Virus record (IMG/VR): IMGVR_UViG_3300020357_000003 | DNA: 64,000 nt | Reading direction: 5' to 3' (one strand) | Source: an uncultured virus (IMG/VR IMGVR_UViG_3300020357_000003) | Taxonomy: Duplodnaviria; Heunggongvirae; Uroviricota; Caudoviricetes | Shown: positions 1 to 64,000 of the stretch, in pieces | Layout of the letters: each line of letters opens with the position of its first letter | Position numbering within the stretch: the stretch's first letter is position 1 | Translations under genes and position numbers: made by a program | Notes under the pieces: generated by a model | The model's input: only the letters and a program-made list of their open reading frames with translations | The model's database searches: none | What the model was told of the DNA's origin: nothing

Positions 1-1635
1 ATAGATAAATCACAAACACTGGATACAATGTATATCAATAGAAACATTCCAGAAGTTGCTGATATATCCGGGATTATGTCTACGACCAATCAACGACATA
101 TGGGAACCTCATTAACTGAGATACTATTACAGAATCCTGCTTATGTACATCCTGCAACAGGTAAACCTGATTTTGCGTTGATTAAATCTAAGATTGATTC
201 GTTTAAAAAGTTTAGTGGTAATTTAGCTAAGAACTTAGGTTTTGATGAGAGGTTTGCTTTTACCCCAATTAGAGATCAAAATAATAGGATTACAGACTAT
301 CGTATAATGATGAATCACTCCGATGTAAAAGAACTTTTACGTCCTGATTTAGAAATTCAAAATGTGTTAGCACATATGGAATCAGGATACGCTGATCGTT
401 CTAACACAATTAAAAATGATATGGATACAATTGATCTTCTCATTCATGAACAAGAGGATCTATATGGTAAACATCCAGAGCAATTTGTAGATTTCTTAGA
501 TCCAGATTCTAAATACATTGATAGATTTAGAAAACTTCCTAAAGCTATTAGAACTTATATACAAGAATATGCCGTAAACGGAACATTTATGGTTAGGGAA
601 GATATTATTGATAAAGTATTTGGATATAGGCAACTTGATATTACTCAAATGAAAGTGTTTGAAGGAGATAGTTGGCTTGCTCAAGTAAGTAAACAAATAG
701 CTGGATTAATGCATTACGCACTTAGACAAACAGTAGGTTATGGTAAAAGTCGGATAGTACTAACCATGCCTGCTGTAGTATTTGGAAATCTACGTTCTAA
801 TGTTTTTCAACTATTGATGCGTAAAATTCCTCTTTCTTTTATCTTTAAGAAAACTATTGAGGGGATTAATGAATATATAAAATATAAAGATCATAATATT
901 CAACATGCTCAACTAATGCACACTATCGAAACTAAAGGCTTGGATAGAGTTAATAGCCCAGAAGCTTTTAAAGCACGTAGATTAATGGATAGAATTCAAC
1001 GTAATAAACTCCATAGAATGAGTGAAGCTGGTTTAAATTCATTAATTGTTGAGGATGTAAATGAAGCACAGATTGATGGTTATTGGAATCGTATGAAACG
1101 TACTATTTTTAAAGGAAAATTTAAAAAGGTTGGTGATAGAATTCCACAAAGCTTACAAACTATCGCATCATGGGCATTCATGACTAAGGGTAGTGCTCCT
1201 TTACAAGCAGCTAGACAATTAGTTCAGATGACTGACTTTATGGGCAGGTATGTAATGATGGAACATGCTATGCATGTTAAAGGACAAGATTTTAGCACGG
1301 CAATGCATGATGCACTTACCGCTTTTGTATTGTTTGATGAAGCGTTGATTCCTGTACTGGAAGCTCTTGACGTTATCGGAGCTACTGCATTCCTTTCGTA
1401 CTACTTACGTAATACTAGAGCATCTAGACAATTACTAAAAACTAGTCCTACAGCTGTAGGTGTTTCTGCTGTAATCCAGGAGATTACAGGAGTACCTACT
1501 TTAGCTAATATAAATAGCTCTTGGCTAGGTGGTCAATTTTCACCTAATGTATTTCAGACTTTTAATTTAGTTGACGAAGCTGATAATGTAACTGGGTATG
1601 AAACTATTATGGATGTAGCTAAGTGGGTAAATTAG
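1..1635 (+). CDS. C-terminal part of N4-type virion RNA polymerase (gp50-like), 5'-truncated
   Basis: Frame open from base 1. C-terminal segment (QMTDFMGRYVMMEH...AFVLFD...YYLRNTR) resembles the N4 vRNAP C-terminus as recalled. Converges on the replication block as in N4. Confidence 0.75.
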   Translation: MDKSQTLDTMYINRNIPEVADISGIMSTTNQRHMGTSLTEILLQNPAYVHPATGKPDFALIKSKIDSFKKFSGNLAKNLGFDERFAFTPIRDQNNRITDYRIMMNHSDVKELLRPDLEIQNVLAHMESGYADRSNTIKNDMDTIDLLIHEQEDLYGKHPEQFVDFLDPDSKYIDRFRKLPKAIRTYIQEYAVNGTFMVREDIIDKVFGYRQLDITQMKVFEGDSWLAQVSKQIAGLMHYALRQTVGYGKSRIVLTMPAVVFGNLRSNVFQLLMRKIPLSFIFKKTIEGINEYIKYKDHNIQHAQLMHTIETKGLDRVNSPEAFKARRLMDRIQRNKLHRMSEAGLNSLIVEDVNEAQIDGYWNRMKRTIFKGKFKKVGDRIPQSLQTIASWAFMTKGSAPLQAARQLVQMTDFMGRYVMMEHAMHVKGQDFSTAMHDALTAFVLFDEALIPVLEALDVIGATAFLSYYLRNTRASRQLLKTSPTAVGVSAVIQEITGVPTLANINSSWLGGQFSPNVFQTFNLVDEADNVTGYETIMDVAKWVN

Positions 1636-1796
1636 AATCTAGAATCTTCTTCTGGCGGTTCCCACAATAATACTCTAATAACAAAGTACAGTACTATTCC
1701 TCCTATTACTACTATAGCTACTGGTAATAATAGGAGACTAGCAAGTAAAACTATAACAGCTACTATCGTATATAAAATACTTTTTAAGTGCGTCAT
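1632..1796 (-). CDS. 54-aa membrane protein (not in ORF track)
   Basis: MTHLKSILYTIVAVIVLLASLLLLPVAIVVIGGIVLYFVIRVLLWEPPEEDSRF; ATGA overlap with the upstream stop. Confidence 0.7.
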   Translation of the reverse strand: MTHLKSILYTIVAVIVLLASLLLLPVAIVVIGGIVLYFVIRVLLWEPPEEDSRF

Positions 1797-2263
1797 GAGA
1801 ACAGGGAATCTAACTTAGTTAGATCTTCCGTTTTTGGAATTTCTGTGTCTATGACTTTTTCACCGCTTTCGGGTGCTTTGTCTAGTCGCTCTGCTTCTAG
1901 TTCTTTAGATGCTGCAGCTAAACCCTCTTCTGCTAATTTTTGAATCCGATCTTTCCTGATAGTATCTTCTTTTACTTTTGTTTCAATAGAGTCCTCAATA
2001 GAAACTTTTCCTTTAACTGCCCCCTTTTCTTCTGGAGTTAGTCTACGTCCAAGTCTCCTTTCTTCTTCATGTAATGCCATTTCTTCGGGAGATCTACGTC
2101 TTCCATTTCTACGGCCATACTCCCATTTAGATCTACTATTAGTAGGAGCTTCTACGGGTATAGAAACTCCTTCTTCAATTAGTGAATTTAAACCAGCTGA
2201 TTGTTTTTTCTTTAGTGCTTCTCTTACTATAGATTCAATATCTATATCTATTTCTATTTTCAT
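1793..2263 (-). CDS. hypothetical charged protein
   Basis: 156-aa ORF, GGAGG RBS, tightly packed operon. Confidence 0.7.
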   Translation of the reverse strand: MKIEIDIDIESIVREALKKKQSAGLNSLIEEGVSIPVEAPTNSRSKWEYGRRNGRRRSPEEMALHEEERRLGRRLTPEEKGAVKGKVSIEDSIETKVKEDTIRKDRIQKLAEEGLAAASKELEAERLDKAPESGEKVIDTEIPKTEDLTKLDSLFS

Positions 2264-2272
2264 TCTTCCTCC

Positions 2273-2857
2273 TTAATCATGAGATCCGAATTCAACCCAT
2301 CCTGTTATAATATACTTTGTTCCTGATAACGGTGGGTTGCCTCGATGTACATGTGTGTATGTTGCTGGAAATAAAATAAATCTGTTTTTTATAGCTTTGA
2401 TTCTTACACTTTGGTGTAAAAATTCCGTTTCTCCTCCTTCTTCTACATCATTTAAAAATAATGAAAAGACTACGAACCTATCACGAGTTGCTGCTGACAT
2501 CATTTCAGTATGCCATGCATGATAGCCTTGGCCTTTTTCAGTTTTTTGAATCTTTAAATCAAAAATTGCATGTTTTTGAAATTGTTTAATAATCGGATAT
2601 GCCTCAACATATTGTGGATAACAGTCATTCCAAAATACTTTATGAAAATCAACAATTCCTAGTGAGCTAATATCCAAATCATTTCCATATAAACTCGTTA
2701 CGAGACTTTGATGTTGATCTTGTACAAATTCAAGTGTGTTTCGATCAATCATTTTTAGCTTATCGAAATACTGGATATAATTATCACAAAGCTGATCTGA
2801 AAAATAATTATCAAATATTCCTATATGATTTTTTATAGTAAATGATTTTTCTTTCAT
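2273..2857 (-). CDS. 2OG-Fe(II) oxygenase, prolyl-hydroxylase-like
   Basis: WHTE...FLNDVEEGGETEF...HVHRGNPP...KYIITGW. Confidence 0.85.
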   Translation of the reverse strand: MKEKSFTIKNHIGIFDNYFSDQLCDNYIQYFDKLKMIDRNTLEFVQDQHQSLVTSLYGNDLDISSLGIVDFHKVFWNDCYPQYVEAYPIIKQFQKHAIFDLKIQKTEKGQGYHAWHTEMMSAATRDRFVVFSLFLNDVEEGGETEFLHQSVRIKAIKNRFILFPATYTHVHRGNPPLSGTKYIITGWVEFGSHD

Positions 2858-3327
2858 AATCGTCTATGTCTTAATCCATAATAGGCAATCATTAATGCAT
2901 CGGCTCTGCCATCTAATAGACCACCTCTCTTACCATATAGTTCAGCGTTAGGGTATAAGCCTTTAGCTATCTTAGCTACGTCTTTTTTGATAGCTTTACC
3001 TTTGACAGTTACTCCTATGTATTTTTGCCATATTTTAGGTGTAACTGTTCTCGGAAAAGTTCCTGTAAGTAACTCTCCAATCGTAAGTACGGTTCCAAAA
3101 TTTCTACCAAATCCAAAATTAGATTTAGCTGACATACCATACATAGAATGTACGTCTTCTACCCATACTCTACATTTCTTTTCTACTAATTTTAGGTCAT
3201 TTAGCCAGTGCCATATGTACCAAACTTCATTATTCTTTAAATTAAGTAGAGCAACGCTGTCTGGATTCGCAGAATCCAGTACAGCGATTGCTCCATTAGT
3301 ACCTGGGTCTATCCCTACAACTAACAT
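2854..3327 (-). CDS. RuvC-like Holliday junction resolvase
   Basis: VGIDPG, VWVEDV, F-FG, VTPKIWQK, DGRADALMIA. Confidence 0.85.
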   Translation of the reverse strand: MLVVGIDPGTNGAIAVLDSANPDSVALLNLKNNEVWYIWHWLNDLKLVEKKCRVWVEDVHSMYGMSAKSNFGFGRNFGTVLTIGELLTGTFPRTVTPKIWQKYIGVTVKGKAIKKDVAKIAKGLYPNAELYGKRGGLLDGRADALMIAYYGLRHRRL

Positions 3328-4058
3328 CAGTTAGCAAATAGTGAATCTGCTGGGTCTGTGGGTGTACTACCCATAATACTTGCAGCAGAATTACTACCTT
3401 TAGGCGTATTAGTTGCTTTATTAATAACTGAGCCTGTATTCTTTTCAGCCCATTTATCAAACTTAACTGCTTCAGTCTTATTAATAATTTCTTCAGCAGT
3501 TTTGCCATCTTTGTTACCAAAGAACTTGCATTCATTTACAGTCCGGGTCTGTCCACTTGGTTCATATTTTCCAGTAGACTCATTCTTCACTTGCCTATTT
3601 TCTATAACTTGATGAACAGCTACTTTAACTGGCTTATTAACTAGCCCCATTAGTACTGGTCGTTCGGCAGGTGCCTCCTGTTTTTTCTCCGAGTCCCAAA
3701 CTTTAACAGTCTTTTTCTCAGCAGAATCCATGCATTTTGCTAATGGATCTCCTGAAACTGCTACGCACATAGAATTAGCAATTGAGTATCCTGGAAGTGG
3801 ATAATCTTTACCATCTTTTGTGTAGTAGGTTTTGTTCCCTTTAGCTTTTCCTGATTTAATCCAGAAGGCTTCTCTTAGCTCCTTACCTTCTGAATTTTCC
3901 AGAATAATATTAAAACTTACGGCTTCAGATGCAGACTGATTAAGATAAACCATTTTAACAGTTGCATCATATACACCAGATTCCCATGCAAATCCGCCTC
4001 CACCTACACGTTCTATGGATTGCGTTTCCACATTTTTTGGTAGTTCCCATTCACTCAT
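3327..4058 (-). CDS. ssb: single-stranded DNA-binding protein (N4 gp45-like)
   Basis: ESGVYDATVKMVY, YYTKDGKDYPLPGY, SLF C-terminal tail; N4 synteny. Confidence 0.8.
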   Translation of the reverse strand: MSEWELPKNVETQSIERVGGGGFAWESGVYDATVKMVYLNQSASEAVSFNIILENSEGKELREAFWIKSGKAKGNKTYYTKDGKDYPLPGYSIANSMCVAVSGDPLAKCMDSAEKKTVKVWDSEKKQEAPAERPVLMGLVNKPVKVAVHQVIENRQVKNESTGKYEPSGQTRTVNECKFFGNKDGKTAEEIINKTEAVKFDKWAEKNTGSVINKATNTPKGSNSAASIMGSTPTDPADSLFAN

Positions 4059-4120
4059 AATTTATGTCCTTAGTTTAAAGTGATTGATTGAGCTTATGCT
4101 CCCTTCTTAAAACACCATGG

Positions 4121-4360
4121 CTAGTGGCGATTCTTTAATTCTTCTTGTTTTTCTAGGTATTCGTCTAGTACTTTTGTAAACTCTTTAACAGACATACCTG
4201 GTTTTCTATTTAGAGTTTCTGCGGCAATTTCTTGTACTACTCCAATTCCCATTTTAGTAGCTACATAAACCATATCATCTATTAATTTGATTCTTGACGC
4301 ATCTATAGTAATGGTATCTCGTTTATTGTCTATAATTGTGTCATTTCCTGGATGGCTCAT
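4121..4360 (-). CDS. hypothetical protein
   Basis: 79-aa ORF with AGGAG RBS. Confidence 0.6.
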   Translation of the reverse strand: MSHPGNDTIIDNKRDTITIDASRIKLIDDMVYVATKMGIGVVQEIAAETLNRKPGMSVKEFTKVLDEYLEKQEELKNRH

Positions 4361-4368
4361 AGTTCTCC

Positions 4369-5103
4369 TTATTTGTAATGTTCATGAAGTTTATTAATTA
4401 CATTTTGTAAATTATTATCTATATATGTTTCTTTTGTAGTCCACATATCTCTAGGAGATCGGATCCGTTCATGTATTGAGTCTTTAGTTATTCTAGTTTG
4501 AAATACATATTTAAATCCTAAGTCTTTCTCTTCATCAGTAACTTTATATAATGGAGAGTTAGCATTCTTATCATCTAACTTTTCTAAAGATAGTTTCTTT
4601 GTGGATATAACCGTAGTAAAGAAACTTTCTATACCGATATTTTTTAAAGCCCCTTTAACCATAACTTTGGTTTCGGTAACGTGTTCGGCTTCGTTTAACA
4701 CATCTGAACTGTGTGCTAGAAATACTACATTTTTAGTAGACTTAGCTACTATTTGAGACATTAATATTCTCATATACTGATAGTAATCTCCCCATGACTG
4801 TTGCCTATTTGTAGATGGTACTATTTTAGTACTTTCATACATATCCATAAGATACGTAAGACTATCAATTACTATCGTATGTATGTTTTTTAACTTTTCA
4901 TTTTTTTCCGCTTCTTTAAAAGCTTCATATACTTGAGCGGGATCAGTAACAATGTATTCTTTAAATTTGCTTTTAAATGGTAACTTTTTTCCATTTTCAC
5001 AATTTAAATACATAACTCCTTCAGGTTTATCTAAGTCTATCAAGCTAGCACTTTTGCCTGAAGCAGATTTGCCTGATACTAGTAATAAATGGTTATTAAT
5101 CAT
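4369..5103 (-). CDS. AAA_24/Sak4-like ATPase (N4 gp44-like)
   Basis: Walker A GKSASGKS, Walker B IVIDSLT; synteny. Confidence 0.85.
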   Translation of the reverse strand: MINNHLLLVSGKSASGKSASLIDLDKPEGVMYLNCENGKKLPFKSKFKEYIVTDPAQVYEAFKEAEKNEKLKNIHTIVIDSLTYLMDMYESTKIVPSTNRQQSWGDYYQYMRILMSQIVAKSTKNVVFLAHSSDVLNEAEHVTETKVMVKGALKNIGIESFFTTVISTKKLSLEKLDDKNANSPLYKVTDEEKDLGFKYVFQTRITKDSIHERIRSPRDMWTTKETYIDNNLQNVINKLHEHYK

Positions 5104-5723
5104 TTTTTCTCCTTCTCTTCAAGTAAGACTCGTTTAAGTACTTCTAATGCTGCTATACCATCTTTGCCTCCTAGTGGTAAGCTTTTATTATTCTGTTGTA
5201 TATGTTGTAATTGTGCTTGAAATGTAGACGGTCGGCTCATAATTTCCCGTCCTTTTAGATTTAACAATAAAGCGTCACGTTTCTTTTTATCAGTTGGAGA
5301 TAATTCTGTAGAGCTTACGCAATTCTTAATCATATGAGCATCTTTTCGCTCATTAGTATTACTTTTATCTCTATTTCTTTCGCCCTTAACTATCATTTCT
5401 GCACTAGTTAGTCTTCGTAAGCCCACATTCTTAACAGCAGTAAGCAGTATACTGTGTTGTGCAAAACAATATTTTCTAGCTTCTTCTAAATATTTTTTCT
5501 TATTACCGGGTTTACTACCTCGTGTGTCCCCACCTGCTAATGTATCTATTACTGCTCTATCCCATACTCTATGTGGGAATCGCTTTGCATCTTCGGCTGA
5601 AATAGGTTTAAGATTCTGAATATGACTTATTAATGCCTGTGTTTGTGGTGCATGTAATATACTAGGCATTCTAGTTATTACTTCTACTTTAGGTTCCTTC
5701 TTATTCTTATATTTTTTTCTCAT
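5100..5723 (-). CDS. hypothetical basic protein
   Basis: 207-aa ORF overlapping the next gene's start; no motif recognised. Confidence 0.6.
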   Translation of the reverse strand: MRKKYKNKKEPKVEVITRMPSILHAPQTQALISHIQNLKPISAEDAKRFPHRVWDRAVIDTLAGGDTRGSKPGNKKKYLEEARKYCFAQHSILLTAVKNVGLRRLTSAEMIVKGERNRDKSNTNERKDAHMIKNCVSSTELSPTDKKKRDALLLNLKGREIMSRPSTFQAQLQHIQQNNKSLPLGGKDGIAALEVLKRVLLEEKEKK

Positions 5724-5745
5724 TTTTGTGCCCCTTCGGTAAAGT

Positions 5746-7905
5746 TTAAATTGCCCTCCTTTTTGTGAATTCTTTAGAAATGGATTTAATTGTACTATTC
5801 CTAAATTGTTCTTCTGGTAAAGGATTATCTAATCTACTATTAAATGCTTCTAACTTTTCTACGATATCTCCTAATGGTAATTTTGCATCAATGAGTACCA
5901 TTCCGTATCTATACAAGTGATTAGCTCTATTGCCTGTTGAGGTATGATTGTAAAACCATCTCTCAATATTATTAACCCCATCTGTTGTAATTTGAGCCCT
6001 TGTTTCATCGGCTCTTTTAGTTTCTGGGATAAACATTGTGGCGTCAAGAACGCTTCCTTGGTTATATTCATAAACTCCAGGAAAAGAAGCCCATTTTCTA
6101 GCTATGTCTTTGGCTCCTTCATCAACTGGAAAAGGTAACCATTCAAACACATTTATCATAAATTTAGAGTAGTCCCCTGGAGACAATTTAAGCCTGTGAG
6201 ACAAGGGTAAAATAAGTCTAAATCTATTTATTTCAGATGTATGTCTCTTAGTTGTTGACATTAGAAATGTATAATCTTCCAACAACACCTTAACCGTAGA
6301 CATAGAAACATCCCCATCACAATCCAGAATAAGTAAATCAAATCCTGCTATGACATTTTCAGTAGTTCTATGTCCATTTACAAATCCATGAGCAGCATAA
6401 TGATAGCCATCTGCTGTAGTCAATTTATGTAATAAGTCAAATGGCGGATAGTCTGTTTTGTAGTTATAAGCTAATTCTTTACTAATACTTACTGTCAATT
6501 TATTAAGATCTGTCTCGGCTAGAGTTTCGCCAATAAAGAACTCAATTTCGTCTAATGTTCGCTTTTTGATTATGATATTATTCCTATATCCAAAGGATGT
6601 AGCCAATGTCATTAGGTCTTTCCTCTGTAGCTCTGTGCCTTTATAAAATGGCAATTCTTCCATTAATTCATGCTGAGTTACCTCATTATCACAATCAGCT
6701 AAATAATGAGCTAAACGCTCATATGAGCCTTGTTTTCGCATTAATGTATGAAAGGCTTCTCCAGAGTCTTCAACTAGGCTAATAGCATAATCTAAGTGAT
6801 CTTGAGTAATTTCCGTACTATTGTCGGTAAACGCATATGCTCCAGCTAGTTTGTTAGCTTTGTAATACCGATGTATCATTTCAGCCTTATGGATGGCCAT
6901 ATGATCTTTCATATCGTCTGCGAGTTCTTCGCATTTCATTTGATATTCAATTAGATAGATCGAATTTTCTTCAGACATGCGTAAAATAGGATTAAAAGGC
7001 CTTTTTGCAAAATCTGTAAAGGTTCTTTGTATATCTAGCATTTCTTTCGCTAAATTTTCGTCTACCATCATTTTATACCGTTCTTGTGCAGATGCGTACT
7101 TAGTCCTATGATTATCTATAGTGTATCCGTACAGTAATCTACGACCGTATCCTGTTTCTAAGAATTGTTTAAATTCTTCTTCTATTCGTCCACCATCTAA
7201 TAATTTAGTAGGTGTACCAAACATCATTAGATTAGTAGGTGTATTACCAGGTAATTCCTCTGATCTAATATTCTCACTCGTATTTTTTGTGAGTTTTTGT
7301 TTAACTAGTCCTACATCGTATAACTCTAAAAATACATTTAATACATCTACATTTGCAGACAAGTTTGATCCAACTTCGTCTAGTTCTAGATTCATGGATC
7401 CTGCTGAAGCAAGTAATAATTTTTCTCGCATTTGTTTAACAGCTGGAGAAGTTCCGCTATCAAAGCTAAATGCCAATTCTCCTAATCTTTCAAAGTGGGC
7501 TTGAAATTTAGCTAATTGCGTATTGTATTCTTCTTCTAGTGGAACTAAACTTTGTCCAGTATTAATTCGCCATTCCGCTCTTTCTTGAGCTAATGTCTGC
7601 ATATTTTCTTCGGCTTTTCTAGGAAAAATAGTATTTAGGAATTCTTTTTTAAAATGTGCTACGAATTCACGTTCTAGAATATTAGTTGAATGCCCTTTAC
7701 CTGTTCCTGATACCATTAAGTTTAATACATAAGTGTTAACTGGAATGACGTCTCGGTCATTTGTTAAAATATTACATCTCATCATTGATGCTACTTTGGA
7801 TAAATAATAAGCTGTTAATACTCTAAAGAAATGACGGTTATCATTATTAACTTTTCGAGCTAAGATATTGACTATTTTTTCGGAAAACGGATGATATTTT
7901 TTCAT
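5746..7905 (-). CDS. DNA primase (N4 gp43-like)
   Basis: SGTGKG P-loop, C-terminal LILDCD...STTKRH...RFRLILP prim-pol motifs, GNRAN; synteny. Confidence 0.85.
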   Translation of the reverse strand: MKKYHPFSEKIVNILARKVNNDNRHFFRVLTAYYLSKVASMMRCNILTNDRDVIPVNTYVLNLMVSGTGKGHSTNILEREFVAHFKKEFLNTIFPRKAEENMQTLAQERAEWRINTGQSLVPLEEEYNTQLAKFQAHFERLGELAFSFDSGTSPAVKQMREKLLLASAGSMNLELDEVGSNLSANVDVLNVFLELYDVGLVKQKLTKNTSENIRSEELPGNTPTNLMMFGTPTKLLDGGRIEEEFKQFLETGYGRRLLYGYTIDNHRTKYASAQERYKMMVDENLAKEMLDIQRTFTDFAKRPFNPILRMSEENSIYLIEYQMKCEELADDMKDHMAIHKAEMIHRYYKANKLAGAYAFTDNSTEITQDHLDYAISLVEDSGEAFHTLMRKQGSYERLAHYLADCDNEVTQHELMEELPFYKGTELQRKDLMTLATSFGYRNNIIIKKRTLDEIEFFIGETLAETDLNKLTVSISKELAYNYKTDYPPFDLLHKLTTADGYHYAAHGFVNGHRTTENVIAGFDLLILDCDGDVSMSTVKVLLEDYTFLMSTTKRHTSEINRFRLILPLSHRLKLSPGDYSKFMINVFEWLPFPVDEGAKDIARKWASFPGVYEYNQGSVLDATMFIPETKRADETRAQITTDGVNNIERWFYNHTSTGNRANHLYRYGMVLIDAKLPLGDIVEKLEAFNSRLDNPLPEEQFRNSTIKSISKEFTKRRAI

Positions 7906-8225
7906 TCATGTTTTCCTTTCCCCTTAGCAATTGCATCTCTACTGCACATCTGAGCGATAGAGAAATAATTTCTACCATCTGGATAATTATCGAGTGTAGA
8001 CGGATTCCAAACAGATCTAACCATTTTTAACGCTGCCATCTTTAATGCATATAGGTGAGCTTTATTTTCCCAAGGAGATTCTTTTGCGTAATTATCTAAG
8101 GCTGTACATATTTTTGCCCAAGTATTAAAACAATCTAAAGGTGGCCCATATTTTTCTTCTCTATTTTTTATTATCTGGTCGTCTGTCATTTCATTATCTT
8201 TCATCTTTAGTCTCCTTGAAATCAA
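7902..8225 (-). CDS. DUF6378-like small phage protein
   Basis: REEKYG..LDCF...LKMVR...DNYPDGRNY pattern. Confidence 0.55.
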   Translation of the reverse strand: MISRRLKMKDNEMTDDQIIKNREEKYGPPLDCFNTWAKICTALDNYAKESPWENKAHLYALKMAALKMVRSVWNPSTLDNYPDGRNYFSIAQMCSRDAIAKGKGKHE

Positions 8226-8379
8226 TATTTGCTACTGTTTCTGTTACTTCTTCTAAAAAATGAATAGCTACTGAGAGTTGTACATCTTCTTCTTCAGCAG
8301 CTTCTACATCTCTTTCTTGTAAATTTTGTAAGTAGCTTTTTACATATTCTAATTGTTGTTGATTACTTAGTGGCATCAC
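8194..8379 (-). CDS. hypothetical acidic protein
   Basis: GGAGGT RBS, packed operon. Confidence 0.55.
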   Translation of the reverse strand: MMPLSNQQQLEYVKSYLQNLQERDVEAAEEEDVQLSVAIHFLEEVTETVANIDFKETKDER

Positions 8380-8825
8380 CTACCTCCTTTCTTCCAATAA
8401 CCATAGACGCACCTTGTTCCGTTTCTCGATGGATCACAAAGATCATTAATAACTCCATTAATCATTGTTGTGTAATGTTTGGAGACAGCAACAATGAGTC
8501 TGCCTTTTGGCAACTCATCAGGTTTGAGGTGTACTTTGCAACCAGACCCAATCTGCATTGTTGGAGTCCACTTAAAACCTATTGAAGCCATATAGTCCTT
8601 GAACCATTTTCGGCTCGTACTTATGCCATTTCTAGCGGTTCGGGTACGCTTCTTTGTATCATGCTTAGATTTGCGTTGAGTAGAATTACCATGTGCCATA
8701 GCTTCATAGACCTCTTGGTATGGTAACTCACTTGCGATTGCGATTGCCCTGGTAACACAATCGCCAGCCGTTCCTTTGTAGCCAGATTGTTTTCGTCCTC
8801 CATCGTTGTAAACAAATTTCATCAC
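8376..8825 (-). CDS. hypothetical protein, possible Cys-His (papain-like) fold
   Basis: GDCVTRAIAIA...SKHYTTMING; GAGGAGG RBS. Confidence 0.55.
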   Translation of the reverse strand: MMKFVYNDGGRKQSGYKGTAGDCVTRAIAIASELPYQEVYEAMAHGNSTQRKSKHDTKKRTRTARNGISTSRKWFKDYMASIGFKWTPTMQIGSGCKVHLKPDELPKGRLIVAVSKHYTTMINGVINDLCDPSRNGTRCVYGYWKKGGR

Positions 8826-9020
8826 TCACCTCCTCTTATATGATTTAATATTAGCTATATCTGCATCAGCTAATTCAATTCCATATTCTTCATAAAAATT
8901 TTCTTTAACTTGTTTGATTAAATCTTCTTTTGATGTCGCCAAAAGACCATCGCAAGTAAAAAATTCACCCATCCAATTTAGTTGTATTTCATATGAATAT
9001 TCTTTCTGTTTACCTGCCAT
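8826..9020 (-). CDS. hypothetical protein
   Basis: GAGGAGG RBS. Confidence 0.6.
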   Translation of the reverse strand: MAGKQKEYSYEIQLNWMGEFFTCDGLLATSKEDLIKQVKENFYEEYGIELADADIANIKSYKRR

Positions 9021-9471
9021 TACTCACCTCCTCTTCCTTTATTTCTTTAGTAACTAAAGTTACTTGATTGACATTAGATACAACATCGGCAATAGCATTT
9101 TTACTAGCTGTATCTTGTTTCGAAATCCAGACAGGGGAATTAATTGTAAAAGCATTTCCTATCTGAAAGGAACTATTTTTAATAATTGATTCACACATTG
9201 TAAGAAATTCTGCAACAGTTATCGGAGTACTTAAAGGTTCAAATGCCAAATCTTCTGAATATCCATGATAGCTATGAGGATTAGCTGGGTATCTATCCTC
9301 ATACCCATGGTAGACGGAAGAAATAATAACTGGTAAACCAGTTCTTTCTTTCCTTAACGCTTTTATTAAACTACCCAACGTCATTTGATATTCTGCTCTA
9401 TGTTTCTTTCTTTCAGGAATAACACCTTTTGTTATTTCTTTGATTTCATTATCAATCTCGTCTTTATCCAT
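9010..9471 (-). CDS. hypothetical protein (start revised to MDKDEID)
   Basis: AGGAG RBS before ATG at 9471; the longer start would overlap the tRNA; HSYHGYSEDLAFEP motif. Confidence 0.65.
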   Translation of the reverse strand: MDKDEIDNEIKEITKGVIPERKKHRAEYQMTLGSLIKALRKERTGLPVIISSVYHGYEDRYPANPHSYHGYSEDLAFEPLSTPITVAEFLTMCESIIKNSSFQIGNAFTINSPVWISKQDTASKNAIADVVSNVNQVTLVTKEIKEEEVSNGR

Positions 9472-9491
9472 AGCAATTCTCCTATAAAGTA

Positions 9492-9565
9492 TGCCCTTGG
9501 GAGGGATCGAACCTCCACGCACCGATTCTACGACTCAGTTGCTCTGCCATTTGAGCTACAAGGGC
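9492..9565 (-). tRNA. tRNA-like gene (Thr-like body) with 9-nt anticodon loop
   Basis: GCCCTTG-TA-GCTC AAATGGCA GAGC-A-ACTGA GTCGTAGAA TCGGT-GCGT-GGAGG TTCGATC CCTCC-CAAGGGC-A; all four stems pair; no encoded CCA. Confidence 0.85.
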
Positions 9566-9572
9566 AGATTAA

Positions 9573-9806
9573 CTAACTCTCTGATCGACCTAGGCCATAT
9601 TTTTGTTGTATTATTCTACGAGCTTTTTCAGGTAAGTGATTCGGCTTGGGTTCTAACTTATCAGGACACTCAAATACTTCGTTAAATAACTTGTCTACTT
9701 CTTTTACATACTCTTTTTGTGATAAATTCTTAATAGTTATATCTGAAACTAATCTTTTAAATCTCATAATTTCGATCATAGCCTCACCTCTAAAATTAAG
9801 ACGCAC
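9573..9806 (-). CDS. hypothetical protein (start probably 9779)
   Basis: GAGGTG RBS before MIEIMRF. Confidence 0.55.
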   Translation of the reverse strand: MRLNFRGEAMIEIMRFKRLVSDITIKNLSQKEYVKEVDKLFNEVFECPDKLEPKPNHLPEKARRIIQQKYGLGRSES

Positions 9807-9865
9807 CTACGTCTGCGTAAGTGTTGGCACTAAACTTCATGGTTATGTATAGAACACTATCAAAG

Positions 9866-10234
9866 CTAGGACGTAGATACGCCTTTTTTTCGTTGATATC
9901 TCTCCCATGAGGACTTTCTTTGTGAAACTCTATAGCATTGGTGGCCGCAGTACTTAGCGCACTTATTAGATTTTACTACTTCTTTATGGCAAACAATACA
10001 TTTAATATTGTATTTTTTAGTAATTTTATGAGTTCGTTTAATCCAAGGCCGTAAACCCTTTTTTTCATAGGGTTTTGATTCTTTGGTAATCATGTTATCC
10101 CAATGTTTTCTTTCAGTCGGAGACAAATACCAATCTTCTTTATTTGTTTCATTGTATAACTCTAGGGCTTTTTCCTTTGGAATTTCTTCCTTTAATACTC
10201 CATCTGGTGAGTAAATTCTAATTCCACTAATCAT
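9866..10234 (-). CDS. C4 zinc-finger protein
   Basis: CIVC...YCGHQC; N-terminal IRIYSPDGVL shared with two paralogues. Confidence 0.65.
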   Translation of the reverse strand: MISGIRIYSPDGVLKEEIPKEKALELYNETNKEDWYLSPTERKHWDNMITKESKPYEKKGLRPWIKRTHKITKKYNIKCIVCHKEVVKSNKCAKYCGHQCYRVSQRKSSWERYQRKKGVSTS

Positions 10235-11220
10235 AAATGTAACCTCCCACTCATTTGCATATCTTTTGCTTGGCTACATACTTCTACCACTGAGCAATAA
10301 CGACATGCTTTGACTTCTCCTGGAACTGTTCGAATCATACCTACATCTCCATCCTGAGATTTTCGTTGTAATGCTTCGTCCATTGTTGCGAAGTTTTTAG
10401 TTGATCTATCTGTCTTAGCTGGATTTTTATAATATTTAAATACTTCATCAGTTGCCCATAATTCTTCATCAGTACATTCAGGAAAAATGCTGGAATTTTG
10501 GGGCTGATCTAGTAGTGCTTCAACTCGTTGTAATTTGCTACTGATCCAGTTTTCTGTTTCTTGAACACTCCATAATGGATAAGATTTATGGGCTGTCCTA
10601 AATGGAGGATAGTCCTTTGTTTCTCTAGCTTTAGATGGTGACCAATCCGTAAAAATATAATTAATATTAATAATATCTTCTGTAATTTTATCTGGATTAA
10701 GCCATTTATAAATACTGCCTTGTTTAACATATTTATCTCTATCACTATCATAAATATACTTCCAAACCGTAGCAGATTTATAATCATTTACAGTTCCTGC
10801 TAATACTAAATCAAATTGACCAGAAATAATAAATCCATCTATTTCTTTTTCTACTCTTTGTTCTACGTATATTGGCATATCTCCAGGTTTTACTTCTGTA
10901 GGATTTATTTTTACGTTTCTTACAGCACTGTCTCCTGCACCTAATGTTCTTAAAGCTTCTCTTACCGTATCTTCATTTTTCCATGCTGCTTCACAAGCAG
11001 AATGTATAGCAGATCCCATACGAGCTGCACCCATGTCGGCAATATCTACGGTTTTATTTAGATCTTTATGTTGCATAGAGAGCACTAGTTCACGCAAAGG
11101 TTTTAATAAACTAGTAGCACTAATAGCATTAGGCCTATCATCATAAGCATATGTATCGTTCAATAAAAATACTGCTAATGGTAATGTAAGATTATTCTTA
11201 TTTGTATATTTAAATGCCAT
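10231..11220 (-). CDS. PD-(D/E)XK exonuclease (N4 gp42-like)
   Basis: ISATSL, GSAIH, ISGQFDLV...DYKS, QGSIY, C-terminal CRYC-C. Confidence 0.8.
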   Translation of the reverse strand: MAFKYTNKNNLTLPLAVFLLNDTYAYDDRPNAISATSLLKPLRELVLSMQHKDLNKTVDIADMGAARMGSAIHSACEAAWKNEDTVREALRTLGAGDSAVRNVKINPTEVKPGDMPIYVEQRVEKEIDGFIISGQFDLVLAGTVNDYKSATVWKYIYDSDRDKYVKQGSIYKWLNPDKITEDIININYIFTDWSPSKARETKDYPPFRTAHKSYPLWSVQETENWISSKLQRVEALLDQPQNSSIFPECTDEELWATDEVFKYYKNPAKTDRSTKNFATMDEALQRKSQDGDVGMIRTVPGEVKACRYCSVVEVCSQAKDMQMSGRLHL

Positions 11221-11223
11221 TAA

Positions 11224-11454
11224 CTATCTCCTCTTAAGTGGAAATGCGGTTGCAAATTTTAGTATTATTTTATCTATTACTCTAATTTCTGCATCGTAAC
11301 CACCATCCTCATCATCACCATATTCTTTGATGTGTTGGACTAAATTACTATGTAGCTTCTCTAATGCTTCTTGTATAAATAATGATTCTCCTTTTGTGAA
11401 AGTTAAGGTTACTTTATTTTTTGAGTTATCAATGCTACCGTATGTCATTGCCAT
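11224..11454 (-). CDS. hypothetical protein
   Basis: ORF in packed operon. Confidence 0.55.
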   Translation of the reverse strand: MAMTYGSIDNSKNKVTLTFTKGESLFIQEALEKLHSNLVQHIKEYGDDEDGGYDAEIRVIDKIILKFATAFPLKRR

Positions 11455-11749
11455 TTAGTAGTTTCTCCGTTTTAAGTTCTTTAAGTTTTTGCTCATAGTC
11501 ACTTCCTTTAGGTAATGGTACTAACTCAATAAGATTACAGTTAGCATATTCATGTTTATTTACTCCGCCAAATAGCTTACTATATCTACGATATACGCAT
11601 TCTTCCTCTGGTACTTTATACCATCTAGGTAGCCATTCAGCTTCAACTTGTTCACTGCCTATACACAAGTATTTAATATTATCACCTAAATATCTTCCAT
11701 AATACGGTGGTTCCCAATCGTCTGGAAGCATACTTTTAACGTATCCCAT
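11435..11749 (-). CDS. hypothetical protein
   Basis: AGGAG RBS. Confidence 0.6.
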   Translation of the reverse strand: MGYVKSMLPDDWEPPYYGRYLGDNIKYLCIGSEQVEAEWLPRWYKVPEEECVYRRYSKLFGGVNKHEYANCNLIELVPLPKGSDYEQKLKELKTEKLLNGNDIR

Positions 11750-11757
11750 GACTTCTC

Positions 11758-13053
11758 CTAACTATTGATATATACATTAGTAGTTGCTCTAGTCAGAGCT
11801 ACATAAAATAATCGTGCTCGTGTAGCTGGATTCCTACATTTATTTATATTTAATCTATCTATAAAAACAGCTGGAAATGTGCCTCCTTGAGCTTTATGGG
11901 TAGTACCAGCAAACGGTGGTCTTAGATCTGCTAATGAATTTTTTAGTTTATAAAAATTAACCCAATTGTCTTTGGTTTTATGCTTAATCGCTATATCTTT
12001 ATACTTTTTAAGGATTGTATCTGCAGCAGATTTGGATACAGGACTGAATACTTTCTTCATATCTGTTTTTGAATACGTATTAAATTCACCTTTTACTGTA
12101 ACTATGTATCCAGGAATTTCGCACTGTTCTGCTTGTATGTAGTCGCATACATGAACTGTTTCGTTATTTGTCAGTATAGTTCTGTTCCCTTCCATAACAA
12201 CACTATTAGCAATTAATCGTTCTCCTTTATAAAAAGGTTCTAGGTTTTCTTCTAGAAAATATGCCGCTTTACGTATCATGCTATTGTAATTAATTGCTGA
12301 ATCATTTGTATATGTACATAAAGGAACATCTACATCTGTTCCTGCTGTATAGTCCATATATTTTTCTACAAACTTAGTTACAAATTGTTTATGAGGTAAT
12401 ATATGAATTCCTTCTCCTTGCGAATTTAAACAAGTTTCTAATATAGGTTCTGGTGCTTCATTTTCCAAGAACTTTCGGTATTCTGTAGCTTTACTAAGAA
12501 TTGGGTTTCCTCCAGCTTGCCTGTGTACTTGTTTTAATGGGAATGTAGTTAAAGATCCATCAAATATGCTACACCTATCAACTGGTGGTGGTAATTGAAA
12601 CGGATCTCCAACAAACAGCATTTTTAGATTTCTATGCTGTACTATATCTACAATTGCTTCTAAAAATTTGTTACCAATCATGGACGCCTCATCTATTATA
12701 ACAATAGATTCAAATGGTATTTCACATATGCCTACTTTTGTAAGATCTTCTCGGCCAGATTTTCCTACGCTAGGGCGTAATTTAAATAGTCCATGTCCCG
12801 TATATACAGTTTCTCCTACTACCTGTTCTAATACATGTGCAGCCCTATGAGTTGTTGCACATAATGAAATTTTAATTAAAGGATCTATACCTCTTAATCT
12901 TTCGATAACTTCACCAATTACTGTAGTTTTGCCAGTACCTGCCGCTCCTGTTAATACATTAATGATAGGTGACTTATTTACTGACTTACTTGTGAATGAA
13001 CTACATATGTTATCAATTGCTGTTATTTGATCCTGGGTAAATTGAAAAGACAC
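11758..13053 (-). CDS. SF1B (RecD/Dda-like) DNA helicase
   Basis: GAAGTGKT, IIDEASM, VGDPFQLPP, HRQ, TTHKAQG, YVALTRA. Confidence 0.92.
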   Translation of the reverse strand: MSFQFTQDQITAIDNICSSFTSKSVNKSPIINVLTGAAGTGKTTVIGEVIERLRGIDPLIKISLCATTHRAAHVLEQVVGETVYTGHGLFKLRPSVGKSGREDLTKVGICEIPFESIVIIDEASMIGNKFLEAIVDIVQHRNLKMLFVGDPFQLPPPVDRCSIFDGSLTTFPLKQVHRQAGGNPILSKATEYRKFLENEAPEPILETCLNSQGEGIHILPHKQFVTKFVEKYMDYTAGTDVDVPLCTYTNDSAINYNSMIRKAAYFLEENLEPFYKGERLIANSVVMEGNRTILTNNETVHVCDYIQAEQCEIPGYIVTVKGEFNTYSKTDMKKVFSPVSKSAADTILKKYKDIAIKHKTKDNWVNFYKLKNSLADLRPPFAGTTHKAQGGTFPAVFIDRLNINKCRNPATRARLFYVALTRATTNVYINS

Positions 13054-13065
13054 TTCTAATCTCCT

Positions 13066-13224
13066 TTATATAGAGTTCTTAATCTCAATAAGATGTATTG
13101 AAATCATTCCTACATGTTCTTTAATATCGTTTAGTTCGTCATTAAGTTCACTTAACTGTATTTCGAGTGCTGTAGTTAGCTGGGTAATAGCTGCAATTAA
13201 CTGTTCGGCATCACTTTGGTGCAT
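13066..13224 (-). CDS. 52-aa coiled-coil protein (not in ORF track)
   Basis: MHQSDAEQLIAAITQLTTALEIQLSELNDELNDIKEHVGMISIHLIEIKNSI; GAGGAG RBS; fills the polymerase-helicase gap. Confidence 0.6.
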   Translation of the reverse strand: MHQSDAEQLIAAITQLTTALEIQLSELNDELNDIKEHVGMISIHLIEIKNSI

Positions 13225-15650
13225 GTTTCTATCTCCTCTATAGTTGCATTGTTATTTAGTGGAACTAAGGTATCCCAAGACTTTCCTATTTCTAGCGAAG
13301 CTTCCATAGGAACGTCTTTAGATCTAATAATTTCATCATTATTCCATTCCATTTCTTCAATTAGTACATCATTTAAAAATTTTATATATTTTGGTTCTTT
13401 TTGTACTAAAAAGTACCCTGCATCATGAATCATATTACACGGTAAAATATTCATACCGTAACCAGCTTGCTCTATTCGTGTATTAGTCGCATTCATAGCT
13501 CTGTTAAGTAGCATTCCCCAAGATTGGGTTATTGCATTGTTAGCACTACGAGCTTCTTTATCTGCTTCATATGGAGTTCTGGAATTTCCTAGAATGCACT
13601 GAGATATAATTGGAGTTCTTAATTTTAATCCAAATGCACATTCTACGTATCCGTGCTTCTCCATAAATTTTTTATTTTTTAAATTAAATTCATCAGATAC
13701 TTTATAAAGGTCATGAAATGCTTTTTCTATTTCTTGAGCTTTCTCTTTGGAAAACCCGCATCTTTTATGAAGAGTATGCCAAGTACCCATATATTGCAGA
13801 GCGAATGTGGGAGCTTTAGAATCGAACCTTAGTTCTGGATACTTCTTTTTAATAGAGTTAATGCTATAAATATTATTTGGATCTATGTCGGGCATTTGAT
13901 CTGTAAAATATTTATACGCTCTCATAGAATGACCATCTAAACCTTCGGTGTAGACTTTAATCCTATTAGGATCTCCACTTAAGATAGAGCCTATTTTTTC
14001 TTCTAGTGCATCAAAATCAGCCCCTGCAAAGAGCCATCCTGGAGGAGCAACAATACAACTTTTTATTAACTTACCCATGGCGCCATGAGCGGGAAGATTA
14101 GTTAGATTAGGCGAGTTACTAGCTAATCTCCCTGATTGTGTACCTCCTAATTTAAGATTGCCATGTAGGAAATCTTTTTCTTTCATAAATGCTTTAATAA
14201 ATGTTCCATTAATTTTTGTTACTTCAGCCAACTTTTTTATAGATTCTAAAAGATCTAAAATACTACTATCGGTCGTATGATTAGTTAAGTCCGTAAGTAT
14301 GTCCCCTCCTGTTGTTGGGGCACCTCCTTTAGTTTTATCTAATATTGGTAATTTTAAATAGTCAAATAATAAACTACCTAGTTGACTATGACTACTTGGA
14401 TTGAATTGTATGTCTGTGAAGTCATCAAAAGGTTTAATTAATTTTTTTAATTGGGAATTGGCTAATTCCCATGCTCGTGTTTGAAGTTCTTTATTAAATT
14501 TTTTTATATATTTATTTTCTTGTATTTGTTCTTGTAGTACTTTCGCTTTAGCCTGTAAAATATTATGTACTTCATCTACACGATCTGAATCCATTGGTAA
14601 TCCAACTAACATCATCTTTAGTAAAGTATATAAACTGGGTTTAAATATTTCTCTATATGGTCTAGAGTGTCGTTCTTTTTTATATTTTTCATAAACGTAG
14701 AACGTAGCCAAAGCATCTATTAAATTGTATTGTAAAATTTCTTGTTTTGTATGTTTAGCAACATCTGTAACGTCTAGAGAATATTTTCCTACATACTCTA
14801 AAGCTATATCTTTTAATCCAAGAGATACAGGAGTAGTAGCATTTTTAGCTAAGTACGCCATTACCATGGTGTCATCAAAGTCTTTAAAGTACTGTAGTCC
14901 TTCCAGCATTCCTGCATAATCTGTTGCATTCTTCATCCATAAATTTCGTATAAGAATTTTGGCGTCAAACAATCCGTTATGGAATATCATACGGCCTGGA
15001 TAAGTTTCTATAAATTTTTTCAGGTACCATGTTCCGTTAATAGATAGATCAATTGCTACTCCATCATGTTTAGTCCAAGCGAACGCAATAGATATAAGTT
15101 CAGTATCTAGTTCTAAGCCCGTAGTCTCTATGTCTACTGTTAGTAATGAATGTTGATATAAACTATCTAAAATTTCTCTGTCTTCTCCATAAGTAAATCC
15201 ATATTCAGCTGAGTTAATCAAAACACTATTAGATGTTCCTGCAATGGCCTTAAGTCCTAAAGCTATTAATTGAGCATTTTCTGGTTGTTTAAATAAAGAT
15301 TTATAATTTGGAACATATACGCAATCATAGTTGACGTATTTAGAAATAGCCCCTTTGAGAGTTGTGCCGTAATGCTCAGATATCTTGCTAGTTCGAGTAA
15401 TAAATTTAAAATAACTACTGTCGGCAACAATTAACTTTGTGACAGTATCTGGTATTTTACTTCTTAATTTTATTAAATAGGCTTTAGCAGTTTTAGCGAT
15501 TATTTTATTTGGAGTATTGTATAAGAGAGGAAGTACTAATACAGAACCTGGTAATATTCCTTCTTTTTTTAGAGGATCTAAGTAATAACTGCGAATGTCT
15601 TTAGTTTCTAATGCTGATTCTTTAATAAGTATTACTGTAGTGGTCGACAT
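13197..15650 (-). CDS. family A DNA polymerase with 3'-5' exonuclease
   Basis: VDIETTG, FHNGLFD, YNLIDA; SGRLASNSPNL, ADFDALE, KAPTFALQY, IHDA. Confidence 0.95.
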   Translation of the reverse strand: MSTTTVILIKESALETKDIRSYYLDPLKKEGILPGSVLVLPLLYNTPNKIIAKTAKAYLIKLRSKIPDTVTKLIVADSSYFKFITRTSKISEHYGTTLKGAISKYVNYDCVYVPNYKSLFKQPENAQLIALGLKAIAGTSNSVLINSAEYGFTYGEDREILDSLYQHSLLTVDIETTGLELDTELISIAFAWTKHDGVAIDLSINGTWYLKKFIETYPGRMIFHNGLFDAKILIRNLWMKNATDYAGMLEGLQYFKDFDDTMVMAYLAKNATTPVSLGLKDIALEYVGKYSLDVTDVAKHTKQEILQYNLIDALATFYVYEKYKKERHSRPYREIFKPSLYTLLKMMLVGLPMDSDRVDEVHNILQAKAKVLQEQIQENKYIKKFNKELQTRAWELANSQLKKLIKPFDDFTDIQFNPSSHSQLGSLLFDYLKLPILDKTKGGAPTTGGDILTDLTNHTTDSSILDLLESIKKLAEVTKINGTFIKAFMKEKDFLHGNLKLGGTQSGRLASNSPNLTNLPAHGAMGKLIKSCIVAPPGWLFAGADFDALEEKIGSILSGDPNRIKVYTEGLDGHSMRAYKYFTDQMPDIDPNNIYSINSIKKKYPELRFDSKAPTFALQYMGTWHTLHKRCGFSKEKAQEIEKAFHDLYKVSDEFNLKNKKFMEKHGYVECAFGLKLRTPIISQCILGNSRTPYEADKEARSANNAITQSWGMLLNRAMNATNTRIEQAGYGMNILPCNMIHDAGYFLVQKEPKYIKFLNDVLIEEMEWNNDEIIRSKDVPMEASLEIGKSWDTLVPLNNNATIEEIETCTKVMPNS

Positions 15651-16743
15651 AAATAGTTTCCCCAATTGGTGCGGGTTGATGATTAGAATTACATATCCAT
15701 AAAATTGGGTAATTTACTGGATTTAGATCATCTTCACCAAATAGATCCGTAAAATAGATTAAAGCTTGTGTTGGATGCTCTTCGACATAATCTAATACAG
15801 GTTGAAAACTTGTTCCTCCCCCTCCAGCAAATTCTAATTCCATAATATCTGTATTTTGGTCTACGTTATGTATTTGATGAATCTGTGAGTCACAATCAAT
15901 AATTGTCATCTGTTCAGGATTAAATACTTGTTGTATTCCTTTAATCTCACTGAGCATTTCTTGAAGTTCGTTATCTTCAATGCTACCACTGGTATCAATA
16001 GCAAATGTTAGATGTCCTAAACCATTACTGTGTAAACTAGGCATATAGTCTGTACTGTATCTGCGATTTCGTCTTTGCCAGGAATACTCTTCTTTAATGC
16101 GTCTATCTAAAAATTTTTGTAATAGTACTTGCCAAGGTAGTTTAGGATTTATTAATTCATCTACGATCCTCAGTATTTCATCTGGAATTTCGTCCCTACT
16201 TCGTCCTGCCATTTGTGATTGAGTACGGGCTTTAACAATAATATTGGTAACGTCAGAATGTCTGCTAAGGCACTCCTTTTCGTCTCCATCGTCTTCCCGT
16301 AGATCTAACATTAGTTCTCCTGGATCAAATTCCTTTTCTTCCTTAATAAGATCATCGTAAACTTTTTCTGTAGTCCATTCTTCATCATATTTTTTGTTTA
16401 GTAATCCTCCAGTAGGTATGTCAAATCCTGCTTTTGTAAGCATGTGATTAATAATATAGTCACCTGCACAATTCCAAATCAAAGGGTCTTTATTTCCTCT
16501 TCTAGCTAAATGCTGAAAAGCTACATGCCAACATTCATGAGCTACTAAGCCAGCAAATTGTACAGTAGTCTGTTTTTCAATAAATTCTGGATTATAACGA
16601 ATAGTAGTTCCACTAACGTCAGCTGTTTTACATTGATCTGTAATTACGTGCTTCATGCTTAAAGCAATTGTAGATATGAATGCTGACCTAGTCATTAACT
16701 CTATTTTCGCTTTAAGTAACTTACCTTCTAAATCTGTAGACAT
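15622..16743 (-). CDS. HExxH metallopeptidase-like + vWA protein (N4 gp25-like)
   Basis: HECWH, WNCAGD, MIDAS DTSGS, GGGGT, YFTD. Confidence 0.88.
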   Translation of the reverse strand: MSTDLEGKLLKAKIELMTRSAFISTIALSMKHVITDQCKTADVSGTTIRYNPEFIEKQTTVQFAGLVAHECWHVAFQHLARRGNKDPLIWNCAGDYIINHMLTKAGFDIPTGGLLNKKYDEEWTTEKVYDDLIKEEKEFDPGELMLDLREDDGDEKECLSRHSDVTNIIVKARTQSQMAGRSRDEIPDEILRIVDELINPKLPWQVLLQKFLDRRIKEEYSWQRRNRRYSTDYMPSLHSNGLGHLTFAIDTSGSIEDNELQEMLSEIKGIQQVFNPEQMTIIDCDSQIHQIHNVDQNTDIMELEFAGGGGTSFQPVLDYVEEHPTQALIYFTDLFGEDDLNPVNYPILWICNSNHQPAPIGETIYVDHYSNTY

Positions 16744-17642
16744 TACATGTCCTCCGGGATTCTCATTCCTATGTATACTGGATGTCTTGGAGCTTCCTTA
16801 ACACCAATATCAAAGTATTTGTACTTAACAGTTTGGCCTATTAAATCTTCTTTATGTTCCCACAATTGATTTCTTACGTTATCACTAAAACCTGTTCCAA
16901 TGTTGAATTGAACTCCGCTATATACATCCTTGACTACAAGTGCTCCTAGAGTACCTTTAGGACTTTTATTAGCTTTATGAGATGAACGTTGACCTCTTCC
17001 TAATTCGTTAACCTTCTTCTCATTATTATTTTTCATTTGTTCTTCCATAGCAAGGATCCTTGCTTCTGAATCATTAAATCGTTTTACTTTAATTAAGCCA
17101 CCTTCTTTAGCTGTAGATCTGCCGTGCTTATACAAAGCACTTGGATCTCTTAGGATTACTCCTTCATACCCAACTGATAAACAATCCGTTTCATAATCCT
17201 GTAACTGTCCCATGTTCGTAACAGTTTCATAACTGAGTATATTAGTAAATCCTGTTTGTTGTGGGCATAATTGATGAACTATGTCCATACGATCTGCATA
17301 AGGCATAGTCGGGTAGAGAAATGTATCAAATACCCAAAATGTAAACTTAAACTCTTTGTTTTCGCTCATAACTTTACTACAGGTGTTGCGGTAAACATCA
17401 CCATCTGTAGGAGCACCTACAATTAATTCTCCATCTAAACCAGTCAATTCTTTTCGTCCTAGTAACGATTGAACGTGCTTGTTACGAATTGGTTTCAATG
17501 ATCTAGATAAAGCCACTCCATCTTGTATCATACAACGAATACCATCTAATTTTGGTGATGCATGTAGCTTTCCAAATTTTTTAAATAGTTCTCTAAGCTG
17601 ATCGTCTGTAGCTTTTCCTGCTAACATTGGTTTTAAATTCAT
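16743..17642 (-). CDS. ATP-dependent DNA ligase
   Basis: KLDGIR, LDGEL, VFD, EGVILR, LIKVK, IGTGF, PRHP. Confidence 0.93.
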   Translation of the reverse strand: MNLKPMLAGKATDDQLRELFKKFGKLHASPKLDGIRCMIQDGVALSRSLKPIRNKHVQSLLGRKELTGLDGELIVGAPTDGDVYRNTCSKVMSENKEFKFTFWVFDTFLYPTMPYADRMDIVHQLCPQQTGFTNILSYETVTNMGQLQDYETDCLSVGYEGVILRDPSALYKHGRSTAKEGGLIKVKRFNDSEARILAMEEQMKNNNEKKVNELGRGQRSSHKANKSPKGTLGALVVKDVYSGVQFNIGTGFSDNVRNQLWEHKEDLIGQTVKYKYFDIGVKEAPRHPVYIGMRIPEDM

Positions 17643-17653
17643 GTTGCCTCCTT

Positions 17654-18700
17654 TTAGGTATCGAATAATTCGCTAGCGTATTCTGCTTTCCATTCTTTAA
17701 TAACTGGGTGATCTTTTAATTCAGGACTTCTTTTATAAATGTCTCTTAGAGTAATTACTTGAAACTCAGTAGATAATTTTTTATTTGCTATAATTATTTT
17801 ATCAATAGTATCAATATTACAATTATGAGCTAATAACGTAGTGACTGCGTATTTTTCACTTGGTTCTTTTGGAACTTTCCATCCTGTTTTTGGATCCTTT
17901 AGTATTTGTTCAATTGTAGGCAAAGATTGATAAATTTCTGCAAATGTAGCTAATTCTACTGCCGCACCCTCTCCAACAGTACCTGCTAATCGTATCTTGT
18001 TAATTTGATCTATAGATGTTTCTCCTGAAATTACTTTAGATGCAAATTCCCAGGTACGTGGACACGGAAACGTTAATTCATTTGTTGATGGATCAAATTT
18101 ATGTAAAATCTCAGGTTTGAACTTAATTAATGAAATAATTCTATGATCTATATTATTTTTGTTAGCCCAGTCAATCCATACGTTATGATCAATTCTCATA
18201 CGATAATGATGTAATCTAGACGTAGTAGCTGTGCTTTGTGTATTTACAATTGCTCTATCTGTAGTTAAATTTCCTGCTGCGGCTATTAAACATCTGTCAT
18301 GAAGTTTATGTTTATATACTTCACGATCTAAAATTAATTTATATGCTGCTGCCTCCGTTTGCTTAGTTCCTGAATTAAACTCATCCAGAAATAACAACCA
18401 ACCTTCATATCCTTCTGGTATTGAATCTGTTGTAATTGGAAAATATTCTGGAATGTGAAAAGTCATCCTTTTTAAAACTGGATTATTTACATCATCAATA
18501 GTGCCTGGGTATCCTTGCATATCTACTGGTTCACATTGAGATATTCTAAAATCAATTACTTTGAGTTTAAATAGCTTGGCAATATCACGAATAATGTCAG
18601 ATTTGCCCATCCCTGGACTAGAAGCTACCATAGGAGTTTGACCTATTCGAAAATCTCTAATTAGGGCTTCTCTTAATTCAACTGCATTCACCTCAAACAT
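17654..18700 (-). CDS. MoxR-like AAA+ ATPase (N4 gp24-like)
   Basis: SPGMGKS, LFLDEFN, AAGN, PRTWE. Confidence 0.88.
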   Translation of the reverse strand: MFEVNAVELREALIRDFRIGQTPMVASSPGMGKSDIIRDIAKLFKLKVIDFRISQCEPVDMQGYPGTIDDVNNPVLKRMTFHIPEYFPITTDSIPEGYEGWLLFLDEFNSGTKQTEAAAYKLILDREVYKHKLHDRCLIAAAGNLTTDRAIVNTQSTATTSRLHHYRMRIDHNVWIDWANKNNIDHRIISLIKFKPEILHKFDPSTNELTFPCPRTWEFASKVISGETSIDQINKIRLAGTVGEGAAVELATFAEIYQSLPTIEQILKDPKTGWKVPKEPSEKYAVTTLLAHNCNIDTIDKIIIANKKLSTEFQVITLRDIYKRSPELKDHPVIKEWKAEYASELFDT

Positions 18701-19311
18701 TAACTGTCCTCCAATAAGTTAGTTGTTAATCGTTCGTTAAGACCATCTGGAACTGTTGGTAAATTTGGATCTTCTTCTGGCTGTTTCCTTTTTGCTCTCG
18801 GTGGCTCAACGGGCAAGTATTTATGAAACGGTTTCGGCCATACTTTTCGTAATTGTTGGGATCCAGTAAACTTGTTAGTAGTCTGACTAAGGTATTGAGA
18901 CATTTCATGCTCTTCCCCATTTAATGCCAGCATATCTATACATAATTCTTCTGTTTCTGCTTTTAAATCAGTATGTAAGTCTTGTTCTGCCGCATAGTAA
19001 TGATCTGATACGGGATTAACTTCGTCTTTATTAAATTTACACTCCCATGCTTCATGAATTCTTTTATGATGGTCAACTTTTTCAGGGTTACACCCCCATG
19101 GATATGTCACTCTTACTTTATATTCTTTATGCCGAGTGACCATATCGTTTGGAAGTTCGTCTAAAAGATGTTTGTACTGGTTTAGCCAGATAAGCCTATT
19201 TCTCTCTGCTATATTTACCGATTTCTTGTGTAATTCCTCTTTTTTATTACCGTATAGATCTTTTAAAATTTTGTTTTTGATGTCATTTAATTCATGCCAA
19301 CTTAATCTCAT
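18700..19311 (-). CDS. hypothetical protein, possibly Nmad5-like
   Basis: helical protein with QLRKVWP...YLP motif. Confidence 0.45.
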   Translation of the reverse strand: MRLSWHELNDIKNKILKDLYGNKKEELHKKSVNIAERNRLIWLNQYKHLLDELPNDMVTRHKEYKVRVTYPWGCNPEKVDHHKRIHEAWECKFNKDEVNPVSDHYYAAEQDLHTDLKAETEELCIDMLALNGEEHEMSQYLSQTTNKFTGSQQLRKVWPKPFHKYLPVEPPRAKRKQPEEDPNLPTVPDGLNERLTTNLLEDS

Positions 19312-19505
19312 TTTGGTTCCTCCAGTAAATGTTCTAGTCTATATTCGTTAATTTGCTTCCTAACTTGGCAGATTGAACTATCATGTAAATCCGCCACATA
19401 TTTAAGGTTTTCAGCAATGGGTAGACCATCTTTAGTACAAGTATTTCCTAATCTCCAATGCTGACAAGCCTTTAATTCGCAGTATTTTACCACAAAATAC
19501 GACAT
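19308..19505 (-). CDS. small Cys-containing protein
   Basis: CELKACQHW...C...C; AGGAG RBS. Confidence 0.6.
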   Translation of the reverse strand: MSYFVVKYCELKACQHWRLGNTCTKDGLPIAENLKYVADLHDSSICQVRKQINEYRLEHLLEEPK

Positions 19506-19563
19506 TAAACTTCTCCTAGTTAATAGTTCACTATAGTTACTTTAGTACTATAATGTTAAGTAT

Positions 19564-19596
19564 AAAAAAAAATGACCTCCCCTTTCGGGGAGATCA
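19564..19596 (-). terminator. intrinsic terminator after the RNAP gene
   Basis: TGATCTCCCC GAAA GGGGAGGTCA followed by T9. Confidence 0.9.
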
Positions 19597-19654
19597 ATAA
19601 GGGTAGAATCCCCTTTATGTTGTTCGAGAGGTGAGAGCTCGAACAACCCAATGT

Positions 19655-21388
19655 TTAGGAGAGCATGTATTCACTTTTTAAGATGTCTACATCTAAACTA
19701 TTGTTATTTTTATGTACCTTTAATCCACCTTTACCTGTTAATTGTCTTAATATATTACCAAATAAGTCACTCTTAGCTATTTCAGCCATTATGGTCTTAT
19801 AAGTTGTTGCTACTTCTTGTAAATGATTAGGATTAAATACAAAACAATCATGAACATGGCTTAATTGGAATTTACACCTACGGATCATTTCCCGAGCTAC
19901 ATACCCATCAATAGAATGAATCACATTCGGGCATAGAGATCTGAAATCATTTGATTTAATCTGTTGATCCCATCGTAACGGTATAGCTCCATACTCAGAA
20001 TCTCTATATGTAGCTGTAATAGAATCTACTACAGGTACATATACAGTATGACCATCTGGCATAATCCAAGAATGATAGTCTTTGTTGTAGTTCCAGCATT
20101 GATTGATAGCTTTCATTACATGTTCTGCGCCTGGCAACAAGCCTTTTAGTACCTCATAGAATACTTGTAATTGTCTTGTTGAAAATAGTCGTTTAGGCGT
20201 TGCTTCAGAATTATAGAAGTAAGTCATTGTTGCGTATTTGACTGTTTTTCTATTAACCCGTTCTGAGAGCTCCTTATTCATCATTTTAGTGACCTCATTG
20301 TACAGGTCATACCTTTTATTAGGATTTATACAATTAACAAATTTGGCTGTTTCACGGCATCCTGAGATAACAGCCATAATTTGGATTCCTGAAGACGTGG
20401 CGTCTAAACTCATAACATATCCAGTGGGTTTACCTGCTATTGTATCATTTAATGCTCTTAAAGCTTTACGCCCTAAGATAGGTTCTTTCCACTTTATGTT
20501 CTCTATGTCTTGTTTAGCGACCCAATCGACTCTATCTTTCCAAGTCAAAGTATCTTTTCCTGCATGATTCGCAATAGCTATGTATAAATTAGGAAGCTCA
20601 GTAATTACTTCTTTCTTATGCATAGATAAGAGTGCTTTACCATATTCATTTGTTTGTAAATTAAGATGGTAACCTGAAGAATAGCTTCTTCCCCTAGAAT
20701 CATATCTCCATACGAAATAGAAGTGCTTTCCAATATATTCATCAATAACTTTTAAGAATTGAGCTTTATTGATTGAATGGTTGGTTTCTTTCTCAAATAG
20801 ATATGTAGAGGGATCAATTTCCCAAGGAATAGATTGTAATTTATTAATAACATCATAAGCTAAAGGCTTATCATGTCTATTAAGTCTACTTCCAAGAATC
20901 AAATGCTTATGTTCCCATACCCATCCTCCATTATGATTGTTTTTCCAATCATTTGGACGCTTTTTCATAGGTGGTAGAAACTGCAATTTATCTAATTTAT
21001 GTTGAATATCCTCATTTAAAGTAAAGAGTGGAAATACATACCACTCGTTATTTATACGCCTTAATGTATATAACCCACTGTCTACACATTCTTTAAGTAA
21101 TAACCATCCCCAATCAAATGCATGAGGAGGTGACTTAATATCATTACTAAAACCCAATTGAATGGCTAAGGCTTGTATAGGTCTGGCTACTCTGTCTTTA
21201 AGAACTAAAGAAAAGAGCTTAATAAATATTTCTTTATCGTCTGTAGTTTTACTTGTACCTATGGAAGAAATAGCCCCAAGAATATTGGACTCCATCTCTT
21301 GCGGTATTTCATCTTGGATGGCTTCAATTATAATGTTATCAGTAAGTCTTGTAGACCATGTTGTTTCTAATGTATATTGATCAGTCAT
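19655..21388 (-). CDS. T7-family RNA polymerase: N4 RNAPII gp15-like and gp16-like halves in one ORF (about 577 aa)
   Basis: YDSRGR, motif A LDATSSGIQ, motif B RKTVKYATMTYFY, PNVIHSID, motif C VHDCF; GAGGAG RBS before MTDQY. Confidence 0.88.
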   Translation of the reverse strand: MTDQYTLETTWSTRLTDNIIIEAIQDEIPQEMESNILGAISSIGTSKTTDDKEIFIKLFSLVLKDRVARPIQALAIQLGFSNDIKSPPHAFDWGWLLLKECVDSGLYTLRRINNEWYVFPLFTLNEDIQHKLDKLQFLPPMKKRPNDWKNNHNGGWVWEHKHLILGSRLNRHDKPLAYDVINKLQSIPWEIDPSTYLFEKETNHSINKAQFLKVIDEYIGKHFYFVWRYDSRGRSYSSGYHLNLQTNEYGKALLSMHKKEVITELPNLYIAIANHAGKDTLTWKDRVDWVAKQDIENIKWKEPILGRKALRALNDTIAGKPTGYVMSLDATSSGIQIMAVISGCRETAKFVNCINPNKRYDLYNEVTKMMNKELSERVNRKTVKYATMTYFYNSEATPKRLFSTRQLQVFYEVLKGLLPGAEHVMKAINQCWNYNKDYHSWIMPDGHTVYVPVVDSITATYRDSEYGAIPLRWDQQIKSNDFRSLCPNVIHSIDGYVAREMIRRCKFQLSHVHDCFVFNPNHLQEVATTYKTIMAEIAKSDLFGNILRQLTGKGGLKVHKNNNSLDVDILKSEYMLS

Positions 21389-21413
21389 AAATCGCTCTCC
21401 TCGATTAGACATT

Positions 21414-21446
21414 AAAAAAGCCCCCAAGACTGGCGTCTTGGGAGCT
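21414..21446 (-). terminator. intrinsic terminator
   Basis: AGCTCCCAAGAC GCCA GTCTTGGGGGCT TTTTT. Confidence 0.85.
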
Positions 21447-21468
21447 ATGGTTTAAACCTTATAGATTA

Positions 21469-21852
21469 TTATCTAAGGTTCATTTGTAAATCATAGTACT
21501 CGTTTGTTTCTTGAAGATATCCTTGTATTTTGACCGGGCCACCTTCAATTTCCTGAACAACAATAACTTCCATGTCATGTACATTTCCTTCTGAATCAGT
21601 AACTTGTATCTCTCCTCCAGGTATCAGTACCCCGCTGTCTTCAACAGTCTTTCTTGTATCATTTGTATTAAATGCATTAACTTTTATATCTTCTTGTGGG
21701 GAAAATACATTGCTGTATCCCGAGTTTAATTCAATAAACCCGTCCCAAGCATAAGCTTTTATAAAATGCCCACCAACATATACAACTGTAAGCAGTAGTG
21801 CTATCCATGCAAACAATCTTCCTGGTCTACTATCCATATCAAATAAATCCAT
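21469..21852 (-). CDS. exported or membrane-anchored protein
   Basis: hydrophobic N-terminus, AYA-W cleavage-like site, acidic beta-rich domain. Confidence 0.6.
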   Translation of the reverse strand: MDLFDMDSRPGRLFAWIALLLTVVYVGGHFIKAYAWDGFIELNSGYSNVFSPQEDIKVNAFNTNDTRKTVEDSGVLIPGGEIQVTDSEGNVHDMEVIVVQEIEGGPVKIQGYLQETNEYYDLQMNLR

Positions 21853-22118
21853 TACTTATCCTCCTTATTTTCATTAAAGAGTGCTTCGTTATAATTTTCA
21901 ATGATTTCCTGTAGTTCTTCGTTACAAGCTTCTAACTTTTCTATCTTCTCCCGCAATGCACATATTTCAGCTTTTTTATCATGTAGTGCATTTTTCAATC
22001 TATTAATTTCTTTAATTGAATCAGGTGGAACATGTTCGTCAATAGCAAACAGATCTTTAATAACTGGCGCCATTCTTATAGATCTTTCAATGGTATTCAA
22101 ACTCGGCAAAAATTTCAT
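21852..22118 (-). CDS. coiled-coil early protein
   Basis: GGAGG RBS, heptad repeats. Confidence 0.6.
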   Translation of the reverse strand: MKFLPSLNTIERSIRMAPVIKDLFAIDEHVPPDSIKEINRLKNALHDKKAEICALREKIEKLEACNEELQEIIENYNEALFNENKEDK

Positions 22119-22141
22119 TAGTCCTCCTTTTTGTTATTAGT

Positions 22142-22345
22142 TTATAACATTTCTGTTTCGGGTATTATAAGAGTCGGCTCTTCGTCATGTTCTAAAGCAC
22201 CTTCTACAATAGCTTGATTTACAAATTCTTCTGCTTCTGCTTTAGAATTAAACACTACCATACGCCCAAAGGGATCTCCCATTGCAACCAATTGTTCCAT
22301 CCCATGTTCTTTAGAGGTTATGTTTTTTGCTAGAACCCACTTCAT
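22142..22345 (-). CDS. hypothetical early protein
   Basis: GAGGAGG RBS. Confidence 0.6.
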   Translation of the reverse strand: MKWVLAKNITSKEHGMEQLVAMGDPFGRMVVFNSKAEAEEFVNQAIVEGALEHDEEPTLIIPETEML

Positions 22346-22535
22346 TCTGACCTCCTCTACCCTGAAGAATTTTTACGCATCCAAAACTAACAGGACTATG
22401 TTTGTCACCTGTAAGGCTATCTATAGCCCTGCCTCGTTCTTGAACGCATACTTGTTTACTGGGGTAATCCCCCAATACTTTAATATAGTCAATCTGGTAC
22501 GGTTGGTTAAATATTATCATTAGTAGTATCCACAT
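22311..22535 (-). CDS. small early protein with hydrophobic N-terminus and Cys pair
   Basis: MWILLMIIF...YPSKQVC...FGCVK. Confidence 0.55.
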   Translation of the reverse strand: MWILLMIIFNQPYQIDYIKVLGDYPSKQVCVQERGRAIDSLTGDKHSPVSFGCVKILQGRGGQNEVGSSKKHNL

Positions 22536-22540
22536 AGCAT

Positions 22541-22810
22541 CTATAGCCTATCACGTTTCTTGTACCATCGCCATGGTTGTTGATGAGCACGAAACTCTTC
22601 AAGTTCTTCAGCCATCTTGTCTACCAATTCGTCTAGTTCTCCTAAACTTATTTTCCTGGCGTGGTTATTAATAGTCCACTCTCTTACGGCTAATATAAAT
22701 TGTTCCAAGTACTGCATGTCATATGTTTTTGTATAGTTCTTTTGTTTATAAACAATTTTATCGTATTCTTTAAGAAGCTCTTCAAGTAAATTACAGAATT
22801 TGCTGTTCAT
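22541..22810 (-). CDS. hypothetical early protein
   Basis: GGAGGT RBS. Confidence 0.6.
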   Translation of the reverse strand: MNSKFCNLLEELLKEYDKIVYKQKNYTKTYDMQYLEQFILAVREWTINNHARKISLGELDELVDKMAEELEEFRAHQQPWRWYKKRDRL

Positions 22811-22818
22811 AATACCTC

Positions 22819-23013
22819 CTAGTCCATTGTTATACGAGATACTCTAGGCCTAAACTTGGGTTCTTCCGTTAAATGGGACTCTATAAGATCATTATCCCCT
22901 TTATCATACAAAACATACAAGTGATCATGCCACTCTATCCAATGATCCATGTATTTTTCTTCAACCCATTTGCATACATGATGGTCTAGATCTATTTTAT
23001 ACATGCACACCAT
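22819..23013 (-). CDS. hypothetical early protein
   Basis: GGGAG RBS. Confidence 0.5.
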   Translation of the reverse strand: MVCMYKIDLDHHVCKWVEEKYMDHWIEWHDHLYVLYDKGDNDLIESHLTEEPKFRPRVSRITMD

Positions 23014-23141
23014 CTCCCTTAAAATTTAGAGACTAGAGCCCACTCTGCGTAGGCTCCAGACTCCAGGTAGCATCGGCAGGTCGGGATATTAGACACCTAC
23101 ACCCGCCACCTAAAAAGGTTAATAAAACCAATCATACCCGA

Positions 23142-23291
23142 TTAACAGTTATTAAATACATCGCATAACTTACCAAAGGGGTAATTATGGGTTGCTTCCC
23201 AAATATGTATTTCAGGTATCACATAACCTAGCATCCCTACACCGAATGCCATTAGTAAGAACAATAATATTAATGATTTAGAGTGGCTCAT
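23142..23291 (-). CDS. small membrane early protein (start probably MSHSK)
   Basis: GGAG RBS, one TM segment, ATGA overlap. Confidence 0.5.
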   Translation of the reverse strand: MSHSKSLILLFLLMAFGVGMLGYVIPEIHIWEATHNYPFGKLCDVFNNC

Positions 23292-23494
23292 GCTATTCTC
23301 TCCATAGTTATGCCCAAGTCCTGTAACCATAAGGCTTGGTAACAAGGGTTCTTAGTACAAGGTTCATTGGTATCTTTATGCATTGATACAATACCATTCA
23401 CAACCGATTCACTCTTTTTCAAGTAGTGATTCTCTTCCCATTGTCTTATAGCTTCCGCTCTATGAATAGCTAACTCCGCTTTATCTAGTAGCAT
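23288..23494 (-). CDS. hypothetical early protein
   Basis: GGAGG RBS. Confidence 0.55.
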   Translation of the reverse strand: MLLDKAELAIHRAEAIRQWEENHYLKKSESVVNGIVSMHKDTNEPCTKNPCYQALWLQDLGITMERIA

Positions 23495-23771
23495 TGCTAT
23501 CCTCCTTTAGTTTACGTGCTTTGATCTTGTTAAGAAGTGCTTCATGCTCCTTGTCTGTTAATAACTCAGGTGGAATACAGCTTAATTTAAATAGATCATC
23601 TTGCCAGCTTGATCCATCATCACCATTAGCTAGATCTTCAGGTTTTGTTACTTTCATTTTCATGCCCATATCATCCTCCTTATTATCAAATATCCAGAAT
23701 AACTGTGGTAAACCTAAACCTACTAGTAGTGCTACTGATACTATGATGAAGCCCATCTCTAATCCAGTCAT
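23481..23771 (-). CDS. membrane-anchored early protein
   Basis: N-terminal TM helix, GGAG RBS. Confidence 0.55.
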   Translation of the reverse strand: MTGLEMGFIIVSVALLVGLGLPQLFWIFDNKEDDMGMKMKVTKPEDLANGDDGSSWQDDLFKLSCIPPELLTDKEHEALLNKIKARKLKEDSNATR

Positions 23772-23793
23772 TGCACACTATCTCCCTTTAATT

Positions 23794-23835
23794 AAAACTA
23801 AGACGTACTGACGGGCCAGGAGCCCGCCAATACGC
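23794..23835 (-). terminator. probable terminator hairpin
   Basis: GCGTATTGGCGGGC TCCTG GCCCGTCAGTACGT followed by CTTAGTTTT. Confidence 0.55.
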
Positions 23836-23857
23836 TTGTTTGATCAAACAACTAATA

Positions 23858-24301
23858 CTATTCGAACAGATCGTCTGAAAGTTCGTCCGTAACAGTATTC
23901 GCTTCTACTTTAAGAGCGAAATGTTGTTTAGCCAGTTTCTTAATCGCAGGCAACTCATCGGCACTGATCTTCTGCCCGCCATTGTTTATGAAGCCGAATG
24001 GTACTGTAGAACCATTAGACTCAAGGACTACGTACAACCCTTTACTGTCCTTAGATACCTTTTCTACTCGCATCTTAGGAGACAGGAGCAATTTAGCTAT
24101 ACCTGCTGGCTTCATTGACTTACCTGCATGTTTCCCTTTAACAGGAAACTGGATTTTAGGTTTAGGGTTGAAACTGTAATACCCCTTTTTACCAATAGTA
24201 TAGTAAACGTCGGTATAACCTGCGTTACTATTACTACTTTCAGTACCGTCTACTGTAAACGGTGCTGGTACTTCTTCCATTGCTTTACGCTTATTAGCCA
24301 T
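23858..24301 (-). CDS. early protein
   Basis: GGAGG RBS, higher GC than flanks, acidic DDLFE tail. Confidence 0.7.
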   Translation of the reverse strand: MANKRKAMEEVPAPFTVDGTESSNSNAGYTDVYYTIGKKGYYSFNPKPKIQFPVKGKHAGKSMKPAGIAKLLLSPKMRVEKVSKDSKGLYVVLESNGSTVPFGFINNGGQKISADELPAIKKLAKQHFALKVEANTVTDELSDDLFE

Positions 24302-24477
24302 GGTCTAAAACCTCCAGTAGGAGTTAGTAATATACAAAGAAGGTAAGCACTATGCTAAACCTCCCTTTGTTCGAAGAAATGTTTTGCAGGTGATGTATGA
24401 GTAGAGAAGAGGGTAGGAAGGAAACACAAGAAGTGTACATCTCTCTGCTCACTCTCTTACCGTGTAATGTGTTTTAC

Positions 24478-24506
24478 AAAAAGGAAGGAGCCCTCCGAAG
24501 AGGGCT
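24478..24506 (-). terminator. terminator with C(UUCG)G tetraloop
   Basis: AGCCCTC TTCG GAGGGCT CCTTCCTTTTT. Confidence 0.75.
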
Positions 24507-24535
24507 GTTGAGGAAGGAGGATGATGTTGCCTGGA

Positions 24536-24805
24536 TCAGTAGCCTCGGATGAGACGTATTTGATTCTGCACTTCAGGAGGTGCAGAGGCAACCCGTTCGG
24601 AATGCTCGTCATGCTGGTCTAGCAGAACTTGGACTTGAACGCCCTTAGCGTATTGGTTGAGCGTCCAAAGCGACCGATGCGAGAACTCTGCTGCCTGGCC
24701 GACAGCTTGGAAGGAATGGGAGATCCCATTGCCCATTGCCTGCATGGAAGACATCTCTTCTGGGACAGGTAACGATTGTACAGCAACACGGTTGTTTCTA
24801 GCCAT
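24536..24805 (-). CDS. first early gene product
   Basis: TAAGGAG RBS, GC-richer, first gene of the leftward block. Confidence 0.7.
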   Translation of the reverse strand: MARNNRVAVQSLPVPEEMSSMQAMGNGISHSFQAVGQAAEFSHRSLWTLNQYAKGVQVQVLLDQHDEHSERVASAPPEVQNQIRLIRGY

Positions 24806-24980
24806 AATGTTTCTCCTTATAAGGAATGTTAATAATAAACAACCCCGTGCTCGAAGAGTGGTTCTAATGTGTGGGAAAAAAGATAGTTATTGAACCTGGG
24901 GGGGAGTGGCTTTTAGGTTGCTGTTCCAGCAAGTTAGTATTGCACTCGTACCTAAAAATAAAATTTTTCCTATGGCTTTT

Positions 24981-24996
24981 TGTTTCACGTGAAACA
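24981..24996. promoter_or_regulatory. parS: parS centromere-like site (ParB/Spo0J consensus)
   Basis: perfect palindrome TGTTTCACGTGAAACA, intergenic. Confidence 0.85.
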
Positions 24997-25212
24997 CTTG
25001 CCGTTTGCGTTCCGTAGAACCGAGGCCGTCAGGCCGTAGGTTCGAGGGACGCTATAATATATATTATATAAATTAAATAATAAGAGCCCTGGAGTTTACC
25101 TAAAATTAGAAAGGAGAAACATTTTAGAATTCCAGACGCTTCTTATTCTTAGAAGGGGAATGCCAAGGCCTAACTTATTAGTTAAGAAGCACTTAGAGCT
25201 ATTCTCAATACC

Positions 25213-25270
25213 GTTTAATCTCAGATCTGAGATTTAACTCCCTTGTTTACTCTCACATTTGAGATTAAAC
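25213..25270. repeat. tandem 26-bp palindromic operator-like sites
   Basis: GTTTAATCTCAGATCTGAGATTTAAC (25213-25238) and GTTTACTCTCACATTTGAGATTAAAC (25245-25270). Confidence 0.75.
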
Positions 25271-25340
25271 TGAAGTTAAGTATTGTATTTTGTCGTTTTT
25301 AAGTATAATATAAAGTCATTCTCAATAAGGAGGAGGCATA

Positions 25341-25925
25341 TTGAAAATATTAAATTTGTACTCTGGTTTAGGTGGGAATCGAAAGCTTTGGAAAAACGTA
25401 CAAGTTACATCCGTAGAGAATTCAGAAGAGATAGCAAATGTATATAGGAACCTGTATCCACAAGATACGTTAGTTGTGGGTGATGCCCATCAGTATCTAC
25501 TGGATCACTTCAAAGAATTTGACTTTATCTGGGCGAGTCCGCCTTGCCAGACACATTCCAGCTTTAGGCAGAATATATGTGTGAAGTATCGTGGGACGCC
25601 ACCCGTGTATCCCGATATGCGATTATGGCAGGAAATAGTATTCTTGCAGGCAAATTGCGAAACTAAGTGGGTTGTAGAGAATGTTAAACCGTATTACACA
25701 CCTTTAATTCCACCAACGGCAAATCTCGAGCGACACTATTTTTGGTCTAATTTCTCTATTTCTGATAAGAAATTTAGTGGCGTAAAGATAAGGACGGCTC
25801 AGATACCTGATTTACAAGTGTACCATGGCCTGGACTTATCTAATTACAGATTACCTAATAAAAGGCAAGTATTACGGAATTGTGTGCATTATGACTTGGG
25901 AGACTATATTTTAAAGTGCTCCTAA
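25341..25925 (+). CDS. C5-cytosine DNA methyltransferase (short form)
   Basis: LYSGLGG, WASPPCQ, VVENV, R-R-like LERHYFW; AGGAGG RBS, TTG start. Confidence 0.85.
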   Translation: MKILNLYSGLGGNRKLWKNVQVTSVENSEEIANVYRNLYPQDTLVVGDAHQYLLDHFKEFDFIWASPPCQTHSSFRQNICVKYRGTPPVYPDMRLWQEIVFLQANCETKWVVENVKPYYTPLIPPTANLERHYFWSNFSISDKKFSGVKIRTAQIPDLQVYHGLDLSNYRLPNKRQVLRNCVHYDLGDYILKCS

Positions 25926-25938
25926 TTGGAGGCTAATT

Positions 25939-26082
25939 ATGGACTGGAATAATTGCGAAGATCATTACAAACGTGAATCGAGGAAAAACGACAAAATGAA
26001 ACCAATGGATACGAGAACGAAGATAATAGTCGCAATTTGGTTAATCTTTTTAGGTATAGTTATTTGGTTAGTTGGGAGATGA
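25939..26082 (+). CDS. 47-aa protein with C-terminal TM (not in ORF track)
   Basis: GGAGG RBS; MDWNNCEDH...KIIVAIWLIFLGIVIWLVGR. Confidence 0.6.
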   Translation: MDWNNCEDHYKRESRKNDKMKPMDTRTKIIVAIWLIFLGIVIWLVGR

Positions 26083-26091
26083 GTTCTAAAA

Positions 26092-26667
26092 ATGTTCTTA
26101 AGCCGTCAAATACACAAAATGAAAGCATCTAATCAACTCCATGAATATATCCATGTAGAACGCTCGACCATTCCAAAAGATATATGCGATTCTACCATAT
26201 CCAAGCTAGATCATAACAAGTGGCAACCTCATGGATGGTCTGATTCGTCTGCAACAAACTACAATTCAAATGATACTAGGGAACTGGGTGTACAGCAATC
26301 CACTAGGGAAGAGAATAAAATCTTTTTACCTTATATGGTGAAAGCTGTAGAGAACTATCAACCGAACCTGATAACACGATTCAGTCTAATACGATTCAAT
26401 AGATACGCACAGGGTCAGATAATGCGTGAACATTTTGACCATATTTATTCATTGTTTGATGGTAGAGAAAAGGGAATCCCTGTATTGAGTTTAATCCTCA
26501 ATCTGAATGACAACTATGAGGGAGCAGATCTATTATTTTGGGACGATTACCGTATATCATTGGGACTAGGAGATATAGTTATCTTTCCATCTATTTTTCT
26601 GTTTCCTCATAAGGTAAGTGAAACTATAAAAGGACAAAGATACTCTGCGGTATCTTGGGCATGGTGA
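26092..26667 (+). CDS. 2OG-Fe(II) oxygenase (HxD...H)
   Basis: RFNRY, EHFDH, LNDNYEG, FPSIFLFPHKV, RYSAVSW. Confidence 0.88.
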   Translation: MFLSRQIHKMKASNQLHEYIHVERSTIPKDICDSTISKLDHNKWQPHGWSDSSATNYNSNDTRELGVQQSTREENKIFLPYMVKAVENYQPNLITRFSLIRFNRYAQGQIMREHFDHIYSLFDGREKGIPVLSLILNLNDNYEGADLLFWDDYRISLGLGDIVIFPSIFLFPHKVSETIKGQRYSAVSWAW

Positions 26668-26733
26668 GAGATGAGTTATAAAAATGCGCCGCACTCGCAA
26701 TTAGGAGTAGTTCTCACCCGGGTAAGAACATCT

Positions 26734-27016
26734 CCCAAATTTAGAAATCTTGACACAAGTAACAAGAACGATACTAGGGCTAAATTTAGGAGTGGTTTTA
26801 AAATTCCCATTTATTTGGGAACATTTAATTTTCCTAATTTTAAGAAGGCACTGCGGCAGCTGCGTAGCCTAAATTTAGGAGATTTTACTCTTCGTAATAG
26901 TATGAAACTCCTAACTTGGTATGTACATACAAAAACTGTATGTGCACATGTATTTCCAAATTTAGGAATAAGGGGGGCGTGGAAAACCGAGAAAACCAAA
27001 AAAACCAAAAAAACCC
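26734..27016. repeat. iteron-like array of CCTAAATTTAGGA-type motifs plus AAAACC repeats
   Basis: copies at 26734, 26779, 26833, 26868, 26955; GAAAACCGA/GAAAACCAA/AAAAACCAA/AAAAACC at 26982-27016. Confidence 0.6.
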
Positions 27017-27047
27017 ATATTTATTAACTATTTAGAAAGGAGAATTT

Positions 27048-27248
27048 ATGTACCCAGTTAAAATATTTGATGGAGAGGGAAAGTTATTAAGAGTAGTTCA
27101 ACCCGTATTTGACCCTCAGCAGAAACCTAATAGAAGGTTTTTGGCACATCCGTGTCCTAGTTGCGGGGAGAAAACCTCGAATAAGAAGTATTGTAATGTT
27201 TGTGTAGGTAAAAGAAATGAGAAAACCCGCTCATCCAAACGTAAATAA
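27048..27248 (+). CDS. C4 zinc-finger protein
   Basis: VKIFDGEGKL...CPSC...YCNVC; AGGAG RBS. Confidence 0.7.
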   Translation: MYPVKIFDGEGKLLRVVQPVFDPQQKPNRRFLAHPCPSCGEKTSNKKYCNVCVGKRNEKTRSSKRK

Positions 27249-27327
27249 ACGGGTTTTCCCTGCTTCATCCCAAGGAGGTAGGAAATGAGAAACACTAACA
27301 GCGTAGCACAAATGAGAGCACCACGGA

Positions 27328-27669
27328 ATGTTTAATAAATTACAATTAGGGACTCAACCAGCAAATTTAATTGCTAACAGCAGGTTATCTTCTGATGCGG
27401 CACTAGTACTGCTTAAACTTATGTACCAGATTAACCGAGTAAATATGGTAATAGGGACGCCAAAGTTGATATCTAAAACAGTTGGAATAACCCTTCATGA
27501 CTTTCATCGTGGCATGAGGGCTTTGAAAAAGGCAGATTTTGTTAGGAAATACACTAAAAAAGAGTATATGCTTAATCCAGATGTATTGTTTAACGGTAAT
27601 GATAAACAATACTATATTGTTAAACACATGTGGGATACTCAAACTAGCAGGGGATTAAGAAGTGAGTAA
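27328..27669 (+). CDS. RepL-like winged-HTH protein
   Basis: ISKTVGIT...FHRGMRALKKADFV...YMLNPDVLFNG. Confidence 0.65.
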   Translation: MFNKLQLGTQPANLIANSRLSSDAALVLLKLMYQINRVNMVIGTPKLISKTVGITLHDFHRGMRALKKADFVRKYTKKEYMLNPDVLFNGNDKQYYIVKHMWDTQTSRGLRSE

Positions 27670-27973
27670 ATTAATCAATATGGAAGCAGTGGATAGCAAT
27701 TTATCGGGTACAGCTTATGCTCTTTTATTGCCTTTAACGTTGTTTTCTAACAAACAAAATGAAATAGACAGAAGAAAATTTACTCGTATGATAGATTGGA
27801 TTAAAGACTACCGTACGTGGAATAAATATTGGAAGGAGCTTGAAGAACATGGGATCCTAGTGCAATTAGATAAAGATACCTGGTTGGTATCTCCTAATAT
27901 TTGCTATTCGGAAGAAATGTCCCATAACACTTTAATTCATAGATGGAATGAGGTTCGTAATGCAATTAGCTAA
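27662..27973 (+). CDS. second RepL-like winged-HTH protein
   Basis: RTWNKYWKELEEHGIL...WLVSPNICYS, same layout as the preceding gene. Confidence 0.5.
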   Translation: MSKLINMEAVDSNLSGTAYALLLPLTLFSNKQNEIDRRKFTRMIDWIKDYRTWNKYWKELEEHGILVQLDKDTWLVSPNICYSEEMSHNTLIHRWNEVRNAIS

Positions 27974-28721
27974 TTTAAAAGATGTTGATACAGATTTAGA
28001 AACAACGGATTACTTAACTAAAGAGATGCTGGCGGGCGCCCTTCCTGATAAGCGTTTTCGTAAGCATATCTCTGATAAAGTTGTTGATATTATTAATTCT
28101 GAGGCTGATAGTGAATTAAGACGGGTGTTTAGGGACAATGCATTAACGTACTCTTCCGTTTTATCAACTGGAAAGTACTCATTGGCGGCATATATAAATG
28201 CTGTAAAGTTCGTGTCCCTTAAATTAATGGGAGATAAATCATCTACTGCTTACAGTAAAGTATTCCCAGATCGTTATCAAAACTTGATAAATAAAGGTGC
28301 TTCGGCATCTTATATTGCTTCTTTTGCAGATAATTATAGTAAAACAGGATTAATAACGAAAATAATGGAACAAACCATGGTGCCTACGCATATTTTAAAT
28401 GCGGGCGTCTATCAAGAAGCTATTAATACACAAGCAGAATTAATGCGTACTGCTAAATCGGAATTAGTAAGGCAGAAAGCGGCTGAAAGTTTAATTAGCA
28501 ATCTGGCCTCCCCAGCGGCTGCTAAAGTAGAAATAGATATTGGTTATAGTAATGACATAGTAGAAGATTTAAGAAATACAACTAAAGCACTTGCTCAACA
28601 GCAACTACGTATGATTATGAATGGCCAGGCAAGTGCTGGAGAAATTGCAAAAAGTGAGATTATTGTTAAACCAAAAGAACTTAAAGAAGCCACTTATGAG
28701 GTAGTTGAAGATGCTGACTAA
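27960..28721 (+). CDS. N4 gp69-like protein (putative terminase small subunit)
   Basis: YINAVKFVS, AYSKVFPDRY, YQEAIN; directly upstream of terL. Confidence 0.75.
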   Translation: MQLANLKDVDTDLETTDYLTKEMLAGALPDKRFRKHISDKVVDIINSEADSELRRVFRDNALTYSSVLSTGKYSLAAYINAVKFVSLKLMGDKSSTAYSKVFPDRYQNLINKGASASYIASFADNYSKTGLITKIMEQTMVPTHILNAGVYQEAINTQAELMRTAKSELVRQKAAESLISNLASPAAAKVEIDIGYSNDIVEDLRNTTKALAQQQLRMIMNGQASAGEIAKSEIIVKPKELKEATYEVVEDAD

Positions 28722-30309
28722 GAAAACAGTCGATGAATGGCTAAACGATTGCGAGTATGAAGATGATCCAAACTATGTACCAAGTGAGTTTGCTTTAGAA
28801 TTTGTTTCGTTTATTAAATTAGTTAATGGAGAAAAAGGGGAAGAAAATAAAACTCCTGTAATCCATTACAAAATGTTGGACAAAATCGCAGGCAAAACCC
28901 AAAATACCGCTAATATGTGTGCTCGTGGCCTTGCCAAGACTACAATATTTGCTGAGTACCTATTTTTATACATTGCTGTATATGGATCTATTCCAGGATT
29001 TGGAAAAGTCGATTATGCATTATACCTTTCAGATAGTATTGAAAACGGGGTAAAGAAAATGCGACTTCGTATAGAGCGTAGGTGCGAACAAAGTGAATTT
29101 TTAAAATCATTTATAAAAGAATCTAGGTTTACGGATATACGTTGGTATTTTAAAAATATGGAAGGAAAGGAATTTGTTGTTACTGGGCATGGTGCAAAGA
29201 CAGGTGTTCGTGGTACAGTTGAATTGAATACTCGGCCTCAATTAGCCGTACTTGATGATCTGTTAGGAGATGAAGATGCCCGTTCTGCGACTATTATTGA
29301 AAACGTTGAGAACACCGTCTACTCTGCCATTGACTATGCGTTGCATCCGAATAAACGTAAAGTTATTTGGTCTGGAACTCCGTTTAATGCTAAAGACCCT
29401 TTATACAAAGCTGTGGAATCTGGTGTCTGGCATGTAAATGTCTATCCTGTTTGTGAAAAGTTCCCGTGTAGTGAAGAGGAATTCAGGGGTGCTTGGGAGG
29501 ATAGATTTAGCTACGAATATGTGAATACACAATATTTAAAAGCTAAAGGAGCAGGTAAACTAGATTCGTTTAATCAAGAATTAATGCTAAGAATTACGAG
29601 TGAAGAAGACCGTCTCGTTAACGATTCCGATATAGTTTGGTATAAAAGAAACAACGTACTTAAAAATAGAGGAGCTTATAATTTTTACATTACTACGGAT
29701 TTTGCTACATCTGATCGAGAACATGCCGACTTCAGCGTAATTAATGTTTGGGCTTTAAATAACAATGGAGATTGGATGTGGGTAGATGGATTTTGTAAAC
29801 GGACGCTGATGAATGACACTATTGATGCGTTATTTCGTTTAGTTCAAGAATGGAAGCCTCAAGAAGTTGGTATTGAAACAACTGGGCAACAAGGCGGATT
29901 TATAAGTTGGATTCAAAATGAAATGGGTCATCGTAATAATTATTTTACGTTGTCGAAAGGAAAAAATAGTAATACGATAGGTATTAGGCCGACTAAAGAT
30001 AAAATGAGTCGTTTTCAACAAAATGCTGTACCATTATTTAAATCTAAGAAGATATGGCTACCAGAAGAATTAATGGATAGTCCTGAATTAGAAGAGTTGC
30101 TTTTTGAGTTGTCTTTAGCTACTCTAAAGGGGTTTAAAAGTAAGCATGATGACCATATTGATACAATTAGTATGATTGCTGAATTGAATGCTTGGCGACC
30201 AAATGAAGTATCTATTTCAGAAGAAGAAGAAGATAAATTACAAAGTTCTCCGATGTGGGGAGATGATAATATGATTCCGCAACGGGGGGATAGTTCGTAT
30301 TTTGTTTAA
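28711..30309 (+). CDS. terL: terminase large subunit (N4 gp68-like)
   Basis: RGLAKTT, GVRG, VLDD, SGTP, FNQE, TTDFA, HDDHID. Confidence 0.93.
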   Translation: MLTKKTVDEWLNDCEYEDDPNYVPSEFALEFVSFIKLVNGEKGEENKTPVIHYKMLDKIAGKTQNTANMCARGLAKTTIFAEYLFLYIAVYGSIPGFGKVDYALYLSDSIENGVKKMRLRIERRCEQSEFLKSFIKESRFTDIRWYFKNMEGKEFVVTGHGAKTGVRGTVELNTRPQLAVLDDLLGDEDARSATIIENVENTVYSAIDYALHPNKRKVIWSGTPFNAKDPLYKAVESGVWHVNVYPVCEKFPCSEEEFRGAWEDRFSYEYVNTQYLKAKGAGKLDSFNQELMLRITSEEDRLVNDSDIVWYKRNNVLKNRGAYNFYITTDFATSDREHADFSVINVWALNNNGDWMWVDGFCKRTLMNDTIDALFRLVQEWKPQEVGIETTGQQGGFISWIQNEMGHRNNYFTLSKGKNSNTIGIRPTKDKMSRFQQNAVPLFKSKKIWLPEELMDSPELEELLFELSLATLKGFKSKHDDHIDTISMIAELNAWRPNEVSISEEEEDKLQSSPMWGDDNMIPQRGDSSYFV

Positions 30310-30404
30310 CCATCACGGCAAGGTAGTCCCTTCTCTTCCTACCGATGCTGTGCCTCCAGGGTAGGTCGGTTCGGCACCGACCTACCCGCCCTCTAGAGGT
30401 TATT

Positions 30405-31085
30405 ATGAAAGTTTCAGAATATATTGATTATTTAATTACTGGTGAATGCAGTAAGTTAGCTATTTCTGATGTTGGGGATATGGGAGCAAACCCCAGTCCA
30501 GTTCCAACTGCTGTTCAATCAGTAAATCAAAGTAAATTTATTAATTATGTAAATTTAGCTAATCTAGCATTACATAAACGATTTCATTTACTAAAAAAAG
30601 ATTATGAAATGGATCAACCTATGGATGGTGAAGAATATGCACTACCTTCTGATTTTCTTGTTCCTATTCATGCTTACTATGCTTCGGATTTTGAACCCGT
30701 AGCTGTTAAAGATGAGGATGTTAAATTAGTATCAGGAGTTGATCAACATGTAGCTATCCTGTTACCTGAACCGTTTAAAGCAGAAATTAAAGGAACAGAT
30801 GCAGAAACGCCTAAACGGCAACAAATTATATTACGTTATGCAGCTGCACCGAAAACAGCTAAAAATACATATACAGACTTAAAAATCAATCAAGTATACA
30901 CAGAAGCTCTACTTAATTATGCGGCTTATAAAGCCCATGCCGCTATTAGTGGTATGATGAATGATGAAAATAATACTTATTTAATGCGATATGAATCTAG
31001 TTGTAAACAACTTATTAATTCAGGAATGTGGGGCAATAACGAAATTGAAGTTAATACAAAGCTAGAAGATAATGGATTTGTATAA
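30405..31085 (+). CDS. head-tail adaptor (N4 gp67-like)
   Basis: NLALHKRF, EALLNYAAYK; synteny; GAGG RBS before MKVSEY. Confidence 0.7.
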   Translation: MKVSEYIDYLITGECSKLAISDVGDMGANPSPVPTAVQSVNQSKFINYVNLANLALHKRFHLLKKDYEMDQPMDGEEYALPSDFLVPIHAYYASDFEPVAVKDEDVKLVSGVDQHVAILLPEPFKAEIKGTDAETPKRQQIILRYAAAPKTAKNTYTDLKINQVYTEALLNYAAYKAHAAISGMMNDENNTYLMRYESSCKQLINSGMWGNNEIEVNTKLEDNGFV

Positions 31086-31090
31086 TTAGT

Positions 31091-31118
31091 TTGACATTTG
31101 ACAGAACTAACGTATCTT
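31091..31118 (+). promoter_or_regulatory. sigma70-like late promoter
   Basis: TTGACA-16 nt-TATCTT upstream of the tail operon. Confidence 0.5.
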
Positions 31119-31176
31119 ATAGTTGCGCAGGGTGCCTACGCTGAGAACAACCTCTTATGATATTTAGGAGTTAACA

Positions 31177-31554
31177 ATGGCATACTATGATGAGATACAG
31201 GTAGTAGCTAATGATACAAAGCCAGAAGTAAACCTTACCTTAAAAGACGCCAATACCGCTGCAGCTGGCCTTAATTTAGATCCTGATGATTCCTCCACTT
31301 GGGCTGCTATTGATATTAGTGATCCCACGATTCGAGTAAAATTCCGTGCATTAGGCGGGTCTAGTATTTTAGATACTATGACTTGTATAAAAATTGCGCC
31401 TTTTACTGATGGAAAATGCTATATGCCTTGGGGTGCAACTACTTTAGCAGTTGCCGCTGGGACATATGAAGGCGAAATTGAATTAACTTATTCAACTGGG
31501 GCTATTTGGACTCTATTTGATAGATTAAAGTTTAAAGTACGGGCGGATTTCTAA
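31177..31554 (+). CDS. BppU-like beta-sandwich tail protein
   Basis: NDTKPEVNLTLKD...AGTYEGEIELTY...FKVR. Confidence 0.6.
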   Translation: MAYYDEIQVVANDTKPEVNLTLKDANTAAAGLNLDPDDSSTWAAIDISDPTIRVKFRALGGSSILDTMTCIKIAPFTDGKCYMPWGATTLAVAAGTYEGEIELTYSTGAIWTLFDRLKFKVRADF

Positions 31555-32426
31555 TGAGTGCGCCCATAGGAAAAGCTGAAGTTCATAGTGCTCGTATTGC
31601 AGCGGAAGTTTTACTGGATTACGATAGTAAGAATAGAGAATTTAATCTTACAATTCCTTTAGCTGATGCACATGAATTTGTAATAGTAAAACCAGCATTA
31701 AGCGATGTCTTTGCATTGTTGGATGTTGCAGCAATACACCCACTTAAATCACCTACACATAGTATCACTGTTTCCGATACTGCCTCTAGTGTAATAGATA
31801 AAGCTATAGCAGATGGTTTTGCTTTAGATGATTCGGCATTAATAGATAAAGATTATGTTGGAACTAAAGGCAATGTCGCTACGATGTCGGATATTCTTGG
31901 GCTGTTGTATGAACATCCTGTAGCTGATAGTTATAGCATGAGTGACGTAGTTGCCCAAACTTGGGATTACGTTAGAAACTTTAATGATACTATTGCAATA
32001 GGAGATGTTGAATTTAACCCACTGGGTACTCATTTACTTAACACAAGGGATTTAAATACGGGCAACTCCCTGTTTGAGTTATTAAAAGGTAACGATCAGG
32101 CGGATACTCTTGGGCCAGTTTCAGATGCAATAGCGTTAACGCCAGGTAAAAATTTTACAGATGCCTTTACATTTAGCGATACTGATGACTATAGCTTAGG
32201 TAAAGGTCTATCTGACACAATTGGTTTGACAGATTATCTGTACATAGACTTTAAAACTTTAACTGATTCATTAAGTCTAGCAGATACAATGGTCTACCAT
32301 TATTATGACAACACTACTATAGCAGATAATGTGGCGACTATTTCTGATTCAATAAACGTAAGTCACATTTCTGGTGGGATCTTTAATGCAACAGGAGTAC
32401 CGTTAAATAATATGACATTAAATTAG
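31554..32426 (+). CDS. tail/virion protein with degenerate D-rich beta repeats
   Basis: recurring K..D....D units (DSLSLAD, DAFTFSD, DTIGLTD). Confidence 0.55.
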   Translation: MSAPIGKAEVHSARIAAEVLLDYDSKNREFNLTIPLADAHEFVIVKPALSDVFALLDVAAIHPLKSPTHSITVSDTASSVIDKAIADGFALDDSALIDKDYVGTKGNVATMSDILGLLYEHPVADSYSMSDVVAQTWDYVRNFNDTIAIGDVEFNPLGTHLLNTRDLNTGNSLFELLKGNDQADTLGPVSDAIALTPGKNFTDAFTFSDTDDYSLGKGLSDTIGLTDYLYIDFKTLTDSLSLADTMVYHYYDNTTIADNVATISDSINVSHISGGIFNATGVPLNNMTLN

Positions 32427-32437
32427 GAGCTTTAAAA

Positions 32438-32860
32438 ATGGTTAACGATAATTTAACATTAACAGGTGCACTAGTTATTTCGAAGAATGACGTAGTAGTG
32501 CAAAGAACAAAAAATTTAGTGGTAACGGCAGGTAAAAACTGGGTAGCTGATAGAATGAACGATGCTAATACAGTAATGACACATATGGCATTGGGTACTG
32601 GTACTAACGCAGCAGCCGTTGGAGATACTACGTTACAGACAGAAATTGACAGAAATGCTCTAACAAGCACTACTGTTTCAACTAATACAATTGCATATGG
32701 TTGTACTTGGGCAGCTGGCGATGGTACAGGTGCTATTACTGAAGCTGGTCTTTTCGATGCTGCTTCAGGTGGTGACATGCTTGCACGTACTGTATTCTCA
32801 GTAGTTAATAAAGGCGCATCAGACTCAATTACTATTACGTGGACTATCACCATATCTTAA
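32438..32860 (+). CDS. tail-fibre-associated structural protein
   Basis: NLVVTAG...MALGTG...DTTLQTEIDR...ITEAGLF...MLAR. Confidence 0.7.
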   Translation: MVNDNLTLTGALVISKNDVVVQRTKNLVVTAGKNWVADRMNDANTVMTHMALGTGTNAAAVGDTTLQTEIDRNALTSTTVSTNTIAYGCTWAAGDGTGAITEAGLFDAASGGDMLARTVFSVVNKGASDSITITWTITIS

Positions 32861-32889
32861 TAACCTCTGTTACTTAAAGGAGTACAGCT

Positions 32890-33366
32890 ATGGGCGTAAA
32901 GTTTACGAATAATGCGTATACAACATTAGCCTCATCAATATCCGCTGGGGCGACTAGTTTTGATGTAGCTTCAGCAGCGACTTTTCCTACTTTAGGTGCG
33001 GGAGACTGGACATATGTATCCCTAACCGATGAAGTAGTTAAAGTTACGGCTATTTCGGGGACTACTTTTACATGTGATGCTGTAGCAGGCGGGCACTCTT
33101 CTGGTATTGCTGTTGAACTTAGAATGACAGCAGAATTATTAGAGGATTTTGCAGCTGATGATCAGTATTCAGAAACAGTGGTTACTCCAACAGCAGGTCA
33201 GACTGATTTTAGTCATACGTATACAGTTGGACGGCTACATGTATTTATGAACGGTGTTAAACTATTAAACGGTGCTGGAAATGATTTTACCGCTACTAAT
33301 GGTACTACTATAGTACTTGCAGCAGGGGCTACCACTGCCGATACAATGGAATTTATAAATTTTTAA
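32890..33366 (+). CDS. tail fibre/spike-associated protein
   Basis: FTNNAYTTLAS, EVVKVTAISG, VFMNGVKL. Confidence 0.65.
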   Translation: MGVKFTNNAYTTLASSISAGATSFDVASAATFPTLGAGDWTYVSLTDEVVKVTAISGTTFTCDAVAGGHSSGIAVELRMTAELLEDFAADDQYSETVVTPTAGQTDFSHTYTVGRLHVFMNGVKLLNGAGNDFTATNGTTIVLAAGATTADTMEFINF

Positions 33367-33378
33367 AAGGATAAAACA

Positions 33379-34125
33379 ATGAGCAAAGCTAGAGAACTCG
33401 CAAATTTATTAGAAGCAGACGGGGATGTTATCTCAGCTAGCTTAGATAATGTACCTGCTTCTGATTGGACGACATTATTAAATAAGCCCTCTCATGCAGA
33501 TACAGATACTACTGATGCGAGTAATATCGGGAGTGGGACATTGCCAAATGCTAGAATATCCGCATTACCAACTAGCCAATTAACAGGAGCTGCAACAGAT
33601 ATTGTTTCTCATGGGTTAGCTGCAAGTGCAACTACTGATACTACAGATGCAAGTAATATTGGTTCAGGTACATTACCTAATGCTCGAATATCTTCTTTGC
33701 CAACAAGTCAGTTAACTGGCGCAGTAACGTCTATTGCATCACATGGTTTAGCCGCATCTGCTACGACAGATACCACTGATGCAAGTAACATTAGCAGTGG
33801 TACGATACCAACCGCTCGCTTGGGTTCTGGTACTGCTGGTTCAGGAAATTATCTTCGAGGTGATGGAACTTGGACAACCAATTGTACAAATCATAGTAAT
33901 TGTACGACAAATGGAAATGGTATGGCTAATTGTGCTAATTGCTCAGGTACAGATAGTTTTGGTAATTGTACGACAAATGGTAAAGCAAATTGTGCGAACT
34001 GTTCAGGAACAGTAAGTGCCATTAGTTCACAAGTTAGTCATAGTAATTTTGGGTATAATTTTTCTGCGTGTAATCCTAGTATTGGTGTGGGAACCCGAGC
34101 ATGTGACTGTGCTTGTAACTGTTAA
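33379..34125 (+). CDS. tail-fibre-like protein with 44-aa repeats and 12-Cys C-terminus
   Basis: DASNIGSGTLPNARI repeats, NYLRGDGTW, then NC-rich tail ending CDCACNC. Confidence 0.75.
   Translation: MSKARELANLLEADGDVISASLDNVPASDWTTLLNKPSHADTDTTDASNIGSGTLPNARISALPTSQLTGAATDIVSHGLAASATTDTTDASNIGSGTLPNARISSLPTSQLTGAVTSIASHGLAASATTDTTDASNISSGTIPTARLGSGTAGSGNYLRGDGTWTTNCTNHSNCTTNGNGMANCANCSGTDSFGNCTTNGKANCANCSGTVSAISSQVSHSNFGYNFSACNPSIGVGTRACDCACNC
33502..33830 (+). repeat. about 2.5 copies of a 132-bp (44-aa) coding repeat
   Basis: units start at 33502, 33634 and 33766; differences mostly synonymous. Confidence 0.85.
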
Positions 34126-34140
34126 TAGGAGAACCTAATA

Positions 34141-35109
34141 ATGTTTAAAAATATGTATGACAGTCTTTCTTGTGGGGTTCATCTAGAATTACTAGTCTAT
34201 GATGATAAAGTATGCCTTAAAACATGGTCTGAAATTAGTGAAAATGAATTCAATCAAGTAAATGTTGTTAATGACTACACTGTAACACGTAGCTTAACTT
34301 TTTCTGGTGGTAATCCAAAATATATGGAATTTGTGAATGAAGCTAGTGGTGTATACCATAAGTATTTACCAACAGGATATATTTTTGGGGAGATGATCGA
34401 AGGTGAGAAATTTATTCCTAATATGCCTGCTAGTATTAGAGATAATTATGATCATTTAACAGGAACATATTGGAGAAATCATTCATATGCTTTAATTGAT
34501 CCCACTGATCCTTCTATTCATGCAAGTGAAAAAGATGATGTAGCATGTTGGGCAGTAGGCGTTAAAAGTGATGATCATGTTGTTAACCCATTTTATAATA
34601 CGTTAACAGATACATTTCAAACAAAAGCGCATCCATTAAGATCGTTAAGAAAGTATACTGCTCCTGTATCATTAATGCTATATCAACCATTTAAAACAGA
34701 TAAATTTACCGATTGTTCTATGACATTTAAATACAATAAAGGATCTGGATTTAGTACGAATATTTTAGATGGGTGGACAGCGGGAACAGGATATGATTAT
34801 TTAGATCAGATGGGAGATGCATTTCCTAATTTTGAAGTAACTTCTGGTGGTGGCGATATTGATGCTGGAGATACTGATACAGTGAATTTTAAAATGGTTG
34901 ATAAAGACGGTACAACCATTGAAAAAGATTCAACTTTATATTTAGAATCAACAGGAGGGTATTTGCCTAAAACTAGAGTAGATGTTACAAACGGTTTAGG
35001 ATCGTTTAAAGTTACAGCATTAGGCTTGGTAGCTGATGACACATTTAAAGTAAAAATGGGTTTTCGAAATTACACGGGTGTAAAAGATGTTAATTATACG
35101 GTTAAATGA
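34141..35109 (+). CDS. hypothetical protein with C-terminal Ig-like domain
   Basis: C-terminal beta-strand pattern LYLESTGGYLPKTRVDVTNGLGSFKVTALGL. Confidence 0.6.
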   Translation: MFKNMYDSLSCGVHLELLVYDDKVCLKTWSEISENEFNQVNVVNDYTVTRSLTFSGGNPKYMEFVNEASGVYHKYLPTGYIFGEMIEGEKFIPNMPASIRDNYDHLTGTYWRNHSYALIDPTDPSIHASEKDDVACWAVGVKSDDHVVNPFYNTLTDTFQTKAHPLRSLRKYTAPVSLMLYQPFKTDKFTDCSMTFKYNKGSGFSTNILDGWTAGTGYDYLDQMGDAFPNFEVTSGGGDIDAGDTDTVNFKMVDKDGTTIEKDSTLYLESTGGYLPKTRVDVTNGLGSFKVTALGLVADDTFKVKMGFRNYTGVKDVNYTVK

Positions 35110-35882
35110 ACAAACCCGAACATATAGCATATTATGAAAGTCTTACGGATGAGCCAGAGGATTCTGTTCAACATCCCCTAGATCAATTTGCAAAAATTGA
35201 ACAAAAATTTGCAACTCCGTTTCTTGAAAGCGATACTGAGCTTCCCTCTAAAATGCGTCAGGATCTTATTCAAGTTCTTGAAAAGAAAGAGACGGCTCTG
35301 TCTGCACTAAAAGAAAGTGATCCAGAATTTTATGGGATGGCGGAAGCTAAAGGCTTTTATGCTACAACTCATTACAATCTATTTGAAAATCCTTCTGAGT
35401 ACCCCTTTGCCGAACAATCCATCCTTGAATTTGAACAAATTGCTTGTCAGATGATTCGTTACTACATCCGTAAAGGATGGGGAGTTCGTCAGGCTAGTGA
35501 ATTACGATTAGAAGGACGCTGTTTTGGGAATGTTCAAATTCCTGGAGCCAGAACATATCCTCATTATCATCAATCTGTTGATGGTGTTCTTGTACATTAC
35601 TTGTCTATTGGGGATGGGGATTTTATGAAAGGGGCTGAGACATCTCCTCGACATGGAACACATAAAGTTTTATTTATGGATCCCCGCCCAGCAATTAATT
35701 ATCCTTATTGGGAAAAGGTACATGCAGTTACTCCTAGAGTTGGATTAACACTAATTCATCCTAACTACCTATGGCATGAAACAAATCCTTGGTTGGGACA
35801 AGGAACACGAGTGTGTATAGTTGTAAATTTTCGTGTAATGTCTCATGGGTATAATGAACTAAGCCAACCTTTAAGAGGATAG
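35106..35882 (+). CDS. 2OG-Fe(II)-type oxygenase (HxH...H)
   Basis: PHYH, VHYL, FMDPRP, HPNYLWHET, RVCIVVNF. Confidence 0.8.
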   Translation: MNKPEHIAYYESLTDEPEDSVQHPLDQFAKIEQKFATPFLESDTELPSKMRQDLIQVLEKKETALSALKESDPEFYGMAEAKGFYATTHYNLFENPSEYPFAEQSILEFEQIACQMIRYYIRKGWGVRQASELRLEGRCFGNVQIPGARTYPHYHQSVDGVLVHYLSIGDGDFMKGAETSPRHGTHKVLFMDPRPAINYPYWEKVHAVTPRVGLTLIHPNYLWHETNPWLGQGTRVCIVVNFRVMSHGYNELSQPLRG

Positions 35883-35883
35883 C

Positions 35884-36471
35884 ATGTCATATTGTGTTCA
35901 TGAACTGTTTTCTGTTCCTCTTATTCATCTCCAATTTAACCAACATCATAAATATACGAATCTTCCCATTATTAGGAAAAAGGACAAAAGACCAGCAAAT
36001 TGGACTATGTCAGTTAATACTTCTTACCCTAATATTGTAAAAGATGATGAATTTATTAGTTTGCATACTGCTAATGAATTAAAGCTTGATATTAGTAATG
36101 CAATTACTACTGCATTTAAAGATATTAATATTTCTACCAATTTTAATATATTTTCTTTTTGGTACAATATTTATCATGAACATCAAGGACAAGAACCACA
36201 CAATCATATTGGGAATGTAAATCCCTATTGGTGTGGGACATACTATAATAAAAATGCAACACCAACGATTTTTTATAAAGAACAAGGTATACGTGATATT
36301 CATATCATGCCAGATTGGGACGAAAGTAAACTTAGATTATCATTTACACCCGTTTCAAAAATTGATATGAACGAGGGGGATATTCTTTTATTTCCCCCAT
36401 ATCTTACGCATTCAGTTCCTGAACAGGAACAGTATAGAGTTACTTTTTCATTTAACCTTATTAGGAAATAA
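35884..36471 (+). CDS. 2OG-Fe(II)-type oxygenase (TIGR02466-like)
   Basis: WYNIY, QEPHNH, FPPYLTHSV, RVTFSFN. Confidence 0.82.
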   Translation: MSYCVHELFSVPLIHLQFNQHHKYTNLPIIRKKDKRPANWTMSVNTSYPNIVKDDEFISLHTANELKLDISNAITTAFKDINISTNFNIFSFWYNIYHEHQGQEPHNHIGNVNPYWCGTYYNKNATPTIFYKEQGIRDIHIMPDWDESKLRLSFTPVSKIDMNEGDILLFPPYLTHSVPEQEQYRVTFSFNLIRK

Positions 36472-36472
36472 T

Positions 36473-37219
36473 ATGTTTGAATCAGGGCCAGGTAAAGACT
36501 TACAAGTCACACATGAGTGGCCTACTATTATTGGTACCGAAATAATTGAACTACCCCAGATAATGAAAGATGTTCTTGTTAAAGTAATTAAAAGACAAGA
36601 TAGCGTTTTTACAGAGCATACATATAATAAAACAAATAAAACTACGGCTGAATTAGCCGCATTTGACGAAAAAATCTATAATATATTTGACTATTCACGT
36701 TATGATACAGAAGGAGAAATAACGCAGATTAAAGCATTTGAAAAAATTATGTCAAAAGTAATTAGAACTTATGTTACTGAAGCATGGCAAGTAGACCCAC
36801 ATGTAGAAATTAATGTTCGAGGTTTTGGTAATGTTCAGAATACATTTGGAAGAAGAACAGCACCTCATTTTCATCATGGTTGGGATGGTGTTTTAGCTCA
36901 TTATGTAACAGTAGGTAATGAATATGAATCGGATGTTCCCATGACGCCTATGGATACACCGTATAGTGGGCAATTGTTATTATTAGATACACGACCAAGT
37001 ACATGCATTCCTGATGGTGATGTCAGAAATGATGTTGTACGTTTAAATCCTGTTAATGGATTAACTGTTATTCACCCTGGTTATGTATGGCATGAAACTC
37101 ATACACATACTCAAACTGGGGATCGAGTTCTTGTTGCAATCAATTTTCATATATGGAATCGTAATTTTGATGAACTACCAACATCTTTGGACAACTCCTA
37201 TAGGCCAAGTTCAAATTAA
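36473..37219 (+). CDS. 2OG-Fe(II)-type oxygenase (HxH...H)
   Basis: PHFH, AHYV, LDTRP, HPGYVWHET, RVLVAINF. Confidence 0.8.
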   Translation: MFESGPGKDLQVTHEWPTIIGTEIIELPQIMKDVLVKVIKRQDSVFTEHTYNKTNKTTAELAAFDEKIYNIFDYSRYDTEGEITQIKAFEKIMSKVIRTYVTEAWQVDPHVEINVRGFGNVQNTFGRRTAPHFHHGWDGVLAHYVTVGNEYESDVPMTPMDTPYSGQLLLLDTRPSTCIPDGDVRNDVVRLNPVNGLTVIHPGYVWHETHTHTQTGDRVLVAINFHIWNRNFDELPTSLDNSYRPSSN

Positions 37220-37862
37220 TCTTGATGAAGATTTAAGAAGATCTTTGGTTCAATGTGTTGTTCAGAACTACATTCAACGAATGGACGCACAAGAACCTGT
37301 GCCTTCATTTATAGATTTATTTGATTATACGCAATATGCACATCAAGATAAGTTAGAGATATTTAAAGCTGTGCATAGGTTTGAACTAATTATTAGTAAA
37401 ATTATTAGAACCTACGCTAAACAAGCTTGGAATATATCTTCTGACATACCAATAAGTATGCATTGTACAAGCAAAATTCATCAGCCCTTTGAAATGAGAG
37501 TAGAACCGCATAGGCATAATAGTACAGATATTTGCATAATTCATTACTTAACTGCTGGAGGTGAGTTTCATTTAGATAATCATAATCCTCCTGAGCCATT
37601 AAATAATGACTATAGTGGGGATTTGCTAATATTAGATCCTAGGCCAAATATTACATATCCTTACAATGAAAAAGCAAAAACATTTAGACCCCAAACTGGG
37701 ACAACTATAGTTCATCCTGGGTATGTTTGGCATGAAACCCACCAACATACCAAGGATGGGTTACGAATTTGTTTAATTGTTAATGCTGAAATAGATAGAG
37801 AATCCAAAGTACATCCATCTTTACAACAATTAATTAAACTACGTCCAGTGAGCCTCGTATGA
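37170..37862 (+). CDS. 2OG-Fe(II)-type oxygenase (HxH...H), start revised to MNYQHLW
   Basis: PHRH, IHYL, LDPRP, HPGYVWHET, RICLIVN. Confidence 0.8.
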   Translation: MNYQHLWTTPIGQVQINLDEDLRRSLVQCVVQNYIQRMDAQEPVPSFIDLFDYTQYAHQDKLEIFKAVHRFELIISKIIRTYAKQAWNISSDIPISMHCTSKIHQPFEMRVEPHRHNSTDICIIHYLTAGGEFHLDNHNPPEPLNNDYSGDLLILDPRPNITYPYNEKAKTFRPQTGTTIVHPGYVWHETHQHTKDGLRICLIVNAEIDRESKVHPSLQQLIKLRPVSLV

Positions 37863-39229
37863 AATTTAAATTATTATTAGAAAAAGCTGAAAAAGAATTA
37901 ATTCTGATTTATGACAATATGACATCAGAATTAAGGTATGAAAATGGTGATATTGTTATTCCTCAAAATGAATTTGTGAATTGGGAACCTTTTTATAAGA
38001 TGGATGCGGGTAAACGAAATCTTGTTAAAATTAAAATTCAGCTTGGATTAAAATGTAACTATTCTTGTACATATTGTTCTCAGCGGTTTGTTCCAAGAAA
38101 TCCTGGTGACAACCCCCAAACCTATGAATCTGTAGATTTGGATGCTATTAATACGTTTATTAAACGATTTGACACAATTAGTATAGGTGAAACTATTCAT
38201 TTTGAAATGTGGGGTGGGGAGCCATTTATGTATTTTGGCAGTATGAAGCATATTACTGAGCAACTTCATAAAAAATTTCCACATGCTACGTTTAGCGTTA
38301 TTACGAATGGATCTCTTTTAACTGATGAAATAGTGGAGTTTTTATTTAAGCACGGGTTTTCTGTCTCCCTTTCGCATGATGCGGTAGGTCAGGAGACTAG
38401 GGGACGTGATCCTTTAGATAATGCGGATTCAAAACGATTACTATTTAAATTACGTAATGCATTAGTTCCTCAAGGAAAATTTTCTGTTAACACGATGATT
38501 CATAAAGATAATGACTCCCGAGCGGATGTTCAAAAATGGATTAAAAATGTTTTTGGAGTAGTTCCTATTGGGGAAGCTGGAACAGTTGATGCTTATGACG
38601 AAGGTGGCACAGCAATGTCTTGGCAAACACCTGAAGAGCATATTGCGTATAGAAGAAAAGCTTTTAATGAAATTATGAATGGAAAATTAAAACCTGTTCA
38701 AATGGACATTGTACCTCGAAAAATTGAAGGGTTTATTTCCACCCTAAAGCAACAGACCCCAGCTAGTTCCTTAATGCAAAAATGCACAATGGATCGTCCT
38801 GATGTAATGGCAGTAGATCTCAGTGGAAATGTCACGACCTGTCAAAATGTAACAGCATCAAGTCAAAATATGGCAGGAATTTCCCATAAAATTGGGCATA
38901 TGGATGATTTGGAAAGCGTCAATATAGCAACAGGAACACATTGGTCAGATCGGGAAGAATGCCCAAAATGCCCTGTACTTCATTTATGCCAAGGTGCTTG
39001 TTTATTCTTGCCTTCTGGCTCACAAGAATGGAAACTTTCCTGCGATAATTCATATTCCGATAATGTTGTCTGGTTAGCTGCTAGTTTATATGAGCTTACG
39101 GGGCATATCTTGTATCGTATTGAAAATGACGAATTACCTGAATATAGAAAAGACATATTTGGCTTTAATACAACAAAATATGCTGTGGAGGATGAAAATA
39201 GTGCTAAGATATTAGCAGGTAAAGCATGA
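37859..39229 (+). CDS. radical SAM/SPASM-domain enzyme (peptide/protein maturase type)
   Basis: CNYSCTYC, WGGEPF, ITNGSLL, C...GNVTTC, CPKCPVLHLCQGAC...C. Confidence 0.93.
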   Translation: MKFKLLLEKAEKELILIYDNMTSELRYENGDIVIPQNEFVNWEPFYKMDAGKRNLVKIKIQLGLKCNYSCTYCSQRFVPRNPGDNPQTYESVDLDAINTFIKRFDTISIGETIHFEMWGGEPFMYFGSMKHITEQLHKKFPHATFSVITNGSLLTDEIVEFLFKHGFSVSLSHDAVGQETRGRDPLDNADSKRLLFKLRNALVPQGKFSVNTMIHKDNDSRADVQKWIKNVFGVVPIGEAGTVDAYDEGGTAMSWQTPEEHIAYRRKAFNEIMNGKLKPVQMDIVPRKIEGFISTLKQQTPASSLMQKCTMDRPDVMAVDLSGNVTTCQNVTASSQNMAGISHKIGHMDDLESVNIATGTHWSDREECPKCPVLHLCQGACLFLPSGSQEWKLSCDNSYSDNVVWLAASLYELTGHILYRIENDELPEYRKDIFGFNTTKYAVEDENSAKILAGKA

Positions 39230-39303
39230 CGTTTAAACAAGTTGTGTACGCTATAGCTACAATGGGATTAATAACTTGGTTGTTCGAGTTGGTAAATAAG
39301 TAA
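39226..39303 (+). CDS. 25-aa hydrophobic peptide (not in ORF track)
   Basis: MTFKQVVYAIATMGLITWLFELVNK; ATGA overlap with the rSAM stop. Confidence 0.4.
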   Translation: MTFKQVVYAIATMGLITWLFELVNK

Positions 39304-39321
39304 AGGGCAAGGTAATAATGA

Positions 39322-39645
39322 ATGGAAGGTATATTACATGATGCATGGGTGCTCTTTGTTGGTATCGGTTCTTGGATGGTTAATAAGTTAACTGCTAAAC
39401 TAGATTCATTAGAAAAAGATAAAGCAGATGGGGAACAAATAAATGATGCGCTTAAAGGTTTAGGTGGTAAGGTGCATGGCTTAGAAAAGAAAATTGATAG
39501 TTTAGCTTTAACGGCAATTGAAAGATCAGAGTTTAAGTCAGATATAACATCTTTACATTTACGAATTAACGACATAGAACAAAGAAAATCTGACAAGATA
39601 CAAAAAGTAGATGTGAAGATGCGAACAGAAAACGGAGAGCATTAG
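39322..39645 (+). CDS. TM + coiled-coil protein (lysis region)
   Basis: N-terminal hydrophobic helix followed by heptads. Confidence 0.6.
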   Translation: MEGILHDAWVLFVGIGSWMVNKLTAKLDSLEKDKADGEQINDALKGLGGKVHGLEKKIDSLALTAIERSEFKSDITSLHLRINDIEQRKSDKIQKVDVKMRTENGEH

Positions 39646-39851
39646 TGGATAAATTAAATGAGATGTTAATTGGTGCTTTAGCCGTTGTAGGTAGTTTTGT
39701 TACTAAGAGAGTCTTTAGTAATCACGATAGTTTGAGTAATCGGATTTCTGCACTGGAAAAAACTGTTGTAACTAAAGATGATCTTATTCATATTGAACGC
39801 AATGTGGAGATGATACTCACACATTTAATTAATAAAGGAGATAAACCATGA
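39645..39851 (+). CDS. TM + coiled-coil protein (lysis region)
   Basis: same architecture as the preceding gene. Confidence 0.6.
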   Translation: MDKLNEMLIGALAVVGSFVTKRVFSNHDSLSNRISALEKTVVTKDDLIHIERNVEMILTHLINKGDKP

Positions 39852-40042
39852 TTAAAACAGTTATTGATTTCGTTGACAAAATGATGCCTGGTCACAAGAC
39901 TTATGCAATAATGATAATTGGAATGGGAATGATGATTTGCCAAATGTTAGGTTATCATCACTTTGACCAAGAAGCTTGGGGAGTATTAGGCATTGGCGGT
40001 GCGGCTACTTGGAAGATGGGGCAAGATCGTAAGAAGAAGTGA
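39848..40042 (+). CDS. putative holin
   Basis: GHKTY, two hydrophobic segments, basic C-terminus RKKK. Confidence 0.55.
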   Translation: MIKTVIDFVDKMMPGHKTYAIMIIGMGMMICQMLGYHHFDQEAWGVLGIGGAATWKMGQDRKKK

Positions 40043-40344
40043 ATGAGCTCGCTATTGCGATCTTACTCGTAATACCGTCTCCTTATAAAATGGTAAACTG
40101 GACTGTAAATCAGGTTCCAACGCAGATTCAGTTAATACATAAATCTGGCTTAGAAGTGAGTTATAACGCATCGCCAGTATCTTGTTCATTTCGACCTAGA
40201 AATAATAGGGAAATGGTATTTAAATCTTCAGAAACAGCTTGTTATGCAGTATATGATTTAGGTAGCCCAACATTTATTAGACATCCAGATCATTGGTATC
40301 CAGTTGAGCCACAGAAATCTTTAAAAATGAATGTAGGAGATTAG
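40039..40344 (+). CDS. hypothetical exported protein
   Basis: hydrophobic N-terminus, Cys pair. Confidence 0.5.
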   Translation: MNELAIAILLVIPSPYKMVNWTVNQVPTQIQLIHKSGLEVSYNASPVSCSFRPRNNREMVFKSSETACYAVYDLGSPTFIRHPDHWYPVEPQKSLKMNVGD

Positions 40345-40345
40345 T

Positions 40346-40633
40346 ATGGATATAGCTGCAATGTTCGAAGGACAGGGGTGGTTTGAGATTGCTGGTCAGG
40401 TAGTCCTCATTTTCACTGCGATTACGGGGGCTTTACCTGACAAATTTGTTCAAAAAATCCCTATATTAAGTACTGTATGGCCTATATTTAATTGGCTTGC
40501 AGGTAATATTTTCAATAACATCAACCATCCTAAAGGTATGGCAGCATCTGCTGATGTTGAGAAAGAAATCGATGAAGCAAAAGCTAAAGTTAGGGCTCGT
40601 AGCGGTATGCCTGACGTTCTTGACGGGATGTAG
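40346..40633 (+). CDS. membrane protein (holin or i-spanin candidate)
   Basis: TM segment; 3' end overlapped by a lipoprotein gene. Confidence 0.5.
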   Translation: MDIAAMFEGQGWFEIAGQVVLIFTAITGALPDKFVQKIPILSTVWPIFNWLAGNIFNNINHPKGMAASADVEKEIDEAKAKVRARSGMPDVLDGM

Positions 40634-40877
40634 CAGTATGGGAATCTTATCCGAGTTAGCGGCTCCTGTCGCTAACTTCGGATTAGGTTTGTACAATGCT
40701 GATACTTATTACTCTAAAGAATGTGCTTGGTATGAAGAAGTTAGACTATCGCAAGATACGAAACAATGGCTACTTCAGAATAACCCTCCTCCAATTGTAA
40801 GTGAGGATTTAGCTCAAGTAGCTAAAAACAATGATATTTATAAGCAAGTTTGTGACCCTAAAGAACCAAAAGATTGA
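40572..40877 (+). CDS. lipoprotein, o-spanin (Rz1-like) candidate
   Basis: MKQKLKLGLVAVCLTFLTG-C lipobox; further Cys pair; overlapped +1 frame. Confidence 0.65.
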   Translation: MKQKLKLGLVAVCLTFLTGCSSMGILSELAAPVANFGLGLYNADTYYSKECAWYEEVRLSQDTKQWLLQNNPPPIVSEDLAQVAKNNDIYKQVCDPKEPKD

Positions 40878-40885
40878 GGTGATTT

Positions 40886-41077
40886 ATGGCTAAATCAATG
40901 AAATTAGGTGGTGGTGGGCGCTTTGCTAAATTAAAGAAAAATCTTGGGAAAAAGGGAGTTAAAAATCCTGCCGCATTAGCAGCACATATTGGTAGAAAAA
41001 AGCACGGTGCTAAGAAAATGGCAGCAATGTCCGCAAAAGGTAGAAAAAGAGCTGCTAGTAAAAAATATAAAGGGTAA
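40886..41077 (+). CDS. small very basic protein
   Basis: GGGGRFAKLKK...NPAALAAHIGRKKHG. Confidence 0.7.
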   Translation: MAKSMKLGGGGRFAKLKKNLGKKGVKNPAALAAHIGRKKHGAKKMAAMSAKGRKRAASKKYKG

Positions 41078-41086
41078 AATGTTTAC

Positions 41087-41740
41087 ATGGCAAAGAAATA
41101 TAAAGGCGTATTTATAGCATGTGAACATAGTGGGACTATACGAGATAAGTGTATAGATAATGGAATTTTAGCATTTTCTTGTGATCTACTACCAGGGGAA
41201 GGTACCCATACCAAATACCATCTACAAGGTGATGTATTTGAAGTATATAATGATTTACAAGAAATCGTGGATGTTAAAATTATGATAGCTCACCCTTCAT
41301 GTCAATACTTGGCAAACAGCGGCGTCTCTTGGCTTGTTAAACCTGTAGCAGGTAAGCCTCATATAAAACAGGGATCTGATAGGTATCAAGCAATGCTGAA
41401 AGCTTGCCAATTCTTTAATGATTTAAGAAATTTACCTATTAAATTTAAAGCACTAGAAAATCCTATACCTCATAAGTATGCTAAACAGTTCATTGGGAAA
41501 TATGACATGTTAACGCAGCCTTATCATCATGGGCATGAAGAATCTAAAGCGACTTGTTTTTGGTTAGATAATTTACCGCCTTTATTTAAAACTAAAGTAG
41601 TAGAACCTGTTAAAGGATCGGCATTGCATCACCTACCTCCTACTAAAGATCGGTGGAAAAAACGAAGTAAAACCTATGAGGGTATTAGTAATGCTGTTTT
41701 TGAACAATGGATTAATCCTGTTATGAAGGGAGTAGTATAA
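41087..41740 (+). CDS. C5-cytosine methyltransferase-like protein
   Basis: VFIACEHSG, SCDLLP, IAHPSCQYL, LENP, KATCFWL, RSKTY. Confidence 0.78.
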   Translation: MAKKYKGVFIACEHSGTIRDKCIDNGILAFSCDLLPGEGTHTKYHLQGDVFEVYNDLQEIVDVKIMIAHPSCQYLANSGVSWLVKPVAGKPHIKQGSDRYQAMLKACQFFNDLRNLPIKFKALENPIPHKYAKQFIGKYDMLTQPYHHGHEESKATCFWLDNLPPLFKTKVVEPVKGSALHHLPPTKDRWKKRSKTYEGISNAVFEQWINPVMKGVV

Positions 41741-41979
41741 TGCCTAATAAAAAGTTAAAGAAAAAATTTGCAGAAGCGGGAATGGATAGTATTAGGGATG
41801 TTACTAGAAACGATCCTTTTATTCCTAAAAATCCCGAAGCTTGGGCGGCAGAAGGTAGTAATCTCACAAAACCGTCTAAAGGATGGGCAGATTTGATAGA
41901 GAAAAAAGGAGCAGCAGCAGGTTATCAAGGAGCTAAAGGAAATAGGAAGAAGAAAAAGACTGCTAAAAAACCATTCTAG
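41740..41979 (+). CDS. small basic protein
   Basis: Lys-rich termini. Confidence 0.55.
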   Translation: MPNKKLKKKFAEAGMDSIRDVTRNDPFIPKNPEAWAAEGSNLTKPSKGWADLIEKKGAAAGYQGAKGNRKKKKTAKKPF

Positions 41980-41984
41980 TCGTA

Positions 41985-42182
41985 ATGGATATTTATAGAG
42001 TAAATAAAATTATGGAAATATCAAACATCTTGGAGCAACCAGCATTTACACCGCCCCCAAATCCTGCAGCTAGTCCTCCACCAATCGTGGAGAACCCAAT
42101 AGCTAATAGCCAAGTTGCTACACCTGATGCTCTTGCACCAATTGAAGGGGATAAAGGGACTATTTTTACTGGAGTTGCTTAG
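41985..42182 (+). CDS. Pro-rich small protein
   Basis: ORF in operon. Confidence 0.5.
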   Translation: MDIYRVNKIMEISNILEQPAFTPPPNPAASPPPIVENPIANSQVATPDALAPIEGDKGTIFTGVA

Positions 42183-42185
42183 GGA

Positions 42186-42362
42186 ATGAAGCAAATAAGG
42201 GAATTCATGTCCAATTTTTGTATGATTTTCCTAGTATCATTCATTATTAGCTTAATAGTGTATTTACTGTTAATGCCAGAAGACAAGAAACCTAATACAT
42301 TTAAGCAGATTACTCTAGATCACTTCTTAAATATACATAAGGATAGGGGCTATAAAAAATAA
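42186..42362 (+). CDS. 58-aa TM protein (not in ORF track)
   Basis: MKQIREFMSNFCMIFLVSFIISLIVYLLLMPEDKK... Confidence 0.5.
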   Translation: MKQIREFMSNFCMIFLVSFIISLIVYLLLMPEDKKPNTFKQITLDHFLNIHKDRGYKK

Positions 42363-43002
42363 CTTTTTTCACGAAATATTTTCTGTTCCTCTGTGGATAG
42401 GGAATTTTTATCGAAAAGAATCAAACGATAGAATTTTAGGTTTGGTCGAAGAGTTTAGAAGAGGAAATAAGAACGCTGCCTTAGTAGGCAACGAATGGAA
42501 TTACAAAACCATTACTGATAACAAAGATCTACAGGCCGAAACAGGCGTAACATCTTATGCCACCGCAAATTTAACACAAATTCCCGATTGGTTTCCAACA
42601 GTTCTAGAATTGCAAGCGTGGTCGCATCAAATGATCTCTACTATCTGGGATGTAGATCGAATTATGGGTCAGATGACAATTAGTAATATGTGGACTACTA
42701 TTTATCCAGAAAAGTCTTTTGTTCCTGAACATACTCATAATGGAAGTATGATTTCAGGGGTCTACTATGCAAAAGCTCACGAAAATTGTGGGGATCTTGT
42801 TTTTCACGATCCAGCGTGGGTTGCAAAATCTATGGTACTAAACAGCGGAACTACTTTCCCAATTAAAGGCACTAAGCAAAAAGTAAGTCCCAAAACAGGA
42901 GATCTTATTTTGTTTCCTTCTTGGCTACCTCATTCAACTGAATTTAATGAGACAACTGAAGATAGAATAATAGTGAGCTTTAATTTTCAATTTACTTCTT
43001 AA
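42352..43002 (+). CDS. 2OG-Fe(II)-type oxygenase (TIGR02466-like), probable ATA start
   Basis: EHTH, ISGVYY, FHDP, FPSWLPHS, RIIVSFN; frame extends upstream of 42442 with HEIFSVPLW. Confidence 0.8.
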   Translation: MKNNFFHEIFSVPLWIGNFYRKESNDRILGLVEEFRRGNKNAALVGNEWNYKTITDNKDLQAETGVTSYATANLTQIPDWFPTVLELQAWSHQMISTIWDVDRIMGQMTISNMWTTIYPEKSFVPEHTHNGSMISGVYYAKAHENCGDLVFHDPAWVAKSMVLNSGTTFPIKGTKQKVSPKTGDLILFPSWLPHSTEFNETTEDRIIVSFNFQFTS

Positions 43003-43018
43003 ATATCCATAAAGATAG

Positions 43019-43579
43019 GTGATACAGCATAATACATTTGCAGAAACTGTAGGAATCTACAACGGTGAGCAATCTCTCGTAGGCTCTACTGTAACTTATA
43101 TTTACCAGTTAAAACATAAGTACCCCGAATCCGATGGTTATTCTAACCACGGGGGCTGGCAAAAAGAGTTAGACCTAGACCATCCAATAAAACATACTAT
43201 TCTAAAGCAATTCAAAGAATACCTTAAATGGTATTGCGTAGAAGAACCTCGATGGATGGACTGTACCAGTTTATTTTGTAATGTAAATCCACCAGGTTCA
43301 TCTAATGTAATGCATCATCATAAAGTAGGGGAATTTAGTGGTGTATTGTGGTTACAAGCAGAAAGCAACTCTGGCGATATTGTGGTAATGAACCCATTTT
43401 ATAATAGATTTATGAACACATGCATTAAGTCACTTGAAAGGGACTATAATGCCCTGTATATAACACCTGAACCAAATAAAGGGGCATTCTTTAATAGTAA
43501 TTTAGTTCATTATGTTGATATCAATAGATCGCAAACAGATAGGATTTCAATAGGTTATAATATCGGAATTCACTATTAA
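43019..43579 (+). CDS. 2OG-Fe(II)-type oxygenase (TIGR02466-like)
   Basis: SNHGGWQ, NVMHHH, FSGVLW, LVHYV, RISIGYN. Confidence 0.82.
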   Translation: MIQHNTFAETVGIYNGEQSLVGSTVTYIYQLKHKYPESDGYSNHGGWQKELDLDHPIKHTILKQFKEYLKWYCVEEPRWMDCTSLFCNVNPPGSSNVMHHHKVGEFSGVLWLQAESNSGDIVVMNPFYNRFMNTCIKSLERDYNALYITPEPNKGAFFNSNLVHYVDINRSQTDRISIGYNIGIHY

Positions 43580-44091
43580 TTCTGTAACCCCCATATTTGT
43601 ATAGAAAATCTAGGAGTTGCAATATAAGGTGAAACTGTAGTAACTGTATGTAATTCAGCAGCTTCGTTAACAACCATCATATTTTGTTTAGGGCATATTG
43701 CTTTAAAAATATAATCTGTTTTTTCTTCTTTGTCTTTCCAAATAAAAAATCCTCCACAATTAGCATCTATTGAATTTAAATAAATAGTTGCACCGAAACT
43801 GTAGTGGGGATCATTATGAATATCAATATTACTCAATTTATTCCACATATAAAATTGATATACAATTTCTTTTGTATTTGATGGAAAATAGGTTTTATTC
43901 AGTGCATTATTTAATTGAATAGCTAAATTTTGAGGTATGTATGCTACTAGCACATCACCACAAGCACCCTTGTTTACTCCCTTCCATATGAATGTTGAAG
44001 AGCCCCAAACTCGTTCTCCTAACATAGAGTTTAATTGAGCACTACAGTCAAGGAGTAATTGTCGTGGTAATACATCAGTGTATATTTTCAT
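43576..44091 (-). CDS. 2OG-Fe(II) oxygenase (HxD...H)
   Basis: IHND, ATIYLN, GGFFIW, LHTVT, RFSIQIW. Confidence 0.82.
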   Translation of the reverse strand: MKIYTDVLPRQLLLDCSAQLNSMLGERVWGSSTFIWKGVNKGACGDVLVAYIPQNLAIQLNNALNKTYFPSNTKEIVYQFYMWNKLSNIDIHNDPHYSFGATIYLNSIDANCGGFFIWKDKEEKTDYIFKAICPKQNMMVVNEAAELHTVTTVSPYIATPRFSIQIWGLQN

Positions 44092-44100
44092 AGTCCGTTC

Positions 44101-44463
44101 TTAAGAATAAAGCCAAATTACTCGAGGACTTTTATTTTTATCTACATCTACATGAATAAAAGTTTTTGCAATACCTACTCTATCAAATACTTTTAGTGCT
44201 GCTTCTAGTATTTCGTAACGCTCCGCAGAGCCATTATAGCCTAGGTCTGCAGCCCAGCCATCTATATGGCTAGAACTAGGGGTGGCATTAATCGCAGCAT
44301 TATGTTTTTCACATCTAATTCCACTATTAATACGAATTCCTCTGTCCACAAGGTTTCTTACTAATTGTACTTTTGCGGCAAGCTCATCTTTAATGTTGTC
44401 TTTACCACATCCACACTTACATGCATACTCTTCTCGGTCAAAATTAGCTGTTAGATTGCCCAT
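44101..44463 (-). CDS. peptidase M15A endolysin
   Basis: CKCGCG, INSGIRCEKHN, SSHIDGWAAD, FIHVD; start at MGNLTANF. Confidence 0.88.
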   Translation of the reverse strand: MGNLTANFDREEYACKCGCGKDNIKDELAAKVQLVRNLVDRGIRINSGIRCEKHNAAINATPSSSHIDGWAADLGYNGSAERYEILEAALKVFDRVGIAKTFIHVDVDKNKSPRVIWLYS

Positions 44464-44857
44464 AATCAATTCCTTTCTTTTGAGAGTAACGACATTCTTT
44501 ACTACAATAAAGTCTGTCATAACGTTTAGCTAGGAATTTAGCTCCGCATCTAGCACAATTCTTTTCTACTTGTTCTTTTTGTCTAGATATAAGACGTTGC
44601 CTATTCTCTCTTATAGTTCGGCATTCAATAGAACAAGTAACTCTACCAGCTGACGGGACGGTATTATCACATTCACTACATTTGTTTAGATCTGCTCCAA
44701 TACGATGAAATTTAACTTCATCCGTAACCTCATCAGCTAAACCTCGTTTAAAATTACGCCAATGAATATTCGAGAGCTCTTCTTTTGGAATGGTTGTTAC
44801 ATATTCAAGATTTCCATCCTTGTCTGGTCTATAAATTTTAACATCGTAAATACTCAT
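44444..44857 (-). CDS. double C4 zinc-finger protein
   Basis: VKIYRPDKDGNL; CSEC...TCSIEC; CARC...YCSKEC. Confidence 0.7.
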   Translation of the reverse strand: MSIYDVKIYRPDKDGNLEYVTTIPKEELSNIHWRNFKRGLADEVTDEVKFHRIGADLNKCSECDNTVPSAGRVTCSIECRTIRENRQRLISRQKEQVEKNCARCGAKFLAKRYDRLYCSKECRYSQKKGIDYGQSNS

Positions 44858-44863
44858 TTAACA

Positions 44864-45133
44864 TTAGTTAAGATTATGTTTAAATATTTTAGATGCTTTA
44901 AAAGTAGTAACCCTACGGGCTTTAATTTCAGCGGGTTCTCCCGTTTTAGGATTACGTCCTATACGTTTAGGTTTGTTTCGTGCTGTAAATCTACCAAAAC
45001 CACGAATTATTAAATCTCCATCTATGATTCCTTGTTTTACTTCACGTAATACAACTTCTACAACTTTGTCGGCTTTGCTTACTGGTATTTCTAATAGATT
45101 TGCTATTTCTTGTATTAGATCGGATTTTCCCAT
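44864..45133 (-). CDS. HU/IHF-family DNA-binding protein
   Basis: MGKSDLI, IRGFGRF, RIGRNPKTGE, FKAS; GGAGG RBS. Confidence 0.92.
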   Translation of the reverse strand: MGKSDLIQEIANLLEIPVSKADKVVEVVLREVKQGIIDGDLIIRGFGRFTARNKPKRIGRNPKTGEPAEIKARRVTTFKASKIFKHNLN

Positions 45134-45199
45134 GATACCTCCTATAGAATATGTAATAGTTGCGTTAATATACACACTAATGATAAGCTATTCAATGCT

Positions 45200-45553
45200 A
45201 TGACTTCAGATAAATTTAGTTTTACCGATGAAGAATTTTTAAGAGTCGTAAACTCCCTGTGTCGAATTGATTTAGATGAAGATGAATTTACTCCATTAAA
45301 ATCGATTAATGATACATTAAATATGGACGAACTAGATAGTTTAAGCATGACCGTATTTTTTATTTGGATAGTTCATTTATTTGGGATCCCTGAACCCATT
45401 TTACAAGAGTTTGTTCGTAAACGAGATTTTACTATTAGTAATATTAAAGAATTTGTAACTAAAGAGTCAACAAAAACATACTCTTATGCAGATATTAATG
45501 CACAGATTAACAAGGGAAATTATAAGGGGAACTATTTTGGAGGCAGTACATGA
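45200..45553 (+). CDS. acyl carrier protein-like
   Basis: acidic helical protein with LDSL motif followed by helix ...FGIP. Confidence 0.6.
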   Translation: MTSDKFSFTDEEFLRVVNSLCRIDLDEDEFTPLKSINDTLNMDELDSLSMTVFFIWIVHLFGIPEPILQEFVRKRDFTISNIKEFVTKESTKTYSYADINAQINKGNYKGNYFGGST

Positions 45554-45894
45554 TATTTGGACATGCTAGTTTAATACAAGAAGGGGAAGCAGCGTTATTC
45601 TATAAATTTAGTAGGAAATTAAATGGATATATGATTGCGGGACTAATAGTTAATGATACTATAGAAGCTAAGCTAAACTTCGCTAAAGTATGGACATATT
45701 TTGTATCTGAAGTTGTTAGAGCAGATGACATTTATTGTTCAATTCCTATAGAAGGAGAACACTCTATGTTTAATAATTATTTAACCTATCATAGTGAAAT
45801 AGATGGACTTAAGATATATACAGTTGATAGTTTCCTTAAAAAGCAATATAGTAATTATGATAAACAAAGAGAAAGAGCCGGGAGTGACGCATGA
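45550..45894 (+). CDS. hypothetical protein (possible minimal acyltransferase-like fold)
   Basis: overlaps both the ACP-like gene and the portal gene by 4 nt. Confidence 0.55.
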   Translation: MIFGHASLIQEGEAALFYKFSRKLNGYMIAGLIVNDTIEAKLNFAKVWTYFVSEVVRADDIYCSIPIEGEHSMFNNYLTYHSEIDGLKIYTVDSFLKKQYSNYDKQRERAGSDA

Positions 45895-47987
45895 GTGATA
45901 CAAACATAGATGAAACTGTAGATCAAGTTGAAACTGATGCGTCTACTTTAGTTGAGTGGGAGAACCCTCCTAGTCTTGCTGATCTTAAATCTGATTACGA
46001 GGCAGCTCAAGTAGCTCATGATGTTCATACCCAAGAAGTAGATAACTGGCTAAAAGTTTTAAATGGCGAGCAATCTATTAATACTAAGCAAGGCCGCTCC
46101 AAACTCGTACCGAAATTAGCTCGCAAACAAGCAGAATGGCGCTATGCGGCCTTATCCGAACCTTTCCTATCTACCGATGATTTATTTAACACCTCTCCCC
46201 AAACATTTGAAGATAAAGAATCAGCTGTTCAAAATGGGATGTTGTTAAATTATCAACTTAATTGTCGTATGGATAAGGTAGCATTTATTGATGAATATGT
46301 TAGAACAGCAGTTGACGAAGGAACTGTAATTGTACGTGTTGGATGGGAATTTGAAGAGGACAAACGTACAATTTGGGAAGATGTTATGGAACCCCAGCCT
46401 ATTATTGATCCTAATACTGGGCAACCAGCCATGGATCCTCAAACTGGTCAACCTGTAATGCAACCTGTTAAAGTAGGACAGAAGCAAAAAACTAAAACTA
46501 TAACTATTAAGAATCAACCTGTATTAACAGTTTGTGATTATAACAATATAGTTTTAGACCCTACATGTGAAGGTGATATAGAAAAGGCTAATTTTGCTGT
46601 TTTTAGTTTTGAGACGTCTTTGTCTGAACTTAAAAAAGATGGTAGATACACTAATCTAGATGATATTAACTTTGAAAGTGCTTCTGTATTAGCTGAACCA
46701 GATCATGAAGTTAATTCAGATGATACTGCTTTTACATTTAAAGATAGAGCACGTAAAAAAGTTATTGCTCGAGAATATTGGGGATTTTGGGATATTGATG
46801 ATACAGGAGAAGTTAAGCCTTTTGTTGCGACATGGGTTGGTAGTACGTTTATTAGAATGGAAGAGAATCCTTATCCAGATAAGAAATTACCATTTATATT
46901 AGTTCAATACTTACCTAGACGTAAGAATATCTATGGAGAACCTGATGCTGCGTTAATTGAAGATAATCAAAAGATAGTTGGAGCGGTTACTAGAGGTATG
47001 ATTGATATTATTGGCCGTAGTGCTAACGGGCAACAGGGAATTAGAAAGGATGCTTTAGATGTAACTAATGCTCGTAAGTTTGAGCGAGGGGATGACTATA
47101 AATTTAATGCTAATGTAGATCCACGTCAGGCATTTCATATGGAAGTTTACCCAGAAATCCCTAGATCAGCATTAGAAATATTAAATATGCAAAACAATGA
47201 TGCTGAAGCATTGACTGGTGTTAAAGCATTTACTCAAGGTATTAGTGGTCAGGCATTAGGGGTTACGGCTACAGGAATTAGATCAGCCCTTGATGCTACA
47301 TCTAAAAGAGAATTAGGAATTTTACGTAGACTTTCTAATGGATTAAATCAAATTGGACGTAAAATAATTTCTATGAATGCAGAATTTTTAGATGATGAAG
47401 AAATGATTAGGATTACTAATGAAAAGTTCGTTGCAATTAATAGAAATGATTTAGGAGGTAAATACGATATTAAGCTGAATATCTCTACTGCGGAAGCGGA
47501 TGAACAAAAAGGTAGTGAATTAGCATTTATGTTACAGACGATGGGTAATACTATGCCTCCTGAAATGAGTCAAATGATTTTAGCGGATATCGCTAAATTA
47601 CGTAAAATGCCTGATTTAGCAAAACGCATTGCAGAATACAAACCACAACCTAATCCGTTAGTAGAACAAAAACAACAATTAGAAATAGCATTATTGCAGG
47701 CTCAAGTTCAAAACGAATCTGCTAAAGGCCAAGAAAATATGGTTGACGTACAACTTAAATCTGCTAAAACAGAAACTGAATTGGCTAAAGCACGGCAAAT
47801 GCAAAGTGGTGCGGACTTATCAGATCTTGATTTTGTTGAAAGAGAGTCTGGTGTTAAAGAAGCAAGAGAACTGGACTTTGAAGATGCAAAGCATGAACGA
47901 GCAATGGAAGCTAAAGAACATGATAGAATGTCTGGTCTTGATAAAGCTGCATTCGATTCATTAACTAAAACCCCAGGAGGAGCATGA
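45891..47987 (+). CDS. portal protein (N4 gp59-like)
   Basis: WENPPSLADLK, RKQAEWRYAALSEPFL, SKRELGILRRL. Confidence 0.9.
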   Translation: MSDTNIDETVDQVETDASTLVEWENPPSLADLKSDYEAAQVAHDVHTQEVDNWLKVLNGEQSINTKQGRSKLVPKLARKQAEWRYAALSEPFLSTDDLFNTSPQTFEDKESAVQNGMLLNYQLNCRMDKVAFIDEYVRTAVDEGTVIVRVGWEFEEDKRTIWEDVMEPQPIIDPNTGQPAMDPQTGQPVMQPVKVGQKQKTKTITIKNQPVLTVCDYNNIVLDPTCEGDIEKANFAVFSFETSLSELKKDGRYTNLDDINFESASVLAEPDHEVNSDDTAFTFKDRARKKVIAREYWGFWDIDDTGEVKPFVATWVGSTFIRMEENPYPDKKLPFILVQYLPRRKNIYGEPDAALIEDNQKIVGAVTRGMIDIIGRSANGQQGIRKDALDVTNARKFERGDDYKFNANVDPRQAFHMEVYPEIPRSALEILNMQNNDAEALTGVKAFTQGISGQALGVTATGIRSALDATSKRELGILRRLSNGLNQIGRKIISMNAEFLDDEEMIRITNEKFVAINRNDLGGKYDIKLNISTAEADEQKGSELAFMLQTMGNTMPPEMSQMILADIAKLRKMPDLAKRIAEYKPQPNPLVEQKQQLEIALLQAQVQNESAKGQENMVDVQLKSAKTETELAKARQMQSGADLSDLDFVERESGVKEARELDFEDAKHERAMEAKEHDRMSGLDKAAFDSLTKTPGGA

Positions 47988-48316
47988 GCGAATTACAACA
48001 AGTTGAAATTCAAATTGAAATGGCAACTAAGATACGAAAATTAAGAGATAATTGTGTTAAATTAATGAGTACAAAAGAGTTTAAAGATGTTATTGAAGAA
48101 GGTTATTTTAAAGAAGAAGCGGCTAGGTTAGTTATGGCTAAAAGTTCCAATTTAACCGCAGATCAAAAAATACTAATTGATAATATGCAATATGGTATAG
48201 GAGCTCTATCTAATTGGTTTGAATCTGTTATGAGGCGTGGGGCTGAAATGGATCAAGCTATTGGAGAGCATGAACAAACTCGGGAAGAAATTTTAAGAGA
48301 AGAGGTACTTAAATGA
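47984..48316 (+). CDS. N4 gp58-like protein
   Basis: FKDVIEEGYFKEEAARLV; synteny. Confidence 0.7.
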   Translation: MSELQQVEIQIEMATKIRKLRDNCVKLMSTKEFKDVIEEGYFKEEAARLVMAKSSNLTADQKILIDNMQYGIGALSNWFESVMRRGAEMDQAIGEHEQTREEILREEVLK

Positions 48317-49479
48317 CCGATACTTCTTTAGGATTATCAGATCAAGAATTTTTAGAAAAAAATCCAGCTGACTTTTTCTCTGAAGAAGTTACAGAAGAAC
48401 CATCAGCTGAAGAAAAATTAGATATAAAAGAAGAATCATCAGATCAAACTGATGAAACTGAAACAACCTCTGATACTGACATATCAGAGAGTAGTGAAGC
48501 ACAGGAGCAAACTGAAGTAGAGACTGTTGACGAAGAAGTAAGCCAACCAACGGGGGATACCCCAGCGGAGCATGAACCTTTTAAAGATGGTGACACTACA
48601 GAATCTCTTGATACTAGTGATTTAGACTCAACTGAAACAGAAGGGGATACCCAGGAAACTACCGAGTTTGATTACAAAAGTGCTTTTGAAAAGGTAACTA
48701 GTCCTTTCAAAGCCAATGGCGTTGACATGCAGGTTACAAAGCCCGAGGACATTATTCGTTTAATGCAAATGGGTGCTAATTATCAAAAGAAAATGAGCCA
48801 GTTAAAGCCCAATCTTAAGATAATTAAAATGCTAGAAAACAATGAACTCCTTGATGAGGCAAAGTTAAATAACTTAATTGATCTAGCTAAAAAAGACCCT
48901 AAAGCCATCGCTACGCTAATTAAAGAAAGTGACTTAGATCCTTTAGAGATCGACAAAGATGCACCTACGGATTACGAACCGACTAACTACTCTATTACCG
49001 ATAAAGAGTACAATTTGGATCGTATTTTAGATGAGATCAAAGAAACCCCCACATTCAATAAGACTATTGAGGTTATGACTAAGATTTGGGATATGGAAAG
49101 TAGAAGTGTTATTTCTGACCAACCTGAGATTATCACAATTCTTAATGCTCATATTGCAAATGGTGTTTATGATCAAGTTAATGCACGGCTTCAACAAGAT
49201 AGGGCATTAGGTAAATTAGCTAATATTCCTGATGTTGAAGCGTACAGACAAACTGCTGAATTTATGCATAAAAATAAAATGTTTAAAAATCAGTCATCTG
49301 AAGCTCCTAGTGCATCAAAAGTATCAAGTAAACCTGATGAAAAGGCTACTGAAGATCGTAATAAAAAACGAAAAGCAGTAGCCCCCGTAAAGCAAACGAC
49401 TGTTAAAAAATCTCCTTCTAATGACGACTTTTTAGGTCTGTCCGATGAGGAATTTATGAAGAAGTATGCTGTACGGTAG
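48313..49479 (+). CDS. N4 gp57-like scaffold ('tape measure') protein
   Basis: acidic N-terminus, PFKANG, LMQMGANY, LSDEEF at C-terminus. Confidence 0.8.
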   Translation: MTDTSLGLSDQEFLEKNPADFFSEEVTEEPSAEEKLDIKEESSDQTDETETTSDTDISESSEAQEQTEVETVDEEVSQPTGDTPAEHEPFKDGDTTESLDTSDLDSTETEGDTQETTEFDYKSAFEKVTSPFKANGVDMQVTKPEDIIRLMQMGANYQKKMSQLKPNLKIIKMLENNELLDEAKLNNLIDLAKKDPKAIATLIKESDLDPLEIDKDAPTDYEPTNYSITDKEYNLDRILDEIKETPTFNKTIEVMTKIWDMESRSVISDQPEIITILNAHIANGVYDQVNARLQQDRALGKLANIPDVEAYRQTAEFMHKNKMFKNQSSEAPSASKVSSKPDEKATEDRNKKRKAVAPVKQTTVKKSPSNDDFLGLSDEEFMKKYAVR

Positions 49480-49505
49480 TTATCATTATTAACTAGGACA
49501 AGATT

Positions 49506-50816
49506 ATGGCTAACGAAAATATGTATAACTCCCCTTCTAGTACTGCTAGTGGGACTGCGTCAGATATAGGCGCACAAGCAAGAACTGATTATTATTTTAA
49601 GAAAGCCCTGATTGCTGTTCGGGATCGTATGTATTTCATGCCTTTGGCTGATGTACGTGCTATGCCTAAACATATGGGTAAAAAAATTAAGCAAGATGTA
49701 TATGTTCCATTGCTTGATGTTTTGAATACAGGTGACCAAGGACTAGATGCAGCAGGTACGGCTTTAACTGCTGGTACATGGTCTGCGTGGAATGCTGCTG
49801 GTGTTCTACAAACTTCTTCTGCCGCTGATAGAGCTGCTGCTCGAACTGCAGCTGGTGTTGATGGCGAAGTAGCTCTAAATGACCAGAATCTTTACGGCTC
49901 TTCCAAAGATACTGGTACTATTAAATCTAAAATCCCGACTCTCCGTGAAAACGGTGGTCGAGTTAACCGTGTTGGATTCACCCGTACGCAAATTGAAGGT
50001 GAATTGCTTAAACGTGGTTTCTTTACAGAGTACACTCAGGAATCAATGGATTTCGATTCTGATTCAGATTTGTTAATGCATATTACTGAGGAAGCTCTTG
50101 TTGGTGCTAATGAGTTGACTGAAGCAGAGCTTCAGGCAGATCTTATTACTAATGCAACTGCTAATGGTACAGCTTATTATTGTTCAGCTACTCCTGCCGT
50201 AACGACAGGTAGTAAATTGGACGTTGATGAAGTTGTTACTTATAGAGATTTAATGAATCTTTCTATTGCTTTGGACGATAATAAAACTCCTAAGCAAACA
50301 AAGATTATTAGTGGTTCTCGTATGGTTGATACGAAGACTGTTAATGGCGGTCGTGTTATGTATGTAGGTTCTGAATTGATTCCAGTTCTCCGAGCTATGA
50401 CAGACTTGCATAGCCAACCTGCATTTGTTTCTGTTGAGAAATATGCAGATGCTAGCAATATCATGAATGGTGAGATTGGTTCTGTTGATCAATTCCGAAT
50501 CGTTGTTGTTCCAGAAATGCAGTTTACTGAAAACGGTGGTGCTTCTGCTGCTGATACAGCAGGTACTGGTGATAATGGTGCAGACATCTATCCAATGCTA
50601 GTTGTTGGTGATGGTGCTTTCACTACTATCGGTTTTCAAACTGATGGAAAGAGCGTTAAATTTACCATCAATCATAAGAAGCCTGGTAAAGAAATAGCTT
50701 CTTTGGATGATCCGTATGGTGAAGTAGGGTTCTACTCTATCAAATGGTACTATGGTTTTATGGCACTTCGCCCAGAACGTCTAGGAATTATCTGGACTGC
50801 CTTGGCAGCTGTATAA
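49506..50816 (+). CDS. major capsid protein (N4 gp56-like)
   Basis: MPKHMGKKIK, PTLRENGGRVNRVGFTR, DPYGEVGFYSIKWYYG. Confidence 0.93.
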   Translation: MANENMYNSPSSTASGTASDIGAQARTDYYFKKALIAVRDRMYFMPLADVRAMPKHMGKKIKQDVYVPLLDVLNTGDQGLDAAGTALTAGTWSAWNAAGVLQTSSAADRAAARTAAGVDGEVALNDQNLYGSSKDTGTIKSKIPTLRENGGRVNRVGFTRTQIEGELLKRGFFTEYTQESMDFDSDSDLLMHITEEALVGANELTEAELQADLITNATANGTAYYCSATPAVTTGSKLDVDEVVTYRDLMNLSIALDDNKTPKQTKIISGSRMVDTKTVNGGRVMYVGSELIPVLRAMTDLHSQPAFVSVEKYADASNIMNGEIGSVDQFRIVVVPEMQFTENGGASAADTAGTGDNGADIYPMLVVGDGAFTTIGFQTDGKSVKFTINHKKPGKEIASLDDPYGEVGFYSIKWYYGFMALRPERLGIIWTALAAV

Positions 50817-50833
50817 CCAATAAAATATTCCGA

Positions 50834-50863
50834 CCTTTCCAGACCCGTAAGGGTCTGGAAAGG
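50834..50863 (+). promoter_or_regulatory. 13-bp GNRA hairpin after the capsid gene
   Basis: CCTTTCCAGACCC GTAA GGGTCTGGAAAGG; no adjacent U-tract. Confidence 0.65.
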
Positions 50864-50890
50864 GAGGGATTTTAGATAAGGAATTAGACT

Positions 50891-51073
50891 ATGTCTATTA
50901 TAGGTAAAGCGGCAAAACATCTAGTAAAGAAAACAAAAGCTAAGAAAAAACCTAATAAGAAAACTAGAATAAAGAGAGCTAAAGCAAAAGCAAGATCTCG
51001 CTATAATCAAGACATGGACAAAGAATACAGGTATGAACGAGACAAATATAAATGGGGTAAAATGCCATTTTAA
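50891..51073 (+). CDS. Lys/Arg-rich small protein
   Basis: MSIIGKAAKHLVKK... Confidence 0.65.
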   Translation: MSIIGKAAKHLVKKTKAKKKPNKKTRIKRAKAKARSRYNQDMDKEYRYERDKYKWGKMPF

Positions 51074-51085
51074 AGGAGTATAGTT

Positions 51086-51352
51086 ATGTCTGTTATAGGT
51101 AAAGCAGCTAAGCATTTAATGAAAAAGAAAAGTCGTAGCTACACTAAGAAAAAAGCTAGTAAGAAAACTAGAGTAGCTCGAAATAAAGCAAAAAAGCATA
51201 AAGATTGGGAACATGACTTAGCTTCAGAAGAATTTGCTTATAAAAATCCAGGACAACGAATACCCAGTAAGAAAGCACTTATAGGCAAAAAACCACCTAG
51301 TAAACGAGTAGATCCAAAAAGAAAAAAGAAACATGAAATAGATCTACCATAA
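51086..51352 (+). CDS. Lys/Arg-rich small protein, paralogue of the preceding gene
   Basis: MSVIGKAAKHLMKK...; AGGAG RBS. Confidence 0.65.
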   Translation: MSVIGKAAKHLMKKKSRSYTKKKASKKTRVARNKAKKHKDWEHDLASEEFAYKNPGQRIPSKKALIGKKPPSKRVDPKRKKKHEIDLP

Positions 51353-51367
51353 TATAGGAGTACAGTT

Positions 51368-51685
51368 ATGCCAGTATGGGCAGTAATACCTAAATTTAGT
51401 AAGCTTGTATCTGCTGCAATGAAAAAAGCAGGAGGTACTCCTGCAGCAAGACAGAAAGTTATAAAAGAAAACCCTAGCTGGTTTAAATATATGCCTGGAA
51501 AGGCTGGAAAAAAAGCAGGTAGTACACCAGCTAAAGCTAAACCTAAAGCGACAACAGCTAAAAAGGGAAAAGGTGGTTTTAGTGAAGTACAGTTAGAAAA
51601 ATACAGAGACATGTATAGAAACAGAAAGAATGATAAAAGATGGGATCGCTTATCCCCAGATATTAAAAACAAGCTATTAAAATAG
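51368..51685 (+). CDS. Lys/Ala-rich basic protein
   Basis: KKAGGTPA/KKAGSTPA repeats; AGGAG RBS. Confidence 0.65.
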   Translation: MPVWAVIPKFSKLVSAAMKKAGGTPAARQKVIKENPSWFKYMPGKAGKKAGSTPAKAKPKATTAKKGKGGFSEVQLEKYRDMYRNRKNDKRWDRLSPDIKNKLLK

Positions 51686-51693
51686 GAGGAACT

Positions 51694-52326
51694 ATGGAAG
51701 ATGTGAAGTTAACACCAATTGATCAAATGACTCAGGACGAACTCAAACAAGAGTTAAAAGAGTATGGAGTTGTGTTTCACCATAAAACAGGTCAAGCTAA
51801 ATTAGCGGAATTACTAGCTGATGTTAGAAAAAATCCTGAAAGCATGGTACAGGATTTTGATAATGAAGACGTAGCTACAGATCGCCCATATGAAGGCGGT
51901 AATCCTAATGCAAGTGAAGCTGCTATAGCTGCAGCTACTAAAGCAATGAAACGAACTGGAGAACAAGAAGCATTAAAATTAGTTCGTATTGTAGTTACTC
52001 CTAATGATCCACTTATGAGTAGTTACCCTGGCCTTATATTTACAGTAGGAGCTTCTGGCCTTAATAACGGAAGAATGATTAAGAAATTTGTTCCATTTAA
52101 TAACGAAGAAGGCTGGCATGTTCCTAATATTATTTATAATCAGATAAAACATGCTGAGATGCAAAAGTTTAAAACTGTTACTCGTCCTAATGGTGAGAAA
52201 GTATTAGAGCCTTACATTACTCAAAAATTTAACGTACGAGTATTGGATCCCCTTACTAAAGAAGAATTGGAAAGACTAGCTGCCGCTCAAGCAGCTAATC
52301 CAGCATTCCATACGGGAGATAACTAA
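51694..52326 (+). CDS. N4 gp55-like protein
   Basis: ALKLVRIVV, GLIFTVG, GWHVPNII, LDPLTKEELERLA. Confidence 0.75.
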   Translation: MEDVKLTPIDQMTQDELKQELKEYGVVFHHKTGQAKLAELLADVRKNPESMVQDFDNEDVATDRPYEGGNPNASEAAIAAATKAMKRTGEQEALKLVRIVVTPNDPLMSSYPGLIFTVGASGLNNGRMIKKFVPFNNEEGWHVPNIIYNQIKHAEMQKFKTVTRPNGEKVLEPYITQKFNVRVLDPLTKEELERLAAAQAANPAFHTGDN

Positions 52327-52850
52327 TGGCTATTACTATTGCTGATTTAACTGCTGGAGTTGCTACTGATGCTAATAACGTAGTAACAGGTACAGGTGTA
52401 TTTGATGATCTAATGGAAACAGTAAATGCACATATGGCCGCTCAATTTAATTTAGGTCGTATTACTGGCAGTGACTACGCAACAGTGTATTTGACCGCTA
52501 TGCAAGCAGCTGTTCAGCAAGCTGTAGCTTATGTAATAGGGATGCAAAAAGGCAATGCTGAAGAATCCCTACTTTTCCAAAAAGAAGTTACGGAATTTGC
52601 TCAAACTGAACAAAGTACTAAAACTGCCCCAACAACTACTTCTGTAGCAGGGAGAGCAAATAACTTGTCTACTGAACAAGCTAAAGGGTTTAAATGGAAT
52701 GCCGATCAGAAATACCTTAAAACTCTATTAGACGCTTGGAGCGTAAATGTCTCAACTGCTGGTGTTGCCTCTACAGGTGTAGTTGCTCTTAATACAACTG
52801 GAACAGGTAATATTAATACGCAAATAACTAACGCAGAACCTACAGGATAA
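52326..52850 (+). CDS. N4 gp54-like structural protein (short)
   Basis: GTGVFDDLM, GRITGSDYATVY. Confidence 0.75.
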   Translation: MAITIADLTAGVATDANNVVTGTGVFDDLMETVNAHMAAQFNLGRITGSDYATVYLTAMQAAVQQAVAYVIGMQKGNAEESLLFQKEVTEFAQTEQSTKTAPTTTSVAGRANNLSTEQAKGFKWNADQKYLKTLLDAWSVNVSTAGVASTGVVALNTTGTGNINTQITNAEPTG

Positions 52851-52855
52851 TAGCA

Positions 52856-55672
52856 ATGGGGTTTATTGCTAATATTTTTACCGCTATTGTTGATGTTGTT
52901 GTAGCGATAGTTGAAGCAGTTGTACAAGTAGTTGAGATGGTTGTGCAGTTAATTATGGTATTACTTGGGTGGGATGGGGGTTCCACCCAAATAATTGAGT
53001 ATTACGAAGTTCAGAATATCCCCTTGTTTGATGATGTAGATAAGAAAAATCCCACCGCCTCCGCTATTCTTCAAAGTATCCTGGCAGATAAAGACTTAGT
53101 TAGTAGTCTTATTTATCATCTTGCGTTTCGTAGCCTTAAAGGAAACGTTAAAGAATTTATGGATTTTATTGACAATGGGAACTATTTTGAAAACTTTCCC
53201 GCAATAGAATCATATATTTTAACTATAGATTATGATGAAGTAACTGATGTATTAAATACTATTAATGGTGTCCCTTGTACAATTGAAAATGCGTATTTAA
53301 GAGCTTTATCAAAATCTGATTGGGTTAAGTCTTGGTTACAAGATAATAAAGGATATGATGTAGGTCTTAATCGACTGGGTACCGAATATCGAGAAGTAAC
53401 TACCACGCCTAGTATTCCTGCTGCGGATACTGTTAATGTCACGCCATCAGTAAATCATTTTCAAATAGATATAACTAGTGAAATGGCTACGTCAGACGAT
53501 GTCTTAGTTGATATGCGGTGGTATGTTAATTTAAATACTATTGTGTATAATTCAGGCACAGACGACTATACTGTTGAAGCTTATAATGACGCTGGTGTAA
53601 CAATAACCCTCCCTTATACTGTTCCATCACGACCGGGACAAGTTCATTATGTTGTAACTTATTATAGAGATGTGGATCCAAGTAGAATCTATCTATTTAT
53701 TTATCAAGCAGGATCTGGAACATATACAGATTTAGATACAATAGAGGATCCTATTGATATAGATGGCAGTACGCTTGAAGTTCTTCCCGCAGTTCCTTTA
53801 AGAATAAGTAATTCTAACTACACTACATTTGGGGCAACTAAACAAGCAGCAATAGAAGATATATTAAAAATAATACATCTAGATGCAGCGGAAGTTCTAG
53901 ACTCTATTTTAACTGACCCTGGAGTAGCAAGTAATCTAGGGGATATAGATAATATTTATGTAAATTTCGGTGTAAGAATGTGGGATACATCTCAAGCAGG
54001 TATGTCCTATTTATACAGAATGTTTGAGAATTTATACCCAGCCCAAGGCACCACACAAGGAGATTATGATAATTCTCCAGCAGGGGATGATAAACCGCAG
54101 AATAATATCCTTACTTCGACAGATGACAACGAATATGCATTTCAGTTTAGCTATATTACCTATACACATACCCCATTAATCGATATTGATGCTGATACTG
54201 GGAGTGTCGAAAATGGTATCTACTATTCAGATATGTCTAAATTTGGGGATGATGGACTATTAAAATATAACTACTATAGTTCCTCTGGTAAAGGGACGTA
54301 TAACGTAGGGTATAAAGCGGATAATTTAGATGAAGTACAGGATTTCTTAGATGGGAATGGGGTACCTAATCCTGGTACTACGTCTGGGGAAGCAACTAAT
54401 TGGTTACAAGTAACTGAAAGAATGAGCTATAACAATCCTTCTCCTGTATTACAGGAATCTGATGGAAGTACTAGCTCATTAATATATCTAACTCCTGACG
54501 CAGTTTATGAAAATAATGGATCTGGTGTATTACGCTTAGTTCAGCAAGCTTCAGAAGAAACAACTATAGGACAATCAATAACTTACTATTGCATTAAACC
54601 ATCAGGATTAGATGCATATACAGTTGCCCAGCCAATAGGTGCTTTAAAAGTTATTGATGGAGATACTGGTAAATTTAAAATGGTTAAATTTAACCTTGGG
54701 GCTCAACAGGATCTCATGGTTCCATTTATTCATACATTTATTAAGGATCTATCTCATGCCGAAGTTAGTAAATTATTTTTAGCAGGATGTCATGTATCTA
54801 TCTATATAGCTCATTATGAAGTAATAGTCCACGCAGGCATGAGTTTTCTTACGGCCTTAGTAATGATTGTAGTTATTGTAGTTATAGTCGTAATTGCTTG
54901 GCCAACAATTAAAGCGGGTTTTGCAGCTATGAAGGCGGGTATAGCAAAATTAACATCAGCTGCACTAGCAGGAAACTTTTTAAGCGTAGCATGGACTATG
55001 TTTTTAGAAGCTATCCCTAGTATGCTTATAAAATTTGCTGCTCAGTATGTAATTCAGCTAGCAATTGAGGAGATAGCTAAGGATAACCCAGAATTAGCCA
55101 TGATTCTTAATATCGTAGCCTCAGTAGCTATATCTATGTGGGATCCTGGCGTAACATTTGGGCCAACAGGTGCTCCTATAGGTACTTATGGGCATACAGG
55201 AGGAGCGACACTTGGAGCAGGAGGTGGTAGTTTAACTACGCCTTCACCTAGCACATCATGGAGTTTTAGATCTACGGGAATGAAATTTAAAAGTCTATCT
55301 TCTTTGACTTTTTTAGATTTAGCTGAAATAGCTACAAAATTTGTAACAGGTATAGGAAGTTTAGAATCTATGGCTGTAGGAGCTCTAGCTGAGACTTTAG
55401 CAGCAGATACCGCAGCATGGGGCGTAGAAAGAGCAAGTAAGTTACAGGAAATCAATGAAATGGAGAATTGGTTGGATAGTCGTAAAGCAGTGAATCTAGC
55501 ACCAGTACTAACTGCACAATGGAGAGTAGGAGGAGGACGATCTAATAATGGATTACCAGAAGGTATATCGGCTCCTGTGTATCTTGATGCTTGTATAGGA
55601 GCATATGTTCCTATGCGTATTGATTCTACTTTTATGTATCCTTGGGATCATGATCCTTATGATTACGCATAA
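52856..55672 (+). CDS. N4 gp53-like virion protein
   Basis: 938 aa, PAVPLR, DIDNIYVNFGV, hydrophobic C-terminal third; synteny. Confidence 0.7.
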   Translation: MGFIANIFTAIVDVVVAIVEAVVQVVEMVVQLIMVLLGWDGGSTQIIEYYEVQNIPLFDDVDKKNPTASAILQSILADKDLVSSLIYHLAFRSLKGNVKEFMDFIDNGNYFENFPAIESYILTIDYDEVTDVLNTINGVPCTIENAYLRALSKSDWVKSWLQDNKGYDVGLNRLGTEYREVTTTPSIPAADTVNVTPSVNHFQIDITSEMATSDDVLVDMRWYVNLNTIVYNSGTDDYTVEAYNDAGVTITLPYTVPSRPGQVHYVVTYYRDVDPSRIYLFIYQAGSGTYTDLDTIEDPIDIDGSTLEVLPAVPLRISNSNYTTFGATKQAAIEDILKIIHLDAAEVLDSILTDPGVASNLGDIDNIYVNFGVRMWDTSQAGMSYLYRMFENLYPAQGTTQGDYDNSPAGDDKPQNNILTSTDDNEYAFQFSYITYTHTPLIDIDADTGSVENGIYYSDMSKFGDDGLLKYNYYSSSGKGTYNVGYKADNLDEVQDFLDGNGVPNPGTTSGEATNWLQVTERMSYNNPSPVLQESDGSTSSLIYLTPDAVYENNGSGVLRLVQQASEETTIGQSITYYCIKPSGLDAYTVAQPIGALKVIDGDTGKFKMVKFNLGAQQDLMVPFIHTFIKDLSHAEVSKLFLAGCHVSIYIAHYEVIVHAGMSFLTALVMIVVIVVIVVIAWPTIKAGFAAMKAGIAKLTSAALAGNFLSVAWTMFLEAIPSMLIKFAAQYVIQLAIEEIAKDNPELAMILNIVASVAISMWDPGVTFGPTGAPIGTYGHTGGATLGAGGGSLTTPSPSTSWSFRSTGMKFKSLSSLTFLDLAEIATKFVTGIGSLESMAVGALAETLAADTAAWGVERASKLQEINEMENWLDSRKAVNLAPVLTAQWRVGGGRSNNGLPEGISAPVYLDACIGAYVPMRIDSTFMYPWDHDPYDYA

Positions 55673-55679
55673 ATAGGTA

Positions 55680-55708
55680 ATGACAATTTATTTAAATAAC
55701 GGTATTAT
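55680..55708 (+). promoter_or_regulatory. sigma70-like late promoter
   Basis: ATGACA-17 nt-TATTAT. Confidence 0.5.
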
Positions 55709-55734
55709 TAGGGTAATAAAGATAGGAGTTTGAT

Positions 55735-56610
55735 ATGGCAGAAAATAATATTCCTTTATGGCAACAATATATTAATCAATATGCCCGTAGAGCAAGTAGA
55801 CCTACATGGGGCAGACCGCAACAACCTCCTGGGTGGGAATATCTAGCTAATCCACAACAATCAATGCCCGCAGTGATACCCACAGATTCAGCAGGTTCAT
55901 ATAGTTGGGCAGATCAGAACGCTTATTCTGTAAATCCACAAACAAAAGAAAGGTATTTACCTGGGTGGAAAGCGAATCCCTATAGTGCTACTGGTGGTGT
56001 GGATGCAAGAATGCCTAGCTACTATGCAATGTCAGAAGGCGTAGTTCCAGATGATTGGAATTTCGGTGGTGGTGGTAGTGGTCGTGATAGATGGAAAAGT
56101 CTAGCAAGGCTTAGTGGAAATCAAAATTTTCTTAACCTACCCACAGCAAATGAGCTAGCACAAACATACGGTAGTGCTAATATTGGTGGTAGTAGTTGGT
56201 TTGATACGGATACTGGTACTGGTACTGGTACAACTAAGGATGAAGATGATCCAGATTTGTATGATCCATTTGATGTAGGTGAACCTTCAGTAGACCAGAT
56301 GAGATCATCCGCTACAGGATTAATTGATCCCTCTAAGTATGGATCAGATTCAATATGGAGCGGGATTAAAGAGTGGACAGGCAAGAATCCAATGAAAGCT
56401 GCAGGTATTGGTTTAGATTTATGGAAACAAATAAACCAAAATAGAGCTTTGTCACAAAATAAAGCATATATGGATGATGTACGAAAAGCCATGGCATTTG
56501 ATCAAGCTGATGTAAATAGACGTTGGGATCTAACTATGAAAGACTACAATAGACGAGTAGCTTTAGATGATAAATTCTTAGAGTCTCAAAAATTACCTAC
56601 AGCAGTTTAA
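55735..56610 (+). CDS. internal virion/ejection protein (gp52 position)
   Basis: Gly/Pro/Gln-rich with helical C-terminus; synteny. Confidence 0.55.
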   Translation: MAENNIPLWQQYINQYARRASRPTWGRPQQPPGWEYLANPQQSMPAVIPTDSAGSYSWADQNAYSVNPQTKERYLPGWKANPYSATGGVDARMPSYYAMSEGVVPDDWNFGGGGSGRDRWKSLARLSGNQNFLNLPTANELAQTYGSANIGGSSWFDTDTGTGTGTTKDEDDPDLYDPFDVGEPSVDQMRSSATGLIDPSKYGSDSIWSGIKEWTGKNPMKAAGIGLDLWKQINQNRALSQNKAYMDDVRKAMAFDQADVNRRWDLTMKDYNRRVALDDKFLESQKLPTAV

Positions 56611-56620
56611 AGGAGTTATT

Positions 56621-56827
56621 ATGAGAGAACACATGTTAAATGCTTTACGAGCCTACTACACAGGGCATATTGAAAAGCATAAAATGAACATTGAAAATCT
56701 TATAACGAATAATGTAGGTGTTGCAGAACACCCAGACCATATTGAAACTATATCGAAAGAAGTGGAATCCTTGGCTAAATACGATGAAATGCTACATATG
56801 GTAGATAAGTATTTTAGTCCAGAATAA
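56621..56827 (+). CDS. small conserved-type phage protein
   Basis: GHIEKHKMNIE...VGVAEHPD...KYF; AGGAG RBS. Confidence 0.65.
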   Translation: MREHMLNALRAYYTGHIEKHKMNIENLITNNVGVAEHPDHIETISKEVESLAKYDEMLHMVDKYFSPE

Positions 56828-56836
56828 GGAGCTATC

Positions 56837-58903
56837 ATGGCAAGAACTAACTTACCAGGGAATATTTTAAAAAGCCTTAATACCAGATTATTAGGCAATT
56901 TAAAAAGTGGAGTTGATACTAATATCGACTTAATGCAGGGTCAAGCTAATCTAGCTGAGCAGGGAGTTCAACGATATGCAGATATCTCTGCACAGGATTT
57001 TCTTTCAGATATAGAAGCTGTTAATACGGGTGATCCTACACAGGATCTTTTAGCGAGAAATCAGTTAGTTCAACAAATGAAAGCAGACCCTGGTTTAATT
57101 GATATGGGTAAAGTTAATGTAGGACTGAGAAATATTCGAAAACAAGCTCCTATTGATTATTTAAAAGGTCAAGAGGCACAAAAAGCATTTAAAACGCAAC
57201 ATGATATTGACTGGGATACAAAGCACATGCGTGATCTTCCTAATCAATTTTTAGATGACGGTTCCGTAAATCCTGCTTTTCAAACAAGCTTAGAAAGTAA
57301 TATTGCCGAAGCTAGAAGAAACAATATTGCTATTCCTCAAGAAAAAGCTCTGTATCGAAGTATATTCGATAATGATCCCTTTACACTATCAGCAGATACG
57401 ACTACTACGTTAGAGAATCTATCAAAAGGTGGTGCAAAAGCATTTACTAAATCAGCACAAGCAGGTGTGATTAATAAAATAGCCGATAACATGGCTAAAA
57501 AATATCCTGGAATAACAGACAGGTCTGTATTCAAAACTAGAGCAGGTACTTTACTAGCTAATTCTAAATACGGTCAAAATTTTACATTAGGAATTGCAGA
57601 TGAAGCTACTGATACAATTGATACGCTTGCAATAGAACGAATGCAAAGTGATATAAGTAACGCTGCTCAGAATTATGGTAAAGGAACGGGAGAAGTCCTT
57701 GCTCAAAATAATAAAGTATATAGAGATAGTGTTAATGCTTTAATTACTTTTATGAATAAAAATAATATTGGAAGCGATCATCCAAACGCAAAAAATCTAC
57801 AAGCTCCAATATTAAGAGCACTACAACGAGACGGCCTATCTTTAGACAGTGTTGTTAAAAACAATACTAGTTGGTTAGCAGAATTAAATAGTGGTGCAAT
57901 TAAAGTTAGTACTGCACAAAGCATAAAAGGGGCAATACGTAGACACTACCAAAATCTATATCCTGAACTTACAGATGGTATTTTTGATCAGCACTACGAC
58001 AAACTCAAAAATAACGCAGGAAGTGGTATATCAGCAGCTATTACACAAGGAGCTGCGAATGCTGCAGCTAGGGCAAAGACTATTGCCATAGATATGAAGA
58101 ACAAAGAGGAATTCTGGTCAAGAGCGAACAGAGATGCAAATGCAATGGAGTATGAAACTGTTGAGGGTCATATTACTAGATCGTTAATGGAACAACTTAA
58201 AAGCGACTATAAAGATGAAGACTTTGACCCAGGTACTGGGATGGAACTTCAGGAATCAATAAGAAGGACTAAAAATCTATATGATTATGCTATAGGTCGA
58301 AAACTTCCTGAAAGCGGCCCCGAAAGGGATGCTTATAATTTAGCTCTTAAACGAACAATGCTAAATAGTGTTACTTGGGACACAAAATTCACAGTCGGAG
58401 GATATACTGTAGTAAAAGCTGATTTCGGAATGGTAGGCGCCCCAGGGAATATAAGTCCTGAATGGTGGGATAATTTTCCAAATAAAGTAGATCTGTATAA
58501 TAGATTTAAAGAGAATATTATACCTGCTAACGCTCTTAGAAAAGCTGAGAAAAATGAAAGAAAACTTAAAGAAGGATCTAAAAGCCTAATAACGGCAACC
58601 AATGACGCTCTTAAAAGTGTTAAATCACAAACACCACAAATATCAAAGTCTAGGGTTAGTTCTACTTATTCACAAGGTCTTGATCCACTATATCAATTTT
58701 CACAAGGAGGAGTAGGAAATCGTTATCAACCATCTACTACTGGTCAACCAATTCCAAGTCAGAATACAGGAGGAACTCCGACTGCAAATCCAAACGTTGT
58801 AGAATTAGACAATGGAACCTTTCAGGTAACTTTACCTAATGGTAAGACGGAAATAATAAGTAGAGAAAAAATGGCAGCCTACACTCTAATGGGTAGGCAA
58901 TAA
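56837..58903 (+). CDS. internal virion/ejection protein (gp51 position)
   Basis: 688 aa, Cys-free, helical, directly before the giant ORF. Confidence 0.6.
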   Translation: MARTNLPGNILKSLNTRLLGNLKSGVDTNIDLMQGQANLAEQGVQRYADISAQDFLSDIEAVNTGDPTQDLLARNQLVQQMKADPGLIDMGKVNVGLRNIRKQAPIDYLKGQEAQKAFKTQHDIDWDTKHMRDLPNQFLDDGSVNPAFQTSLESNIAEARRNNIAIPQEKALYRSIFDNDPFTLSADTTTTLENLSKGGAKAFTKSAQAGVINKIADNMAKKYPGITDRSVFKTRAGTLLANSKYGQNFTLGIADEATDTIDTLAIERMQSDISNAAQNYGKGTGEVLAQNNKVYRDSVNALITFMNKNNIGSDHPNAKNLQAPILRALQRDGLSLDSVVKNNTSWLAELNSGAIKVSTAQSIKGAIRRHYQNLYPELTDGIFDQHYDKLKNNAGSGISAAITQGAANAAARAKTIAIDMKNKEEFWSRANRDANAMEYETVEGHITRSLMEQLKSDYKDEDFDPGTGMELQESIRRTKNLYDYAIGRKLPESGPERDAYNLALKRTMLNSVTWDTKFTVGGYTVVKADFGMVGAPGNISPEWWDNFPNKVDLYNRFKENIIPANALRKAEKNERKLKEGSKSLITATNDALKSVKSQTPQISKSRVSSTYSQGLDPLYQFSQGGVGNRYQPSTTGQPIPSQNTGGTPTANPNVVELDNGTFQVTLPNGKTEIISREKMAAYTLMGRQ

Positions 58904-58935
58904 TCTACTAATCTAGATATGAATAACTCAGAAAT

Positions 58936-61900
58936 ATGGCACTTAAAGAAGAGCTACATAACGCAGACATTGTTCAAGCGTTAACTAATGGCGCAACTCC
59001 ACCAAAACCTTCCGCAAGAGACTCCCTTTTACAGACTAAAGCCGCTAGTTTAGCTAATGTACTAAATGCTAAACGCAATAGTGTCCATAATCTTAAAGCT
59101 ACTAGATTAGCACAGGTTATAAATCACAAATATGGTATGGGTGGGGCAACTCCCAATGTAGTCGGTACTAACAGTGATACTTTATCTACAGGTGAATTTG
59201 GTAATGTTACGTTTTCTGATAAAGTAAATCCAGACCCTGTAGTTACAGATGTAACAGCTGACCCTCTTACTACTCCTAAATCTTTTACAGAAGAAAATGA
59301 GATTTTTACGGCTATAGATGGAGCTGCTGAAGAATTTGGACTTCCTAAAGCATTATTTCGTTCGTTAGTTTTTGAAGAATCAGGCAATAAACAAACTGCT
59401 AAATCTCCAACCAATGTTAGAGGTATAGCTCAAGTAACACAACAAACCATGGAAGAAATGTTACCTGGTGGCGATGTAAATAATGCCGCTCATCAGTTGT
59501 ATGCTGGAGCTAAGTACTTATCTAAGCATGTTAATAGATGGAAACTTAAAGGATTTGACGAACGACAAGCTCAACAGTTAGCTGCTGCATCATATAATAC
59601 TGGTTTTAGTCGTGTGCTGGAAGCTATTAAAGCAACTAAAAAAACTCATCCTACAATGCAAGAAATAGAAACTGCTGGTATTGCTCTATTTAAACAACGA
59701 CCATTTAAAGGTGGAGTTAAAGAAGGCCCTGGTGGAAAAAAAGTAGCTACCAAAAAACGTAAAGATCTTGATAGTTTTAAAGAAGGTATGGGGCATTGGA
59801 AAAAAATTCATTACAAAGATGGTGTATTACAAGATTTTACTAAACCTACTCCTCAAACACCGTTTGTTACAAAAATGCCAGAAGCAGTTGAGGAGACGTC
59901 CAAGCCAGTATCTAGTCAAACACATAAACCAGAAGACAAACCAACACCTCCTCCTATTAAAACAATTGATCCATCTGTTGATATTAGTGCTCCTGGTGGT
60001 ATTGCAAAGGCTGTACAAGAAGCTCCTCCTGCTGATGTAGATTTACGAGATACTGGGGCAGATCGTAGAAAAGCTGAAAGACTACAAGCACAAAGAAGAG
60101 AATTTAAACGAATAGATGAACTTAGAAAAATTACTAATAAGGCAGATAAAGAAGAAGTTGTTTTAACACCTACTCACAAATTACCTCATCTTAAAGAGCA
60201 CAAGCCTCCTACACCTATTACTAAACCTCCTAGTGTTGATATAGATAGAAGAGATCCAGGTAAAGACCGTGCAAGAGCAGAAAAACTGCAAGCAGAACAA
60301 CGAAAATTTAAAAGAATAGATCAAGAACTAAGTAGCCGTAAAAAACAAAAGAAGTTTAGTGTGGATAGTCTTAGTGGTTATGGAGATTTTGCAACTGGAC
60401 GTCAGGATCTTTCCGCAAATCAGTATTTAAATTCTGGTCTTGATACCATTATGGACAATGTCCAGACCAATAAAAAAATTATAGAAGATAAACATGATTC
60501 TGCTTATTTTGATAACAAACGTAAACAAGCTCTTACAAAGAGAGCAGAAATTATTTCTGATCCTAAAGGAACTTATCAACAACCTGCTGTTACTCCTGAA
60601 GTTCCAGAAACGGTACCAGAAGTAACACCAGAAGCAGTTCCGCAAATAGATGTTCCAGAGCCAGATATTTATAGTCCTCGATCTGTACCAAAAACAGTTA
60701 GTGAAAATATTTATAGTCCTGCTACTCCTCGCCCTGCTGAGGCTAAAACTTATGAGGATTTATACAGTTCTTACAAAACTCCTAATGAAGCACTGATTAA
60801 AGAAATTTATAAACTACCAGATTTTACTCCATCATCTCCAATAGTATCTGTAAATCGTAACTTAGTAGAATTACAAGATGGAACATATCGTCTACTTACA
60901 CAAGACGGTACATGGATGCCTTTTAGCGATAAAATCGAAGCTCAAGTATTCATGGCTTATGATATTGCAAACTATCAAGCTAATCTTTTGGATCATCCTG
61001 AAGAAACATCAGTATCAGGAATGTACAATAAATTAGTAGGAGGTTTAGTTGATCCTGTTGAAACTATATTTCAAGGATTTGTAGGAGCTACAACTTTAAC
61101 AGAACATATTAATGATCATAATAATAGACTTAAAGCTGGAAGTTTTCTGTCGTCTATTACACATGATCCTAATGATGAAATTACTCAGCAAGACAAATTA
61201 AACTATTTAGCAATTCAAGAAAATAAAGGACTATCAGCTGAGTTGCAGGCATTTAAGGATAGTGAAAAGTATCAAGTAATTGCTACTTTAGATAAGGATG
61301 CGAAAGAAAACCAAGACCAACAAGCTAAGCTTAAAGAATTCTCTAAAATATGGCATGAAGCACATCCATATAATAGAAAATATATTGAAAGTGCTACTAC
61401 AGCAATGCGTGTAATTGCTAAAGAGCATGGCAATGCGGCAGCAGCTTTAGAGCTATTTAAAGAATACAAAGGTACTCTTGCCCTACAAGGTCTTGATAGT
61501 TTTGGATATACGGTAGCATTAGTATATGGAAATATACCTGTCCAACTTGGGCTACTTACTGGCTTAGCTAGAGGCAGAACTAAGGCTAATATTGAGCAGT
61601 ATGTTGCCGAGCATGGTGAAAAGGCATTAACACCTGAAATACTTACGGATATTAAAATATTTTCTACTTTACAAGAAGTATCTGAAAAAGTAAGTGCAGG
61701 TATAGTTGTAAAACAACTTAAATTAATCCCAGGATTAGGTGGTGCTGGTTTATGGGGCACACAGATAACGAATGGTGTATTGGCAACTATACATCCTACT
61801 GTACGTACGTTAGGTAAAGTAGTATGGGCTCCTCCTAAAATGTTTGGTGCTGAGTTTGTACAAGGAACAACTAATTCAATGCTGGAACAAGCGGCATTAC

Positions 61901-64000
61901 AGAAAAAAGTTGATATTGGTAAAGCAGCAGTTGAAGGAGGAATTCCAGAAGGATTTGCAGTTGGTACTATGGCACCAGCAATGGCAGTTGGAGGAACAGC
62001 CAAAGAGGTAACTAAAAAAGTTGCTAAAAAAGCATGGGATCCTTCTGGAAAGAAAGCAGCAGCTAAAACAGACAAAGCAACTAAACAAAAAATTGAAAAT
62101 GAAATAAAGAGCACTCAAGAAAAAATAGAAAAAATTAAAAAGATGCAAGAAGCACCTTCTAATTTAAAATCTAAATTAGACGCTCTTACTGAACAATTAA
62201 CTGATTTACAAGATGCTTATGATGAAATACCCAATCTACACGGTAAAACTTTAAGTTTACCTGGTCGACCTGGAAAACTGGAAACTACTAATACCTTACT
62301 GAAAAAGCTATATAAGCCTTATGAACAGTTAGTTTCAGATGGTGCCATGTCATTAGATGACGCTATCGAAGCAATGAATGATGATTTAGAAGCTGAAATA
62401 GAGAAAAGACTAGAAGAGAAAACTAATTTAGAAGAGCAACTGCCTGATCCAATCACACTTGAAGATACTGTTGAATATGTACAACATGAGGGCAAAGCAG
62501 TACCTGTAGGGATTGGGGCAAGAAAAATGACTGAACTCTTAGAACTTGAACTCCAATTAGAAACAAAAATAGCTGAACATAAGAGTAATGTTGAAAAGAT
62601 TAATCAAAGTGACATACCTGGGCCGAAAAAACAGGAAGCTATTAAAATAGAAGAACAGAAACATGCTACATACCTAGAAGGAGCAATTAAAAAACAGGAT
62701 AAATTGCTTAATGAGTTACAAGCTCCTCTTAACCCAACAATGCTCAAAGTCTATGAAAAACAATTAATAGACGTTAATGATAGAAGAACTAAGGTACTTG
62801 AAAATGAATCATATAAAGCAAGTCCTAAGTCTCCGACTATGCCAGGATCCGCAAATCCAAAAGGATTTAGGGCTGATGGAACAGGTAGAGATGTAGACAA
62901 AATTTCAGATGAAGAAGTTGATGCTCAAATTACATTAATTAAAAAGATGAGCGAAGAAGAAGATCCAGATATTACGAATTTTGATCCAAGTGGAAAGTTT
63001 AAACCAGGAGACGTAGTTCATTTAAATACAACTGATGAAGAATTACTTAAAAAAGGTGAACAAGGATTTGTTATTGAAACAATCCTAGGCAAACAAGAAA
63101 GAGATGGGAAGGTTCATGTAAAACTTGCAGGAGTAACTGAAACTGTCCCAATTGATTCATTAATATTTGGAAATAAACCACGAACTGATACAACTCCTTC
63201 TACAAAATTAGATCATGTAGAGGCATTAATTGATAAAGATTTAACTGATGCACAGATTACAAAAGTACGAGAACAACTCTCAAAAGAAATAAAAGAACTA
63301 GAAGAAAAAATAGGAACTGGTAAGAGAGTTCTAGGGTCATTAGAAGATAGGCTTGATGAAATAGAAAAGTTAACTCCAGAAGAATTAGAAAAGAAATTAG
63401 CAGAAGCCAAGTCCCCAGATGACATAAAATTCTGGACAGCTAAACTTAATCAAAAAAGAATTCAAAAAGAAAGAGGTGAAAAACAAGACGCTATTGATAA
63501 AGATATGGCAACGGTACATGAGGAAATTCTTGAAGGGGAGAGCAAGAAATTTAAAGGATTACATGCTTACTACACAGACATTGTAACAGCCCTTACTGAA
63601 TTAACAGATCATGTAAAACTCACAAGACGACTTGAATCTCTTGTTTCAGATATGCGTACTCATGCTACTAATATAAACAATAAATTAAATGCATTTGATA
63701 ATGCCTATGAAATATTTACTAGTACTGGTAAAGCCGTAGCTGTTGTGGGTACTAAAGCTGAAAATAGTAGAGATATGACCTATGAAGTAGTAACAGATAT
63801 GACCGAGACTCAAATTGATGAAGCACATAAAAAGAAATTATATAATGGAAAATTTGCGTATGTTACAAAAATAGATAAAAACTCAGGTAGATTAATTGAT
63901 ACGCTTGCTGGGGAAGTAAATTATGGTAATTGGATTATGGGGGTAGTTGAAGGACATAGAAATACTTCTATGGCTAAAAATGAATTCAATAAAGCCCGAA
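58936..64000 (+). CDS. giant virion protein, probable N-terminal part of vRNAP, with SLT lytic transglycosylase domain; 3'-truncated
   Basis: ATG at 58936, frame open to the window end (>1680 aa); FEESG...GIAQV...AGAKYL...ASYNTG at about 59310-59610; gp50 position. Confidence 0.8.
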   Translation, partial: MALKEELHNADIVQALTNGATPPKPSARDSLLQTKAASLANVLNAKRNSVHNLKATRLAQVINHKYGMGGATPNVVGTNSDTLSTGEFGNVTFSDKVNPDPVVTDVTADPLTTPKSFTEENEIFTAIDGAAEEFGLPKALFRSLVFEESGNKQTAKSPTNVRGIAQVTQQTMEEMLPGGDVNNAAHQLYAGAKYLSKHVNRWKLKGFDERQAQQLAAASYNTGFSRVLEAIKATKKTHPTMQEIETAGIALFKQRPFKGGVKEGPGGKKVATKKRKDLDSFKEGMGHWKKIHYKDGVLQDFTKPTPQTPFVTKMPEAVEETSKPVSSQTHKPEDKPTPPPIKTIDPSVDISAPGGIAKAVQEAPPADVDLRDTGADRRKAERLQAQRREFKRIDELRKITNKADKEEVVLTPTHKLPHLKEHKPPTPITKPPSVDIDRRDPGKDRARAEKLQAEQRKFKRIDQELSSRKKQKKFSVDSLSGYGDFATGRQDLSANQYLNSGLDTIMDNVQTNKKIIEDKHDSAYFDNKRKQALTKRAEIISDPKGTYQQPAVTPEVPETVPEVTPEAVPQIDVPEPDIYSPRSVPKTVSENIYSPATPRPAEAKTYEDLYSSYKTPNEALIKEIYKLPDFTPSSPIVSVNRNLVELQDGTYRLLTQDGTWMPFSDKIEAQVFMAYDIANYQANLLDHPEETSVSGMYNKLVGGLVDPVETIFQGFVGATTLTEHINDHNNRLKAGSFLSSITHDPNDEITQQDKLNYLAIQENKGLSAELQAFKDSEKYQVIATLDKDAKENQDQQAKLKEFSKIWHEAHPYNRKYIESATTAMRVIAKEHGNAAAALELFKEYKGTLALQGLDSFGYTVALVYGNIPVQLGLLTGLARGRTKANIEQYVAEHGEKALTPEILTDIKIFSTLQEVSEKVSAGIVVKQLKLIPGLGGAGLWGTQITNGVLATIHPTVRTLGKVVWAPPKMFGAEFVQGTTNSMLEQAALQKKVDIGKAAVEGGIPEGFAVGTMAPAMAVGGTAKEVTKKVAKKAWDPSGKKAAAKTDKATKQKIENEIKSTQEKIEKIKKMQEAPSNLKSKLDALTEQLTDLQDAYDEIPNLHGKTLSLPGRPGKLETTNTLLKKLYKPYEQLVSDGAMSLDDAIEAMNDDLEAEIEKRLEEKTNLEEQLPDPITLEDTVEYVQHEGKAVPVGIGARKMTELLELELQLETKIAEHKSNVEKINQSDIPGPKKQEAIKIEEQKHATYLEGAIKKQDKLLNELQAPLNPTMLKVYEKQLIDVNDRRTKVLENESYKASPKSPTMPGSANPKGFRADGTGRDVDKISDEEVDAQITLIKKMSEEEDPDITNFDPSGKFKPGDVVHLNTTDEELLKKGEQGFVIETILGKQERDGKVHVKLAGVTETVPIDSLIFGNKPRTDTTPSTKLDHVEALIDKDLTDAQITKVREQLSKEIKELEEKIGTGKRVLGSLEDRLDEIEKLTPEELEKKLAEAKSPDDIKFWTAKLNQKRIQKERGEKQDAIDKDMATVHEEILEGESKKFKGLHAYYTDIVTALTELTDHVKLTRRLESLVSDMRTHATNINNKLNAFDNAYEIFTSTGKAVAVVGTKAENSRDMTYEVVTDMTETQIDEAHKKKLYNGKFAYVTKIDKNSGRLIDTLAGEVNYGNWIMGVVEGHRNTSMAKNEFNKAR

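What the first reader, a model, noticed from the sequence alone, without database searches (positions are those of the whole stretch)
9492..9565. Otherwise intact tRNA with a 9-nt anticodon loop
Seen: well-paired acceptor, D and T arms, but the stem ACTGA/TCGGT closes GUCGUAGAA (9 nt rather than 7). Read from U33 the anticodon is CGU (Thr, consistent with G1-C72, C2-G71, A73) with 2 extra nt. Read from the centre it is GUA. Known: enlarged loops cause frameshift or quadruplet decoding, and phage tRNAs can evade or decoy host anticodon nucleases. Inference: the intact arms argue for selection rather than decay, so it may be a frameshift suppressor, a nuclease decoy or a non-translational aminoacyl donor.
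Basis: partly seen in the sequence, partly recalled or inferred. Interest (0 to 1): 0.7.

Follow-up and report, generated by a model that had tools for sequence, protein, structure and literature searches.

The report
Non-decoding tRNA look-alike in phage
An uncultured marine N4-like phage carries a gene shaped like a threonine tRNA with nine instead of seven bases in its anticodon loop, and its counterparts in related phages also have odd loops or a hairpin there, so the RNA is probably kept for its shape rather than for reading codons.

Summary
Window 9492-9565 (minus strand) is a well-formed tRNA (Rfam 47.9 bits, cut-off 29). Its 5-bp anticodon stem ACUGA/UCGGU closes the 9-nt loop GUCGUAGAA. 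The loop is not an assembly error: it recurs in four IMG/VR contigs, one metagenome contig and contigs of independent sequencing runs.

It descends from tRNA-Thr. It is 83% identical to tRNA-Thr(CGU) of the one cellular assembly that carries this phage, and differs by a 2-nt insertion after the anticodon.

The new point is that it belongs to a family. At the same spot (small ORF, tRNA, 154-aa ORF, between exonuclease and primase) in a clade of uncultured marine N4-like phages, 26 of 27 distinct homologues have non-standard anticodon arms. These are loops of 8-10 nt, 7-nt loops without U33, or a 6-7-bp hairpin insert. Acceptor, D and T arms are kept by compensatory changes. In cellular tRNAs matched by the same body pattern, 54 of 57 have standard loops.

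The likeliest reading is a non-decoding tRNA-shaped RNA. It may be a processing signal in the operon transcript or a trans-acting tRNA mimic. Its function is untested.

Residual ACG decoding or frameshifting by this particular variant is not excluded.

This scan has noted other phage tRNA look-alikes before, but not this family.

The parts
9492..9565 (-). tRNA-Thr-derived tRNA-like gene, 74 nt, no encoded CCA
   Evidence: Rfam RF00005 scores 47.9 bits. Own model R1 scores 85.7 bits and is the only hit in the window with filters off; the next best is 10.3 bits. Sequence read.
9526..9534 (-). 9-nt anticodon loop GUCGUAGAA: U33-CGU-A as in tRNA-Thr(CGU), plus 2 extra nt, with G in place of U32
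   Evidence: No indel here in independent contigs.
9535..9539 (-). Anticodon stem, 5' strand ACUGA
   Evidence: In the family 3 of 5 pairs of this stem change on both sides.
9521..9525 (-). Anticodon stem, 3' strand UCGGU
9559..9565 (-). Acceptor stem, 5' strand GCCCUUG; its 3' strand CAAGGGC is at 9493-9499 and the discriminator A at 9492
   Evidence: The same 7-nt strand is in 21 of 26 full-length distinct homologues of the protein-anchored sample.
9541..9556 (-). D arm GCUC AAAUGGCA GAGC, with A14, G18, G19 and A21
   Evidence: these positions are invariant in 16 of 16 sequences.
9500..9516 (-). T arm GGAGG UUCGAUC CCUCC
   Evidence: T54, T55, C56, A58 and C61 are invariant; 2 of 5 stem pairs are compensatory.
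9573..9806 (-). Small ORF 'up77' (77 aa from GTG, 68 aa from the ATG at 9779). Its TAG stop ends 7 nt before tRNA position 1. No known family.
   Evidence: A homologue lies upstream in 36 of 41 loci with the tRNA-like gene and in 2 of 14 loci without it.
9010..9471 (-). ORF 'down154' (153 aa). An AGGAGA Shine-Dalgarno lies at 9483-9478 and the ATG starts 20 nt after the discriminator. No known family or fold.

Best explanation
SHOWN. The gene makes, or at least encodes, a tRNA-shaped RNA that descends from a threonine tRNA. It belongs to a conserved family found at one fixed spot in the replication-gene block of a clade of uncultured marine N4-like phages. In that family the cloverleaf body is kept and the anticodon arm is free to change in length and sequence.

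INFERRED, about 0.75. The RNA is kept for its tRNA body and does not work as a normal triplet decoder.

MECHANISM I COMMIT TO, INFERRED, about 0.4. The element is transcribed as part of the polycistronic transcript; it has no spacer for a promoter of its own. It folds into the L-shape and is recognised by the host's tRNA-processing enzymes. RNase P would cut at position 1. An RNase E-type cut with exonuclease trimming would act behind the discriminator. This separates the up77 message from the downstream message a few bases before its Shine-Dalgarno sequence. It would be a phage 't-element', or tRNA punctuation mark, that sets mRNA ends and half-lives. The released RNA may in addition act in trans (see the first rival).
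For: Body under selection:
- 97.9% of pair cells are paired, 8 pairs are compensatory and 0 of 500 shuffles reach this.
- The tertiary nucleotides A14, G18, G19, T54, T55, C56 and A58 are invariant in 16 of 16 sequences.

Loop not under decoding constraint:
- In the sample anchored on the neighbouring protein, which is unbiased with respect to the tRNA, 41 of 55 loci carry the element.
- Of its 27 distinct sequences 26 are non-standard: 8-10-nt loops, 7-nt loops with G33 or A33, irregular arms, and 9 with a hairpin insert. The one standard loop, Thr(UGU), sits at another spot in the most distant group.
- Control: the same body pattern in cellular genomes gives 54 of 57 standard loops.
- The anticodon loop is the most variable region, at 1.18 bits.
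- MFE folds of the 4 insert forms that were folded (4 of 4) give a long continuous arm.

Position fits punctuation:
- An upstream ORF stops within -1 to 12 nt of position 1 in 23 of 27 distinct sequences.
- A downstream ORF starts 6-23 nt after the discriminator in 24 of 27.
- In locus L297 the same slot after up77 holds two long GC-rich hairpins with T-runs instead of the tRNA shape.
- The element and up77 are gained and lost together.

No sign of a decoding need: all large genes are intact and no split gene was seen.

Precedent: plant mitochondrial t-elements are tRNA-like folds that direct RNase P and RNase Z cuts at mRNA ends (PMC1920247; abstract and passages read).
Against: - No RNA data exist, so neither expression nor processing is shown.
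- Punctuation does not need an anticodon stem, yet that stem is kept by compensatory changes and is even lengthened.
- Punctuation does not need a particular acceptor sequence, yet GCCCUUG/CAAGGGC is nearly fixed, in 21 of 26 full-length distinct sequences. This hints at a sequence-specific reader.
- The one held assembly that carries this phage (G001) has no RNase Z above the cut-off, best 31 bits against 293. It encodes CCA in 29 of 30 tRNA genes. A clean cut behind the discriminator is therefore not assured.
- This particular variant keeps U33-CGU-A, and the phage uses ACG twice as often as the G001 sample: 112 of 972 Thr codons against 28 of 531. This would fit a still-useful Thr(CGU) decoder.
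- L297 is a single case.
- Tight packing is usual in phage genomes.
Confidence: 0.4

Rival explanations
1. Trans-acting tRNA mimic. The excised RNA binds a protein that recognises the tRNA body and the Thr-type acceptor stem. The protein might be a tRNA-directed host defence nuclease, ThrRS, or the phage's own up77. The RNA cannot be used or cut like a real tRNA because its anticodon arm is misshapen, so it would act as a decoy, sponge or RNP cofactor.
For: - The whole L-shape is conserved, including the anticodon stem.
- The acceptor sequence is nearly fixed.
- The anticodon loop is hypervariable.
- Distribution is accessory and linked to a small conserved ORF.
- tRNA-targeting defences and phage tRNA counter-measures are an active arms race (PMC10264068, PMC11555353, PMC12445682, PMC13056530; search listings and abstracts only).
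Against: - No defence nuclease or binding partner was identified.
- Loop divergence between close relatives is no greater than that of the flanking DNA, so relaxed constraint explains it without an arms race.
- The eLife paper on phage tRNA loop mutations does not contain the words insertion or decoy.
- up77 has no recognisable RNA-binding family, and its model is of low confidence.
Confidence: 0.3
2. Working decoder. The 9-nt loop still presents CGU, the RNA is charged with threonine, and it reads ACG either as a triplet or with a +1/+2 shift (frameshift suppressor or quadruplet reader).
For: - U33-CGU-A and the G1-C72 and C2-G71 pairs are intact.
- ACG makes up 11.5% of phage Thr codons against 5.3% in the G001 sample.
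- Mutant tRNAs with 9- or 10-nt loops have been studied as frameshifters in E. coli (PMC5009743, passage read).
- Yeast mitochondria use a tRNA-Thr with an 8-nt loop (PMC3113583, abstract).
Against: - Relatives at the same spot carry unrelated loop sequences or no loop at all.
- No split or frameshifted gene is present.
- ACG is not avoided by the phage, so an efficient frameshifter at ACG would damage its own proteins.
- CCA is not encoded, although 29 of 30 tRNA genes of G001 encode it.
Confidence: 0.12
3. Non-translational aminoacyl donor. The RNA is charged with threonine but is used by a transferase rather than the ribosome.
For: The Thr-type acceptor stem is conserved. G001 holds a PolyA_pol-family nucleotidyltransferase that could add CCA.
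Against: - That bacterial ThrRS relies on G35 and U36 is recalled knowledge. Most relatives lack these bases at the right place.
- The discriminator varies among A, G, C and U.
- No transferase-like gene lies nearby.
Confidence: 0.04
4. Decaying or neutral relic of a once useful phage tRNA-Thr.
For: The loop is disrupted. The element is absent from 14 of 55 related loci, some of which have too little upstream DNA to judge.
Against: - Compensatory changes occur in all four stems.
- The tRNA body is 69-86% identical to the window's in relatives outside its own near-identical strain group. In the same loci up77 falls to as little as 27% and down154 to about 40-58% amino-acid identity.
- Non-standard forms persist throughout a clade of 38 tree rows.
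Confidence: 0.05
5. Assembly or sequencing artefact.
For: None.
Against: The same loop is found in independent assemblies and runs.
Confidence: 0.01

Closest known systems
Canonical bacterial or phage tRNA-Thr (Rfam RF00005), e.g. tRNA-Thr(CGU) of assembly G001
   Same: Cloverleaf, tertiary nucleotides, G1-C72 and C2-G71, and the anticodon-stem 5' strand ACUGA. 83% identity. The loop holds U-CGU-A.
   Different: The loop has 9 nt instead of 7, with G32. CCA is not encoded. All syntenic relatives are also non-standard.
Frameshift-suppressor tRNAs with 8-10-nt anticodon loops (E. coli mutants reviewed in PMC5009743); sufJ, a tRNA-Thr derivative, is recalled and was not found in the held text
   Same: Extra nucleotides in the anticodon loop of an otherwise intact tRNA.
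   Different: Those are laboratory mutants that keep a defined anticodon and act at a matching site. Here the loop is not conserved among homologues and no target site exists.
Yeast mitochondrial tRNA-Thr1(UAG) with an 8-nt loop (PMC3113583, PMC4756836; abstracts seen)
   Same: A natural threonine tRNA with an enlarged anticodon loop.
   Different: That one is a proven decoder with a dedicated synthetase and a fixed loop. Its origin is different (tRNA-His). It is organellar, not viral.
Plant mitochondrial t-elements (PMC1920247; abstract and passages read) and the mitochondrial tRNA punctuation model (recalled)
   Same: tRNA-like folds without decoding function, with a conserved T arm, placed at mRNA borders and cut by tRNA-processing enzymes.
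   Different: Different lineage and host. Processing of the phage element is untested. The phage element keeps a much more complete tRNA body and a fixed acceptor sequence.
tRNA-like stable RNAs of phages T4 (RNA C and D) and T5. These are recalled and were named in earlier notes of this scan; no paper on them was retrieved.
   Same: Phage-encoded RNAs related to tRNAs that cannot decode and whose function is unknown.
   Different: Those lie inside tRNA gene clusters of large phages and are longer. This one is a lone 74-nt element between protein genes of an N4-like phage.
mascRNA from MALAT1 (recalled)
   Same: A tRNA-like cloverleaf with a degenerate anticodon loop that is cut out of a longer transcript by RNase P and RNase Z.
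   Different: Eukaryotic nuclear RNA; analogy only.

Membership tests
tRNA (Rfam RF00005) | Score above the family's gathering cut-off, with a four-arm cloverleaf | tested here: met
   47.9 bits against a cut-off of 29. All stems pair.
tRNA (functional elongator) | 7-nt anticodon loop with U33 and a purine at position 37 | tested here: not met
   The loop has 9 nt. The only 7-nt reading needs a G.A closing pair and puts C at position 33.
tRNA (functional elongator) | Conserved tertiary nucleotides: U8, A14, G18, G19, T54, Psi55, C56, A58 | tested here: met
   All are present in the window. They are invariant or nearly so in 16 homologues.
tRNA (functional elongator) | Aminoacylation and use on the ribosome | not testable with these tools
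   No RNA run holds the stretch.
tRNA-Thr | Homology to Thr tRNAs and the acceptor pairs G1-C72 and C2-G71 | tested here: met
   83% identity to tRNA-Thr(CGU) of G001. Among 55 distinct cellular sequences with 7-nt loops matched by the same body pattern, 49 carry Thr anticodons (GGT 47, CGT 2).
tRNA-Thr | Anticodon NGU conserved among orthologues | tested here: not met
   CGU stands at the canonical offset in only a minority of the 27 distinct syntenic homologues. The others have unrelated triplets or a hairpin.
tRNA-Tyr (ARAGORN's label) | Long variable arm of bacterial tRNA-Tyr (recalled) and a true 7-nt loop around GUA | tested here: not met
   The variable region is 4 nt. GUA is central only in a forced register.
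Frameshift-suppressor or quadruplet-decoding tRNA | Enlarged anticodon loop | tested here: met
   9 nt.
Frameshift-suppressor or quadruplet-decoding tRNA | A gene or site that needs the shift, and conservation of the extended anticodon | tested here: not met
   No split genes among the ORFs of the window that were scanned. The loop is not conserved.
tRNA-like processing element (t-element or punctuation) | tRNA-like fold without a usable anticodon, sitting directly at ORF borders | tested here: met
   23 of 27 upstream spacers and 24 of 27 downstream spacers are at most 23 nt.
tRNA-like processing element (t-element or punctuation) | Cleavage by RNase P and 3' enzymes, with mRNA ends at its borders | not testable with these tools
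   No RNA data. G001 shows no RNase Z above the cut-off.
Decoy for an anticodon or tRNA nuclease | A cognate nuclease in the host, and binding without cleavage | not tested

The most novel reading that the evidence does not exclude
The up77 ORF and the tRNA look-alike form a two-part phage module. In it a threonine-tRNA mimic keeps the acceptor end and L-shape that a host tRNA-directed enzyme recognises. That enzyme could be a defence nuclease of the PrrC, RloC, PARIS, Schlafen or OLD kind, or ThrRS itself. The mimic presents an anticodon arm that cannot be cut or used, and so blocks the enzyme. The ever-changing arm, from 8-10-nt loops up to a 13-bp rod, would be the trace of an arms race.
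Probability: 0.2. Interest if true: 0.85.

Novelty: new variant of a known kind. Interest (0 to 1): 0.66.

Why it matters
Phage tRNAs are now read mainly as codon supplements or as replacements for tRNAs destroyed by host defences. Here a whole phage lineage has kept a tRNA body for a long time while giving up the anticodon loop. That points to a use of the tRNA shape that is neither of these.

The family is compact at 72-98 nt. It has natural variants that range from a 7-nt loop to a long rod, it sits in a fixed context, and it is linked to one small ORF. This makes the question of what phage tRNA look-alikes are for testable with simple constructs.

There is also a practical side. Annotation tools name these genes Tyr, Lys, Asn, Glu or amber suppressor. 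Such labels would distort surveys of phage tRNA content and searches for recoding.

Tried and rejected
- Expression: no RNA holder is listed for the stretch. The three metatranscriptome runs offered hold next to none of its words. All runs that were laid are contigs, so no RNA ends could be read.
- Base-pairing target for the loop: the complement TTCTACGAC occurs exactly only in the tRNA itself. With one mismatch there are 18 sites against 9.1 expected, spread over both strands without pattern. This was dropped.
- Neighbour proteins: up77, down154 and four other small neighbouring ORFs (window 8194-8379, 8376-8825, 8826-9020, 9866-10234) have no Pfam match. PHROGs, which was not run on 8194-8379, gives only one family of unknown function, for 8376-8825. 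The down154 profile finds nothing in PDB sequences, best E about 1. The protein atlas gives only unnamed viral clusters at 0.84 or below. The down154 model (pLDDT 79.8) has no Foldseek match at E <= 0.001, and its best VIA-align Z is 4.0. The up77 model has pLDDT 69.6 and three helices; it was not searched.
- RNase Z in G001: no match above the cut-off. The argument 'no CCA, therefore an RNase Z substrate' was therefore dropped.
- Cultured relatives: megablast of the region against phage records gave nothing. The best primase match is 47%. The tRNA has only generic 60-80% matches to other phage tRNAs, apart from one record in the 80-90% band that is not among the 25 rows listed.
It served only as a control.
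- The own assembly is not held. G001 and G002 were used instead; G001 may only carry the phage.
No pair count was made; single-sequence folds were used instead.
- Literature: seven searches found no description of phage tRNAs with enlarged anticodon loops or of this family. Supplements were not read.
- Earlier notes of this scan: none for this genome or this sequence.

Full report
THE WINDOW. It is almost wholly an N4-like (Schitoviridae-type) phage genome.
- A giant virion RNA polymerase gene runs off both ends of the window.
- The minus-strand block 1.7-22 kb holds an N4-type RNA polymerase, DNA polymerase, helicase, exonuclease, primase, an Sak4-like annealing protein and SSB.
- The plus-strand block holds terminase, portal, major head and tail genes.
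- No PHROG match is annotated as an integrase.
- The closest cultured phages share at most 47% of the primase sequence, so this is an uncultured lineage.
- The sequencing runs that hold the stretch are marine metagenomes.
- The window's own assembly is not held. A 1.4-Mb, 40-contig cellular assembly (G001) carries 96% of its words, and an IMG/VR record (G002) carries 71%. G001 is treated below as a possible host only.

THE OBSERVATION. On the minus strand, 9565 to 9492 reads GCCCUUG UA GCUC AAAUGGCA GAGC A ACUGA GUCGUAGAA UCGGU GCGU GGAGG UUCGAUC CCUCC CAAGGGC A.
- Rfam's tRNA model scores 47.9 bits (cut-off 29, E = 3e-9) and shows two extra bases in the anticodon loop.
- Nothing else in the window reaches any Rfam cut-off.
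- A family-specific model finds no second copy.
- ARAGORN reports tRNA-Tyr(gta) at 9491-9566. Its drawing shows that it shifts the acceptor stem by one base and closes a 7-nt loop UCGUAGA with a G.A mismatch. The label is an artefact of the program's loop-size rule.

NOT AN ERROR.
- The identical loop is in G001:C22 and G002 and in 4 of 4 IMG/VR contigs that share the 3' half.
- It is in the only metagenome contig found when the loop was left free at 5-14 nt.
- Contigs of runs X17 and X18, from two studies other than the possible sources, cover the gene with one substitution in the variable region and no indel.
- Run X17 also holds the 10-nt-loop relative.

ANCESTRY.
- tRNA-Thr(CGU) of G001 is 83% identical.
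- In the pairwise alignment the phage gene has G for U32 and two extra bases after U36/A37. Acceptor pairs 3-70 and 4-69 are changed on both sides.
- Cellular tRNAs that match the same body pattern are mostly Thr.

THE FAMILY. Eighty loci were fetched by similarity to the exonuclease gene upstream.
- ARAGORN found tRNAs in 21 of them, and 19 of these are homologues of the window's gene.
- Only three, L061-L063, are a standard Thr(tgt). The others were called Tyr, Lys, Asn, Glu or '???' with 2- or 4-base anticodons.
- Rfam added two more homologues, in L052 and L067.

A second sample was anchored on the downstream protein and so is blind to the tRNA. It gave 55 loci.
- Model R1, built from 16 homologues, hit 41 of them, giving 27 distinct sequences.
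- One has a standard loop (CUUGUAA).
- The other 26 have loops of 8 nt (GUUUGGAA, GCUUCGAA, UUUUAAUA, UUACCAUA, UGAUUAGA), 9 nt (GUCGUAGAA, UUAUUUCAA) or 10 nt (UUCUUGGAAA).
- Others have 7-nt loops without U33 (UGCUAGA, UGAUAGA, CAUUAGG) or irregular arms (UUCGUUAGAA, UUCUUUAGAA).
- Nine carry an insert that lengthens the arm by a 6-7-bp pyrimidine/purine helix with a 3-15-nt cap.
- Pattern scans added UAAUAGA and UGAUUAAA.

All odd forms lie in the same order: exonuclease, orf122, up77, tRNA, down154, DUF6378 gene, primase. Look-alikes with standard loops lie in unrelated DNA.

As a control, the same body pattern in 57 distinct cellular sequences gave 54 standard loops. The exceptions are two Woesearchaeota genes with intron-like inserts and one Treponema gene with C33.

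SELECTION.
- Over 16 homologues 97.9% of pair cells are paired. Eight of 21 pairs change on both sides, including three of five in the anticodon stem. No shuffle or slid register comes near.
- Mean column entropy is 0.17 bits in the acceptor stem, 0.43 in the T loop, 0.52 in the D loop and 1.18 in the anticodon loop. This is the reverse of what one expects for one isoacceptor.
- That alignment includes sequences found through acceptor-based patterns. In the blind sample the strand GCCCUUG is still present in 21 of 26 full-length distinct sequences.
- Outside the window's own near-identical strain group, the tRNA body stays 69-86% identical to the window's. In the same loci up77 falls to as little as 27% and down154 to about 40-58% amino-acid identity.
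- Between the window and its nearest distinct relative (L042) the tRNA region is 77-90% identical, like its flanks. The loop therefore looks unconstrained rather than demonstrably driven.

PHYLOGENY. A tree was built from down154 (44 rows, one small protein, midpoint root; mosaicism is likely).
- A basal group of six has no odd tRNA.
- A clade of 38 (support 97/93) holds all the odd forms, with short-loop and insert forms interleaved.
- The window's type is sister to the 10-nt-loop type and nested among other odd forms.

The 9-nt loop is thus one state of a long-lived non-standard element and not a fresh lesion in a working tRNA.

CONTEXT.
- In 23 of 27 distinct sequences an upstream ORF stops between -1 and 12 nt from position 1. 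In 24 of 27 a downstream ORF starts 6-23 nt after the discriminator (mechanical ORF rules).
- In the window the TAG of up77 ends 7 nt before the tRNA. AGGAGA and the ATG of down154 follow within 20 nt.
- An up77 homologue is present in 36 of 41 loci with the element and in 2 of 14 without it. A filter-free search of eight empty loci found nothing.
- One of the two exceptions, L297, has two long GC-rich hairpins with T-runs in the slot.
- None of the 26 distinct sequences whose 3' trailer was printed encodes CCA.
- G001 encodes CCA in 29 of 30 tRNA genes; the exception is Thr(CGU). It has one PolyA_pol-family ORF and no RNase Z above the cut-off.

DECODING TESTS.
- No gene in the window is split or needs a frameshift.
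- ACG makes up 112 of 972 Thr codons in phage ORFs against 28 of 531 in G001 ORFs near its tRNA genes.
- An efficient ACG frameshifter would therefore hurt the phage. A plain ACG reader would help it.
- This keeps a residual decoding role open for this variant, which retains U-CGU-A. Mutant tRNAs with 9- or 10-nt loops are known to act on E. coli ribosomes (PMC5009743, passage).

READING.
- Shown: a real, conserved, tRNA-Thr-derived gene whose anticodon arm is not conserved.
- Inferred: it is kept for its body.
- I rank a cis role as a processing mark first. Tight wedging between ORFs, linkage to up77, hairpins in the same slot in L297 and the t-element precedent (PMC1920247) support it.
- A trans role as a tRNA mimic comes second. 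It would better explain the fixed acceptor sequence and the maintained, lengthened anticodon stem.
- Neither role is tested.

IN PRINT. Seven searches and passages of PMC7609411 and PMC10264068 gave no report of phage tRNAs with enlarged anticodon loops.

Earlier notes of this scan describe other phage tRNA look-alikes, one of them in an N4-like phage. There are none for this sequence.

Noticed in passing
window 2273-2857, 26092-26667, 35106-37862, 42442-43579; radical SAM gene at 37859-39229: Eight ORFs match 2OG-Fe(II) oxygenase PHROGs. Four stand in a row and are followed by a radical SAM gene. This is an unusually large paralogue set for a phage of about 70 kb.
   Followed up: no
L297:1165-1375: In one relative the slot after up77 holds no tRNA shape but two long GC-rich hairpins, each followed by a T-run (terminator-like). 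The fold z-score is -4.8.
   Followed up: partly
L313, L323, L318, L317, L312, L300, L327, L324, L299 (coordinates): A subfamily with D arm GCUU/AAGC has the anticodon loop replaced by a bulge plus a 6-7-bp YUCUUCY/RGAAGAR helix capped by 3-15 nt. It is interleaved with short-loop forms in the neighbour-protein tree.
   Followed up: partly
window 9614-9622 (minus-strand reading CUCGUAGAA, inside up77): Eight of the nine loop bases recur 88 nt upstream inside the up77 coding sequence. This is probably chance.
   Followed up: no
window 1-1635 and 58936-63999: The virion RNA polymerase gene is cut by both ends of the window, so the window is a permuted cut of a genome of about 70 kb. Logan contigs of 113 and 143 kb contain the stretch, and a 70.8-kb metagenome contig holds the same tRNA.
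   Followed up: no
G001 tRNA loci L004-L033: 29 of 30 tRNA genes of this 1.4-Mb assembly encode CCA. The exception is tRNA-Thr(CGU), the closest cellular relative of the phage gene. No RNase Z is found above the cut-off.
   Followed up: partly
L119, L148, L154, L170 (variant v1) and L149 (variant v29): Other viral contigs without this synteny carry further odd tRNA-like genes with the same acceptor stem. One is a 79-nt form on four contigs and one a 69-nt form. ARAGORN calls the first '???' and misses the second.
   Followed up: no
window 9573-9779 (up77) and alignment A7: The C-terminal half of up77, CPDKLEPKPNHLPEKARKIIQQKYGLGRSE, is nearly invariant among its 11 closest relatives (65-94% identical to it overall), right up to the stop codon that abuts the tRNA.
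   Followed up: partly

Follow-up and report, generated by a model that had tools for sequence, protein, structure and literature searches.

Radical SAM (rSAM) enzymes with a SPASM domain are known to cross-link small peptides, and cases in which whole proteins are modified are recent (QhpC; CrpA in 2026). Our literature search found no paper describing an rSAM cassette with a Cys-tipped phage fibre; the closest system is the CrpC/CrpA pair of Methanococcus voltae (Dieter et al. 2026, PMC13692751), in which a SPASM rSAM enzyme modifies an adjacently encoded, full-size Cys-rich protein. Like the phage enzyme analyzed here, CrpC has a seven-Cys layout in the same order, with three Cys on AuxI and four on AuxII, and CrpA resembles the phage fibre in carrying its Cys in the C-terminal part (PMC13692751). 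CrpC has an N-terminal RRE and, in contrast to the phage enzyme, is a TIGR04463 member, CrpA is an archaeal cell protein without an assigned role and no virion fibre, and the pair is described without an Ig-like partner and without oxygenases (PMC13692751). The words ‘phage’ and ‘viral’ occur zero times in the main text of that paper, and ‘phage’, ‘tail’, ‘fiber’, and ‘virus’ zero times in three supplement files.

Other systems share single traits with the phage locus. QhpD, likewise an rSAM/SPASM enzyme, makes Cys-Asp and Cys-Glu thioethers in QhpC, a subunit retained in a larger assembly; QhpD works with both an RRE and a leader peptide, and QhpC is an enzyme subunit of quinohemoprotein amine dehydrogenase, not a virion part (PMC13692751). 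The streptococcal RaS-RiPP enzyme NxxcB joins a Cys thiol to Asn at the beta-carbon, the Asn lying three residues before the Cys, with Ala, Gln, and Asp tolerated (PMC9389541). Its substrate NxxcA, a short peptide of leader and core, has a single motif, unlike the phage fibre (PMC9389541). In AlbA and CteB, which the phage enzyme matches in Cys count, an open AuxI site accepts a substrate Cys (PMC6231123). The phage locus differs from CteB/CteA (SCIFF) and the PapB/PapA ranthipeptides in that its enzyme scores far under the family cut-offs with no RRE detected by Pfam, and that its candidate substrate, a structural protein of 248 aa, has no leader or cleavage logic.

In phage T4, the tip of the long fibre protein gp37 carries His-x-His rows that bind iron. 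Like the phage ladder, the T4 motif has alternating residues at the outer end of a fibre, trimeric in T4 and possibly so here, with one side-chain kind per face, but it uses His instead of Cys and has no dedicated modifying enzyme. A metal-binding fold of T4 gp12 appears in the reference list of Iyer et al. (2010, PMC2938197). The same paper describes tandem Fe-dependent dioxygenases of several families in the genome of the marine cyanophage Syn9, similar to the oxygenase array studied here; unlike our reading, its account of these arrays is one of secondary-metabolite synthesis and names no substrate protein (PMC2938197).

Results

A seven-gene cassette behind the tail genes

In the window, a 64,000-nt stretch from an N4-like marine phage, seven tightly packed genes on the same strand span positions 33379-39229. 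An earlier note on this DNA had miscounted them as six, while the features it described were all found in place, and profile and model matches bore out the families it named for the Ig-like partner, the four oxygenases, and the radical SAM/SPASM enzyme. The spacing between genes, in cassette order, is +15, -4, +1, +1, an overlap, and -4 nt. Upstream of the fibre gene lie TerL, an SU10-type adaptor, and two genes matching tail-fibre PHROGs.

33379..34125, + strand: Cys-tailed putative fibre protein, 248 aa (ORF call), with N-terminal anchor of ~40 aa, 44-aa repeats, LRGDGTW motif, and Cys-rich tail
33502..33818, + strand: tandem repeat in the fibre gene, period 132 nt (44 aa), 2.4 copies, 73% matches
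33883..34125, + strand: Cys-rich tail, residues 169-248, 12 Cys, with NCTNHSNC and NCANCSG motifs; candidate substrate core
34099-34122, + strand: terminal ladder ACDCACNC within the Cys-rich tail
34141..35109, + strand: partner protein g2, 322 aa, conserved C-terminal Ig-like domain at residues 229-322 (nt 34825-35106); predicted third core gene
35106..35882, + strand: oxygenase 1, 258 aa, PF13759, phrog_81
35884..36471, + strand: oxygenase 2, 195 aa, PF13759 / TIGR02466-like, phrog_81
36473..37219, + strand: oxygenase 3, 248 aa, PF13759-like, phrog_81 at 6e-7
37170 (or 37083)..37862, + strand: oxygenase 4, PF13759, phrog_81, either start possible
37859..39229, + strand: radical SAM/SPASM enzyme, 456 aa, PF04055, TIGR04085, invariant Cys
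42442-43579: two further oxygenases outside the cassette

The frame of oxygenase 4 is open from 37083, and a start at the ATG of 37170 yields an N-terminus alignable with oxygenase 3. As previously noticed, no separate precursor peptide is evident: no Cys-rich small + strand ORF stands apart, the sole small + strand ORF with at least three Cys being a 23-codon frame within an oxygenase gene.

The putative fibre ends in a Cys ladder

The label of 33379..34125 as a tail fibre draws on its context, its repeats, and the annotation of its positional counterparts in Achromobacter phage JWF and Ralstonia phage RSP15 as tail fibres, and gene context is what points to a virion component. The protein has no match in Pfam or PHROG. 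Over its first 60 aa it shares 48% identity with proteins of two Pelagibacter phages, and in an alignment of 16 clade members the N-terminus and the terminal CACNC are invariant. Both the fibre-type repeats and the ~80-aa end with 12 Cys reported earlier were recovered, the former with a 44-aa unit. All 12 Cys fall within the last 80 residues, beginning at residue 169, and the C-terminus reads RACDCACNC; the Cys share in the 26 other long ORFs of the window is 0.8% (89/10928). Three further stop-to-stop frames in the window reach at least 8 Cys per 80 aa, all on the minus strand, of which two overlap a 1688-aa + strand ORF and the third is a 137-aa ORF at 44444-44857.

Among 106 distinct tails, the residue x of the ladder (xC)n is N in 67.6%, A in 14.9%, and D in 9.8%, together 92%. 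Ladders such as (NC)n and ACDCACNC hold overlapping [N/A/D]-x-x-C units, with acceptors as reported for NxxcB (PMC9389541); in ACDCACNC these are A-x-x-C, D-x-x-C, and A-x-x-C. An alternating Cys ladder could also bind metal without any enzyme, which is a point against a maturation model.

A RiPP is made from a short leader-core precursor whose core is released as a peptide, which does not describe the 248-aa fibre. We class the candidate substrate, and with it the system, as RiPP-like and not as RiPP, since what would be modified is a protein of 248 aa that carries an anchor domain at its N-terminus, and no separate Cys-rich small ORF is present.

The enzyme is a radical SAM/SPASM protein outside the named families

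The CxxxCxxC motif and SPASM Cys set that had been read in the last gene are well founded. All 32 sequences compared share C66, C70, and C73, a PF04055 match of 50.3 bits (gathering cut-off 29.5) places the protein in the radical SAM superfamily, and TIGR04085 (32.3 bits, cut-off 27) assigns the SPASM domain. Seven SPASM Cys are invariant, namely C309, C328, C368, C371, C377, C381, and C395; these are the only ones past residue 300, and the stretch from 73 to 309 holds no other. The eighth cluster ligand could be a non-Cys residue completing this set.

The best NCBIfam match is the PapB family NF047865 (4.1e-18), yet at 65.7 bits against a cut-off of 340 the enzyme is not a member; nor does it belong to anSME TIGR03942 (61.1 against 349) or the CrpC family TIGR04463 (40.2 against 525), and it scores 61 bits against 453 for QhpD (TIGR03906). 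By these profiles, it belongs to no named maturase family. In the 55-residue stretch before the rSAM motif, a Pfam search found no RRE, PF04055 being the sole match at E ≤ 0.01. The family comprises 1223 proteins at E ≤ 1e-20, with at least 601 viral loci and 259 loci in bacterial genomes.

Because the enzyme falls into no named family, its reaction is not readable from homology. This leaves room for another rSAM chemistry on the same Cys tail, such as formylglycine formation from Cys as in anSME, C-C or C-O cross-links, epimerisation, or a tail-g2 cross-link, which we consider unlikely. The best solved match by sequence profile, 8vpo (E 9.8e-20), is an entry cited in a paper on rSAM cyclopropyl synthases, while CteB (5wgg) comes second in the PDB (4e-11). 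Moreover, anSME aligns along the whole length of the enzyme (69-375, E 1.4e-9). However, the sulfatase maturation motif C/S-x-P/A-x-R is absent from the fibre tail. Both auxiliary clusters of anSME are fully Cys-ligated, by eight Cys (PMC6231123), whereas the phage family has just seven invariant Cys. Further, the conserved alternation of Cys with N, A, or D fits linking of thiol to carbon better than a chemistry that ignores Cys.

Ladder and enzyme are reciprocally linked

For the forward analysis, the best 80 of at least 601 viral loci were used, with relatives 33-100% identical and 71 loci having at least 2500 nt upstream; a ladder was scored as a same-strand upstream ORF with CxCxC in its last 14 residues. 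In these counts, which are not independent events as many loci are near-duplicates, a ladder ORF lies upstream in 68 of the 71 viral loci (control, 4/3175 other ORFs) and in 51 of 58 bacterial-genome loci (control, 5/4347 ORFs). In four of the seven bacterial misses the ladder bears a Hint-domain cap, and in one it lies close to the end. Conversely, 53 DNA matches to NCNCNCNC-stop were collected, and for 45 of them a same-strand gene of the rSAM family follows downstream (E ≤ 2e-123). The remaining eight have at most 1420 nt downstream (four), are off-frame (two), or are a 36-codon frame (two, identical in sequence), so that the family follows in 45/45 informative tails, those with enough downstream DNA.

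In phages JWF and RSP15, the enzyme (42% identity) lies directly behind the annotated tail-fibre genes, whose products carry NCNCDCNCNCSC+Hint or end in NCQCGN. Overall, the linkage spans podo-, sipho-, and myophages as well as prophages, host phyla, and changes of gene order. The earlier note had proposed looking for rSAM homologues beside Cys-rich fibres, and this neighbourhood proved strongly linked in both directions and in several morphotypes.

These data bear on the reading in which the ladder chiefly forms a column for metal or Fe-S binding within a trimeric needle, with the rSAM enzyme and g2 serving assembly instead of cross-linking. CxC is a classical metal-binding spacing, alternation would put every Cys thiol on one beta-strand face, and in the relatives L035, L046, and L068 a His-rich run such as HHFDPHHHHRNCNNCNCNC directly precedes the ladder. 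Yet metal sites need no dedicated rSAM/SPASM enzyme, which accompanies the ladder in every informative case, and we know of no SPASM enzyme that acts as a metal chaperone. We regard a mainly metal-binding role as improbable. The two functions are compatible, and unlinked Cys of a cross-linked tip could still bind metal. The earlier idea that the tip mimics a metallophore gained no support.

Partner g2 and the oxygenase array

Residues 229-322 of g2 are modelled with an Ig-like fold (pLDDT 91; VIA Z 11.1, rmsd 2.2, 91 aligned), while a model search with residues 1-228 gave no clear structural match (best Z 4.4). A g2 homologue is present in 55 of 68 cassettes (phmmer), and minimal cassettes consist of tail, g2, and rSAM enzyme. 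Across cassettes, the order is tail-g2-rSAM or tail-rSAM-g2. By this distribution, g2 is the third core gene.

All four oxygenases match phrog_81. For PF13759 (Pfam cut-off 27), oxygenases 1-4 score 34.1, 38.4, 21.0, and 27.3 bits (E 3.8e-8, 1.7e-9, 4.5e-4, and 4.8e-6); hence 1 and 2 are clearly over the cut-off, 4 is at it, and 3 is under it. TIGR02466 is matched by oxygenase 2 only, with 33.2 bits against a cut-off of 62.5. In an alignment of 12 sequences, H153, H155, and H224 are invariant and R235 is at least 90% conserved, giving HxH...H in contrast to the HxD...H of classical 2OG enzymes; HxH is described as a cupin-type state (PMC2938197). The closest solved relatives, 3bvc and 2rg4, are both uncharacterised, and our literature search found no paper characterising the PF13759-type oxygenase family. 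The operon pairs an oxygen-sensitive rSAM enzyme with O2-requiring oxygenases, a point against a maturation model.

At least one oxygenase occurs in 47 of the 68 cassettes. Since the other 21 show none, the oxygenases are apparently an optional add-on, not essential to the core. An orthologue of oxygenase 1 adjoins the rSAM gene across the marine clade, and PF13759 or PF13640 matches also occur in freshwater and prophage cassettes. Oxygenase density is 0.551 per kb within cassettes against 0.031 per kb outside, an 18-fold enrichment. With this enrichment and the reciprocal linkage, the earlier proposal of a RiPP-type enzyme set aimed at a virion fibre tip has gained partial support.

The enzymes might instead act on a small molecule or a host protein as auxiliary metabolism, their place beside the fibre gene reflecting genome organisation. 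Such a role would agree with the metabolite reading of the Syn9 arrays (PMC2938197), with a cyanophage rSAM maturase termed an antibiotic-synthesis gene (PMC12801897), with the two oxygenases at 42442-43579, and with a TRAP solute-binding protein (PF03480) in cassettes L069 and L076. We nevertheless hold it to be highly improbable: the ladder linkage is reciprocal and persists across gene order, morphotype, and host phylum, and the window's cassette, searched for other biosynthetic genes, contains none and has no separate precursor. The position of the array among Cys-tailed fibre, partner, and rSAM enzyme suggests a protein substrate.

Discussion

On balance, we favor reading the locus as a cassette that matures the tip of a phage fibre protein. 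This fibre of 248 aa would dock on the virion via its conserved N-terminus and display the C-terminal Cys ladder, which is probably the substrate of the rSAM enzyme. An auxiliary Fe-S cluster would bind ladder Cys, and the enzyme would take a hydrogen from a small residue nearby (Asn, Ala, or Asp), so that Cys-S-to-carbon thioether cross-links could form within one chain or between chains; for thioether formation as the chemistry, we see about an even chance. Unlike disulfides, such staples could form in the reducing cytoplasm. The Ig-like g2 may present the tail to the enzyme or cap it. More tentatively, the four oxygenases may act on the same fibre tip, hydroxylating its Asn/His/Thr-rich sequence.

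In its general form, which we put at slightly under even, the proposal is that many phages (marine N4-like podophages, siphophages, myophages, and prophages of Burkholderiales and Alphaproteobacteria) staple a distal receptor-binding fibre tip by rSAM thioethers on an Asn/Ala/Asp-Cys ladder with an Ig-like helper, to which marine lineages would add batteries of Fe-dependent oxygenases. This is directly testable, as a carrier (phage JWF) is cultivable and the candidate substrate, a C-terminal tail, is short.

If true, the cassette would represent an undescribed class of post-translational modification of virions and make RiPP chemistry part of how virions are assembled and recognise hosts. Staples formed in the cytoplasm, being covalent and resistant to reduction, could account for the rigidity of small fibre tips outside the cell. 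Moreover, the tandem dioxygenase arrays of marine phages, long without an explanation, would gain a protein substrate in place of a metabolite, and for many PF13759-type marine-phage oxygenases the fibre tip offers a concrete candidate.

Layout of the cassette

The window is that of an N4-like podophage with a GC content of ~36%, encoding a virion RNA polymerase, an N4-type RNA polymerase, a portal, a major head protein, and a large terminase. The cassette and its surroundings are arranged as follows.

Features of the cassette region
28705-30309, large terminase, upstream of the cassette
between terminase and cassette, SU10-type adaptor and two genes with tail-fibre PHROG matches
33379-34125, + strand, fibre, 248 aa
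34141-35109, + strand, partner protein g2, 322 aa
35106-37862, + strand, four oxygenases
37859-39229, + strand, radical SAM/SPASM (rSAM) enzyme, 456 aa
downstream of the rSAM gene, small ORFs

ORF calling yields seven plus-strand genes in 33379-39229, one more than the six counted in the earlier note, with successive spacings of +15, -4, +1, +1, overlap, and -4 nt. The statement that no separate precursor peptide is present held up in a search of the window's ORFs. Neither a promoter scan (26 against 31.8 expected from shuffles) nor a terminator scan (4 against 3.9) displayed an excess. Compared by blastn with named phages, the cassette has a single match, 50 nt long, to a Synechococcus phage S-SCSM1 oxygenase gene.

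Conservation across 16 clade members covers the first ~40 residues of the fibre, and its N-terminal 60 residues share 48% identity with proteins of two Pelagibacter phages. This region is followed by 2.4 copies of a 44-aa repeat and then by LRGDGTW. The Cys-rich tail that the earlier note had described is confirmed, as 12 of the 12 Cys fall within the last 80 residues, ending in RACDCACNC; this alternating-Cys end, which we term “ladder”, closes with a CACNC that is invariant in 16/16 aligned clade members. Elsewhere in the window, 26 long ORFs have a Cys content of 0.8%. The fibre protein itself has neither a Pfam nor a PHROG match.

Reciprocal linkage of the rSAM enzyme and Cys-laddered fibres

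Searched as a single protein against viral contigs, the window's rSAM enzyme retrieved only one contig, 100% identical to the query. A profile scan recovered at least 601 rSAM loci. We analysed the best 80, including the window's own sequence, and scored CxCxC in the last 14 residues of a same-strand upstream ORF in the 71 loci with at least 2500 nt upstream. The neighbourhood linkage anticipated in the earlier note is found in 68 of these 71, compared with 4 of 3175 other ORFs (at least 60 aa) in the same loci; many loci are near-duplicates, and the linkage counts here and below are not independent. The loci nevertheless comprise 106 distinct 40-residue tails, and their enzymes are 33 to 100% identical to that of the window. 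The three viral misses are L023, L033, and L070, the last with an ORF ending in INCRNCNC.

Bacterial genomes display the same pattern. Among 80 relatives retained out of 259, a full ORF is present in 78 and enough upstream DNA in 58, and a CxCxC-tailed upstream ORF precedes the enzyme in 51 of the 58 (control, 5/4347). In four of the seven misses the ladder is capped by a Hint domain (L146, L154, L156, L159), in L160 it lies near the end, and in L114 and L157 there is none. Record titles suggest that these loci come from Burkholderiales, Limnohabitans among them, from Alphaproteobacteria, and from a few other groups.

In the reverse direction, a DNA pattern for NCNCNCNC plus stop gave 53 matches in viral stretches, and 45 of them are followed on the same strand by an enzyme of the rSAM family (E <= 2e-123). 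The remaining eight comprise four with at most 1420 nt downstream, two off-frame matches, and L173 and L181 (= L189 sequence), which contain the pattern only in a 36-codon frame. This frame ends with ICNCNCNCNCNCNC-stop in L173, L181, and L189, and no rSAM gene of the family lies within 5.3-7 kb of it; the frame may represent the ladder as a small peptide or may be open by chance.

The linkage also extends to named phages. tblastn detects 42%-identical enzymes in Ralstonia phage RSP15 and in two Achromobacter phages, JWF and 2-1. In JWF, the rSAM gene lies two genes after the 483-aa gp028 (L001 6787-8238; annotated similarity to T4 gp36 fibre), which carries RQNCNCDCNCNCSC and then a Hint domain; the rSAM gene of RSP15 stands three genes behind an annotated ‘side tail fiber’ ending in NCQCGN.

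Because the linkage is reciprocal and holds across morphotypes, hosts, and gene orders, the fibre tail is probably the substrate of the rSAM enzyme. Alternatively, the Cys ladder could bind metal unaided. In the fibre C-termini of L035, L046, and L068, His-rich runs (HHFDPHHHH) stand directly before the NC ladder, which hints at metal binding there. The metallophore mimicry raised in the earlier note drew no support from any of the analyses.

Ladder variants

In L001, L082 (3984-5129), L146, L154, L156, and L159, the ladder is internal and leads directly into a Hint domain (CFPAGT...MADG), with the final ladder Cys doubling as the first Cys of this self-splicing or cleaving domain. These Hint-capped forms would mean that the ladder finally has to sit at a free C-terminus. 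In some phages, two or three small ladder-tailed proteins (92-176 aa) stand in tandem before a single g2 and rSAM gene (L015, L016, L043, L075, L081, and likewise L185, L193, L195, L197, L198, L215, L218). In L015 and L016, they share a common N-terminal anchor. Such tandem proteins look like a set of interchangeable fibre tips that share a single enzyme.

The rSAM enzyme and its proposed chemistry

The enzyme matches PF04055 at 50.3 bits, phrog_1802 at 7e-54, and SPASM TIGR04085 at 32.3 bits (cut-off 27). In line with the CxxxCxxC motif and SPASM Cys set noted before, C66, C70, and C73 as well as Cys 309, 328, 368, 371, 377, 381, and 395 are invariant among 32 aligned relatives; beside the seven SPASM Cys, a non-Cys residue is possible as eighth ligand. 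The enzyme stays below the cut-off of every named family, with PapB at 65.7/340, QhpD at 61.4/453, anSME at 61.1/349, TIGR04463 at 40.2/525, and SCIFF at 38.7/425 bits; the enzyme's own family comprises 1223 proteins at E <= 1e-20. By sequence profile, its best solved relatives are 8vpo (9.8e-20), CteB (5wgg, 4e-11), and anSME (4k37, 1.4e-9). Identity as an anSME was rejected on Cys count, family score, and substrate motif.

With the fibre tail as putative substrate, thioether formation would be the best guess for the chemistry, a reading to which we give an even chance. It is suggested by a seven-Cys SPASM layout identical to the one in CrpC, which has three Cys on AuxI (PMC13692751), and by a Cys count matching AlbA and CteB, in which an open AuxI site binds a substrate Cys, anSME being fully ligated (PMC6231123). 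Moreover, the substrate conserves Cys alternating with Asn, Ala, or Asp (67.6, 14.9, and 9.8% of the intervening positions in the 106 distinct tails); NxxcB joins Cys to the β-carbon of an Asn located three residues upstream and also accepts Ala, Gln, and Asp (PMC9389541). Further, QhpC and CrpA provide precedents for proteins as substrates of rSAM/SPASM enzymes (PMC13692751).

The identical rSAM gene also occurs in a 43-kb IMG/VR record and, at 100% identity, on contig C12 of genome assembly G001 (1.4 Mb, 40 contigs, 98% complete). C12 is either a phage contig binned with a small-genome bacterium or a pointer to the host.

Oxygenases and other cassette genes

The other genes between the core genes are mostly oxygenases of the PF13759 or P4H-like PF13640 type. 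Of the 68 cassettes, 47 carry one or more, and four further loci have one outside the ORF selection; roughly a quarter to a third of cassettes lack oxygenases. Inside cassettes, 73 oxygenase-like ORFs fall in 132 kb, an enrichment over the 19 in 615 kb outside. In the marine clade closest to the window, an oxygenase always adjoins the rSAM gene, with up to five per cassette.

Alignment of 12 oxygenases reveals invariant H153, H155, and H224 and a nearly invariant R235, in the pattern HxH...H that represents the cupin-type state (Iyer et al., PMC2938197). Among solved structures, the nearest are 3bvc and 2rg4, both named ‘uncharacterized protein’, and our literature search listed no paper characterising PF13759. 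We tentatively propose, as a possibility somewhat short of even, that the oxygenases hydroxylate the same Asn/His/Thr-rich fibre tip.

Outside the cassette, the window contains two further phrog_81 2OG-type oxygenases (42442-43002, +, 1.8e-32; 43019-43579, +, 2.6e-22), an ORF that is P4H-like by eye (43576-44091, -), and a 139-aa ORF resembling an M15-type peptidase (endolysin) by eye (44101-44520, -). In two other loci, a TRAP-type solute-binding protein (PF03480 DctP) is encoded between g2 and the rSAM gene (L069 3904-4848, 1.7e-40; L076 3842-4843, 1.9e-50).

The partner protein g2

With the window protein as sole phmmer query, a g2 homologue follows the tailed ORF in 55 of the 68 cassettes, and another is present in RSP15 (2e-14). 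The smallest cassettes consist of tail, g2, and rSAM gene (L035, L044, L056, L061, L066, L074, L077), and we count g2 among the core genes. The order tail-rSAM-g2 also occurs in some loci. Within g2, conservation is confined to the C-terminal ~95 residues; this region models as an Ig-like domain (pLDDT 91) with structural matches to GH2 accessory domains (Z 11.1) and intimin (Z 10.1). The N-terminal domain (1-228; modelled alone, pLDDT 82) has no clear structural relative among 48,161 chains, its best match being SPP1 gp22 (Z 4.4, rmsd 4.3, 107 aligned). All Foldseek matches to the whole model were of Ig type or GH2 accessory domains, at low TM scores. A weak Pfam match to the Sf6 needle knob (19.5 bits vs 27) was not confirmed.

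Complex prediction for rSAM enzyme, g2, three 4Fe-4S clusters, and fibre residues 150-248 scored 0.00 and 0.22, below a mark of 0.32, and speaks to binding in neither direction. g2 may present the fibre tail to the enzyme, in which no RRE is detectable, or may cap the tip.

Relation to known maturation systems

Our literature search found no paper in which a phage fibre is tied to a radical SAM enzyme. In the CrpC paper (PMC13692751), ‘phage’ and ‘viral’ are absent from the main text, and ‘phage’, ‘tail’, ‘fiber’, and ‘virus’ from three supplement files. We class the system as candidate maturation by an rSAM/SPASM enzyme, with a putative virion fibre as the Cys-rich substrate: it resembles known maturation systems for Cys-rich substrates in the type of enzyme, but differs from them in that the proposed substrate would be a fibre of the virion.
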